64,000 bases of DNA from Guillardia theta CCMP2712 (Eukaryota > Protista > Cryptophyta), in NCBI RefSeq assembly GCF_000315625.1, contig NW_005434641.1, positions 201,113 to 265,112 of the forward strand. Direction: 5' to 3'. This document shows, one piece after another, positions 1 through 64,000 of the stretch. The translations under genes were made by a program, and so were the position numbers. Below the pieces are notes generated by a model. It was not told the origin of the DNA. It did not search any database and worked only from the letters and a program-made list of their open reading frames with translations. Within the stretch, counting starts at the first letter, position 1; each line of letters starts with the position of its first letter.

Positions 1-315
1 TCGCCGCTTACTCAAAGTCAAGTTTCATCAAGCCTGCGGACACTCAGGCACGCAGTGGCACTGGGCAGGCTGGCCGAGAGTCGGCGAAGCCTCGGAGGCT
101 TGACCGGCGGCCGCCGGGGCACTGAACTGAGCACGCGGCACAGGCGGGCCATACGGAGACAGAGCTTCGGACGGCGTGGCACGCTTGACGCTCAGTTTCC
201 ATCGCGGTTTATCGCGCAGCCTCACGGTGCTGCCACACTCAGCGGCAGTCGCGGCCGAGACTCGGGCTCCCCCTGCGGAAGGCCGTGATAGCCACCGGGA
301 AGCCAACGGGACCCA

Positions 316-2803
316 TCAATCAGCTTCCTCCTCCAAGAGGAGGACGTTGTCTTCAACTGACTCGCTGATCAAACTTGTGAGGCCGCACGAGATCTTGGAG
401 CGCGTGGCTGGTCCCTGCCGCGTCTCCACGTCAGCAGGTCTCAGCATGCGCCTCTCTGACCCACCTGGATGCGCATCCCGAACCTTCTTGCGACGCTCGC
501 GAACCCGCCATGGTAGATCTTGATCGCGTGCACCTGCTGACGTGTCAGGCTCACTCCCTACTGCCTTCAGCTGGGCACCAGGTCGGTCATCCCGTGCTGC
601 TCCATCTGCTCCTCCGTGGGCATGTACCAGAGGCGACGAGGCTTGACGCAGGAGGAGGCGGCAAAGAGATACCTGTTCATCTGCCTGCAGCGTCAGGTGG
701 GAGGTGCAGGTGGCCAGTCACCTCCACGAGGGCCTCCCGCACGTGCTTCTCGCTCTTGAAGTGGACGGCACTCCGTCGGCGAGGGATCACATCCTGCACC
801 TGCACCCCTGAAGCATCCCAGGATCTCGACATCTTGCTCCGCTCCCGATCAAAAGAAGAGAAGATGCGATCGGAAGATTGCTCGGCCTCACTGTTCCTGT
901 GCCCGTAGAGGGAAGGATCGCTGTGCTTCATGCTCTCTCTCCCTCTCCTTCCTGGCTTCAGGGAGACCACGGTGCGAGGACGAGATTTCAGTTCCTGAAT
1001 CCCCGGGGGCTCCACCGATGACTTGGGAACCTGCACGTCAGCCTCTTTGGAAACTGAATGATCTGCCCCTTTCCGCTCCATCTCCATCTCCATCTCCTCC
1101 TCCTTGTCCTTGTCCTTGTCCTTGTCCTTGTCCTTGTCCTTTTTTTTCTTGTCTTCTTGCTCCTCCTCCTCCTCCTCCTCCTCGAAAGAGTTCTGGTAGG
1201 TCAGAGCATCATTTCTTCCACCCGCCATAGAAGGGTCCTCGACTTCCTTCTCTCGCTTCACCTTCCTCATTGAAACCACTTTCTCCTTCTCTGCCTCCAC
1301 CTCTCCAGTCACTGCCACATCGTTCCAGTTTGCCGCTTCGCTGAGTGCGTTCGATCTCGTCATGCTCAGCCTTTCTTCGCTCTTCCACTGCTCTCTCATG
1401 CTCGTCACAGTTTCTTGCTGAGCCCCACTTGTCAGCATCCAAGGGATCAAGCCAACGAGCCTCTGTACCTGCAGCCTGACCAGCTCCTGGGTCGATGTCG
1501 AGAGAGGCTCGAGCGTGAACTTGAGCGCATCTGCAATCTCCTTGAATCCCTACCACCACAGCAGTCAGAGCCGTCACAGCAGACGCATACCAATCATCGA
1601 GACTCTCCCCTCCGTCAGGCCCCCACCTCCTGCATAGCCCTCCTCGCCTCATCCGAGAAACTCTGGCCCCGATGGGTCGAGCTGATTTGCACGTCCTCGC
1701 CGTCCTCCTCGAAATGATACTCCTGCAAGGAGCACTCGTGCTTGAAGTGCTGTATCCAATCGCAGAAACTGCTCGTGCTCTCGCACCTGCCGCCTCCTGG
1801 TCAGGATTCTCCTTTGCGTTCGGACTTCCCACCTGAACTGCAGACGCCGCCGGAGCCCAGGGAGCTGCAAGATGAAGGAGAGAGAGTGAGAGGGATGAGC
1901 TCCGAAACATGCGCCTCTAAGGTTTACGCTGAGGAGGGGGGAAAGTAGGTCACCAGGAGATCGATCGCTTCTGCTGTTGTCGTAGTATTCTCTGCACTCC
2001 CCCACTGAGCCGAACATGCGCATTTGAAGCGAGTTGTCGCTCTCCTCAACGACCAGATGGACGAGTTTCCACTTGATCGGCTTCTTTGATCCAGATTGTG
2101 TTTGTTTCTGAAGAACAAAGATGGAGCCCTCGCGCAGGACTTGCTTTCCCCTCAAGTTGAGCGACAAGTGTTCGACCTGTTTCTGCTCTGTACCCTTCCG
2201 TGAAGCACTTTCTTGGAAGAGAGAAGAAGTCAAGTCTTTTGGATCTTCTAGCCACACATAAACTTTGCTTTCCAACCTTGCCGTCAAGATGTCTGCGGCA
2301 ATCTTGAGCTTATCCACCAGAACCTGCCGGTTTCGGCTCTGGATTACCACCTCCAGCAGCATGACCGATTGACTTTCTGAAAATTCTTGTTGTTTTCGAT
2401 CAATCACAAATATTTCATTTTTCTCAATCATGCACAGCATTCTCAAGGCATCAACGACCTTGTTCTCAGCATTCATCAACGGAAGCAACGGAGGTTTGCT
2501 GGAGTTCTCTCCTCGTCTGCATTGATAAGCCACCCACACACTTGTAACCTTTATCAACGTCTCCTCTGTCCTTTCCGCGATATGCTGCCGCAGTCCTTTT
2601 GCTACTTCATTATCTGCTAAGGTGATGCTGTGAAGTATGCTCTCCGGCAAGTCCAGGCCTTCTCTGGTCTCCATCTCTGACAAAGCTTGCAACAGCTGCC
2701 CCCCTTCGTCAACAAGCAGCTTGAGGTCTTGTGAAATTGTTCCTGCCCCATTATCTCCCCCTCCTCCCCTGGCATGTTCTGTCATACCTCCGCTTGACGT
2801 CAT
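316..2803 (-). CDS. Multi-exon PH-like domain / coiled-coil protein
   Basis: ORF 1649..2803 has a PH-like segment (VLREGSIFVLQK...KWKLVHLVV...LLSVNLRGA...SFILQLP). Downstream ORF 677..1450 is charged, with E and DK repeats. The last exon reads ISESVEDNVLLLEEEAD* with its stop at 316-318. Confidence 0.55.
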
Positions 2804-3514
2804 GCTCTCCCTTTCTCCCTCCTCCCTGTCCTGAGTATCCCTAGCATGCCGGGATCAACGGACGTTGCCTTACAGTGAATCATCACCCTCCTACACGGCG
2901 TCGGATTCTCAACCCAGTTCTCAACCTGTGGGCCGAGCGGCGCCCGGCCGCTCAGTGGGCGTGAGTGGGCGCCGCGCCGCCCGGACCGCAGAGATCGGAT
3001 CGGGCCGGGTCAGGGGCTGCCCTGGTAGGCGCCAGAGTGGCAACATGGCCCTGAAGATCATCATGTAGGGGACTTTGAACTTCCGCAACTGGACCGCTAC
3101 GGGACTGGAGGCGGATGGCATGGGTTAACTTGAATCCTGGACTTCAGCATGTCACATGTTTTTGACAATGATGGAATACCGGACCTCGCTCGGAGCAAAC
3201 TGCAAGCAGCACGCGGCACAGCGGAAGATCCGAGGGCATCGTAATGCATACAGTGCCGCTCCGGTGGCAGCACGTCCCGGGAGTCCCGCCAAAGGCCTTT
3301 CTTCCCATCATCCGATCGCCAGCACTGTCACTCAGCCGATGGACTCTTGCAGTGCAGGACGATGCGTTGCCGCTGTGCGCTTTCTGTGGTGGCTGGCGGA
3401 TCGCTCGGCGAACTTGGCAAGGAAACGGCAGCGCTGGATGGTCTCTCGGCCTCGCACGACGTCTCAGCCGGGTGATCCGACTTGCAAACGCATCCGGTCC
3501 AGGAATTCAACGGT

Positions 3515-3718
3515 CCTGCGCGCAGTTAACGGTTAAGTGAAGGTATCAGTTAAGTTTTGCCGGGGGACAGCAGTTGGCAGGAATAGGTTTGGTTCTCGCT
3601 GTCTTTTCTCTTCTCGCCGTTTGGCCAGTGCGACAGTTGTCAGGGTCAAGCCTCCTCGACTCTGAGTCTCAGGGCCTGATTGTCCTCGCACTGATTTTTA
3701 ACTTAACTTTGCCGTAAA
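3515..3718 (+). repeat. Dispersed ~200-bp repeat, copy A
   Basis: Reverse complement aligns by eye with 15118-15320 (shared blocks AAAGTTAAGTTAAAA, GAGGACAATCAGG, GAGGCTTGACCCTGACA, AGAAAAGACAGCGAGAACCAAACC, AAACTTAACTGA, TTAACTGCGCGCA). Confidence 0.85.
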
Positions 3719-4334
3719 CGGGCGGCCCTGGTGCACAAGCGCCGCACAGGCCAGTGGGCCCAGTTGAGTGGGCGTCGCGCGGCTGCCAGCCGCTGGCAGG
3801 CTGCCGCCGGGCCGGGGCTCAGCCGCCGCCGAGTCAGCCGCCGCTGGCCCGCCGACCGGCGCTTCACTGAGTGACGGCACTGCTGTCGGAGCACTGAGTC
3901 ACTGCCACGGTACGCCGACGGTCCGTCGCCGCCGAGCGACACCGGCGGCGGTGGCCCACGGCCCGTGGCACCGTCCGACGGTCGTGCCGCGGACCCGGGA
4001 GCCGCGCCCCTGGCCCGCCCGCACATGGACGGGCCGGCGAACAGCTGCACTGCATGCGGGTGACTCGCTTCAAACTTTGACGGCCGAAGCAGAACTGGCA
4101 TAGCATTGAAGGTTTGGAAGCGTACGGTCGGGAGAAGGAATTCCTTTTCGAAGATGACGGCATCTGAACTGCAATAACACCTGTATCCCAAGATCCTGAA
4201 AGGCTTTGAGGGAGCAAACCTCCGTCACTGCCGTCGCCGAAGCCTGAAGGCTGAATGATGGTTCTTGGTTCCTTGTTCATTCCAGGTCCTCTTTGGAAGA
4301 GAGGCAAGCAAAAATGAAAACGTCTTATAAACAT

Positions 4335-4931
4335 TCATTTCATTACAAGATCATGAAGAAAGTCAGGGAAAAGGGTCAAAGTAAACAACAAAAGCATGGT
4401 GGGGATTGCTGACAACAACAGGAACGCGCGCGTATCCGAGAACAATTCCTCAGCTCGGTCTGCAACGCTGTTGTAGGTCGGACCAGCTTGCTTGCGAAAC
4501 TCTGAAACCCTTTCTGAAAAGTCTGGAGCAAGGCCATTCCGCATCTGAAAGTTGTACCTCCTCCGAAGCTCCTCATCACCCAAGACTTCGAATGCTTCAT
4601 TCAACACAAGGAAATTCTCCACATCGTAATCATCTTCAGAGCTTGTGTCCGGATGCAAAAGACGGGCCTTTGATCGGTATGCCTGCTTGATCTCCTTCTG
4701 TGTTGCAGTCTTAGCAACACCAAGTACCGCATAGTAGTCAATCAGGGTTTCTGACTGCTTTTCTGTCCTTGTGGCGTGCGGACTGACGGAGGTGAAAGTT
4801 GGTGGACGGCAGCTTGCAGGGCCATTAGGACGGAGGAGGGGAGCATAAGAGAAACCCTCCACGAGGGAGAAGACGCATGCTATCAGCAGCAGCCATCCGG
4901 CGCCCCTTGCTGCAGCTGCCCGACCCTGCAT
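4335..4931 (-). CDS. DnaJ (J-domain) protein, probably plastid-targeted, with a C-terminal TM helix
   Basis: DYYAVLGV...EIKQAYR...LHPD...LNEAFEVLGD J-domain. Hydrophobic signal peptide ending VEG-F then a Ser/Thr/Pro/Arg-rich transit-like peptide. Hydrophobic C-terminus. Intronless. Confidence 0.9.
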   Translation of the reverse strand: MQGRAAAARGAGWLLLIACVFSLVEGFSYAPLLRPNGPASCRPPTFTSVSPHATRTEKQSETLIDYYAVLGVAKTATQKEIKQAYRSKARLLHPDTSSEDDYDVENFLVLNEAFEVLGDEELRRRYNFQMRNGLAPDFSERVSEFRKQAGPTYNSVADRAEELFSDTRAFLLLSAIPTMLLLFTLTLFPDFLHDLVMK

Positions 4932-5079
4932 CTCGATGACGGGGAGGAGCAGGGATAGTTTACACTCAACAGCAAGCGCACCTCAGCACGGCAAGCGCCG
5001 GGCCCGCTTCCGCCGGCATGCGATTCGCCGGCCGGCCGTCACTACTGCGAGAAAATATGAGTAAAATTGTTTTCCCAAG

Positions 5080-6130
5080 GGGCTTACGACCCGATCGGGG
5101 TAACCCCCTACCCCTTGTATACTACCCCCTAGGTTGCAAGCCCCAAAGTAGGGACCCCAGGTACTCTACAAGAGTCTCTATTGGCTGGTCTATTAGAGAA
5201 CCATCACCCTACCCCTGAAGTCTGGATTCTGTGACGGGGCTGATCATTTTGTTCAGGGTGGGTGGTGTTGTGCATGGGGGGGCGGAAATTGTGAGCTGCT
5301 AGGGGTCATCATCATTGAAGAGGTAAATTTACAAAAGTCGGTGGGCGATCAGAGGGTGGGTGGGGTGATGTGGGTTCGGATATCATATGGCTCGAGGACG
5401 TTCGGACAAGGTGGGGTAGTTTACAGGCAGAAATGGGGTCATGGAATTTCGGGGTGGCGGACACACAGATGAAATCCAGTAAAGTGAGTGTTTTGGACAT
5501 GGATGGGGTGGGTGGGTAGTGGGAAGGGGACGGGGGTAGGATGAACTTTTCGTTTTCAAGAGGGTGGGTGTATGCAGGGGAGTTGAGTAAACTTTCCCAG
5601 TACGAAATAGAAGAGCAACAGGGGTGGGTTATCTCAATAATCAGAGGGGGTGGATCAGAGAGCACTATACGGGGTAGGTAAGCATGATGGTAGGGTGGAG
5701 CTACTTTCATGATTCGGGTGGGGTTCTTGGTGGGTTACGAATTTTGAGTGGGTGGGGTCATGATTAGCCGTGGTAGGGTAGTAAACAAACGGGGTACTAT
5801 CAGGGATGGGTGGTAGCGATGATGGTAGTTGGTAGGCTACTTTGGTTGATTTGGATGGGTGGGGGTCTGACGAAGTTCTAATGCACTGGATATGGGCCAT
5901 TTCAAGGGGGTAGATCATTTGATCAAGTCCACGAAGAGGGTGGGGTGGTGGAGATGGATGGAGTGGCAGGGATGGCAGCAGCGGATGATGAATGCAGGAA
6001 TTAGGGAAAGGAGGCAGAGGATGCAGAGGAGGCAGAGAAGAACAAGTTTGGATAGACGACATGTTGTGAATAGGAGACGAAGATCATTTGCACACAAAGA
6101 GAAGACAAATAGACCCGGGGGCATGCTTGA
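5080..6130. other. G-skewed GGGGT/GGGT-rich intergenic tract between divergent DnaJ and phytochrome genes
   Basis: Dense GGGG/GGGT runs on +, short palindromes such as GGGGTAACCCC (5097-5107), no credible ORF. Confidence 0.6.
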
Positions 6131-6702
6131 CGAAGGGGAAAGGGGTGTTTGCGATTTTTACATGTTCGGAGAGTGATAAGCGATTTGAATGCGACGATGA
6201 GGATGAGTATGGAGAGAACGAGAGATCGTAATTCTACCATGAATGTTTGACAGTGCTTGATGTGAATCCTGTATGATGCGATGCCGAAAACCATGCGCAT
6301 GGATCGGAACTGTGATTTTTTCAATCTGGACGGAAATTGACGCTGTGTTGAATTGTGGGAGTTGCTGCCATGAGGGAGGCCCAGGGATATTGTTTCATGT
6401 TTGGATGTGTGAGAGCTCGCTCGTCATTTGAGCTGCAAACTTGTCATTGTTCTTGCGCAAGCGCTGTTACGCGCGATCAAAGATGCTTTCATTTCCGAAA
6501 AGTACAAATCGAACGCCTGCGTTACTGTAATGATAAGACTGGAACTCTACATGCAGTTGGAAACGAATGGAGGGGTTTACTCACATATGAAGCAGGAGAA
6601 CATGTCCTGCCCTTGAGAATCCTTTCCTTTGGTCAGCGGCGGCATACATCGTTTACTTGCCCCAGAGGAGCGTTCCGGATTCAAGATCTCAGAGCATTCC
6701 AA

Positions 6703-9700
6703 ATGGATCAGCTGACACATGTGATTCCTTGTGCACACCATTCATCATTATCTCATAAAGGATGATTTCTAGGAGGTCAGAGCGAGGCAGCTTCAGGCTG
6801 ACGTACTTGTTCACGAGCAGTATGTTGGTAAGTTGCGCGAATTCACATTATCAAGCTTTCATCTTAAAAATCTCAGGTTCTTCAGCCAAATCAAACGGGT
6901 CAGGGGGCTCTTCCGAGGGTCTTCATGGCACCATTCCATCTGTCGAAGAAGTGATCGACATATGATTCTGGATAACGCTGTGATACTAACCTGAACCACC
7001 TAGATGGAAACCTACACCCGACTCTTGAACAATCCTGGCGAAATACAAGTGATTTGAATCTGGTTGGATCGTCGGATAGCTTACAGTGATTGCAGCCGCA
7101 TGGATATTTCATGTTGATCGACGAATTAAACAACTTCAGTAATCTGATGTTATTCAGAGGATGTTAGGTTGTAATCCCTGGTTATGTACAGCTGTACGGG
7201 CTGTTAGCAACAACATCGAGAAGCTATTCGGAATCCCATACAAGGATATGCTGGGAACCCAGGTATGACAAGAGAACTTTAAATTTTCAAATCGATCTGG
7301 CAAATGCTCACGTCTGTCTTACAACTTTGATAGATGATGTCTTTGTTCAAAGAACGAGAGGTGCATCGTTTCAGCACTGCCATTTCGTTTTGCCTAAGAT
7401 CATCGCAGCGCTTGGATTCAGCCGTAGCTATGAGCGACCTTTCGCTCGCGAACCCCGTTACTGTAACAGCTCTTGGCTTAGGTACTCTTCAGGATTGTTG
7501 AATTTGTTGAGCCTGAAATCCTGACTAGATCCCTCTGGGAAGAAATTTGGAAACATTACTGTAAACCTCATTCTTCATAGGTTCGTATTTTTTCTTTGTT
7601 AGCTCGCCCTCATGCTTGGTGGTATGTGCAAAGATCTTCTTCTGGTCTCCTTGTGGATATCGAGGAATTTGATTTGACAGAAAATTCCTTTGCTGCTCAT
7701 CAGGTGAATTAGCTTTGTAAGTATTGTGCTGTTTGACCCTCTCAAAACAGAGAGTACGAGTTGCCATTGAGAAATTGAACGCATCCACGAACCTGACTGC
7801 TATGTGTCAGCAAGTATCGAAGAATTTTATCTGAATTGTGGTTGCAATCTTTGACTTTTTACAAAGGTTGTCGAAGAAGTATTCAATACCACGGGGTATA
7901 TTCATCATGCTGAGATCTCGAAAAGTCTGATATGTAAACCGTTTCAGATATAATAGAGTCATGGTTTACAAGTTTCATGAAGACATGCATGGAGAGGTTT
8001 TTGATTACTCTCAAATTCAAAAGGCATTGACCGGATTTCAAGGTCATTGCAGAGTGTAAAGCTGCAGATGTTTCAGAGTCGTGGCTTGGTTACACCGTGT
8101 TGTGGCCCTATGGATTATTGAAATGCAATGATCAGGTCTGCATTTTCCAGCGACAGACCTTCCACAACGAACAAGGGATCAGGTTCTGAGAAGTTCTATT
8201 GGTGATGAGCCATGACCTTTCATCAGTTACGGGATGAACATGTACGTCTCATTGTGGACAGCCAGGTAAATGTCAAATTCTATCTTCTTCCATTTGCACT
8301 GCGATGTCAATCCCCACGTTCATCGTGCTTACACTTGATACTCAGGCTGTGCATGCGAAGCTTGTAAGTTGGATTGATTGGAAATAAGGATGAAATCATT
8401 GTTTCAATTGAACAGGTCACGGACAATCTAATTGCAAAGGCTGAATCCATCAACCTGAACGGTTCGACACTCAGAAGAGCTCACAGGCAACATTTTAACC
8501 AATGTGTGCCAAGAGTCACGTCGTTGGATTCAGATGCCATCTGGAGTACCTTTGCAACATGCAAGTACGAGCTTCTTTAGTATTAGCTATGGTACACATC
8601 TTCGTTCAAAGCTGTTCGAATTTCGGCCGAGGTTGACTATGGTTGATGCAGGTGGTCAAAGATCAGCTCTGGGGACTCATAGTTTGTCATCACTCGGAGG
8701 TTTGCTAGAATGAATTTGAAATGAACACTTTTGACGAAGACCTCAGTCTCGGATTGTTTCATATCAGATGAGAATGGCTTGCGAATTTCTTGCGCAAGTA
8801 TAGATTTTCTGTGAGGAAGGGGATGCCAACTGACTTGCTTTCCCTCTTCCAAAATTCTTTCTGTGCTTCACAGGCCTTGGCGATGAGAATATCCAGGTTT
8901 CAACCTGATTCGCCCATGCAAATGAATTGATCCATGACTTTCCACAGCATAATTGACATGGAGCATCATCATCGTCACGAGGTTAGCAGCATCATTCACC
9001 TCGCCAGGACGAGTCATGACCAGTTGCTTTGCAGCACTCATTACATCTACATGCAAAGCTCTGCGATCTCATGTATCAGCAAGGTTGCAATAACTAAATC
9101 GTCTTGAACAAAACTTAGCAACTTTCGGTGATAGGTCACAATCCTGGGCTCAGATTAAAAGGATTAGGTGAGAAAATACTGTCATATAATACGTTTCTAT
9201 TCGCTGACATGGTGCTGTTTGTGTAGTGACATCGTCGCCCAACCTAACTGATTTGTTGGAGGGCGTCAGTAGCGCTGCAATACAATATGCTGGGAAAATC
9301 AGTGTATGTGGAGATGCCCCTGAACAGGTAGGGAATGTAGATTAATCATGCATGAAACGATCATGGGTGGAGTTGACGAATGTCAATGCTATCAGGAGGA
9401 CCTAAAGAAAATTTGCTCTCTAATTCGTACCACCTATGAAAAAGGTAAGAATAGGATTACAGTTGGATTTTACGTCATTCGTTGCCCTGTGCGCTTTGTG
9501 TAACTTGTGCTTCGGTGCAGCTTTGGAAAAAGAAGGAATCGTTGTGATCAATAGGTAGGATTTTGTGATCGTGCGGCAATAATCCATTGAGACGTGTTTC
9601 AGCATGGCAATTGTTGATCAAAGTCTTCAACGATTGTGCCCAAAGTCAGCAGGTATGCTGAAAAGTATGGTCTCGCCTGTATTCATACCTTGCAGGATTG

Positions 9701-12700
9701 TTGGCTATTCCAGTAACGAGCGATGGACTGATCATACTTTTCCGCCCCGAGGTTGCTTCTTTTGTTTTCGTATGTCACAATGACATTTACTTCACCAAGT
9801 TGTCTACAACGATCAGATGGGGTGGTGATCCGAATGCGCCGGCTCGAATCAATCGTGATACGGTAAATCAATGAGCCAACTTCTTTTGCAAATTGACGGT
9901 GTTCAGATGGGTGGAAGCACCATGCACCCTCGTGGTTCTTTTGAGATATATTCAGATTCGATCAAGCATCGGTGCGCTTCGTTGTACTTGAATGCAAATG
10001 TCTTACGTCGACCAGATGTAATCCATGGCTGAAGTGGGAAATTGATAATGCACTCGGTATATCTGAGCACCTTGTGGATCAAAGTGGCATGTTCTTACGA
10101 TCTGCTTTTAGGACTTGGACTGCTGGTCAATGACATCATCAAATCTGTGGATACCGATGAGGTTTGTAAGGTAGAATAGCAATCAATCTGTGAAACAGCC
10201 ACGTTGCAGGTCCGATCGAATGTCCTAGTACGTCTCAACTCGGAGCGGATGCAGGTTACTTTTCCTTTGCATGTCATCATGGCGATCATTGATGTGTGTT
10301 ACGTCAGACGCAGCATGACAAAGAAGCCGTTGTGTCAGAAATGAGGTAAACAAGTCGGCCTTGTGCATAAGATTGAAACTACTGCATTATCTCTTTCTTG
10401 GTCCCCCTCACATGACCAATCATATTTCAGTTACCTCATCGATTCAGTCAAAGCGCCTGTTCTTGGCATGGACAACCGAATGCATATTGTTCAGGTTTCA
10501 ATAATCACAGGATATTCGTGATTTGCTGACAAAAAACGATTTCAGTGGAATGCTATGCTTGCTCAGCTGACAAACTACCGTCGTGAAGATGTTCTTCATG
10601 ATGTTTTCAGAGTTTGCGCTCTGACACAAGAGTGATAGGTTCTTGGCAAATCGCTCTACGGATTTGTTCCAGAGTCACACAGGTCTGGAAGAAAGAGAGT
10701 CTGCTTTAGTAAAACTGATGGTGCTGACAGGGATTCTCTTTCTAAGGCAATGGAGGTATCACCCCACTTACATTCATTGACTAGAGGATTTCTTAGAGTG
10801 GATTCACTTTGTGTTTCAGAGGGCCATGAAGGGTGAAGAAGTAGAAGCGTTCGACCTCTCCATCGTCAAGGCTAACGCGGTGTGTCTTGAGGCAGCTCCG
10901 AGGCCATTTTCTCACTGGGAAGCAGGCGGATTATCCAGCGAGTCAAAGACGAGTAGACCTCCGTGTGAATGTCACAGCTCGGTGATTTGCATTTGCATTT
11001 ACCGATGCAAGTCCTGACAATTTTTCTTCGACAGCTTCACGCCTACGGGGAATTGTTCTGGATTGGTTTGCTTGGGTCAGGTGAAAAGAAGTTTTGTTTT
11101 CTTACGCATCTAGACATTAACTTCTCATTCGCCTCTGGCTTGGCATCTTGCAGGATATCACAGCCACCAATGCGGGTATGATGTTACATGCTTGTGCGTA
11201 TTGGACTCGCTAAGGCACGTGATTGCAGCAAGGGGTCGTCAAGCAGAACTCGAGCAACAGATGGATGCGGTCTGATGTATTGCATGAATTTTCACAACTC
11301 CATGACTCATTTCTGCAGGTCCTGCACATGACAGCAGCAACAGAATCGTCTCAAGTAATATCTTGCTTCTTTCAAATGGCGGAGATCATCGTAAACATCG
11401 TTTGACCTGTTTACCACCCCAGGGAAAAGATCCACCGGAGAGTAACTTTGCGTTCGAACCTGACAAGGTCCATTGTACTAATCTCCTCATCATTTTGATG
11501 CTCACTTCCTTTACAGGAGTCGGCGTTGCTGGGGGAAGGAAGTTTTGGTAAAACTTATCGCATGAGAGGCACTATGGATGGACAGGTCTTTGACAACTTG
11601 AATTAAGTTGAGCCTCACTGAATGCTTTAGATATACGCTGTCAAGATGGAGAATGTGAAAAAGGCAGAAAAGAATGGAGTGCAGGTTTGATACAACCTTT
11701 CTTCCTTCCTTTGTTTTGTCGCCGCGCACCATTACTTCTTTTCAATGACGTGGGGTTTCTTTAGCTTGATGCGTTGAAAAGAGAGGTTCACATGCTAATG
11801 CGGCTTAATTCACCGGTATAAACGATTTGTCTTGTTGTGCATCCTGCGCTGACTTATGGCGACACCAGCATATTATTCGTTACTATACGTGTTATATGTT
11901 CAAGAAAGCCAAGTACTTCTGTATTGTCATGGAGATTGCCGAGGTTTATTCCTATTGAGCCATGTTTTTGTTTCATTGATGAATGAGTAGGGTGGAACTC
12001 TCGGCGACCTCATTGAAGATACGCGCGGGACTGTCTCTCGCATCGGTGCCATCCTGCCCTGATTCGTGTGCACAAGTGTAAAGCACTGATTGCGCAGGAG
12101 ATGAACGAATTCGAAGCTTGAGTAGTCAGCTCGCCAAGGTCAAAGATTTCACAAGAATTCCTTCCATCTGAAAGTTTTACCAGGCGTTGGCTCACATACA
12201 CTCTCGCCGCATGTTGCATCGAGACATCAAACCTCACAACATCCTCTTGACACAAGTATTTTGACAGCTTGATCGAGCCTTCCTTTCGATTCTAAACTGT
12301 ACCACCTTTAGGATGGCTCCGAAGCCAAAATTACTGACTTTGGTCTTGCGTGTGTTATTTCGTCTGGTAAGCTTGTCTGCTTCTTTTTTCCCGTGCAAAG
12401 TCTGATCTCCTCCTTCAGCTGCCGCTGCATCATCAAGAGCAGGAACTCTAACCTACGCGTCTCCTGAGAAGGTTACAGTTGCTTGATTCCATTGGTCGGG
12501 TCTACATTCGTACTTACCAAGTCTCTGCAGGCTGGGGCGAAGGGTTATGATTCCAAGGACGACATGTACATTCTTCATGCTAAAGATGATTATCAGTGAC
12601 GTCTTCGATGCAAGGTGGGCCCTGGGATGTATCATGTCAGAGTTGATCACTGGCGTTCCGATTTCTGCCCGGTGAGCTTCCCGCCTGCCTGTAGTGGGCT

Positions 12701-14645
12701 TTGACGAGAATGTTGTAGGTGCGGAGGAGGAGTCTTCGCCTTCAATTCCTCCCTCGTTCAAAAGACGGTCGACGTAAGAAAGTTGGTGTTGTAACGTGGC
12801 ATGCTTGTGACCTTGCCTCAGGAATCGATCGAGGCCTCTCCAACCCTAGGTCGAGTGGTCGAGCAGGTTTCCCGCTCTCTCTCTTGGTCTTTAGGAGCTG
12901 ACATTCGAAAAGCTGCTGGCGACAGACCCTGCCAGGAGGCCGAACGCTGTTGAGCTCGCAGGTAGAAATTCTGGCATTTCCCCGGGGTCAGCGAGCCTTG
13001 CATGATATTGACTCCATGCTAGCTATCCTCGAACCACATCCAGCAAGCGGCGCGATGCAGGTGAGGCTGAGGAATGGGGTGAACGATTCCTTTGACGAAA
13101 GTGACCAGGACGAGGCTGAAGAATTGTGTGAGGAGTACATTTGCGCTATCTGCCAAGGACTGGTTCTGGATGCACACACTGTAAGTACATTCTTTCGCTT
13201 ACTAACACCATCATCATTCTCATTCTACTTCGCCGCAGGTCTGCGCTGATGAGCACGTGTTCTGTGGGTCTTGCCTCACGAAATGGCTTGAAAACAAGGT
13301 GAGAGCTCCTGGGCAAAGAATCTTACCCTTGTCGCCTTACTCGTGGCTTTAGAATGATTGCCCCACTTGTCGAAAGCCCGCAACTCACCCTCATCGGTAC
13401 TTGAGTGTCTCGATCCCTCGCCTGCTGATTTCTCTGGCAGCCTGCGCATTATCAATAATGCGGTCGAGAAGCTGGCAGCGCGTGTGCTGGATGCTGTAAG
13501 TTGGAACGCTCGGCGGTGGCAGGTGAAACTGACGGGTGACGCTATCAGAAAGCACTGCAAGAGAGAGCCAAGAGGAGAGAGGAGGTGCTTGAGATCGACG
13601 CGTACTTGTACACACCTGACCGTACAGCAGATTGAAGCCAACAGGATCGCCGAGAGGGAGCATGTATGGCAGCGATAGTTGCATTTAATGTGTTGCTAAC
13701 TGAGGCTCCTCGATGGGTAGGAGCGGACCGAGTCTGATCGCGATGCTGGACATGGTTAAATGCCGCTTCGAAGATGTTCTGCTTTTTTACGGCCATGGCA
13801 GGCGCAATAGGTCAAGACGTTTGCACCGCATGGAAGTACATGCAGGTGGGTACGTGACGGAGGAGAAGCTTCGTTGAGATGCGGCTGGTCTGCAGGGACA
13901 AGCTCAATTCGGAGCCGGCTGCACTCTCTTCAGGTTTGCGTGCATGGCCCAGCTAATCTGTCGTGACGTTTGCCTCTCCTGCACAGGCATGCGGCGAGCG
14001 GGTTGATCGTGGAGGTCTTCCATGGGAACGGCTGGTATCGCTTCAGGAGTAGAGCAGGAGGAGAGACGAGATGGTGCAACAGGTGAAGTCACTGCGAGCA
14101 TGTTGCACAACATCATGACACGTCATCAGCTGCGGAAACCTTGGAGACTCGGACTTCGGGGCTCAAGACGCGGTGGCTCAGCTGGAGAGGTAGGAGGTGA
14201 CTCGCTGCAGGCCATCGGTCCTCATCCTCGTACTCCTTCCAGGGATGGAGGAGAACATGTCCCGCCCGCGGGCCTCGGGCCCCTCGACGAGACAGGATAC
14301 TGGGAGTCTTCGGTACCTCGAGAGCGTTGAATGGCCCCTGTTTCTAATGGCCATTGGCAGATACAGAACGGCAAGATCGTGCTGGTCAACTCCGACGAGG
14401 AGGAACTTTACCTGGACTCGAGCGGTGAGCTTGTCGAGTTTTCTTTCACATCACCGTGAAATGCCGCTGACTGAGATGCTCCACTAGGAACTCTGGTCTG
14501 GCTATCTCATCCGGGCATGAACAAGGTATGTGGCGGCTGCTGGTTTCCCCTGCGTGGGCGGTCTGACTCCTTGCAGGCCATCATTGTTCGAGAAGGAACG
14601 GCGTCATCTGTTCAACGGTCAGAGGGAGAAGCCTTGACCTCCTAG
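6703..14645 (+). CDS. Phytochrome-eukaryotic kinase hybrid (PAS-GAF-PHY-PAS-Ser/Thr kinase-RING + unknown C-terminal region), dozens of exons
   Basis: Manually spliced exons give NPGEIQ/PHGYFML (PAS, ~7030-7130); RVMVYKFHEDMHGE (~7956), FPATDLPQ (~8143), NLNGSTLRRAH/RCHLEYLCNM (8452-8560), LWGLIVCHH (~8667), RMACEFLAQ (GAF); GLLAIPV...LFRPE (~9696), WGGDP (~9818), HPRGSF (~9925) (PHY); APVLGMD...WNAMLAQLT (PAS); LGEGSFGKTY (~11530), YAVK, HRDIKPHN (~12217), ITDFG, YASPE, WALG (kinase); CAIC...CADEHVFCGSC...CPTC (RING, 13142-13370). Stop TAG at 14643-14645. The start may extend upstream to ~6370. Confidence 0.93.
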
Positions 14646-15112
14646 ATTCATCTGCGTGTACATGAGTTTGAAATCAATAGCGCAATTGCTCAACTTGCGA
14701 AGTTCAAAAGCCGGCGGCTTATTAGGCTGCCCCCGGCCGCCGGTGCCGCGCCGAGTCCGATCCCGGCGTGTGACCGTGCCGGGCAGTCACTGTCCCCGTC
14801 ACGCCGCCGATCACGGTGAGTCGGAGCCAGGCTCGGAGCAAGCTCGCTGAGCCGACTCCCGAGTCCGCGGGTCACCCACAGAGTCCGCCAGCCGCCGCTG
14901 ATCGGACTTTGAACGGTACTCAGTGACTCGTGCCACGGCGAGACCGGCTAGTACCGCCCCAGTGCCGAGGGCCGCTGACCCGGGCCGGCGACCCCGGCGG
15001 CCGGGCGCCGCCGGGGCCCGGGGCTCGCCCCGACTCGCACTGCGGCAGTCACGGTGCCAGTTGGTGATCGCCGGGATCGGCTCGTCGGGATGATCGGAGC
15101 CTTTCACTGGTC

Positions 15113-15320
15113 TTTTTTTTACTCAAAGTTAAGTTAAAATCAGTACGAGGACAATCAGGAGAGTCTAGGAGGCTTGACCCTGACACTCAGCCTCCGTCGC
15201 ACCGTGAGCGGCCAACCGGCGAGACTTCAGAGAAAAGACAGCGAGAACCAAACCCAATCCTGCCGACTGCTGTCCCCCAAACTTAACTGACTGTGATACC
15301 TTCCCTTAACTGCGCGCACT
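15113..15320 (-). repeat. Dispersed ~200-bp repeat, copy B (ends in an A8 run on the - strand)
   Basis: Inverted homolog of 3515-3718. T8 at 15113-15120 directly abuts ACTCAAAGTTAAGTTAAAATCAGTACGAGGACAATCAGG. Confidence 0.85.
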
Positions 15321-15499
15321 GAGGACAAGTCCCCCGCGCGGCCATGCCAGCGATGTCGCGGTGGCCGCCGCCGAAGGAATGAGACATGTTTGCCTGAGTT
15401 CCGGGCCGGGGCCGGGCCGTCCGATCAGCAGTCATGGCACGGTCGGAGGCCTGAGGCCCCCAGGTTGTAGCTCCGGTTTTGGACCTTGAGCTACGTTTG

Positions 15500-16950
15500 A
15501 TGACCCCTGCAACACCCCCACCCCCCATTTTAAGCCCCCCAATTTCCTCACTACCCCAGTGATTTGAATGCCCTCTCTACCCCCTCAAGGAGGACACATT
15601 TTCTTGACCCCCCTTTTATCTATCACAAACACCCGTATCTTGACCACCTACCCATGTTTCTAACTCATTTTCGCTGCACCCACCCCAGTGCATTTCATCA
15701 CTACCCGCGGTTTTCCTATCCTCCACGTGCGCGAAGTGGCCCCTAGACCCACCCCCTACCCCTTCATTCTCCCCCTCCTCACCCCCAATCCTCAAGATAA
15801 CTACCCCACCAATCGTTGAGAAATACCCCCTACCCTTCATTTGACTACATCGCTCGGTGAGGAAACATCTCATCAAAGAAAACTACCCTACCCCCATCAC
15901 CCCACCCCCACCCCCATCTATAGATCAACTTACCCCGATCTTCGCGTCAGCCAAAGGATTGTGATGGTAGGGTGGGTAATCCTTGGGGTTGGTAAATTAC
16001 CGGTGCATTGATAAGATTTTTTATGGGTACTCGCGAATCAACAGGGGTAGGGGTACCCCCTCTTTCGTAATCCTTTTGCACACTAGCATCTTTAGCATGC
16101 TGGACCTCGACCTGTACCCCACCCCTCAAAACCTACCACCCCCTGAGTTCGAACCAAGGTGTTCACCCCTACCCAACCATTTGTTCCCCAGCCACATAAC
16201 CCCACCTATTCAAATCAATGGCCTCCTCCAGGTCTCTAGGAAGGTCTTATCTCTAGGTCACTACCCCTCCAATTCAATATCGTCTTGAAGCCACCCTACC
16301 TGCTATTGGTGCTATTTCCTTACTACACCAGCCAACCACCCCTATCTCTCACCGCCCTGTTTGATGCTAACCCCTACCCCCCTACTATCCCCTATATGTC
16401 TGCACGCGATCAGGCGAGCTTCACACGACGCTCTTGGAGAAGGATTTATTATACCTATAGCAACAAGAATCTTCGAATGAATCACTAAGATATTCTATCA
16501 ATGACCTCACCTTTGACCTCTCTCCCTCCATTACACCTTCTTTTTGCCAAGGGGCTGCTACTTGGATTCTACCCCAAGATTGTGGAGATCGAAAATCTTG
16601 TAATGTGGGTGGGGTTCAGTGATCCGTAACAGGGGTACGAAATTAGGGGGTAGGGGGTGTGATATGGAAGAATGTCTTATGAAAGAGGTGGGTACAAATG
16701 TGATAAATGTACGGTAGGGGTAGGCAAGATTGAATTTCTGTGTGGGGTGTATGGCGAGGACGGTGTTCGCCTTCCTTCTGAGGTAGGGTCGTAGAACCGA
16801 GGGGTCCGAGTGACTGGCTTGTAAAGGTGACTACAATCTGGGGGTGGGTGATGTTGAGGTTGGTACCCCCTGGGGAAGATGGGGGGTAGAATGAGGAAAT
16901 CTGTGGGTAGGAAGAAACCCCACCCCCCTTTTTAAAGGGTCGACCTCGTG
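15500..16950. other. ACCCC/GGGGT strand-skewed intergenic tract
   Basis: Mostly C-rich (TACCCC, CACCCC) to ~16580, then G-rich to ~16910, ending just upstream of the ATG at 16975. Confidence 0.6.
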
Positions 16951-16974
16951 CCTGAATCACACCAATCCATCGCT

Positions 16975-17791
16975 ATGTCCATGCCGAAGATTCTCCCAGC
17001 AGCTGCCCGCGCCCTTACCAGGCATGGTTTCTTTCTCCTCCTCAGTCACCCAAGCATGTGCTTTCCAATCTTATGTCTTTTGACCTTGTTTCCCTCTTTA
17101 TCTACGTTCTGATGGCCTGTATCGCTCCTTGCCTCGTGTCTGAAGTACTTCATTGGTGTTTTTGCTTCATCCTATCGGCTCCTTATTGCTGGTCCGATTT
17201 CATCATCATTCTTGACACTGCTGTTGAAATTCTCGAAGACACACAAACTTCCCTAATTTTCCTTGAACCTTCCTTCGAAAAGCAATCTTTTGACCTGTGA
17301 TGCTGCGCTTGCCTGTTCAGTTGTTCCCCCGTGCTCATGATTCATGTGGTCTTATTGTTATTATTCTGCAACTTCTCTTCTGAAATAATTCATCGCTTTG
17401 TCTCGATGATCATGATGCACTTCTATATGCTCACATCGGATCCTTGCAAGAAGTCGCCTCACGTACTGACTGTTTAATTCCTTCAGGTCTGGAGCCAACA
17501 CCACCGCGCAGAAGCGCTTCATGTCTGCCACTGCTGCCGAGAGCAGCTCCATGAAGGACTACTTCTTCTCCACCTGGGTCAAGCCTGATGTGAGCGTTGA
17601 AGAGCTGCTGCAGAACGTCGACTCATTGCCTCCATCAGGTGTACCCCATTGTCTTCATTTGCGGTCTCGCCACCACCTTCTGCGGCATCACCATCTCCAA
17701 GCGCTTTGGTATGCACGAGAACGTCACCTGGTCCAAGAAGGCAAGGAACCAGGGCGTTGCCCAACAGTATGCTCACAAGTACCCTGGGTAA
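16975..17791 (+). CDS. B12D / NDUFA4 (MLRQ)-like small mitochondrial membrane protein
   Basis: Spliced: MSMPKILPAAARALTR/SGANTTAQKRFMSATAAESSSMKDYFFSTWVKPD/VYPIVFICGLATTFCGITISKRFGMHENVTWSKKARNQ...YPG*. The WVKPDVYP + TM + V-x-W-x-K pattern matches B12D. Arg-rich presequence. Confidence 0.75.
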
Positions 17792-18414
17792 GTCGAAAAG
17801 CTCTGTTGACGCATGTGCTGTTGCTGCCATCTCCGCTTTCATCCTACTCTTCTCCTGAGTCAGCATCTGCCTTTTCTGATTTTAATTCTCAGAACTGAAA
17901 GCGCTGTCGTCGCTGGAATCCAGAAGTAAATTAGATCCGTCAGTTAATCACGTACTTTGGGAGATTCGATTCTCTTCGATTGTTCAATAGGCATGTCAGT
18001 AAACATAGTGATAAATTAGACCGGCCCGTGACGTTCAACCCGGCGTCAATGCGATGGGGGAGCTGAGTTGCTTGAAAGGGTCGTAGCGGTAAGAACAAAG
18101 ATCTGCCGCCGAGATCACGATCAAGATTATTGACAGGCTCGGTCCGATGACTCAGTGGCACGGTGACCGTGCGGTCAAGTTGCCGCTCACTCGGTCCCCT
18201 AGCCTGTAGTAGTACGCCGTAGCTACCGTACCCGGAGCGACGCACGGGCTGTGACGGCGAAGAAGTCAGTGAACTTCGGACCGTCCGCTGCTCCGAGGCT
18301 CGCAGCGGGCCCGGCGCTGTCGGAGGGCCTGTGACCGTACTCCCGGTACGGTCCCGGCGTAGAGGTAAATTCCAAGCTTGCCTCAGGTATCAACTGTGAG
18401 GAACTTTTTAGGAG

Positions 18415-19233
18415 ATGGTGCGAGCGGTGGTAGTTGGTGGAAGCTCGGGGATGGGCAGCGCGTTCGCTAGGCATGCAGTCAGGCAAGGGGGAGAAGTGAT
18501 CATCTGCTCCAGGTCCCAAGAGAAGCTGGACAAGGCAGCAGATGCTATAGCGAGTGCGGGAGGTGAGGGGGCAAGAGAGAGGGTCAGGACCAAGGTGCTC
18601 GACAACACAAACGAAGAGGAAGTGAAGAAGTTCTTTGAAGAGCTCCCTCCATCGTCCTTCGACGCTCTCGTTGTAACCGCGCTCGGGAGAGCTGCCCATG
18701 GCTCGTTCCTCCAGCTCGAGACCTCCAAGGCGAGGGAAGTGATGGAAGGTAAGCTTTGGGGGCCATGGTATTGCGCCAAGTACGGTGCCCCGAAGATGGC
18801 AGCGGGGGGTGCCATCGTCTTCGTAAGTGGAGTGCTCAACAGACGTCCAGGGCTCAACTGTTCTCCTCTCGGTGCTGCTAACGGTGCGGTAGAGGCCCTA
18901 ACACGGTCTCTCGCACTCGAGCTAGGTCCCCAACTCAGGGTGAACTGCCTTTCCCCTGGTTTCGTTGACACGGAGAGGTTTGATCACATGGAAGCAGAAA
19001 AGAAGACGCAGATGATGGACGCTACTGCTGCATCCCTGCCGCTCAAGTGCGTGGGGGATCCGGACGTGATCGGGGAGGCGTTGTACTTTCTGGCTACCAA
19101 CAAGTTCACGACTGGGGTGGTGCTGGATGTAGATGGCGGGCATCAGATCCGTCAGTACGCTCTCCCCAACGATGTGTACCACTCTCTGCGGGCGAGCGGG
19201 ACGTTGCCAGCCATCTTCCAACTCCAGCCGTGA
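18415..19233 (+). CDS. Short-chain dehydrogenase/reductase (atypical active site), intronless
   Basis: VVVGGSSGMG Rossmann motif, IVFVSG, RSLALELGPQLRVNCLSPGFVDT, TGVVLDVDGG. Confidence 0.92.
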   Translation: MVRAVVVGGSSGMGSAFARHAVRQGGEVIICSRSQEKLDKAADAIASAGGEGARERVRTKVLDNTNEEEVKKFFEELPPSSFDALVVTALGRAAHGSFLQLETSKAREVMEGKLWGPWYCAKYGAPKMAAGGAIVFVSGVLNRRPGLNCSPLGAANGAVEALTRSLALELGPQLRVNCLSPGFVDTERFDHMEAEKKTQMMDATAASLPLKCVGDPDVIGEALYFLATNKFTTGVVLDVDGGHQIRQYALPNDVYHSLRASGTLPAIFQLQP

Positions 19234-19548
19234 GGGGATGTAGCACAGACCTGCTGGTTCTCGTACATTGAGATCGAGACTCGAACAGGCTAAGATAGCT
19301 GTCGGTTGTCTATTAGAGCAGGAGGGGTGTAGATAATCCCTCCATTTCCCATTATATTTCCCTTTGTCTCCCTTTGCTGTCTCAGAAATGAATTCGATTC
19401 TGTGAGCAAGAACATCAGCTGGAGAGAGTGGATCACGAGCTAGCTGTTTTCTCACCCATGCATGCATGTACTCGCTGTTGTCCGCTGCAGTGGCATGTTG
19501 CAGCCCGATCATCGCATTCCTTGCGTTCCTCTGGATCTCCATATTGGC

Positions 19549-20534
19549 CTAGAAGGCTTGTGAACGTAACCTCGTCAAGAACAAGATTGGCAAGACCTCG
19601 TTCTGAGCGTCAGAGTCGATGGCGATTGCATGCTTCTTGAATTGCTTCACGAAAGCCCTCTGGTCATAAGATTTCATTTTACGGGCCTTTTCCCTGCCCG
19701 GTCCAAGATCAGCAAGAACGAGCAGGAGCAGCAAAAGGGTACTCGTCGTGTCGCTGGTCGCGATATGCAGAGGCGAGGAGTTTGAGCGCCTTCGGGTTCA
19801 ACTTGCGATGAAGAACATTCTGAGATAAGAGTGAGGGAGAAACTCTCAGGGTAACAAGAGAAGCAGAAGCTCTGTCATACCTTCTCGTGTTGGACATGGG
19901 CCGTCACCTTCGGCTCTGCTACTACGCGCGCTACTGGATGCGCTGCCTGCAGGACCAGACTCATCAGCGCAGGAGCAGTAGAAGCAACGGGAAGACACTT
20001 CACCTGCTTCACGTGCATCTGTTTGGCCTGAGCCTCACGCGCCTTCTTGGCTGCTTCAGCCTTCTCTTCCTCCCGTCGCAGCTCGGCCTCCTTGGCCTGC
20101 TTCTCAGCACGAGCATCCTGAGAGCTTTCAGACGGCTCCAGCACGGACCACTATCTCCACCTTTGCATGCTCGGATGAGATCTCGTTGCGCGCGATGGCC
20201 AGCAGCTTCTTGTCGTCTGCACTCAGAGTACCTTCCTTGTGCACCACCCTGAGCTTGAACCTGCAAACGTGGTGAGCTGATCAAACCAGAGAGAAGGGGA
20301 GGATACGGTGCTGGCAGCTGTTTTGCTGTTGATCTTGAATGCGAGTGAGCCTTGAGCACAGCATCTCGAGCTCTCTTAGCTGCCAGCGCCTTCTCGTCCT
20401 AGCGTTTCATCAAAGCAGGCAACACTGAACGAGTTAGAGACCTTCTTCTTCGCGTCCAGTCCATCCTTCATCTCTTTCAACTCCTCATTATGTGCAGTCT
20501 TCAACAACTGAATATCCTTCTCGCTCAGATCCAT
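19549..20534 (-). CDS. Multi-exon hypothetical coiled-coil protein
   Basis: Chain of short K/E/A-rich ORFs (MDLSEKDIQLLK..., AEKQAKEAELRREEEK..., LHRKLNPKALKLL..., FVKQFKKHAIAID...SQAF*) separated by intron-sized gaps. Confidence 0.5.
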
Positions 20535-21063
20535 CGCGTTGTCGCTCGACCTATGATTGTCCGAAAGAAAGCCTCCCCATGTGCCTTTGCCTCTGTACAA
20601 AAGCGAAGATGGAGAAGCATGCAAGGTAGCGATGGCGACCACTGCGGCTATTGCTGCTCAAAAAGACACCAATGATCAGCAAACCAACAAGCAGCTCAAA
20701 GACGTCATGCACTCATCTCATCACTGCTCCACGAACTTTTGCAAAGCATCCAACTCATGTCAACCCTCTCGACAGTTGTTCTCACACCATCGACATCAAA
20801 CAACCCAACACAGCACGTGACTTTCACATCTCGTTCATGTGCTTCAGCATATCTGCTTACCCAATGTGGCAAAGGCCGCCATGCCGCCAGCCGCCAGCCT
20901 GCGTTTGGCTGCAAGTGCCATAGCGCGTCTCTTCGTTAGGGAAAAGAAACGGCAGCAATTGTATCTTGGAAACGGATATGACGGTTGAAACGGCCGCAAC
21001 GTCAAATGATTACTGTTTTAGTCATTTTCGGTCGCCCGGGGATGCCGAGTCGCCCGACTCCGT

Positions 21064-21093
21064 GCAGGCAGGCAGGCAGGCAGGCAGGCAGGA

Positions 21094-21151
<58 letters not shown>
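21064..21151 (+). repeat. (GCAG)n microsatellite
   Basis: About 22 GCAG units with one interruption. Confidence 0.95.
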
Positions 21152-21428
21152 CTTGCTGGCACTGGCAGGCTCAGGAGGACTCCGTTATGATCCGTCTCAC
21201 TGCTCTCAGGCAAACATGATAGCAGAGACAGCACCGCAATGCGTGTGAAGAGAGAGGGAGAGGGGGAGCTGATTGTTATACGTTGGCAGCATCTCATGGG
21301 AACGGAAGCAAGAAGATCGGAAGGGGTCAAAACCTGATGTTCAGATGAACACTGAGCCTCTCGACGGGAGTGAACTGACTTGCCGCTGTGTCCTCACCAT
21401 GCTCGTTCGGTTGTTCTGAGGTGAGGTG

Positions 21429-22236
21429 ATGGGAAACATTAACTGCACCTTCCAAGATCGGACATGCTTCCCGTGGACGGACGAGAATCAGATGAAATTA
21501 CGGAGACGGCAGGAGGAGAAGGAGCGAGGGAAGGAAGTCGACGTCAACACCTGGAGATACTCTTGGATGAGCAAGAACGCACTGGCAAACAAGCTCTACA
21601 GCTACTGCGAGCATGACCACGGTAAAGTTCCCCCTCTTGACCCTCCTCCTCAACTTTCTCCTCCAACACCAACACCTCCTCCTCCACTACTCATCTTCGT
21701 TCCTCTTCCCCCAATGCCTCCTCTTCTCGCAACACCTCTTTCCCCTGCTCCCCTCATCAACCGTGCATCCTGCTTACTCTAGTTCAGCGGATGGCATCAA
21801 CAATCTTTGTGTTGAGCACGGAGCCGTCAAGTACATCAACTTCCTCAACCAGGAGGGCGTCGCTCCCCTGCATGTGGCGTGCTTGCATGGATCTAAGAAC
21901 GCCGTGCTCGTCCTACTCGCGCATGGCGCCGACGCGAGCCTCAAGACGGCAGGAGGCGCGTCCCCACTACAGATCGCGCGGGAGGCGAACCAGCCGGAGG
22001 TTGCCGACATCCTGTCACGGGTGAGTCTCTCTGCGGAAGACGAGGAGGTGACACTGTCTCAGCGCGTCTCCTCCTTCTCGTCGTTGCGGCTGCCCAGCGC
22101 CAGGAGCAGACTAGATAGCCTAGACAGCTCGAGCATCCGGTCCGGCTTCCTCGTGAGGTCACCAGGAGCAGGAGGCGACGGAAGTTGGCCGACCAGCGCG
22201 AGACAAGGAAACCGCGAGGGCGAGTCGATGGGGTAG
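21429..22236 (+). CDS. Ankyrin-repeat protein, possibly N-acylated
   Basis: EGVAPLHVACLHGSKNAVLVLLAHGADASLKTAGGASPLQIA ankyrin repeats. N-terminus MGNINC. CT-rich intron ~21622-21787. Confidence 0.75.
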
Positions 22237-22444
22237 ACAGATATCATGTGCAGGGGGAAGGGCAAGGAAGGGGAGAAGGGGAGCAGGAGGAGTGAGGAAA
22301 TGAAGTGAGCAAGAGGAAAAGGGGAGTAGGAAAGGAGGGAACAGGAGGGATGGAGAGAGGTTAGCGAGGTTTCACCGTTTACTGTACATGAATTGGTGAA
22401 TGAGAGAAGAACATCAGCGAGAGATTCATGACGAGGAGATCTGC

Positions 22445-25400
22445 TTATTCCTCCCTCCCTGTATGCTGCTCAACAAAATCAGACCCATTCACCTTCCTCA
22501 ACCCTCCCCTTGTCCCTCTATCCTGCTCCCACCCTCTCCATCCCCCTCGTCTGCTCTCTCACGCCCTCCGGGTCTCGCTGTTCTCCCTCTCCTCCTCGCT
22601 CCCAACCTGAGGTTGTCCATGTTTGCAAGCTCCGCGGCAGGGTTCTGCAAGCGCCATCGTCAGATCCGCCTCATTGCTCTCCACCTCTCACCGAGCAAGC
22701 TTGGTTGTCCCACATCTCCAGGCTCGCTCCAGTGCACTGACAGCAAGAATCACCCAATGGTAGTAGGAGGAGGAGCAGGTCAAGGAAACAAAGGGAGAGG
22801 GGTAGATCACATGCATAGAGGAGAAAACTCCGTCACGAATGTCAGTAAAGCTGCAGTTGGTGATGATCGCTTTCGAATCTAGCAAGCAATCAGTGAAGGA
22901 TGGAAGTTTGTCGCTCCTCACCGTCTGAGAGGAAGACCCCTCTCTCCATACTGCTCACATTTGTCTTGTCCATTGTAACTGCCGCCTGTTGCAGCAGAGA
23001 TAGACCCGTTCCTGCCGATAGCATAAAGTTCAATCTTCTTTCCTGCCTCCCGCTCCCTCACTCCTCCTCCTCCTCCTCTGCCTCGTGCTGCTCCCTCCTC
23101 TCTCTCCAGCTCGTTTTGTCTCGCCTGACTCTGCCCTCTCATTGCCAGCATCCTTTCCAACCCGCCATCCCTCCCCTCTGCATCACCCTCTACCCCCTTT
23201 CCCTTCCTACCTCGGCTCTCGCTGCTTTTGTTCTCTGCCTCCACTCCTCCCTCACGGCCACTCACCGTAGCCGTAGAAGATGCTGCCATGGATGTCCTTC
23301 CTGGCATGCCGCAGTTCGCACATCCTGAACGTCGCGTTGGATTGCTCAAGCATGGCGACACAGTCTGCCCCCTATGGTCAGTCCTTGCCATCCCCGTTCC
23401 CTCCTCTTCTCCCTCCTGTTTTCTCTGCTCTGCTCTACTTCGCCCCTCGTCTCTACCCCTATCTCTGCTCTTCCTCCTCTCCGTCCTCCACCTGTAGCAG
23501 TTTCATGCTCGTCGACCCCTCCGACCATCGTGTTGGAGCAGGACATGACCCCTTCTGCCCGCAGGACAAGCGCACATCCTCCAGAGCAGACCACCTTGCA
23601 CCGCTGCAAGCAAGTGAGACAAAGAAAATGACGGAATTAAAGGAGGCGGGGGCAAGGAGGGAGGAGAGGGGGGGAAGAAGGAGGGAGAAAGCGAGGTAGA
23701 AGGGAGCGAAAGCGAGGTAGAAGGGAGCGCGAGGGGAAGATTCAAAAGGAAGAGGAAGGGGAATGACCAAGAAGAGGGAAGGAGAATGGAGGAGAGAGAG
23801 AGGGGGGATCTAACATCCATATTCCAGGGCCCGGCCAGGAAAACCATCGTTGATTCTTGCAAATTGTCGGCGCTCCTCTTGAGATTGCACTTCATAAACA
23901 GCCCTGGGGAGAGACGAGGAGAACAACATCAGAAGAGGGAGAAATCAAGAAAGGAAAGGAACAGACAAAGAGAAGAGAAGGGAAAACAAGGAGACACGAG
24001 GGGCAGCAGCACAAGGAGAGGAAGATGAAACGATGGAAAGGGGGAGGTAGAGGACCCGTTACTCGAGCTCCCATGATCCATCGTCCAATCACAAAGTCTG
24101 CCGTTGGAATGAGACAAGGGTATCAGAGAACAACTCCTCCTCACCTGTCTCATCCTGCTTGCTGCTCACAAGCACTCGTCGAGTAGCGTCCGCCGCCTCC
24201 ACCTCATCCTCCCTGGCCAACTTCATTCGTTCCAATTCACCCACGGCTCCCAAGCCGATCACGCCGGTCACTTCGTGCTCGCCCTCTGAGGGCATTGGGA
24301 GTCAGAACGGGAGGGAGAGGGAGGGAGGCAGGGAGGGACAGCGGTGTGAAGCAGGGAGGAGGAGTGAAGTGTGCGGTAGAGAGACACCGAAGAGAGGACG
24401 AGGAGAGGAAGAACAACTTGGAGGGTGTTGACCAAGGGAAGGAGGGCGGAAAGGGGGAGATTATGTCATAGACAGTGAGGAGGGAGGGTACGATGAAACC
24501 TTCAAGAATGACCTCCCCGCCGTCTTCCACCAGCTGGAGGGCGGCGTTGAGCGATGCAGTCTGCATGCAGTCAGAGACAAGTGCGGGGTTCTTATTCGCT
24601 CCGCACTTCACTGGGGAAGGAAATCTGATTGTAGTGCTTGGCAATCGGCAGTCGATAAGCTGAAGAAGTTGTCATAATCGTAGGAGTTTGAGTAGAAGGG
24701 GAGGAATGGAGGTTAAACGAGACAGAAGAAGACAGTGAGGAGAGGATGGAGAAGGAGAGGAGATGTTCGAGCAGGAGGCGGTTGAAGAGGAGCGGAGATG
24801 AGAAGTCAGGAGATGAGGACGGGGAGGATGGGAAAGACCATCTTTCACGAAGAGATGAGGATGAAGATTTTCATCAGACACGAGGATTTGTCCCAGCTGA
24901 GTAATCAATCAAAACTCTTCACCCCCCTCCTCTCCTCCCCTCACATCGTTGTAATCAGCCTGAAACGTGGCGAGCTCGTCGGAGTGCTGCGGAGTGCCAT
25001 GAGCAACGTACAAGGGCCGCTCGTCCCCTTCCCTCACCTTGAAAACCTGGCTCAGGTAGTAGGACTGATTGACTTTCTTGCCCTGAGCATTCACTTCGAG
25101 CAGGAGCTCGTCGATGAAATACTGACACGAGTGAATCAGGTTCCTCCTCCCTCCCTCATCCTCCTCACCTGCAGCTTGTGGGACTTCAACTCGTACGTCT
25201 CATCAAGACTCTTGACGTAGTCCGTGCTGGGGATGAACTTCTTGATAGGAAGAACTGCCAATTATCTCAGCACCCTCAACTCACCATGTCAGCTCTCACC
25301 AACACCGGTTTCTTCTTCACTTTCGCCTCTATTCGTTGCTTTCGTCTCATTGAAATCTGGGGAGAAATTACAACCAAAACAATGAAGCCAAGGATCGCAG

Positions 25401-26210
25401 ACTTGAAAGGCTGGTCTCAGTGCCGGTGGCAACGCCCTCTGCTGCTGCTGCCTCTGCTGCTGCTGCCTCTGCTGCTGCTGCCTCTGCTGCAGGTCCGGCT
25501 GCAGCTGATCCTGAAGCTGGAGCAGGAGTTTCAGCAGCTTGAGCGCTTGGCTTATCATCCTCCACTTTCGCTGCAGGCATCCTTCCTGATGAGGTCTTTC
25601 CTTCCAACTTTGTTTCAGAGATTTTTCTAGTGATTTGCTGCATGTCGGAGTCATCAGAGTCGCTATCATACTTCTTTGCATCCTTCGCTGCTGCCTTAGC
25701 GCCCAGTCTATCGGCCCGTCCCTTCATCCCCATTATTTGTTTGCCTTCGTCTTTCTTCGTGCTCGACGGTTCCTGCTGTGCCTGTGCCTTTGCTCGAGCT
25801 GCTCGAGCTGCTCGAACGGCCTGCAGAGGATCGAGATCGGCCGGGTTCGTTGCGTCCTCACCCCCCCCCCGGATCCGCAAGGTGGACGTAGGAGCCAGCT
25901 CGACGGACCCGCCACTCGACATTTCGGCTCTGAAACTTCTCAGGCACATTCTCAGGGGCGGGTGGGAAGAGGCGCTCACGGAAACAGGCATGAGATCGGC
26001 GGCAGACAAAAAGATGACCAAGACGACGAGGGCGGGAGACGCTAGGGAAGCGAAGGAAGAGGAAGGGCTAAGACGGGAAGAGCCTTGCCATCGGCATGCT
26101 CTTCTACCCTTGAAATCTTTAGATTCAATACGTGGATCCTTCCTTGACCCCTCTCCTCCTCCTCCTCCTCCTCCTCCTCCCGCCATTGCCCGGCCAAAAA
26201 CGCGTGCCAT
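22445..26210 (-). CDS. Multi-exon hypothetical protein with signal-like segment, LRIRGG motif and possible beta-helix region
   Basis: ORF 25368..26336 (hydrophobic ALVVLVIFLSAA, LRIRGG, AEAAA repeats), followed by exons such as SLNAALQLVEDGGEVILE, CKVVCSGGCALVLRAEG and DCVAMLEQSNATFRMCELR, between purine/pyrimidine-rich introns. Confidence 0.5.
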
Positions 26211-26801
26211 GCAAAGCGGCCACCTTCGGATACGCGGGGTAAAATCGCGGATACTCCCGGATACTCTCTGAGGGGTTCCTTGGTTGTTCCTGGGCGGGCT
26301 CTGTTCCACTTGGGTCTGAGGGGAGATGAGGTCCACTTTGAAATCCCCGAAGAGCCATCCTATCAGGGCGATCGATCCAACTGACAGTTTTTAGTTAAAT
26401 ATTTCTACTCAAAATGTGTAGGGGTGGGGGGTAGTCCAATAGGCAATATGATGTAGTGTGCCTAATTTGATATGTCCAGAACTAGGAAATGTGTTGGGTA
26501 GGAGGATGTAGGTATGTTATATGCTGAACGATGCTGGGTACGACGAGGAACATGTTCTGACCGCACAGGATCTTCTTTCTATTTCTATATTTTTCAACAG
26601 AATAGTGTAAATATTCAAAACCTCTTCATATTTCAAGATTGAAGTTTTCTTTTGATCAGATGAAATTCAAAATCAACATGACTCCAGAACCCCGGTGATA
26701 AAATTCGATGTCAATTTATCACCCCTACTTTGTAGGCTGAAGAATTGGCATAGGACGGGTACTCTCGGTTCTCACTCGGCATTCTCTCAACAGGCAGCAC
26801 C

Positions 26802-28289
26802 ATGATGGCCGAGCGTCGATGGCAGGCAGCTGCGGCAGCGAGTGGCATCGCAGGTATGGCGATAGAGTGTATCACGTGCTTAAGATTATCAGCCCTTGCG
26901 TCAAAATGCTTGTCTGGTTGCACCCTTGAATGCCTCTCGGTCCTTGAACTTTTCTTGCTCATTGCTGCTTCTGCCTTGTGATTTTGGAACATCTCTTCCA
27001 CTTACGTGTTCGGGAGACGAATGGTGTATGATGATGGTTGTTGGTTTTGATGAGACCTCCACCTGTCTTAGACGCCTGTCTGTGCATGTGGATGTTGTAA
27101 GCCGCTCCCTAACTTGCTCATTCCAGCTGTGCTGGTGCTGATAGCTGTCGCCTATACTACAAGGCACACCACCAGTGCTCTCCTGTCTCGCAACAGCATC
27201 CTGGAGCGAGCTGAAGAGCGTGTTGTCCGAGACAAGGCACGAGTCGCAAGGGACATGAACACTCTACAGCGCATCATGCAGCAGAAGCACATGCCCAGAT
27301 ACAGGCAGGCGCAGCTTAGAGCGGCCGCCTTCTCCAACAGGTTCCCGCAGCTCTCCGGCCGCGGCGGGCTCGCCCTGGAACACCCTGACATGGAGTTCAC
27401 CCGCACGCCCCGAGTACAGCGGCGTGAAGGAGAGCCTCCCTTCCGCTATGGCCCCAACAAGAGGTGAGCTATAGTCCAGCTGACGAGTCTGTTAAGACCC
27501 GGTGTCTCGTCTGTTGTGCCGCTCCCCTGTGCCGGGTGTTGGCTCGAAGATGCCGTTGACGAACTTGCAGGTACTGCCCTGGTGGCAACTGCGAAAACTT
27601 GGACAATGCGAATGTTGTCAGCGACCGCTGGCCGACTGACATCTACAGCTCTGTCCCTTGGATGGGCTTCGACCCGGTAGGAGAACCCTCCCTTGGCTGG
27701 TCCGGTGATTTGTTCATGCGTTGTGCTGCAGGATGCCAGCCCGGAGAGGAATCGCGCGATCAACCAGAGGGAAGGCGAGTTCGCCAAGGAGCTCAGACCT
27801 GACACTTATCATCCTCCTGTGGAGTGGGGAATCGGAGGTCTTGAGGGCAAGGGGACTGTGTACAAGGAGGACAGGGGATATGAGAACATGAAGAAGGCAG
27901 GAATCAGCTATGATGAGTGGCCAGCAGACATCTATAGAGGATTTCCCTACCCGGGCTGGGACAGGACGCAGTTCGATCATGAGTCAAGGCAGCCCCGCAT
28001 GCCCCACCGCGATCCTCTCAAGGTGGCCGAGGAGACTCAGCAGTCCAACGCTCCTCTGCAGAATGCGGGCGTCAAGGTCAACAGACTGCCCACTGACACT
28101 ACCGATCGCGTCTACAACCAGGTGGATGGCATGCTCGATCAGCTAGTTCCTGTTGAGGACACCCCGAGATGGCGCGAGAAGGGCATTGCGTCGCAGGAGA
28201 AACCCTCGCATTTCCTCCTCAACGATGACACGGACTTGACGGCTCCTCAACCCAAACCTGATCATGATCTTGGGTTTGAAGTAGCATGA
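26802..28289 (+). CDS. Multi-exon hypothetical membrane-anchored or secreted protein with internal repeats
   Basis: MMAERRWQAAAAASGIA/AVLVLIAVAYTT signal anchor. Three repeats of N/K-A-x-V/I...(W/L)P(T/A)D. Confidence 0.6.
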
Positions 28290-28446
28290 GCATGGATGGG
28301 TGACCGGCCAAACGTTCACTTTTGGCATCATGTTGTTCTTTTATCAACATTTCAATCTTTCGAACCTTCGATAGTCGTTTTCTGCTTTTTAGTGCACAGT
28401 TTCACAGTACAAACAATACAAAGGATGTCTTCTGGACCGCTCTCTA

Positions 28447-29867
28447 TCAATTTCGCTCCTCCAACACCGGAGCCTTTGCACTGACACTAACAGCATCGCC
28501 GACTACGTTCAACCACGAGTCTATGAGGGAATCGCTTCCGTACCACGTCGATCGGATTTCATACTCGGGCATTCGAGGAGAGCTGATCGAGTGATAGCAT
28601 TTCAAGTCCACCTGCGTCGAACCCTGCCAAGACGATCACTCGCATTTCCCACCACCTTCCTCCCCATCTCTCCATCCCACCTCCAGGTGTGAACTCTGCA
28701 GGGGCACAACTCCATCCCCTAGCACAGACCCTTCTCCGCACACAAGGCGGTAAGATTCATAGGCCGATCTCCCCTGCGCCAGTAAGTATTAAGTTGGTGC
28801 AGCGATTGATCAGCGATCATGACGATGGTGGCTCACCAAACTCCCTCTGGCTCCTTCCTTGTCCCCCGGGATAAGGTCGCTTCCTACCGTCACGTATGGA
28901 ACTCTCGGGGCCAAAAAGGCGCCGGGCAGGTTCTCATGCGTCCATGTCAAGGCTGTCATGATGGTGAGGTCGAGCAAGGGGGGAGGGGGAGGAGCGTCAG
29001 ACCTCCTCGGGTCATGTCCATAATGTCCTTCGCGTTGCTGGAGGGTGGAGAGTGCGGGGTTCCAAGAGAAACGAAACTAAGGAAGAAGAATCAAAACCTG
29101 GAGTGAACAGCACGGGACGACAAAACCAGCTGATCATGTCTACTATCCTCGTCTTCGTATCCTCATCCCTCCACGTTCCATCTCCGAGAACTGCTCTCCC
29201 AAGCCATCCTCCTGCTCAAAGTTTTGACCAAGGCAATAAGACAGTTGTTGGCTCACCAGCGCTATGGCCGATGACTACCACTGGAGTCTTGTTTGAAGCC
29301 TCGTAGGCGCGACTGATTTCTCTTCTCGCCATGTTCACATACCAACCATAGCCGGGCTCGTAGGGAGAGCTCTTGCCGAGCCAGAAGGACAGGGTGAAGA
29401 TCCCCCACAAGACGTTCAGCCACTGGGCTCGCTTCAGAGGCATCACTTGCACTTGGTGCCCTCGCTTCTCCAGGGCGCACGTGATGCTCTGCTCGAACCC
29501 GCACCCGAAAGGATCGATGTAGTCTTCTTGCGCATTGCCGAACCCTGGCAGGATGACGACTCGATGAGAGGGCCTGCGGGGTGTGACTGAATGTGAGATC
29601 AGACGCGTGAGACGTACATGCACGCTCGGAGAGAGCTTGACGGAGAGCAACTCCTGGTGCCCGACACAGCAGGTCGTTGACAGACTCCGCGTCGCAGATC
29701 ATGAGCGGTGCGAAGTGCAGAAGAGATTCTGGGAAACAAGGAGTAAGGGGAGAAAGTATAGAGTCAGCAACAACGTACCTCGATGACTGGAAGCACAGCG
29801 CGATCGGAGCTTCGAAGGCCAAGATTGCTATCACAGTCAACGATCTATGGTAATCGGACGCCTTCAT
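28447..29867 (-). CDS. Alpha/beta hydrolase (PGAP1/lipase-like), probably plastid-targeted
   Basis: VVILPGFGN, VVVIGHSAG(G) nucleophile elbow, TPH, DMTRG, terminal WYGSDSLIDSWL...EERN*. Signal peptide ending ALC-F. Confidence 0.8.
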
Positions 29868-29962
29868 GTTGTTCTCACTGACATCAAATGTGCGTCAGAC
29901 TTGACCATGAACGCAAGGAGAGTTGTGAAGACAGACGCTGTTCTCTCATCTACCATCAGGAA

Positions 29963-30266
<304 letters not shown>

Positions 30267-30540
30267 CTCATCAGTCCCCTTGTATCCCTGGTCACACTAC
30301 CACCGAGTAATACACACTTTCAGTTTAAGCAGGGGGTATTGAATACCGGTACTATTTAGGTAAATAGTTAGGAATAATGTATGGTAGGGTTATCACTGGT
30401 AGATCCTGAATGGGGTTGGGGGTAGTATGGTTGTAATCATCAAACGATGCGACAAATGAAAGGATGCGACGGAGTGGGAAGCGTGTGGGAAGAAGGAAGA
30501 GGGAGGGGAGGCAGAGGCAGAGGGAGGGACAGAGGAAGAG

Positions 30541-30668
30541 GAGCAGGAGCAGGAGCCGAAGCAGGTGCAGGTGCAGGTGCAGGTGCAGGTGCAGGAGCAG
30601 GAGCAGGAGCAGGAGCAGGTGCAGGTGCAGGTGCAGGTGCAGGTGCAGGTGCAGGTGCAGGTGCAGGT

Positions 30669-30742
<74 letters not shown>
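30541..30742 (+). repeat. (GCAGGA/GCAGGT)n hexamer microsatellite, inverted relative to 29963-30266
   Basis: AGCAGG is the reverse complement of CCTGCT; mixed with GCAGGT blocks. Confidence 0.95.
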
Positions 30743-30938
30743 GGAAGGAGCGGGAGGAGGATACGAAGATTGGAGGGAGAGGAGATAGTCTTGTTGAGGA
30801 CAAGTAGATTGTGAGGGCATGACGACGGAGCAAAGAAGTACAAGAGAGTGGAGAGAGGAAAAGGTGAAGATTGCAAACAGAGGGAACAACACGAGGAAGG
30901 AATTTACCGAGGAGGGAGGAGACTTGCAAGTGAATCCC

Positions 30939-34779
<3,841 letters not shown>

Positions 34780-34843
34780 ACGGTCGTGCACCAGAGCCGC
34801 ATGATAGTGTTTGAGAGGTTCAAAGGCGTTAACTCTCCCATTC

Positions 34844-35457
34844 TCAACTGAATACATTCACAATCTCCTGCCAGTCGCTGAAGATCTCTGCTGTTTCCTG
34901 CGCTGTGTATCCTCCCTCCCTCCCCTCCACGTGGATCCCTTCCTCCCGCCGCAACTTCGCCAGCTCGTACTTGCGACTTAGCCGATCCATCAACCTCCTC
35001 TTCATATCCGCCGGCATCGGGTAGAAGGCGCACGGGACAATGTTGGAGATCGACACCTTGACCTTGCTAGTCAGCGATGCCATGATGCTCACCCATCACC
35101 TTCGTCTTGCTGCCATGCTCGCTGTACTTGATCTTCTTGCCCCAACCCACTAGCTTCACTATCTGCAACGAGGGCAGGTCAAACGACCATTATCAGCAGC
35201 ACACGACCGGTTGACAGCAAGCATACCGCCCATGGCGCATGTAGCATTGCAGATCGTGTGGGTAGTGGCCCGAGTTTGAGGAGGTCAAGTAAGGATTCGC
35301 AAACGTAAAAACCTCCGCCATGGCCAGCCTTTACTTCCTGGGACATCGCGCTCCCAACCCTGTACTCCGTCTTTCCGTCGAATATTGAGACATAACTACC
35401 TCGCTCATTCACAGCCACAAGTTTGAAATAATACTCCTCATCTGCCACATGGATCAT
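34844..35457 (-). CDS. Multi-exon hypothetical protein (5' end uncertain)
   Basis: Globular-looking exons YYFKLVAVNERGSYVSIFDGKTEYRVG...HGGGFYVCES, IVKLVGWG and ...EIVNVFS*, with intron-sized gaps. Confidence 0.55.
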
Positions 35458-35772
35458 ATGCTGCCATCGTCACGAACACCAGCAGCACATGTCTTTCCTG
35501 CAACAAACCATGGGCAGAGGAGACAAGGGAGGGGAGGATAAGGAGGAGGATGTGTGAAGCATCAGTCAGGGATCTGGAAACAAACAAGGAGATCAGGTGG
35601 ACAAGGGCTGGCGGAGAGGAGAGGATTGATGTCAGAGCCTCGCTTGCCCAGCAGCGTTCGCACCATTTTTCATTGGCCGTTGTGAATTTTGAAACCACGG
35701 ATATGGCAGACCACTGTGGAGAACCATTTTCTCTGCATTTTCTCCACAGTAAGTCTCCATCTTTCTCTGGCC

Positions 35773-37149
35773 ATGGTAGAAGGGAAAGTGCCGTTCAAGA
35801 GGAGGCGGTTGGAGCCCTCGGGCGATGGAGGAGAAGGAACCAGAGGGTATGAGTCAGCTGCTCCAGCACTTGCTGCTGTCTTGGGACAAGGAGGTGTAGG
35901 CGCAGCAGAAGCAGGAGCAACATTGCTGACAGCTGTGGGATTTTCAAATGCTACGGGAGGAGCTGGAACAGTGATGAGAACTTACATGGCAAGTGGATTA
36001 TCAGTTATGTCAGGATCAAGCGATGGAGGAAGCCGAGAAGACGAAGCAGCAGGTCCAAGGGTAGTAGATTCGCGTGAGGGAGCCGGAAGCAGGGCGGGAG
36101 CGGGAGAGGGAGCTGTAGCAGCAGCAGCAGCAGCAAGAGCGAAGGAAGGAGCAGGAATGGCAAATGCAAATGGATCAGAATCGAGCGGAAAGGAAACTGA
36201 AGTTTCAGGTGGGTCAGATTCCAGGGTTGCTTCAGAAGGTGGGACAGCCACGACAGGAGCTGGGGAACCAAACGGAGCGGCGGGGAATAACGCGACAGGA
36301 GAAACAACATCTGGACCGCGAGCTGGAGCAGCTGTAACGGCGGCAGCTACAAACAAGGCAAGAAAAGCCTGGCAGTGTCCACATGGGCGAAAGAAAGCGC
36401 TCTGCAAGGAATGTGGAGGCCACGGACTTTGCGAACATGATCGGCGGCGATCCATCTGCCGAGAATGCTGGGCAATGAGCTTGTGCGATCACAAGCTGCA
36501 AAGGTATCGATGTAAGAAGTGCTGGGCTCGAAGCATCTGCGATCACAAGTTGGAGCGAATACAATGTAAGGAATGCTGGGGGAAGAGCATATGCGAACAC
36601 GGGCAGCAGCGATCGATTTGTATGGTGTGCAAAGGAAAACGTTGCGAGCACGGGCGGCGGCGATCATCATGCAAAGACTGCAAGGGGGGCAGCATATGTG
36701 AACACAGTCGGCAACGAAGCATATGCAAAGAATGCAAGGGAAATGGGATCTGCGAGCATAACAGGCGACGGTCAACGTGTACGGAGTGCGGTGGACAGGC
36801 ATTGTGCCAGCACGGACGGAGACAATGGATATGTAAGGATTGCAAGGGGAAAGGGATCTGCCGACATGGTCAGCGTCGAACGCTTTGCAAGGAATGCGGG
36901 GGCAAGAGCCTCTGCGAACATGGACGACGTCGATCACTTTGCAGAGATTGCGGGGGAGGAAGCATTTGCGAACATGGACGGCGACGAACGACATGCAAGG
37001 AATGTGGGGGAGGGAGCATGTGCGCTCATGGAAGGCAGAGATCACATTGTAAGGAGTGCGGGGGAAGAGGCGTATGCGAGCATCAGCGACGACGATCGAG
37101 CTGCAAGTATTGCAAAGAGGCCAACACTTGCAAAGGTGGACAGCAGTAG
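35773..37149 (+). CDS. Tandem Cys/His repeat (CxH-x6-CxxC) putative zinc-binding protein, 14 repeats, intronless
   Basis: 14 ~18-aa units with consensus CEHGRRRSxCKECGGxSI, after a Gly/Ala/Ser-rich linker. KRRR near the N-terminus. Confidence 0.85.
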   Translation: MVEGKVPFKRRRLEPSGDGGEGTRGYESAAPALAAVLGQGGVGAAEAGATLLTAVGFSNATGGAGTVMRTYMASGLSVMSGSSDGGSREDEAAGPRVVDSREGAGSRAGAGEGAVAAAAAARAKEGAGMANANGSESSGKETEVSGGSDSRVASEGGTATTGAGEPNGAAGNNATGETTSGPRAGAAVTAAATNKARKAWQCPHGRKKALCKECGGHGLCEHDRRRSICRECWAMSLCDHKLQRYRCKKCWARSICDHKLERIQCKECWGKSICEHGQQRSICMVCKGKRCEHGRRRSSCKDCKGGSICEHSRQRSICKECKGNGICEHNRRRSTCTECGGQALCQHGRRQWICKDCKGKGICRHGQRRTLCKECGGKSLCEHGRRRSLCRDCGGGSICEHGRRRTTCKECGGGSMCAHGRQRSHCKECGGRGVCEHQRRRSSCKYCKEANTCKGGQQ

Positions 37150-37435
37150 GAAAGGTACTAGTCATCTAAGTTGCCCCCAACAGTGGCAGCAGTGACAAGC
37201 GGTCCGCCAACTGCGATGTGGGAAGCGCTTTTGCATGAAGGATGGGAGAACTGAGCTACTTGGTAGGCAGGAACAATCAGGTTCAAGATGTTGTTTGTAA
37301 TAAAAAATTTGAAAATTTGAAAAGCTCCGCGCAGCCTGGCAGCCGCCGGGCCGGGCCCACCGGGCTGGTCTGAGTGCAATTGGTCAAAAAAAAACGTCAG
37401 GTGCAATTTCAAGCATCAACGGCTCAAGTGCAGAA

Positions 37436-39644
37436 ATGGCGAGCGGGGAGTATGAGCTCCGAGTCGCGATGGATCGAGCGACGTCGATGAGGAGGAAGAG
37501 AGAGCTGCTGCATCGCTACAACATGGCAGTCATGCATGCCTCTCCTGCCATGGAAGTGATCAAGAGCTTCAGAGAACGATCTGAAAAGGAACCCACACAA
37601 AACTGGGGGAGAGAGTTCGTCGAACGAGTTCGAAGCTTCATGCCGGTTGTCGGCGCTGCAGGCGATCGACTTGCACACCTTTGTCTGTTTGCCGGGGCTG
37701 AAGAGATCTTCTACTTCCTGCTGGGCTCAGAGTTCTGTGATGCTTTCGGTGCCAGTGCCGCCATGGCCGATGATTTGACGCCTTGGGAAAGTCGAATGAA
37801 CTTTGAGCGAGAAGGAGATGTAGGGCTGTACACAGGCATGACGTGCCTGCATATTGCTATCATCCAAGGGAACAATCGTTTGACCCACACCCTTCTGGAT
37901 AAGTTTCCCGAACTAGCTTTGAGGGGTTTAGAGGGGGTCGCGTTCAAGCCATGCAGGTGGATCAAACGCGGGGAGGCAGAGACATGGAGAGGATGGCGGT
38001 CTCTGCTGAGAGGACGATGGGGTCACAGCAACATACAAGTGAATCTGATGTCCTCTTTTGACCTCGGAAACACAACAATGTCGTTGGCCGTGTGCAGGGG
38101 AGATCAGGTGTTGTGTGAGAGGGTTGCTGCTGCGATGCCGGACGTTACTCTAGACGACATGGCTCGCCAGCAGGATTGCGCCGGCAACACAATCTTGCAC
38201 AAAGTCGTGCAGTTCAGGAAGCATGACGTTCTGAGATGGTTGCTCACGGTTGTGTCTGATAGACGGTGTTGGGAGATGGAGAACAATGAGGGGCTCACGC
38301 CTTTGACGCTTGCTGCAATCCTCGGATTCAACGATGTGCTTCATAGCATGTTAACAACATCTTTGTACTGCCGAAGCATCAACCTTGACTTCGCGTCTCA
38401 CGTCGATATCTGCTGCGATCGTCTGGTTATGTCAGGACGAGGCGGCCAAGGAAAGCAACCCATCAATTTGCTCGACTGCTCCGTGTTAGCTGGAGTAGAA
38501 AACTATCAAGGCAACTTGCTAGTACAAGAATTCGTGAAGGAGAACTGGAGAAAGTACGGAGTCAAGGCATATCTCAAACTTGTTCTTCTGCCATTTCTTC
38601 TCGTCACGATTCTCGCCCATGTCCTGTTTGCGCTGCGAGCCCACGAAGTACAACGAAACTGGTTGAATGCATGGGCGAACAACTGCACGGCCAACGTGAC
38701 GTACAGGCTGGAGTGTGCGAGGGAGAGCTACAGCGAGACATATGGCAGACTCTCTTGGACCAAGAATTTCTCCTCACTATCGGCAGTGGATAAACTTGGG
38801 GCGGCCGTCTTTGTGTATGAGTTGTTGGCTACAGGAATCTGCAGCTTCTGGTGTTTTGCCTTCTTCTACCTCGCCCTACTGACCTACATGAGAAACAACT
38901 TGAAGTTTTGTTTGAGGAGCCTCGACTGGAGATCCTCCTTCATCGTCGTCTTCCCCGCCTTCCTCGGTCTGGGTTGCGGCGTGACGTTCCTTGCTGCTTT
39001 CATCTCGCGGTTGTGCGAGAGAGAGACTCTGGAGCTCGACTTCTTGAGAAGCTCAGCTGTACTCCTGGGCTCACTCGCAGTGTTCTTGATGGTTCCCTTC
39101 AGATACCTTGGAAGGATCGTGCTGGTCGTGTGCGATGTTTGCCTTGACGCTCTCGCCCCCTGCCTCACCCTCTTCCTCCTCTCCGCTCTCGCTTTCTCCT
39201 TGGCCTCTTTCGCCCTCTCCGTCAACTTGTTTGAATCTAGCGTGCCCTATTCGGAAATCGTCTACACGTTGTTCTATGTAAGAGGCCCCATCAATGATCC
39301 TTGACAATGACATGTCCCAGGTTTCTTTGGGCTACTTTGATGTTCTGGGAAAGTCAAGCCTGATCGCTGAGACACGAACACGGTGGATTGGCATCATCTT
39401 GGCCATCTTGTTCATCTTCCTCAACTGCCTCATCTTCTTGGCGTTGTTGGTGTCATTCATGTTCAAAGCTTTCAGCAACCAGGAGCAGCAGGCGCAGGCT
39501 CGACATTCTTACGTCCAGGCGCAGATTCTGCTGAGCCTCGGACAGCACATGACGCTGCCTGCCAAGGAGAAACTGCGAAAGATACACCGGATCCCTCGCG
39601 CCGCCATGGGGCTGGGCATGTCACACAACGAGGTTATTTACTAG
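37436..39644 (+). CDS. TRPV-like ankyrin-repeat cation channel
   Basis: Ankyrin repeats with TRPV-type motifs (YTGMTCLHIAI, LGNTTMSLAVC, QDCAGNTILH, NNEGLTPLTLAA), about 6 hydrophobic helices, pore-like YTLFY/VSLGYFD and S6 IFLNCLIFLALLVSFM. One short intron at ~39277-39320. Confidence 0.85.
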
Positions 39645-39782
39645 TTCAAAGACTGTCAGCAGTTTTCCTCTCGATTTCTGCGTATCCGCTCAATCGCACG
39701 TGGCGCTAAAGCCAGAGGGGTGCACGCGGGGATGGTGGTAGCTGCAGCTGGTCTCAGCGATCGATCTCGCACGCCCCAGGAC

Positions 39783-40958
39783 TCACCGGAACCCATCGAT
39801 GTGGCAGACTCGCTTCAACAGCAGCATCTCATAGCCGCATTCCTGCCCGCGTACGTCAGCTTCCGAATCGTTAGCTCACACATCGGCCTACCCTCTCGAC
39901 CTTGGCGGCGATCGTCGCGTCGCATTTCTCCAAAAGATCGGAGTAGCTCTCGAAAGCGCTCTTGATACGAGCCTCCCATGCCTGCATTCGCGTCAGCCCG
40001 TCACTTCATTCGAGCGGTTCGGCTTCACAGGCTGGAAGGCCTCAGGCTTGTTGTCGCCATCTCCTGTCGTTCCAAGGTCCTCCATGAGCTGCATGAAAAA
40101 GAGGATCAGGAGGTCACATGAAGGTCAACGAAAATGTAGAAGTTGAAAGCATCCTACCATTCTCAAATCGTGAGCCTCGGCCGCGAGCTTGTCACTCTCA
40201 ATCGCAGCGTACAGCTTGTGCTCTGCTGCCTCGACAGTGGAGACAAGCTTCTTCTCGCGCTAAGTAAAGAGTGAGCAGCAGTCTCTCCACGCATGCTCTG
40301 ACCTCGGCAACTTGTGCCTCTTCGTCATTCAGGCTATTCACGAGGTCTCTTCCCCTGCCAATGCCTTCTGCTATTTTCTCCAGGTCATCAGCATCCATGT
40401 TCTTCCAATGCACTGTCACACAGCAAAAATGTCATCTTCAGCAGCTCTCTAAGGTTTTCGAGCTCACAGCCCATGATGGTAGTATCCATCTTCCTCACGA
40501 CGTTGAGGACATCATCACTTTGTCTGGAACGTTTCCATCAGTCTTCTCTAGCCCATTCCCCGTCATTGGACCTCAACAAAACATCAAACGAAGAGCTGAA
40601 GAATCTCTGGTGGGCGATGCGTGGAAAAGTCTGGATGGCAGGTGCTTTCACCCTGGCAGCCGCAACTGAAAGAAAAGCACGAAGTTAATCTACCATGCGG
40701 TTTGCGCCACCTTGAGAAATACAGGATTCCACCCTTGAGCAGGGGCGAGATACGGGTGGACAGGAAAAGACATGACGACAAAGGAGGATAATTCCAAGTA
40801 GGCCTCAGGCAAAAAGCAAAGAGATAGGAGGAGAGAGGGACGGAACGATGGGATAAAGGAATGTAGGAGGAGGAGGAGGAGGAGGAGGAGGAGGGTAAAC
40901 GAAATTCTGTTCGACCTCGGGCTGCAGGCAGCGCGCTAGCAAAGACGCGGCGGAGCAT
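39783..40958 (-). CDS. Multi-exon hypothetical protein, probably mitochondrial
   Basis: MLRRVFASALPAARG... and ...RIAHQRFFSSS presequence-like exons, then helical exons (HWKNMDADDLEKIAEG..., AWEARIKSAFESY). Confidence 0.5.
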
Positions 40959-41608
40959 GAGGAGGCGCTGAAGCGACTGTAAAGGGTGGGGTATATTAGG
41001 GGAATAAGGGGGGTGGAGAGGTTCGAAGATGATGCGGTACGGGTCGTTTTCCTACCCCATGACAGGTGGGGGTGATGTTGAAACTTTGAAGAGGGTAGGG
41101 GTGTAGTACAGGATTTTTCCGCCATTGCAAACTATTTTGATAAATATTTGTAAATAAGTATTTAAAATTTCAAAATAGAGATATGTTTTTCAAAATATAT
41201 CTTCAAAAATGTATTTTCATGTTGGAGGCGTATCGCTTGGTACTTTTGTTACCTACCAACCAACGGATGTACATAGTACCCCTTATTATACCCTCAAAAG
41301 TACCCCCCCTTTCGTAGTATGTCAGCCTCCACCAGCGGGACACCCACCCTACCTACTCTATAGCCCCCATCCCCCCATCAACCCTCTCAACAGATCTATA
41401 ACGGAAAATCAACGGTCCCGATTGATTGATCGCCGAACTCTTCAGTCCTGCGCACTGCACCATGCGACAAGGCGTGCGAGGCCGAGGGAGGGAAGTGGAG
41501 GGAGGAGGTGAGGGAGGAGGAGGAAGGAGAGGCGGGAGCAACCAAGAGACATCAGGGGGGACTGACCTGGTCCCGGATGTCACCCCACAGAAGCCCTGGC
41601 CTCGGAAG

Positions 41609-44600
41609 ATGCAAACACGAGCGATGGATCATGCTGATCCCAGCGCGACAACTGCCGCCATCGGTGACAGACTCTGTGCCAACAGCCCCAGCAGCAGCTC
41701 GCCAGGAGTCTTCAACGGCAGCCAGCATGATGAAAGTTGGCAGGCATTGAAGAGATCGCTACGGGTGTGCGAGCAGGAGAAGGCTATTCTAGCAGGGCAG
41801 GTGGATGGTCTGACAAGCGCACTGGAGGAAGCGAACAAGCTCTACTTGGCCACTCTCAATGACTCGAGACGCCTCAAGCACGAGCTGGAAGAAGCCTCCT
41901 ATGCCAGCAGGAAAGTAGATGCTCTGACTCTGGAGCTGAACAAGTCCAAGAAGTAAGTCAGCCTTCATGTTCGACATCTCGTTCTCTGACATCTTGACGA
42001 AGATTGCTGATATCAAACATGGACACGATCGAGTCGTGGAGGGAGCAGAGTGCACAGAAAGATGAAGAGATCGACCTTTTGCGTGCTCAGATCGATGCTC
42101 TCAAGAAGAGGATGAAGAGAGAGTCTTTGGAAGAGATTTCTGCTTCTCATGTGCAGTATGATGACGTCATATCACTTGTTGAAGCGAGAGTGGACAGTCT
42201 CCTTCAGACCACCTTCCTGGCGAAACAGCGATGTGACATGATGCAGGACAAGGTTGACCGCTATGAAGCAGGCTGCGCCGGATGGAACGAGGAGAGGATG
42301 CGGCTGCGGGAAGACGTGTGCGAGCTCGAGGCCACGAATGCTTCGCTGTATCAAGAGATCGCGGCCAAGGGACTTGAGAAGAAGAAACTTGGCGAGCAGA
42401 TCAAGATGATGGAATTGCAGTTAGAGACGTTGAAGGTACAGGAGGAGGAGAGTGGAAGGCAGAGGGTGGAACGGGAAAGCGAGCAAGCAGACCTTGTGCT
42501 GCAGCTGGAGGATGCAGCAGCTAAGATCGAGTTCCTTGAGAGTGTGATGGCAGAGAAGGAGGAGTGCTTAGAAGCTGCGCTCAAGACTTGCAGCGCTTCA
42601 CAGGTGAACAGGAGAAGGATGACCGGTGTGGAGGATGAATGCAGCATGTGCAGGAGGCTCTCAAGGAGAACGCGAGGGCTTCACGGATGGAATGTCAGGA
42701 GCTCCGCGATCAGCTGCAGACGATGACGGGCGAGCTGGAAGCTGCGTGGGAGCGGATGAAAATGTCGATGAAGCAAGAGCAAGAGAGCAGGGAGGAGATG
42801 CGGAGGGTTGTGAAGGAGGGAGACGAACTCCGTGAGGCTCTTGCCAGGATGAGCGATGCTGAGAAGAGGATAAGAGAGTGTGCGCAGAGGATCCTTGACG
42901 AGACGATCTCGTCGCAGGGAGACTTGTCAGAGGTTGCGGAGCTCTTGCAGCTTCTCCATCGGGAACACGAGCAGCTCTTGGAGGGCGTGCGATCGGACGT
43001 GACCTGCGTCGTTGAGGAGATGTGGACGATTGTAAGCTCGTGGCCTCAGATCTATGATGGCTCCTCCTCTCCCTTCCTTGCCTGACTTGAGCATGTCAGG
43101 GTGAGCAGATGAAGAGGTTGCAACGTGACACGGAGGACATGCAGGGCGATATCGATGTGTACAATGAGCAAGTAGAAGAGCTGAACAGAAATGTTATGCA
43201 AGATGCCAAGAGAAAAGTGGTGATTGAAGAGACTGGAAGGAAGGGGAGGAGGATGAGGAGAGGGGGGAGAGTGGAGAGGAGGGAATGGGTGGAATGACCT
43301 AGAAGGCAGGAGTTGGAGGCCGCATGCAAACTTAAAGATGAAATGTACTCTCACTTGGAAGAAGAAAATCGAAGTCTCCGCCAAAGACTCTTTGATGCCA
43401 TGGAGAAAGTGGCGGCAATGCAACAAGTTTCGATCTCCAACTGTCTGATAGGCTTTGCAGGAGCAGGAGCGCACCGGTGATGAGCACCTGCAAAGGACCG
43501 GTCTTGCATCCCCTCCCACGCTGCCTGCGGTTCTGCTGACAACGATCTTGCTTGTGTCAGGTAGTGTCAGGCAGCAAGTGCCTGCGAGTCAAGGCAGAGG
43601 AGCGACAAGAACTTTGAGTCATCGGGCCATCGCGTGCGAGGCCGCGGGGGACACGAGCTTGGACCTCAAGTTCGAGTCACAGGATGCGGATCAGAGCTGC
43701 TGGGACCCCTCCTGGGACCCTTCCTGGACCCTCCCCTCCACTCCTCCTGGCCTCTTGAAGCTGGGAAAGAGCACCGGAGAGTCGCTGCTCCTCTCCTCGC
43801 GTCCTATGGACTTCAACCAACGAAGTGCCGCCCACATCACCCAGGCTATGACAGGAGAAGAGCTGAGCACAGGAGCAGCAGGGGCAGGAGCAGGGAAGGA
43901 GGTAGGAGGATCGACAGGGGGGGGAGGGGCAGCAAGGGAAGAGCTGATGATGGTGATGGTGGAGGAACAGCTCCACTACTCAGAGTGCCAGTTGTCGTTC
44001 TGCGAATTAGCCATGAGCAACCTGCAGCTGGAGCTGGAGGATTTCGTGATGCATGAGAGGCTGAGAAGACAAATCGCAGAAGAAGCTCTGCAGCAGCTGG
44101 AGGCAGAAGTTGATAACTACGTGCAGAGGTGGAACAACAGGCGGAGGGATGGAAGGCTGGGCGGGGGAGGGAGGAGGGGATGGGAGCGAGGTATCGTGAC
44201 TGGTCGTACAGGGCAGAGGACCTGCAACAAGACCTTGAGCGTGCAAGTGCGAGCTATCGAGAGATGAGAAGCGAGCACGAGAAGGAGAGGGAACAATGGT
44301 ATGAGGAGATAATGGAGCGGAAGCAGGAGATGATGGGTTGACGAAGGTTTTCTCATGCTGAGGACGTGAATCATGGGCTGAAGATGCTTGAGCTTGTCCT
44401 GGACAAGATCGACCTGTCGTTGCTGACAGGTCAAACAAGATTGACATGCCAGAATGTCCACCAGCAGGAAAACTCGACAGAGCAAATGAAACAATTCAAG
44501 CGGCCCGTGCGCTTCTCTTGTCTTGTTGTTCCCACCATTGAAAGATCCTCTTTTCAGCCCATCCGACTTAACGCTGCCCCTTCACACGTCGTCTCCTCCT

Positions 44601-45963
44601 ACTCGCTTGTTGTTGCTGAGCTCCAGCAGGTGTGCTCTTTCACGCTCTCCTTTCTCGTGACCTCCTCGCTCACTTGCAGGCGTTGAAGATCAGAAAGAGT
44701 TCGACCTCGACAGACTTGGAGGAACTAAGAGACCCTGCCGTTGTTCCTCCTCCACCACCACCACCTTCTGCTCCTGCCCAGCAGGACTCCAAGTGGGCAT
44801 CTCCCAGCTCGACGATCGCAAGAAGGAGATCAACGAAGCTCAACGACCGCAAGGGAGATGTCAAGGGAGACGGAGAGAACTTTCAAGTCTTGATGGTGAG
44901 ACTGAGGGAGATGAGCATGCTCAAAGAGAAGCTGTCTCTGTTCGCTCGATCCCTCGTACAGGTGAGGTCGGAGGCAGCAGGGAAGCTGCTGATGGGCTGC
45001 AGGACTTGACGGAGGTCTCGAGCATCGCTTGCCTCCTCTCTGACGCTCTCCTGCGAGAGCTACGTTCTCGTCCTTCACTGCAGTCTTGTCTGCAAGAGAG
45101 AAACAAGTGGAAGCAAGTCGCCAAGGAACACGAGCTGGTCTGCACAGCACAGCTTGCAAGCAGGTGATGCTGGCCTGCTGGCCTGACCCTCCATCCTGCC
45201 ACCATCCCCTCCTCTCTCGCTCTCTTCCTCCTTTCTCGCTCCCTTCCTCCTCTCTCACTCCCCTCCTCTACCCCTCTCATCCTCTACCCCTCCCCACCTC
45301 TCTCCCTCCCCTCTTCTCTCGCTCTCCTCCTCTCTCACTCCCCTGCAAGGTGCGCGGTCCTCGAAGACATCTCCCACACCATCGCTTTCACCATGGACCA
45401 GCTGACCCGTCAGCTGGACATACCCAGCAGCCGCCTCAGCTACGACGAGCAGCCTTACAAGTCGCCGGAAGGTCGCGTGCGAGCGCTGCAAGCTCTCTTG
45501 CAGAGAACAGCAGAAAGTGCGAGCAAGGTGAGGAGCAGAAGCAGGGAGGAGATGGGGGCGGTGAAAGAGAGAGTGTGGATGGCGAAGTGGAAACTCGCTG
45601 ACTCGCTGCAGACGGCCTTGACAGCGCTTGTGCGTGAGCTTGAACAGCAGAAGAAGATTAGAGTGAGACGCGAGAAGGGGGAGGATCAGCTTTGAGTTGC
45701 ACTGCAGGAGCTCTTGTCGGACAGAGAGATGCTACTGGAGGATTTGGGTCACTTGCGTACAAAATGCGCGAATCTGGAGGTGATGTTTGCCATGTAAAGA
45801 GGGGATGGTGATGATGTGGATGGTTTGCATTTGATGAGAAGAAATTTGCCAATGATGCGCACGAACTAAACTGTTGAGGGTTGATCGCTTGTTGATGTAG
45901 GGATATCGAGACCATCTCGAGCAGTCGATCTTCTTAAACCTGGAAAGTTGTGACCGTCGATGA
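41609..45963 (+). CDS. Large multi-exon coiled-coil protein
   Basis: Successive E/K/L/Q-rich heptad ORFs (41426.., 42004.., 42639.., 43455.., 44632.., 45393..) linked by short introns. 3' end approximate. Confidence 0.65.
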
Positions 45964-46125
45964 CCTCTGATACATGTTAGATGGGATGTGAGAGACTCGC
46001 ATATGTGATTAAAGATGTTGTTAAAGCTTTTTGATATTCTTGATTGATCAACTTCAACCATGTCCATGTGCCAGCTAACACCCACGGATTAAGATCTGTT
46101 CTCGACGTCTCCTTGCTCTCCCACG

Positions 46126-46806
46126 CTATCGATACTTGTTTTTCAGGCTCATCGCCTCCTCCTGCGCTTGGGAAGCTGCTTCCGAAAGGATGTTTGAAGG
46201 AGTCTTTCGGCAGAGGTCCACCAGAATGGTGTCGTAGGTAGGGGCAAAGGACCGCATCTTGCTGCTCGCCCACACAGTATCTCCTGGTCCCTGTCCCAAC
46301 ATGCGCTCTGACATGTCGCTGCTTCCCGAGTTCCGCATCCTCGCGGTCTTGGCGTCTGTCTGTCGCAGAAATCTCATCTGCACCTGCAAGTTCAAATCAC
46401 CAGGATGGACGAGAGTATGTCTCTTACCCAGCTGTCTTTCTCACCAAGGAGCAGCTTGTGTATTTCTTCCAGTGGCAAGCTTTCTACGCTCTGCCCCTGA
46501 ACTGAAGAGAGAATATCTTGCAAGCAATCGGCTCAGCAAACAACATGACATTGGGCAACACCTACCTCCATCTCGCACTAGCCCGCACTCATATGCGCTG
46601 CTGTCCTTGACAAAGCTAGAAACAATCATCTTGCCATCCCGAGTGGTTCGAAATACAAGACCCACACCATGCAGATTGCTTGTCCTTTCATCCCTATTGT
46701 TTTCATTTCTACCAACCACCGTCATCACCGGGACGCTATCGCGATCTCCCGTCCGAGATTCGCAGCATTGTACACAGCCAGGGTCAGAAGAAACCGAGTT
46801 GCCCAT
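46126..46806 (-). CDS. PDZ-domain protein, possibly N-myristoylated/palmitoylated
   Basis: MGNSVSSDPGCVQCC N-terminus; GVGLVFR...MIVSSFVKDSSAYECGLVRDG PDZ core; LPLEEIHKLLLGEKDS; ends ...KNKYR*. Confidence 0.75.
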
Positions 46807-47176
46807 CCTAAGCAGTGAAAGCAAACTCGTTGAAGTTTTGGAGCTCAATGGAACGTAAAAATGAGCAGACACAGGCAGCAGAGACTGGAAATGCCTCAGG
46901 TGCTCGTTCAACTTCACGAATAATCTAGCCAACACAACCGTCTCACCAGCCAAAAACAATACTCTAGAGCATAAACATCGACATGGTTGGTGCAACTTCG
47001 CTTTGCCAGTCAAATTTGAAGTCTGACTTGTATGTGTAGTAGGCTCGCCGTTGCCACCCTCTATGTTTCAAGGGAATGCTCGTTTCCTGTTGACCGTTCC
47101 CCTCTTCAGTGACGACTTGGAGATACTTGCAGGCTTGCAAGCATTCGCTCTTATCTCGTTTTCTTGATCTTGTATT

Positions 47177-47232
47177 CTCCTCCTCTCCTCTCCTCTCCTC
47201 TCCTCTCCTCTCCTCTCCTCTCCTCTCCTCTC
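47177..47232 (+). repeat. (CTCCT)n microsatellite
   Basis: About 11 CTCCT units. Confidence 0.9.
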
Positions 47233-47719
47233 CTCTCCTCTCCTCTCCTCTCTTATGCTCTATACCCTGCGCTTGGCATGCTGCATCGAAGCCCTTCCGC
47301 ACACGCCCACCCCACTTACCTTCGGATCCGCACCCTCACGCTGAACTACCCACTTTGCATATTGAAAACATTTGATCAAAGACTAGGTGGGTAGTAGTAC
47401 CCACCCCGTCAGTTTCTGCACGACTCTCTGAACTTCGAAGTCTTCAGTCCGACATTCGGATCATCGGATCGGAGACTCGCAGTGCCGGGCCGGCGGCCGG
47501 GCCGCCCGGCGGGTCACCGGGAGTCGCAGTGATCACCGGGCCGTGCCACTGCGGCGTCGGAGCCGCGCGCACTGGCACTGCGGCCCGCCGCAGGACTCCG
47601 TCCCCGGGGCCCGGGAGTCCGACACAGTACTGATCGGGGGGGGCGCCTTGCCACTGAGGCAAAGACGGCCTGGCGGGCGGCCCCGAGGGCCGGCCGGCCC
47701 GGCTCTCGCGGCGGGGAGT

Positions 47720-47818
47720 CCTGATTGTCCTCGTACTGAGTTTTAACTTAACTTTGAGTAAAGATATCCAAGACTTGACCGTCACATCTTTACTCAAAGT
47801 TAAGTTAAAACTCAGTAC
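47720..47818. repeat. Two inverted truncated copies of the dispersed repeat forming a 33-bp perfect hairpin
   Basis: 47733-47765 GTACTGAGTTTTAACTTAACTTTGAGTAAAGAT is the exact reverse complement of 47786-47818, with a 20-nt spacer. Confidence 0.95.
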
Positions 47819-48884
47819 TTTACGGAAACAGGGGTGAACAAGGTGGGGTGGTATCGAGAGAAAGGATATGCGCTGGATATGGGGGGTACATGGACCTTGT
47901 TGTAATACTACCACTACTATACTATGCTACCCCATCACCCCTAGCAGCCTCTAGCCCAATGGACGTCGGATGACACCACCCTACCTTCCAACAACACCCA
48001 CGCACGCGACCCACCCCCCAGAAACCTTTCGAACTCCTTTCTTTCTCCACCGGCAGTTTCTCGGTGTGTACCACCCTACCCTTTTTACTATATGAGTTCA
48101 ATGGGACCACCGGTAGTAATTGAGTCTACCACCCTACATCATTTTCTTGGCTCCTACCCTACCGTGGTTTCCCTCCAGGAACAATGGTAAACCCACCCCT
48201 TCTGCATGTGATTTCTCAGCGAGACACTACCCCCCATTGCATATCATTATCGTCCTACCCCCCATTTCGACTTCTTGTTTCATTTTATCTACCCCTCCCG
48301 TTCTATGAGAAAGGTACCACCTACCCTTCCCACAGCATCTCTCCCCTCACATTCAATGGCTTGGCACGGGGAAGCGAAGTTGCCATCATCAATGCTCTCA
48401 CATGAAAGTAGCTGCTTAGGCATGTAGTGAACGCGGTGGATCAGATGAGCTCATTCTTTTACTCCTTCTCATTTGGTTTGAGATATGTGCTTTTCCTGCA
48501 GGGGTCTCTGACATCTGTCTGTTATGTTCGCACAGTCATGTCCAGGAACACTCCATGATTTGAGATTTGTTCCAAACATCCAGCTGTTGCATAATTGTTA
48601 TGATAGCGTTCAACTTGACAAATTAGACAGCACACCTATAACACAAACGATTGAAACCTTAGATATGTTATTCTGTGCGATATTGTGTGAATTTAGTGGG
48701 CTCGTACTTGTGAAATTGTTTTGATATGTTGTAGTCCATCACAAGTACAACAGATGGAGTTTGTTTATAGGGAATGATGCCATGATGGTCTAAGCAAGAA
48801 GCATGAAGTTGATTCAATGTGCAGGTCTGAGACACTCACAAGACCTTCCAAGACTCTTGAAACAGATTACATCAGCGAAAGGAA

Positions 48885-49496
48885 ATGAACAACAACAATG
48901 TCAGAACAGGGCAGTTTACACCACATTCTCCCTTGCAGACACCGAACAATCAAGGCGGACACGCTAAAGAACTCTTTACTCATGCGGCTTCTTCCGTCAC
49001 AAGACTGTATCGTTCCCCCGATCGCTCGCATTTTGCCCTTGCAGCGAATGCCGTAACTGCCTTGTACCGTGAAGGTGAAATGGAAATGAACCGATCGTAC
49101 AACAGAGGGTACGTAGATCACAATTTGACTTGCAGCATAATAATCTGATTTCTCGGTAGGGCAAGGGACAGCTTGCGTGAATGTTTGGAATGGGTGATGA
49201 GACAGGGGCCGTACATCGATAGTTCGCAGATGACGCACTTGCTCAAGCAGCAGATTGCACTCTATTCAAGCAAAGTGTTTGATTCTGAACAAGTTAACAG
49301 CAACCTACTTTCAGCTGATGATCCTGATTTTGATGAATCCAACGAAGAACCTCGGGAGACAATCTTGAGAAGGGCAGTGGATGAAATACCAGCTGAATTC
49401 CAAAGAAAACGTCGCATTGATGATGATCTTGAATTTGATGAAACCCTGAGCCAACAACTTCCACAGTTATGGCCCAGAAAACTTGCCCGGCGGTGA
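48885..49496 (+). CDS. HAPSTR1/C16orf72 (DUF4588)-like protein
   Basis: Two exons (intron ~49109-49158). Duplicated motif ELFTHAASSVTRLYR / FALAANAVTALYRE, then RSYNRG, LEWV..., and a C-terminal RKRR. Resembles the FxxAAxxVxxLY pair of HAPSTR1, recognised from memory. Confidence 0.65.
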
Positions 49497-50355
49497 TGGA
49501 TTGGATGATATTTCGAAGCATTACAAAGGCTTGTATGATTTGCAAGGTATTTATTTTAGATTAGCATCACGACAAATACAAAAAAAATTTACTTGGATTG
49601 GTCTGAATTTCTTTCTTTGGCTGTGATTGCACCACAACTCTGACCTGCGACTGCGTCTGTTACTACGCACTTGAACATTTCCGCCATTGCAAAACTCAAC
49701 TGCTACTCCAGGGGGTAAATTGCAGTAAAAGTAGGGGGTGGGTAGCAACCTCTATTTTGGGGGGATGGCGCACCGGTGCGATGAGCGGTTGAGACGGAGT
49801 GAGAAAGAAGTTACAGGTGAAGCAGAAGAGGTTGAAGGCAGGAACTAGATGGGATGAGAAGATTCTGCTTCTACAGTTAGCACTTGAGTAGCAGAGATGG
49901 TGTTGTGGAGAAGAAAGCGAAGGTTGGACACTACCCCTAACACAACACCAGAGGTCAAGGGAAGTCGAGATGAGCTAAAGACGCAGCAGATACGATCATC
50001 TCATAACTAGTTGACAGCAGCATGATAGTGAGAGAACACACGGGTGCTCCGTGAGTCTGCGGTCCAAACTCACAACTTCGATCTACAGGAAGACTGTTGA
50101 GCTGCCTAAAACATTACATTTGATGTAGGCTTAACGAAGGCATATTTTTGTTTCACTTTTGAGAAGGGATGTGAGACCTTAGCAAAAAGATCATTCTGCT
50201 GCAGGACAGTTTGCTGGAAGTCAAGAAAGGAGTTTGCGTTGTGTTTGAATCTGCCTAAGCTGCTTGTCTAATGTCATAACAAGGAGGAGACAACCTTCCG
50301 ATTTAAATCATGATCACTTTTCTTGACTGCTCTGGGCCTGATGATTTCCTCTCAG

Positions 50356-50723
50356 GAAATGTTCCAGTTGATCCAATCCTTCCATCACCTGAGACAATCA
50401 CTGGAGGCTACTTATGTGCATCCTGCTGATGAGGGTTACATCGGAGCAGAGGAGAATTGGGAGTATGTGAACAAGTACGTTCAACCTGTAAGTTTTTTTC
50501 GTCTCCACGTGTTGTCTCTGAATTGCAACAGTGCTATGCTCCCACCTGGTCGGAGGCTACCACTGAACCGTGCTCTTGGACGCCGGTCATCCCTACAAGT
50601 GCATCTGACTTCCACTGGGCTGGCTACAGGTCTTGTTCGTCTGCCTTCATCTCCTGCCTGACCCTGCAGCAGGTCCAGCACTCAGACTGGGCCGATGATG
50701 AACTGAAGAGGGAAAGACGTTGA
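50356..50723 (+). CDS. 3' exons of a hypothetical protein (5' exons probably at 49765-50300)
   Basis: Exons EMFQLIQSFHHLRQSLEATY...YVQP, CYAPTWSEA...WAGYR and VQHSDWADDELKRERR* with GT-AG introns. Confidence 0.4.
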
Positions 50724-50888
50724 GAAGCTTCAACGGGCCTCGGACCCGAATTTTTGTTTTATTAAAAGCCGATAGGGAGAGTGCGTGTGAGAGACAGCGA
50801 AGAAGAGAAGGGGAGGGGAGGAGAGAGAAAAAAGGAGGGCAGAGAAGAGAGACGGAGACAGAGAAGAGAGACAGAGACAGAGACAGAG

Positions 50889-51112
50889 ACAGGAATGCGA
50901 GGACAGTGAGACACAAGCAGGTTCAAGGTTTAACTTCCTTGCTTGTCGTTTGTTCGGAAAGTGAAGCTTGACTGTCTGAGGCTGTACAGTCTCAGTGAAG
51001 ACAGGAATGCGAGGACAGTGAGACACAAGCAGGTTCAAGGTTTAACTTCCTTGCTTGTCGTTTGTTCGGAAAGTGAAGCTTGACTGTCTGAGGCTGCGCA
51101 GTCTCAGTGAAG
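50889..51112 (+). repeat. 112-bp direct tandem duplication
   Basis: 50889-51000 equals 51001-51112 except for a central TA>CG change. Confidence 0.95.
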
Positions 51113-51132
51113 AGTGGATGTCACTCTGCTTC

Positions 51133-54100
51133 TCAGGAGCTAGCCAGTGTTTCCCTTGACCAACCTCCCTGCTGAATTCTCTTGAGATATGTCAGGATCG
51201 TATCGACTGCTCCGTCATTCGCGACGTACCGAAACTCCACCTGCACTCTGCCCTGCGCTTGCATCCCGTTGTCGTCAGTGCCTTGTAGGGCATGCCACGA
51301 AGAGGCTTCTGCTGACGGATCCGTAACACTCCACTGATCGAGTTGCTGCGGGGAGAGTTGGATGCGGAAAGATCCCATGAAATCATCCGTGCCGTCAAGG
51401 TCCCAGTCATACACGGAGAAACGCATATCTTGATGAGCTAGGCGATGGTCAACCTCGATGAGGTAGGTTTGCTTCCATACTGGATTCAACGTGCCTCGGG
51501 CCACATGCGTGCGGAAAGTTTTGTCGGAGATCTCAATGGTCACGAAAGGGTCGCTCAGCCCTCGGAGGCCATCCATGCGCGCTAGGTCTTCACCCCTGAT
51601 GAGCTTTACGAAGAGGGTTCCTGAAATCTCGCCAGGCTCCGGGTCGACGACATTCTTCATGGCGCGATGGAGGTCCCAAGGGTTCGACTGCAACTTGATC
51701 GACTGCAGGTTGGAGCATCTCGACAGGTCCAACGGCAGCGCTGACAGCTGGTTGCGTCCAAGGTCAAGCTCTCGCAGATTCTCCATGAGTCCAAGAACAG
51801 GTGAAAAACAGGGGGGAAACGGCGGGAAAAACTTCAGCGAATTGTCTGCAAGCAGTAGATGTCGAAGCCTTGTTAAGAATCTGATTTCAGGCGCGATTGC
51901 AGAGAGATGGTTCTGAGATATGTCAAGCATGGTCAAGTTGGTCAAACTTTGAACTTCTGAGGGGATGCAACGTATAAAGTTTCTAGACAGATTTACACTT
52001 TCAAGCATGTTCAGAAAGCAGATCTTCTCATCGAAGACCTTGAGGTTGTTGCTCTCCAAATTCAAGACTCTCAAGGAAACCATGGCTTGAATAGAAGGAG
52101 GCACCGTTTCTAATAAGTTCTGGCTCAAGTTGATTTCCTTCATGGCAGGAAATTTCAACAAGTTTGAGGGGATGATCTTCAGTTGGTTTGAAGTTGCAGT
52201 CAGAGTTTCAAGTTCGAGGCACAGTGACAATGTCTTAGGAATGGTTAGTAAGCGATTCGAGTTCAAATTAATTCTCTTGAGCCTCGCCATGGATCGAAAT
52301 GAATCTGAGACGTCTCTGAGATTGTTATACGAGAGTTCAAGCTCCCAAAGCGACGAGACTTTTGAAAATGATTGAGGAAGCTGAGATATCTGATTGTACG
52401 TCAGGACTAAAATTCGCAAGTTCATCAGGTCCGAGAAAGTGTCAGGGAGGCTTTGGATGTTGTTCTGTCTGAGGTTCAAACTTGATAGATCGATAAGCCT
52501 ACCCATCGTTGCTGGCACAAACTCAAGATTGTTCACTGAGAGGTCGAGCCTGCGGAGGGATGACAACTTGGCAATGTCTTCTGGGATCGACCTGATCATG
52601 TTGTTCGAAAGTGAAAGCGACGTCAATCGCATCGACAGTATGCATTCGGGTACATCCCTCAACAAGTTGTCGTCAAGAATCAACTCGAGCAGTTTTCCGA
52701 ACCCCTTGGCGCGCGGCAGACTCTTCAACCCCAGGGATCGAAGGTGCAACACTCGAGATCTCTTCCAAACAGCATTCACCGTCAGCAAGTAAGACTTGAT
52801 CACTTCGAAGCTCTGCTTCAAGATCTCTGGTGGAGGATTCTTGATGTGGTTACCGGTGAGCCTCAACTCCTGGAGTGAAGACAAAGCACATAAGACTTGG
52901 ATGGGAAGACCGTCGTCTGTAATCTTGTTCTCTGTGAAAGACACTTGTTTCAGCCACCTCGCATTCTTGATGGACTTTGGGATTCTGCTCAACAAATTTC
53001 GATCGAGTACAAGAGCGTCCAGACCAATCAAGTCAAAGATGGAGTCCGGTATCTCTTCTACCTTATTGTCTGACAAATCTATTGACTTGATGAATTTTTT
53101 CTGCAGAACTGAATGTGGGAACTCGCGTACATTGAAGCCGCACAATCGGAGTTGATTAGAATGAATGCTATGCAAACTTGCAAGAAATGACAACAAATAT
53201 GCTAGTCCATCAGAACCCCTCTTGTAACATTCGCTCATAATTTCACTGGGAGGGGATAGATAAGGATTATTCTGCAGTCGGATTTCTTTCAAAGAAGTCA
53301 AGAAAATGAAGTGGGTTGGCAGTGCCTCCAACATATTATCTTCTAGAGTCATTTGTCGAACACGATCAAGCTGACCGATAGTTGAAGGGAGAGAGCGCAA
53401 CTTGTTCTGATGAAGCCAAAGAATCTCCAACTGCCTGAGCTTGTATATTTCAGGCAAGAGATTTTTGAGTTGGTTTTGATGAGACTTGAGCACTGTAAGA
53501 TTGGTCAGGTTGAAGAATTGTAACGGAAGACCAGAAATCTGATTGCACGAAATGTTAAGGCTTGTGACAGAAGTGAATTCATCAATTTTTGTCTGGAGAC
53601 CATGAGGGAGCTTTGAGAGTTTCACTTTCAAATCTAAGTGCAACGTCAATGTGCAACACAAGAATCAAAGGTTAGACCTGAGAAATCAAGAGTCTGGTGC
53701 TTTCGCAGCACAAACTCTTGCAGTTTAAGATCCACCTCATTGGAATCTTGTTTTTCCGCATGCATGTTGAGGACTTCAGATTCAGTAAATGTGAGATCAC
53801 TTTTGCCTCGTTGTCGTGTCAACCTCTCGTTTTCGAGTATCCTTTTTCGCCCCATGACTGTCGTTGACTCATGAAACTCCTCCAGTAGACTACTTCTTAT
53901 CTCTGCAACGAGCTTGCGCTTTGAGAAATTCGTTACAAGATCTTTCATATATCGCCTCTTAAAAAGAAGGGCTTGCTTGACCACATTCTCTTCCTCTTCT
54001 TGCATCAGTTCGATCCACAGTCTATATTCTCTCCATGTTCGTTGAATCTTGATGCATGCTTCACTTTTCTTCTTAGTCTGGAAAAGATGTGCAAGTTTTC

Positions 54101-54684
54101 TTATTCTATTTGATCTGAAGATTGTTTGCACGCGTATGGCAGCTTGCTCTCGCGCAAGGAAGTCTTTCAAAAAGGCTCTTCTCAAGCTGAACCTCTTCAA
54201 GAATTCTCCAACTAAGCTCATCGCATTCAGTCGTTTTATGGAATCTGTTTCGACAAGCATCCTAGCAGAAATCTTCTTCCTCCACCAGGTTTGTACGCTT
54301 CTAGCAGCCTGAGACCTGACAACATGTTGATTTCGCTGCAAATGCAAGTAAGGGAGTTATATCACTGAGAGATCAAGTCACCAGCTTGTCGTTCCTGAGG
54401 CTTCTTCTCTCTCTCATCCCACGGAAAGCTGCTTCGATCACGCTCGCTGCCTGGTCGAGGGTTGACCTACTCCTAACCCAACCAACTGTAACTTTCCTTT
54501 CGCCAACCTCCCTCATCGACCGCTGCTGCTCATGTACATGTTTCTTGTCCCAGAAATTCGTCGCAATGTCTGGTTGAAATTTGATCACAGCATGTGACGA
54601 TCTGCCGACAACGTCGTTGTCGACTCTTGTCAAGGTGCCAGCAAGCTCTTGCAGCCTAGTTCGGATTCTCTGCTGCTGCTCCAT
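51133..54684 (-). CDS. IQ-motif + leucine-rich repeat + C2-domain protein
   Basis: IQ-like motifs (SVQTWWRKK, RVQTIFRSN, KIQRTWREY, VIEAAFRGM). More than 20 LxxLxLxxN repeats. C2 domain (LFVKLIRGEDLARMDG..SDPFV...TLNPVWKQ...VYDWDLDGTDDFMG). A 44-nt intron near 53635-53680 joins the ORFs. Start uncertain. Confidence 0.85.
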
Positions 54685-55789
54685 CGGTCTACAAACTCAC
54701 CATCAACATCATCCTGGAGGGCGTTGGATAGTTCTGACGGTAGTAACCTCAATCAGAGCGGAGAGGGGAGGGAGCATGGAGCAGAAGCAGATGTATGCAT
54801 CAAGTCTTCTGGACTCTCCTGCCTTGCTTCGGACTCCTCACTTGGAGGGAAAGGAGGAGGAGAGGGGAGGGCAAGGGAATGAGGGTAGGGCAGCAATATG
54901 GCAGGTTGAAGGCCCTGCCCCCTAGTGCAATTTACTCAACTTTAAAACTCAGAGGAAGACAAGACATAGTCTCTCAGCTCAGGAGAGTAGAGGAGGCTAG
55001 AGGAGTCTCTCACCTACTCGCGGTCAAGGTTTCCTCGCATACCGCAATCTGGTCTGATACTATGTATCAGTCTCTCCTGTCACTATCAGTCTCTCCTGTC
55101 ACTATCCGTCTCTGCCTAGCAGTCTCTGTCTATCAGTCTGGGTCAGCTATCTATGTTCTCTGTCTATCAGTCTGGGTCAGCTATCTATGTTCTCTTCCCC
55201 CTCGTCCCTTGCGCGCATCAGAGGAAACTCTGACATGGCGCTTTGCAATTCATGCACCGAGAGTGTAGAACCTTTCAGTTCAGAGGCAGAAATGCTTTTG
55301 CAAGCTTGTCAGAGTCTGATCAAACAAGCGAGGCTGTCAGATGTCAGACTAGAACAGAAAGTAAGCCCCCACAATCGCAAAAAAGGGGCAAGGGGAACAC
55401 ACACATGATGGCATATGTACGTACGTGCATCTCAATTTGTGTCGACCAGCCATCAAAAAGTTGCATTGCAATGTAACAACAAAAAACAAAACCTTGAAGT
55501 AACTGTATTGGACGGGGGAAATCAAACAATCCAGAAAGTTCGTTGTCGTCACAACGTGTTTTTTCGACAATTGTTCCATGAAACGTTTCTGTTGGGATTT
55601 TGTCAGCACGGCGCTTCACAATCGTAAAGTCAGTTTTGCCTTCGGAAAGTGAGAATGACAGACAAGGTTGTCCATCGTGTCGATAAACAGCAATACAAAG
55701 CCTCGAGATCTTGATAGACTCACAGTCCGATCACCGCAAGTCTCTCAAGTCTTTCGGGATCTAGCATACACTGAATTCACCCTCTCTGC

Positions 55790-55880
55790 CTGACTGACTG
55801 ACTGACTGACTGCCTGACTGACTGACTGACTGACTGACTGCCTGACTGACTGACTGACTGACTGACTGACTGACTGACTG
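55790..55880 (+). repeat. (CTGA)n microsatellite
   Basis: About 22 CTGA units with CTGC interruptions, followed by a CT-rich tract to ~56200. Confidence 0.95.
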
Positions 55881-57031
55881 CCAATGTTTTCTTTCTATCT
55901 CTCCCTAACACCCTTGCTCCCTCTCACCCTCTCTTTCTCTCCCTCACTCCCTCGCTCCCTCCCTCTCTCACCCTCGCTCGCATGCTCGTCTCCCTCTCTC
56001 TTTCTGACTCCCTCGCTCCCTCCTTCCCTCCCTCCTTCCCTCCCTCTCTCCCTCCTTCCTTCCCTCCCTCTCTCCCTCCCTTCCTCCCTCCCTCTCTCCC
56101 TCCCTTCCTCCCTCCCTCTCTCCCTCCCTTCCTCCCTCCCTCTCTCCCTCCCTTCCTCCCTCCCTCCCTCTCTTCGTCTCTAACTCTCTTTCTCTCTTGA
56201 CTCTTTTGTTTGCCTCCTCCCTCTGCTCACAAAGTCCCGAATCCCTTGCTGCTTCATGCTTCGAGAAACTTTTTCTCCCCTGCTGCCTCCTGTCAGCACC
56301 TCGGTCACCTGTCCTTCTCTTCTACTCTCCTCACTCTCCCCTTTCCCTGTTCTCTCATTCTCTCTGTCCTTTCTCTTGCTCTAGATTTCCCTTTCTATCT
56401 CTGTGTTTCTCCACCCTGTTGTTGCTCTGTTTGATATTTCTTCTCCATTTTCCTAGTCTCCAACCTCGTTCCCTCCTTCCTGGATTACCTCCATCACCTC
56501 CAAATCCTCCAACCACCAATTACTCTTATCTTTTCGCATCATCTACTCTCAATCCATTGTTCAACCCCTTCCTGTTCTTTGCCTTCCGTGACTTCTCTTT
56601 CACTCCGCAACTCTATCGCTTTACAATCTTTCTCTTCCCCTGACTTTCTCATTATCTTCCATCCCAGTCATTTTCCCTACACGAATCTCGCTCAGTTCTC
56701 CACTTTTTTCTCTACTTTTTCCTTCTGTTGGTTCAAATTAATTGCACAGACGCATCAGAGTCAATTATGTTTTCAACCGATCCTTCCATCTTGAAGTTGC
56801 AGCATTACAATGATTCTGATCGTAGAAGTACAAATCGATGCATGCGGACTGATTATTTGGATTACCGTCCTGTAGAAGGCAAGACTCCTAGAAGGGTCTC
56901 TATTCAGTTCGTTTGAGGATATACAGCATGCTGTTGGCTCCATTAAGCCTCCGTGACCGGCCAGTGAGCTACTTGTCAGGGCGAGCAGAAAGCTGGTCCC
57001 GATGATCCCAAGAAGGGATCTCGGAGCTTCA

Positions 57032-57338
57032 AAGCTGATGCCACATGTTGAAGCTGATGTCACATGTTGAAGCTGATGTCACATGTTGAAGCTGATGTCA
57101 CATGTTGAAGCTGATGTCACATGTTGAAGCTGATGTCACATGTTGAAGCTGATGTCACATGTTGAAGCTGATGTCACATGTTGAAGCTGATGTCACATGT
57201 TGAAGCTGATGTCACATGTTGAAGCTGATGTCACATGTTGAAGCTGATGTCACATGTTGAAGCTGATGTCACATGTTGAAGCTGATGTCACATGTTGAAG
57301 CTGATGTCACATGTTGAAGCTGATGTCACATGTTGAAG
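57032..57338 (+). repeat. 19-bp minisatellite, 16 copies
   Basis: Unit CACATGTTGAAGCTGATGT at 57042+19n, n=0..15 (last unit partial). No spacers. Confidence 0.97.
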
Positions 57339-57550
57339 GCCTCACACGATGACCAGCAGCAGCGTGAGAGGCATGAGGCCGACTTTCTCCGGCATAAGCC
57401 AGGCCTTGTTGGCCCTTTTTTCTTTCTTTCTTTTACACATCGAGATGCGCCTGATTAATTGGGTCGGGTGGGGGAAGTAGGGGTACTAGAGGTTGGCGCT
57501 GACAGGGGTGGTGGGGGCTTTCCATCTTTTTAACTGAACAGCAAGCAATA

Positions 57551-58591
57551 ATGGCATGGAGGAAGACCAAGGAGGGAAAAAGCCAAAGAGCGAAGACAAG
57601 GAGACCTGATATCAGGCGAGCGACGCGAGTAGTTGCCCAAGGCGAGCACCAACAGCTCCCCAACACCGGCACTACCGGCCCTGAGCTGTGCCCACACGCT
57701 CTCAACATCCTTCCAGCGGTTTGGTTTGTCCCCGGCGTGGCTTCATACGCACCCAGCAAGCCTGGAGATGAAGTGATGTTGGACTGGGACTATCAGACCG
57801 ACGAGACAAGTCAGAGAGATGCACGCTCTTGCCATCCCGCATCGATAGCCCTTCCGTTGAACCCGTTTCAAGCTCACTCGAGCCAAGTGGTACAGCGTCT
57901 CCTTGAGATGCAAGAGACAGCCACATCCCCGCACAAGGAAAGCATCGCAAGACATCCAGAACCCTTGCGCAAGCTGCTATCCTCCAGCAGCCCCTCCCCA
58001 TCTGATCGATCTCAAGATGTCGTAAACAAGTTATCGAGCTCGGGCTCAGAAGACTCGGCGTACGGAAGCGCTCTGTCGTCGGACGAGGGGGTGGGCGTGG
58101 GGACGGAGAGCCAGAGCGATGCTGAGCCCCAGCCATACGAGTACGACGACGGCAACAGCGAGCTCTTCGCCCATGTCACCCTCAGACGAAAGCATCATGA
58201 GGACCTCCGCACCAGAGACAGCGTCATGCTCGACAGCACGACCGTCACCAGCTACTTCCACATGCGCCAGAGCGAGGCGGCGGCGGCGTTCGGGATCTCG
58301 CTGACGGCCTTCAAGGCCGCATGCAGGAAGCTCGGCATCCAGAGGTGGCCGTACATGCGACAGAAGGCGGCTGCTTCCGCCCAGACCGCCATGACAGACC
58401 CAGACCAGGAGGCCGGCGGGGCGCGTGGGAGGAGGCGCGACCGGCGGGTCACGACGGGCCCAGGCGCTGGGGCGGAGCAGGAGCAGGCAGGCAGGGCTCG
58501 ATGGGACGGCAGCCTTGAGGACCTGATGGAGGAGGCGCTGGAGCATTGCACCCGGAAGGAAGAGGGGCAGTTTATAGCAGAGGGCAAGTGA
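57551..58591 (+). CDS. RWP-RK domain transcription factor (copy 1)
   Basis: SYFHMRQSEAAAAFGISLTAFKAACRKLGIQRWPYMRQK. The true start may be a downstream Met. Confidence 0.88.
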   Translation: MAWRKTKEGKSQRAKTRRPDIRRATRVVAQGEHQQLPNTGTTGPELCPHALNILPAVWFVPGVASYAPSKPGDEVMLDWDYQTDETSQRDARSCHPASIALPLNPFQAHSSQVVQRLLEMQETATSPHKESIARHPEPLRKLLSSSSPSPSDRSQDVVNKLSSSGSEDSAYGSALSSDEGVGVGTESQSDAEPQPYEYDDGNSELFAHVTLRRKHHEDLRTRDSVMLDSTTVTSYFHMRQSEAAAAFGISLTAFKAACRKLGIQRWPYMRQKAAASAQTAMTDPDQEAGGARGRRRDRRVTTGPGAGAEQEQAGRARWDGSLEDLMEEALEHCTRKEEGQFIAEGK

Positions 58592-59421
58592 AGGCGTCCG
58601 TCAGCCTTTCACTCAGAGTCTACGTCTACGCCTGCCTGTCCCTGACGCCCGACGCATGCCTCCCTCTCTATCTGGGCCCGCGCCCTCCTCGTCCGCCTAC
58701 ATCGAGAGCACTCCGGAGTCCACAGGGAGCCTCCCCGGCGGCCCGCGAGAGGTCCTCTCAGCGCGGCGATGGCATGCTGGGGCTCATCTCGACGTGGCCA
58801 TCCTGCAGCCATGTCCTCCTGGGGCCTGAGGTACCTCCCCCTATACGACCGGGCTGCTTGTCCTGGCTCCTCCGCCTCCCCTTGTCCCTCCCTGCGGGGG
58901 CCTCCGCATACCCTTTTGCTTCCGATCCGTCGTCGTCCCGTACGACCTGCTCCGTTTCCTCCCTCCCCCCTCCCGTCTAGCCCTGCCCCTCCCCACCATA
59001 CCTCGTCAGGTCTGCTTCGACCTTGTTCGGGCAAGCCCGTCTCAGCTCCTCTAGCGCGTCGTGTAGCTCCTTGGCGTCCGCGCAATGCCTCTCCGACATC
59101 CTGTACCTCCGTCCCTCTGACGGCGCCTCGCACACGAAGCTCGCGCACGTCCTGGGCGACGGCGCTTGTCTCGGCCGCCTCAGCGCTCCCTGTATAGACC
59201 GCCCGAGACTGCCCGACGCCGGCGCATGCCCGTCGTAAAGCAGCTCGTCCAGCGCCTCGACCCCCTTGCCGGTCGCGATCTCGTTGTAGTCGAGGCACAC
59301 GTAGCTCCTCTTGTCTAGGCGTCGGAGCTGCGCTGCTAAGTCGAGCGCGCTCGTGCGGAGGGTCTTGGCCTGCACGTTCCAGGGGCGGAAGCGACGCTTG
59401 ATGGTGCAAGAGCATAGGATG
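58033..59421 (+). repeat. 1389-bp segmental duplication, copy 1
   Basis: Matches 61915-63303 (offset 3882) with three substitutions seen (58552, 58990, 59238). Confidence 0.95.
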
Positions 59422-59489
59422 CTGAGAGCGTCTCGGAACAGCACGACCACCTCGAGAGTCTTTGCCAGCCAGGTAGAGGACGTGACCAA
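58977..59489 (-). CDS. Hypothetical protein exon convergent with the RWP-RK gene
   Basis: GC3-rich ORF (LDLAAQLRRLDKRSYVCLDYNEIATGKGVEALDELLYDG). No recognised domain. Confidence 0.35.
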   Translation of the reverse strand: MVTSSTWLAKTLEVVVLFRDALSILCSCTIKRRFRPWNVQAKTLRTSALDLAAQLRRLDKRSYVCLDYNEIATGKGVEALDELLYDGHAPASGSLGRSIQGALRRPRQAPSPRTCASFVCEAPSEGRRYRMSERHCADAKELHDALEELRRACPNKVEADLTRYGGEGQG

Positions 59490-61888
59490 GCTTATCGAAG
59501 TCTCCGTCCATCTGAGCAGGAGCGTGTGTCCAGATGATCTGCCAGTCCTTGTCTTGGCATGGCAGTCGTTGTTGCTGCGTCGAAGATTTTTTGCTGCAGG
59601 ATATCAAACTGTTGTTCCTGTTTTTATCTTTGGTTTGGGGTTTGAGAAATCATGACAACTGCCAGTATTTTCTTCGGAGAATCTTCTATCCTTGGTATAT
59701 CCAATCGTTTTGTTTTTTTCGACATTCTATCCTTTCTCCCTAGGATAGTATTCTTTCTCTTTCTTGTTGTAATGTATGATATATATCATCCAAGAGGGAA
59801 ATGGTACTTGGAAGGATTCGGTCCGTTGGTTACCCTAGAGCTGCGAAGGGGAAGTAGAAGGACAGAGGGTTGACATGGACTGCTTGCTGTGTAGAGGTGA
59901 TGGTTCCACAGGGGAAGGAGGACAGCAAGTGGGCGTTCAGCCTGGCAGTGGGAATAAACACGAGGGGTGGTAATCCCCCGAAAGCAAGGGTAGTCGCTCC
60001 AAAGGGTGCAGGGGGCATTGCGCCGATGAGATACGGGAGTCGCCCGCAAGCAGGAGGAGGAAGGGATGCAAGAACACAGTGAGGGTGGTCATGACGAGAA
60101 GAAAGACATACAAGATGCCATTATTATTCGCTCGGTCTACTTGACTTTGCGTTCTACAGCTCTCAACTGGCAACAAGAAGAAAATCGTACTTGCCACCTG
60201 CCTCCCAAACCCACTTGCTACCTTTGCTCCTAGCAACATACAACTTTTTCTGAATTCCTGTGTACATGCTCTCCGTCCCATCTCGTCAAGCTCGCGTACC
60301 CTCGTAGACGTCTCGTACACTTCTTGTAGAAACCTATCACCATAGCGTACTCGTCGGCACTCTCTCCCTTCATCATTCATTGCGAGCATGACCTCGCATC
60401 TCGTCAGCACGCAGCTCTCTCGTCCTGTCTGCTCAGCCTCTTGCTTCTCCATGTCTGCCTTTGATGTCTCCCTCTAGCCTTCCGCTTGAAGCGCATAGTT
60501 GCGTCCTTGATGCTTCTCCTCCACGCTCTCCATGCCGGCTGATGACTGCTTGCTGCCGTCGTCCCGAGAGGGCTATTTCAAAAGTTTGCATAAATCCTGC
60601 GAACCTGGGAGTAGGATATTTTTCAGGGTAAAAGCTACGGTCGTATGCAGAGAAGCGATTGAAGAAGATTTCCTCTTGTCCCTCTGACATACTATCCTCC
60701 TGTCCTGTTCCTCTCTCTCTCCTTCGGCCTTCTGATGACCCGTGTGACATGGACTCGTTGATGACCCAAGACTCGCAGCCTCCCACATGTCCCCGCAGCT
60801 GCTTCATCCAGCGCTTCATCTATCCTCCCTCCGGCGCACATGACGAGCAACAGGCCTTGAGGAGCGAGCGCGACGTCTCGAGCCGAGAGAGAGAGACTCG
60901 CTCATCCAAGCATGAGGCGACAGGCGCGCCCGCTAGCCATGACAGAACATTGCAGAAAGGTGCCTCTAAGCTGGATTTCAAGTCCTCACATTGGAGCAGA
61001 TAACACATTTTTGGATTACAATTCAGTGCGTTGCACATGCAATTTCATTCCGTATCAGGTAAATATATCTTGTAAGCAACTTTTGCTGTCCAGAAGTCTA
61101 CATATACCAAGTGATCAATAAAACTGCAAAGCGGTGAATTCTCAATGGATTCAACCTTGCAGAGAGTTTGCATAATCACAAAAGCAATTGATAAACGAAT
61201 CAAAACAAATGATGCTGGATAAAACAGAACCAATAAAGCATCCCAATTGACAACCCACAACGAAGGTGCAGATTAAACGCATAGAAAGCATACAAATAAA
61301 ACCATCTGTACTGGCTCCATTCACTTAGCTCACCTTGCACCGTCCTGTAGTAGGCAGCAGCTGTATCCTTGTACTCAATTTCCTACCTCCTTTCGGGCTC
61401 AACCAGCGATACGATCACTGGCAGAGCCTCTTTCCCCGCCCTGGTGCTGGCCTCCCTCAACATCGATCCTCCCACCCTCCCCGCCCTGGCTGCTCTCCCG
61501 CCTCAAGATCGATCCTCGCCCTTCGCAGGTTGCTGGGCGTGAACTGACTGTGTTGAAAGCCAAAGCGACTGTCAGGACAGGGGGTGGGGGTGGTGGAGCT
61601 GACGCCATGGCAAACTTTGCCGTCAGAGAGACACAAGAGCGAATGCAAGCAAGCTAACAACAGCAAACAGGTAGAGAAGAGCAGCCCAAAGGAGCTTTCA
61701 GAACACCAAGCACAAACCAAACTTCAGGGAATTTCAGAAAGCTGCTTCAACCACTCAAGACGCTGCCATCCACCGACAATGACAACACAACTAGCCACCG
61801 ATGTGCGACTCATGCCATCGCTCCCCGACAAGCTGCAGACAGACGAGGACAGCTCTCTCTCTCATTCACCAAGCCCCTTTCCCTGACC

Positions 61889-62473
61889 TTGAGCGAAGGC
61901 TTCGACTCCTCGGCATCGAGCTCGGGCTCAGAAGACTCGGCGTACGGAAGCGCTCTGTCGTCGGACGAGGGGGTGGGCGTGGGGACGGAGAGCCAGAGCG
62001 ATGCTGAGCCCCAGCCATACGAGTACGACGACGGCAACAGCGAGCTCTTCGCCCATGTCACCCTCAGACGAAAGCATCATGAGGACCTCCGCACCAGAGA
62101 CAGCGTCATGCTCGACAGCACGACCGTCACCAGCTACTTCCACATGCGCCAGAGCGAGGCGGCGGCGGCGTTCGGGATCTCGCTGACGGCCTTCAAGGCC
62201 GCATGCAGGAAGCTCGGCATCCAGAGGTGGCCGTACATGCGACAGAAGGCGGCTGCTTCCGCCCAGACCGCCATGACAGACCCAGACCAGGAGGCCGGCG
62301 GGGCGCGTGGGAGGAGGCGCGACCGGCGGGTCACGACGGGCCCAGGCGCTGGGGCGGAGCAGGAGCAGGCAGGCAGGGCTCGATGGGACGGCAGCCTTGA
62401 GGACCTGATGGAGGAGGCGCTGGAGCATTGCACGCGGAAGGAAGAGGGGCAGTTTATAGCAGAGGGCAAGTGA
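61889..62473 (+). CDS. RWP-RK domain transcription factor (copy 2, different or uncertain N-terminus)
   Basis: Identical protein to copy 1 from SSSGSEDSAYG onward. Upstream sequence is unrelated; a possible first exon starts at ATG ~61779. Confidence 0.75.
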   Translation: MSEGFDSSASSSGSEDSAYGSALSSDEGVGVGTESQSDAEPQPYEYDDGNSELFAHVTLRRKHHEDLRTRDSVMLDSTTVTSYFHMRQSEAAAAFGISLTAFKAACRKLGIQRWPYMRQKAAASAQTAMTDPDQEAGGARGRRRDRRVTTGPGAGAEQEQAGRARWDGSLEDLMEEALEHCTRKEEGQFIAEGK

Positions 62474-63303
62474 AGGCGTCCGTCAGCCTTTCACTCAGAG
62501 TCTACGTCTACGCCTGCCTGTCCCTGACGCCCGACGCATGCCTCCCTCTCTATCTGGGCCCGCGCCCTCCTCGTCCGCCTACATCGAGAGCACTCCGGAG
62601 TCCACAGGGAGCCTCCCCGGCGGCCCGCGAGAGGTCCTCTCAGCGCGGCGATGGCATGCTGGGGCTCATCTCGACGTGGCCATCCTGCAGCCATGTCCTC
62701 CTGGGGCCTGAGGTACCTCCCCCTATACGACCGGGCTGCTTGTCCTGGCTCCTCCGCCTCCCCTTGTCCCTCCCTGCGGGGGCCTCCGCATACCCTTTTG
62801 CTTCCGATCCGTCGTCGTCCCGTACGACCTGCTCCGTTTCCTCCCTCCCCCCTCCCGTCTAGCCCTGCCCCACCCCACCATACCTCGTCAGGTCTGCTTC
62901 GACCTTGTTCGGGCAAGCCCGTCTCAGCTCCTCTAGCGCGTCGTGTAGCTCCTTGGCGTCCGCGCAATGCCTCTCCGACATCCTGTACCTCCGTCCCTCT
63001 GACGGCGCCTCGCACACGAAGCTCGCGCACGTCCTGGGCGACGGCGCTTGTCTCGGCCGCCTCAGCGCTCCCTGTATAGACCGCCCGAGACTGCCCGACG
63101 CCGGCGCATGCCCGTCGTAGAGCAGCTCGTCCAGCGCCTCGACCCCCTTGCCGGTCGCGATCTCGTTGTAGTCGAGGCACACGTAGCTCCTCTTGTCTAG
63201 GCGTCGGAGCTGCGCTGCTAAGTCGAGCGCGCTCGTGCGGAGGGTCTTGGCCTGCACGTTCCAGGGGCGGAAGCGACGCTTGATGGTGCAAGAGCATAGG
63301 ATG
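61915..63303 (+). repeat. 1389-bp segmental duplication, copy 2
   Basis: Direct repeat of 58033-59421. Confidence 0.95.
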
Positions 63304-64000
63304 ATGACAGTGGCTGATTTTCATCTTGTCTTGTTTTCAACTTTTGCAATTCGAATTCTTGTTAAACACAATCGATTTGTTGTTTCATTACAATATTGAC
63401 ATTTTGATTCATGGCACAGTGCTGAATACTGCCCATGATGTTTCTAATTGGATGATCCTGATATGCTCTGGGCACTTCAGTGTTATCGAGGATTAGGATT
63501 ATTATAGTGCTCAAGTAGCAACGAAGATTCGTTTTCGAGACTTCGGGTGCACCTGAGGTTGTCCAGCAAGTCAACAAGAGAGATTTTGGCCACCTTTACA
63601 GACTACAAGGCAAGATGAGGGTTTTACTGCATACTTGACTCGATGGTCTCACTTTGTTGCATGAGGCTGCCTGGTCGCAACGAGTGTTGGCCAGGGAAGG
63701 AAAAAAAAATTTCTTCTTTTTTTGGTGTTAAAAAAAAGGGTTCAAGGAGGGGTGGGGGTTGCAAAATTTCGATCTATGCGCCAGTTTTGAAGCTATGCCA
63801 GCAACAGTGAAGAAAGGCGTGAAACACGAACAAAGCCAAGACAAGACGAGAACAGAAGAGCTAAGTAGTCGCCAAAAGCTCCCACATTGCCTGACCCATG
63901 AGACAACAAGTGCTTTTACCTACTGGATTTCCAGGCCAAAGATCGATGGTCGAACAAAATCAATCACACATCGTCCATCCATGAAGCCTAAGTGCGTTCC

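What the first reader, a model, noticed from the sequence alone, without database searches (positions are those of the whole stretch)
6703..14645. Hidden one-polypeptide light-to-phosphorylation-to-ubiquitin system: phytochrome + Ser/Thr kinase + RING
Seen: exon-by-exon splicing gives a full photosensory core (IQPHG, RVMVYKF, PATDLPQ, HRCHLEY, LWGLIVCHH, WGGDP, HPRGSF), one PAS, a kinase with catalytic motifs intact (GEGSFG, AVK, HRDIKPHN, DFG, SPE) and a C3HC4-type RING. The ORF track misses it because of dozens of tiny introns. Known: canonical phytochromes end in histidine-kinase-related modules, and plant phytochromes rely on separate E3 ligases. Cryptophyte phytochrome-eukaryotic-kinase (PEK) hybrids have been described, but to my knowledge their output is largely uncharacterised. 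Inference: a self-contained light-gated kinase/E3 ligase.
Basis: partly seen in the sequence, partly recalled or inferred. Interest (0 to 1): 0.85.

Follow-up and report, generated by a model that had tools for sequence, protein, structure and literature searches.

The report
Cryptophyte phytochrome-kinase-RING gene (PEK)
This fusion type (PEK) is already published, but its biochemistry is still untested.

Summary
Window 6703-14645 (+) is one gene, Guillardia theta GUITHDRAFT_163142.

**Gene model.** It has 77 exons and 76 introns (75 GT-AG, one GC-AG) and encodes 1292 aa. Spliced RNA-assembly contigs of 4.0-4.5 kb cross the PHY, PAS, kinase and RING regions and the tail. All 57 introns from 8700 onward came out the same from an RNA-constrained model and from a model guided by the Hanusia phi ortholog (94.7% identical, no indel).

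**Architecture.** PAS_2-GAF-PHY-PAS-Pkinase-RING(C3HC4), then a helix and a conserved 158-aa C-terminal domain. The bilin Cys-His, the PHY tongue motifs, the kinase catalytic motifs and the RING E2-contact residues, including the linchpin Arg, are all present.

**Novelty.** The architecture is not new. Cryptophyte "phytochrome eukaryotic kinase hybrids" (PEK) were named by Duanmu 2014. Li 2015 lists G. theta PEK1-3 and names RING in its domain-figure legends.

**New here:**
- A corrected gene model; the public 1155-aa model is mis-spliced.
- A tentative tandem polo-box-like fold for the C-terminal domain (Z about 6).
- A very regular intron array, one intron every 104±16 nt. The paralog has about 11 introns.

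The scan's first stage had already noted the chromophore pocket and the post-RING tail on this same window.

Light-gated kinase and E3 activity remains an inference.

The parts
6703..14645 (+). Complete CDS of G. theta PEK (GUITHDRAFT_163142): 77 exons, 76 introns, 1292 codons plus the stop at 14643-14645
   Evidence: Homology-guided spliced alignment to the Hanusia phi ortholog P0003: 94.7% identity, no indel. All 57 introns from 8700 on are identical to the RNA-length-constrained model. Spliced RNA contigs.
7016..7664 (+). PAS_2 domain (aa 54-163), includes IQPHG; no Cys in the first 60 aa
   Evidence: Pfam PF08446 on the ortholog, E 3.9e-15; coordinates mapped
7793..8894 (+). GAF domain (aa 191-356) with the bilin-binding Cys298-His299 (HRCHLEY) and the DIP-type motif PATDLPQ
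   Evidence: Pfam PF01590, E 1.5e-16. The Cys-His aligns with the CH of PhyA and a cyanobacterial phytochrome.
8487..8533 (+). The only GC-AG intron; it splits the Arg codon just before the chromophore Cys
   Evidence: A GT-only model lost RCHLEY; allowing GC donors restored it and raised identity from 93.2 to 94.7%
9050..10143 (+). PHY domain (aa 374-559) with the tongue motifs RWGGDP, HPRGSF and WLKWE
   Evidence: Pfam PF00360, E 6.2e-31; PDB Cph1 8.9e-72, PhyA 4.2e-72; introns 9863-10209 shown directly by RNA joints
10338..11159 (+). Single PAS domain (aa 591-708)
   Evidence: Pfam PF00989, E 2.7e-19; all its introns listed among the RNA joints
11523..12960 (+). Eukaryotic Ser/Thr protein kinase domain (aa 757-1009): GEGSFG, Lys782 (AVK), HRDIKPHN, DFG, SPE
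   Evidence: Pfam PF00069, E 1.9e-55; nearest solved NEK1 1.4e-35, then NEK7, PDK1, Aurora A
13142..13370 (+). RING-HC finger (aa 1034-1072), followed by Arg1073
   Evidence: Pfam zf-C3HC4_2 1.8e-08 and zf-RING_2 9.5e-08; RNF4/BMI1/RNF8/COP1 by sequence; RNF8 Z 13.3, rmsd 1.5 A over 90 aa
13386..13753 (+). Long helix after the RING (aa 1078-1133): invariant start (RLRxxNNxxEKLA), variable charged remainder
   Evidence: AF2 model helices 59-72 and 75-109, pLDDT 87-91 falling to 69-78 at the far end; family alignment
13804..14642 (+). Conserved C-terminal domain (aa 1135-1292), two beta6-alpha halves, invariant RWCNSCG and WLSH; tentatively polo-box-like
   Evidence: 29 invariant columns in 18 homologs; AF2 pLDDT 92.4; Foldseek top hit Plk1 PBD, E 9.3e-4; VIA Z 6.0-6.1 to PLK1/PLK2, 5.6 to PLK4 PB3; no Pfam or PDB sequence match
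14646..14695 (+). Start of the 3' UTR; the RNA contig runs another 452 nt past 14695
   Evidence: X3 record 4 maps 14695 to record position 453

Best explanation
This is one of the PEK (phytochrome eukaryotic kinase hybrid) genes of the cryptophyte alga Guillardia theta.

**Shown.** One spliced mRNA encodes a 1292-aa protein with this domain order: PAS_2-GAF-PHY photosensory core with the GAF Cys-His for a thioether-linked bilin, one PAS, an RD-type Ser/Thr kinase, a C3HC4 RING, a long helix, and a family-specific C-terminal domain.

**Inferred mechanism.**
- Like other phytochromes it is a parallel dimer.
- Bilin photoisomerisation refolds the PHY tongue and shifts the helical spine that runs through the PAS into the kinase. 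This changes kinase activity, probably through trans-autophosphorylation of the activation loop.
- The RING, which has the residues used by active E3s to hold and prime E2~Ub, works as a dimer held by the following helix. It ubiquitinates either the receptor itself or a substrate brought in by the C-terminal domain.
- If the polo-box resemblance is real, that substrate may be bound in a phospho-dependent way.
For: - **One transcript.** 4498- and 4026-nt spliced RNA contigs from two runs of different studies (X3/P3, X8/P5) cross 8745-14695. The ORF is continuous.
- **Same architecture in relatives.** About 20 cryptophyte homologs, including Hanusia, Hemiselmis and a Rhodomonas-named MMETSP entry, carry it as full-length transcript ORFs.
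- **Domains.** All are above Pfam cut-offs on the 94.7%-identical ortholog.
- **Photosensor.** It aligns end to end with Cph1, PhyA and PhyB, with the Cys-His, DIP-type, WGG and PRxSF motifs conserved.
- **Kinase.** All catalytic motifs are present; the nearest solved kinases are active Ser/Thr kinases.
- **RING.** Canonical spacing. It has Ile1036, Trp1062, Pro1070 and Arg1073 in a C-P-T-C-R-K ending identical to RNF4. The fold match to RNF8 is Z 13.3.
- **C-terminal domain.** It is 96% identical between the two genera and has 29 invariant columns across the family.
- **Literature.** PEK is defined as PCM + single PAS + Ser/Thr kinase; RING appears in the figure legends; G. theta PEK1-3 are listed.
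Against: - There is no biochemical evidence for any step. A 2026 review states that nothing is known about light sensing by cryptophyte phytochromes.
- The chromophore is unknown.
- DIP is DLP here.
- The polo-box similarity is weak: Z at most 6.1, Foldseek TM 0.35, no Pfam POLO_box hit.
- Assembled contigs, not single molecules, show the continuity. The contig starts about 190 nt inside the CDS, so the 5' end rests on the ortholog only.
- An in-frame ATG at 6370 with no stop before 6703 leaves the start slightly uncertain.
- Raw reads were few: 31, lying mostly at the 3' end.
Confidence: 0.8

Rival explanations
1. The RING serves receptor turnover, not signalling. Light-activated PEK autophosphorylates and then ubiquitinates itself, so the RING and tail desensitise the receptor in cis, much as separate E3 ligases remove active phyA in plants.
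For: Kinase and RING sit on one chain and RING E3s commonly auto-ubiquitinate. The RING residues are intact. Phytochromes are dimers, which places each RING next to a sister chain (established knowledge; not tested here).
Against: A 158-aa domain with 29 invariant columns follows the RING. That suggests a bound partner rather than self-modification only. Nothing here separates the two readings.
Confidence: 0.25
2. The kinase or the RING is a non-catalytic scaffold, and the signal leaves through protein binding only, as is argued for the histidine-kinase-related domain of plant phytochromes.
For: No activity has been reported for any PEK. Several family members have altered RING ligand positions, and Pfam does not call a RING in them (P0010, P0014, P0019).
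Against: In this gene every catalytic kinase motif and all eight zinc ligands plus the E2-contact residues are present. They are 97% conserved with Hanusia.
Confidence: 0.12
3. Photosensor, kinase and RING are separate neighbouring genes that the assemblers joined artificially.
For: Contigs can join overlapping transcripts (tool caveat).
Against: There are 56 consecutive GT..AG joints with an unbroken frame and no stop between domains. The exonic lengths fit the contig coordinates exactly in seven intervals (two checked by hand). The same fusion exists as transcript ORFs in several other cryptophyte genera. Inter-domain linkers are only 20-50 aa.
Confidence: 0.02

Closest known systems
Cryptophyte PEK, phytochrome eukaryotic kinase hybrids (Duanmu et al. 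2014 PNAS; Li et al. 2015 Nat Commun, PMC4525182)
   Same: PAS-GAF-PHY core, a single PAS, a C-terminal Ser/Thr kinase, and RING in the published domain figures. Li 2015 took G. theta PEK1-3 from this very genome. This locus is almost certainly one of them.
   Different: Nothing in kind. Added here: the exact exon structure, a 1292-aa product in place of the public 1155-aa model, and the conserved C-terminal domain, which none of the text held here mentions. I could not read Duanmu 2014.
Canonical plant phytochromes (phyA/phyB)
   Same: Photosensory core with the GAF Cys-His and the tongue motifs; PhyA E 4.2e-72, PhyB 1.3e-69.
   Different: Plant phytochromes have a PAS-PAS repeat and a histidine-kinase-related domain, and they rely on separate E3 ligases such as COP1/SPA. 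Here there is one PAS, a true eukaryotic kinase and a RING in cis.
Dimeric RING E3 ligases: RNF4, RNF8, RING1B/BMI1, TRIM, COP1
   Same: C3HC4 spacing, the C-P-T-C-R-K ending, and a RING flanked by a helix. RNF8 Z 13.3; RNF4 E 2e-10; COP1 E 8.7e-6.
   Different: Fused to a photoreceptor and a kinase. The substrate-binding part is not SIM, FHA, B30.2 or WD40, but a family-specific beta-rich domain.
Polo-box domain of Polo-like kinases (PLK1/2, PLK4 PB3)
   Same: Two beta6-alpha units at the C-terminal end of a kinase-containing protein. Polo boxes top both fold searches.
   Different: Z is only 4.4-6.1 and each half aligns separately. The packing of the halves differs (Foldseek rmsd 11-13 A). 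There is no sequence or Pfam match, and the phosphopeptide-binding His/Lys pair was not identified.
Ceratodon purpureus phytochrome with a tyrosine-kinase-like output, and neochrome
   Same: Independent recruitment of a eukaryotic kinase module to a phytochrome core, as noted in Li 2015.
   Different: Different kinase type, no RING, different lineage.

Membership tests
PEK (cryptophyte phytochrome eukaryotic kinase hybrid) | N-terminal PAS-GAF-PHY photosensory core | tested here: met
   Pfam PAS_2, GAF and PHY are all above cut-off on the 94.7%-identical ortholog; PDB phytochromes down to E 8.2e-79
PEK (cryptophyte phytochrome eukaryotic kinase hybrid) | A single PAS, not a PAS-PAS repeat, after PHY | tested here: met
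   One PAS at aa 591-708 and no second one
PEK (cryptophyte phytochrome eukaryotic kinase hybrid) | C-terminal eukaryotic Ser/Thr kinase in place of a histidine kinase | tested here: met
   Pkinase E 1.9e-55, HRDIKPHN signature, no HisKA/HATPase hit
PEK (cryptophyte phytochrome eukaryotic kinase hybrid) | Cryptophyte origin, grouping with other cryptophyte phytochromes | tested here: inconclusive
   The source is Guillardia theta CCMP2712, and all named close homologs are cryptophytes. No tree was built.
PEK (cryptophyte phytochrome eukaryotic kinase hybrid) | All parts on one transcript | tested here: met
   Spliced RNA contigs and a continuous ORF
Functional phytochrome | Covalent bilin binding and reversible photoconversion | not testable with these tools
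   Only the residues are seen: Cys298-His299, the DLP motif, and the tongue WGG/PRxSF
Canonical plant phytochrome | PAS-PAS repeat plus a histidine-kinase-related domain | tested here: not met
   Single PAS, then Pkinase and RING
Active eukaryotic protein kinase | Gly-rich loop, VAIK Lys, HRD Asp, DFG, APE | tested here: met
   GEGSFG, AVK (Lys782), HRDIKPHN, DFG, SPE. Activity itself was not tested.
RING-type E3 ubiquitin ligase | Eight zinc ligands with C3HC4 spacing | tested here: met
   C1034, C1037, C1048, H1052, C1055, C1058, C1069, C1072; Pfam zf-C3HC4_2 and zf-RING_2 above cut-off
RING-type E3 ubiquitin ligase | E2-contact residues and the linchpin Arg/Lys after the last Cys | tested here: met
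   Ile1036, Trp1062, Pro1070, Arg1073; aligned to RNF4 CPTCRK. The role of these positions comes from my own knowledge of RNF4 and other RING E3 structures.
RING-type E3 ubiquitin ligase | E2-dependent ubiquitin transfer | not testable with these tools
   Needs an in vitro assay
Polo-box domain | Match to the POLO_box sequence family | tested here: not met
   No Pfam hit at E<=1 in 18 members; no PDB sequence hit at E<=10
Polo-box domain | beta6-alpha fold, in tandem | tested here: inconclusive
   The secondary structure is 2 x (6 strands + helix). Z is 6.1 for half 1 against PLK1 PB1 and 4.4 for half 2 against PLK4 PB3. Both are below the tool's Z 8 caution line.
Polo-box domain | Phosphopeptide-binding Trp / His-x-Lys pocket | not tested

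The most novel reading that the evidence does not exclude
PEK would be a complete light-gated phosphodegron machine on one chain. The kinase writes a phospho-mark, the tandem polo-box-like C-terminal domain reads it, and the adjacent dimeric RING ubiquitinates the bound protein. Red/far-red or other visible light would then directly set the half-life of a target, without separate kinase, adaptor and E3 proteins.

A second unexcluded oddity concerns the 76 evenly spaced introns. They may reflect a distinct mode of intron gain or a spacing constraint in G. theta.
Probability: 0.15. Interest if true: 0.75.

Novelty: already known. Interest (0 to 1): 0.4.

Why it matters
PEKs are the only known phytochromes that carry a eukaryotic kinase and an E3-type RING in the same chain. 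They could show how a bilin photosensor drives phosphorylation and ubiquitination directly, and they could serve as compact optogenetic parts.

The practical gain here is a correct coding sequence. The public model of this locus lacks recognisable PAS_2 and GAF domains and mis-splices several exons, so anyone cloning from it would get a dead photoreceptor. The 1292-aa model, checked against RNA contigs and the ortholog, with its domain borders and a bounded C-terminal domain, makes the obvious experiments possible.

The intron array is a separate curiosity for intron evolution.

Tried and rejected
- **Gene finding.** Plain dynamic programming that maximised open frame, without a coding model, gave nonsense. 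Self-trained codon and splice models first collapsed onto the 3' part. Later they over-spliced and deleted real exons such as 10210-10254. Only the length constraints from the RNA contig coordinates and the ortholog-guided alignment gave a stable model.
- **GT-only introns.** These lost the chromophore exon until GC-AG was allowed.
- **Raw reads.** Run X17 gave only 31 reads, mostly at the 3' end, so it says little beyond one joint at 14425.
- **Joint list.** The read-laying table showed 15 of the 56 joints. The rest are inferred from record coordinates.
- **Six-frame search.** The Pfam PHY search of the genome misses this locus.
- **Papers.** Duanmu 2014 and Rockwell 2014 are not held. A search for 'PEK1' or 'GtPEK' returned only unrelated papers.
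- **C-terminal domain.** No Pfam family, no PDB sequence relative, and nothing in the ESM Atlas above TM 0.45.
- **Hanusia fragment.** The look-up of encoding contigs had no record for P0002.
- **Introns as mobile elements.** I looked for sequence similarity among the 76 introns. No pair shares more than four 8-mers, so this is not an introner-type family.
- **Not done.** I ran no complex prediction and no phylogeny. I could not submit my own spliced 1292-aa sequence to Pfam or the fold tools because it has no reference, so the 94.7%-identical, indel-free ortholog P0003 stood in for it.
Full report
**What the window is.** The closest database protein to a 33-aa exon (window 9229-9327) is P0001, 100% identical. 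NCBI names it hypothetical protein GUITHDRAFT_163142 of Guillardia theta CCMP2712, 1155 aa. The window is contig C33, 201113-265112, of that 87-Mb genome.

**Checking the observation.** No ORF in 6000-15500 is longer than about 137 aa.

I laid public RNA data on 8700-14695.
- RNA-assembly contigs from runs X3 (4498 nt) and X8 (4026 nt), which come from different studies, each cover the stretch from 8745 to its end as a chain of short pieces joined by 56 GT..AG joints.
- A third run of the sequenced strain (X1) covers it in three contigs.
- The 15 joints that the tool listed, plus four read from loose ends, gave an uninterrupted frame from the PHY tongue through the PAS domain.

The contig coordinates of eight exon pieces fix the exonic length of every interval between them. 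A frame-keeping search found introns that meet all of those lengths exactly and keep the frame open to a stop at 14643-14645. One more joint, at 14425, is seen in raw reads.

Independently, I aligned the Hanusia phi transcript protein P0003 (1292 aa) to the DNA with GT/GC-AG introns and no indels allowed.
- The result is 77 exons and 76 introns, encoding 1292 aa that are 94.7% identical to P0003.
- All 57 introns from 8700 onward are identical to the RNA-constrained set.
- One intron (8487-8533) is GC-AG and sits just before the chromophore cysteine.

**Domains.** Pfam gives:

| Domain | Residues | E-value |
|---|---|---|
| PAS_2 | 54-163 | 3.9e-15 |
| GAF | 191-356 | 1.5e-16 |
| PHY | 374-559 | 6.2e-31 |
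| PAS | 591-708 | 2.7e-19 |
| Pkinase | 757-1009 | 1.9e-55 |
| zf-C3HC4_2 / zf-RING_2 | 1034-1073 | 1.8e-08 / 9.5e-08 |
| no family | 1074-1292 | - |

On the public model P0001, Pfam sees only part of PHY, a shortened kinase and the RING. That model starts inside the PAS_2 domain and mis-splices several exons, including the chromophore exon.

**Photosensor.** Residues 40-575 align over their full length with solved phytochromes: FiDCB 8.2e-79, plant PhyA 4.2e-72, Cph1 8.9e-72, PhyB 1.3e-69.
- The Cys298-His299 pair aligns with the bilin-binding CH of PhyA and of the cyanobacterial protein.
- There is no cysteine in the first 60 residues. A phycocyanobilin, phytochromobilin or phycoerythrobilin-type attachment in the GAF domain is therefore more likely than the N-terminal biliverdin site of bacteriophytochromes. 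This is an inference from established phytochrome biochemistry.
- The DIP motif reads DLP. The tongue motifs WGG, PRxSF and W-x-E are intact.

**Kinase.** GEGSFG, Lys782 in AVK, HRDIKPHN, DFG and SPE are present. The HRD-x-K-x-x-N form is the Ser/Thr signature. The nearest solved kinases are NEK1 (1.4e-35), then NEK7, PDK1 and Aurora A within about 20 bits. I therefore call it a generic Ser/Thr kinase that is closest to NEK, without assigning a group.

**RING.** The spacing is C-x2-C-x10-C-x3-H-x2-C-x2-C-x10-C-x2-C.
- By sequence it is nearest to BMI1/RING1B, RNF4, PCGF proteins, RNF8 and, more weakly, COP1.
- The stretch from the His ligand to the end (HVFCGSCL...CPTCRK) closely matches RNF4, including the Arg after the last Cys.
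- From my own knowledge of RING E3 structures, Ile1036, Trp1062 and Pro1070 are the usual E2 contacts, and that Arg is the 'linchpin' that primes E2~Ub.
- An AlphaFold model of residues 1025-1292 (pLDDT 89) superposes on the RNF8 RING with its flanking helix at Z 13.3, rmsd 1.5 A over 90 residues.

**C-terminal domain.** After the RING comes an invariant helix start (RLRxxNNxxEKLA), a variable charged helix, and then a 158-aa domain with 29 invariant columns among 18 homologs. These include NGW-x-RFR, RWCNSCG and W-x-SH.
- It is present in every homolog that is complete at the 3' end, including those where Pfam does not call the RING.
- In the G. theta genome it was found only at this locus and at the paralog on contig C31.
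- It has no Pfam family and no sequence relative in the PDB.
- Modelled alone it is confident (pLDDT 92.4, pTM 0.89) and consists of two units of six strands plus a helix.
- Foldseek's best 20 hits are all Plk1 polo-box domains (best E 9.3e-4, probability 1.0), but with TM 0.35 and rmsd about 12 A.
- The Foldseek-independent aligner also ranks polo boxes first: PLK2 and PLK1 at Z 6.0, PLK4 PB3 at 5.6, the PLK4 cryptic polo box at 5.3, with KKT3 and Cdc5 lower.
- In the second look, half 1 aligns with PLK1 PB1 (Z 6.1, rmsd 3.0 A over 72 residues) and half 2 with PLK4 PB3 (Z 4.4, rmsd 2.5 A over 59).
- These Z values are below the tool's caution line of 8. I call the domain polo-box-like only tentatively, at roughly 0.5-0.6 for the fold and much less for the function.
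- Invariant Cys1157, His1173, Cys1191 and Cys1194 might form a zinc site; I could not check this.

**Family and literature.** About 20 homologs of 1280-1364 aa share the architecture. The named ones include Hanusia phi, Hemiselmis andersenii and a Rhodomonas-named MMETSP entry; the rest are unnamed environmental sequences from JGI.
- Li et al. [quoted passage not shown]
- They call them PEK after Duanmu et al. 2014 and name RING in the legends of their domain figures.
- Their supplement lists 'Guillardia theta PEK1, PEK2, PEK3' taken from this genome.
- A 2026 review again lists 'Kinase' and 'RING' among algal phytochrome domains and states that nothing is yet known about the light sensing of cryptophyte phytochromes.
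- Five loci carry a PHY domain: C49, C17, C66, C31 and this one. That matches the two PHY plus three PEK of Li 2015.

The architecture, and very probably this gene, are already published. I could not read Duanmu 2014 or Rockwell 2014.

**How it probably works.**
- *Shown:* one mRNA; one ORF; intact sensor, kinase and RING residues; a conserved tail.
- *Inferred from phytochrome, kinase and RING biochemistry:* a parallel dimer in which bilin isomerisation refolds the PHY tongue and moves the helical spine through the PAS into the kinase, changing its activity. A RING dimer held by the following helix then transfers ubiquitin from an E2 to the receptor itself or to a protein held by the C-terminal domain.
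- If that domain reads phospho-sites as polo boxes do, the kinase and the RING would be coupled through a phosphodegron. None of these steps is tested.

- The 76 introns are 43-85 nt, median 51. Exons average 50.3 nt with SD 16 (CV 0.32).
- Donor-to-donor spacing is 104±16 nt, and 46 of 76 introns are in phase 0.
- Random placement gives a CV of 0.96, or 0.63 with an 18-nt minimum exon. None of 20,000 simulations was as regular.
- The introns share no sequence.
- The paralog on C31 (1300 aa, 51% identical) has about 11 introns and exons up to 1133 nt. Only two of its intron positions coincide with introns here.
- A Hanusia phi transcript fragment (P0002, EukProt) reads through both borders of the 9227-9327 exon into non-coding sequence at the same positions. 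At least those two introns therefore predate the Guillardia-Hanusia split.
The similar period may or may not be related.

**Context.** Upstream on the minus strand lies a DnaJ-domain ORF (4338-4931). Downstream lie a short-chain dehydrogenase (18415-19230, +) and an ankyrin-repeat ORF (21613-22233, +). These give no functional link. The gene is lower in G+C (0.44-0.52) than its flanks (0.52-0.59).

**Verdict.** It belongs to a published family, so novelty is low. The functional claim remains an untested but reasonable inference. The corrected gene model, the tentative fold of the C-terminal domain and the regular intron array are the new points.

Noticed in passing
window 6703-14645: Extremely regular intron array: 76 introns, donor-to-donor spacing 104±16 nt, exon-length CV 0.32 against 0.96 for random placement (0 of 20,000 simulations as regular), 61% in phase 0, and no sequence similarity among the introns.
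   Followed up: partly
L001 3268-7802 (G000:C31:37267-41801): A second PEK paralog: 1300 aa, 51% identical, ortholog of Hanusia P0009. It has only about 11 introns and exons up to 1133 nt, and 2 of its 11 intron positions are shared with the window gene.
   Followed up: partly
window 9227-9327 and protein P0002: A Hanusia phi transcript fragment (EukProt EP00960_Hanusia_phi_P031126) carries the orthologous exon flanked by unspliced sequence at the same two borders. These introns are therefore shared by the two genera, and some unspliced RNA exists there.
   Followed up: partly
window 6703-9224 versus protein P0001: The public gene model GUITHDRAFT_163142 (1155 aa) starts inside PAS_2 and mis-splices the chromophore exon and others. 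Pfam finds no PAS_2 or GAF in it.
   Followed up: yes
window 56000-58000, minus strand (also 16000-18000 and 1-2000, minus strand): Short intron-like GT..AG pairs scoring like the PEK introns are enriched: 18 in 2 kb against a background of 0-10. This may be another gene with many tiny introns.
   Followed up: no
window 6000-12000 versus flanks: The PEK gene is markedly lower in G+C (0.44; exons 0.50, introns 0.44) than the neighbouring DNA (0.52-0.59). Similar low-GC stretches lie at 48-50 kb and 52-54 kb.
   Followed up: no
window 6370-6702: The frame of the start codon stays open upstream to an ATG at 6370. The start at 6703 rests on the Hanusia ortholog beginning at the same Met, not on RNA from this species.
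   Followed up: partly
window 4338-4931 (-), 18415-19230 (+), 21613-22233 (+): Neighbouring ORFs: a DnaJ domain, a short-chain dehydrogenase/reductase and ankyrin repeats. No evident link to the PEK gene.
   Followed up: partly
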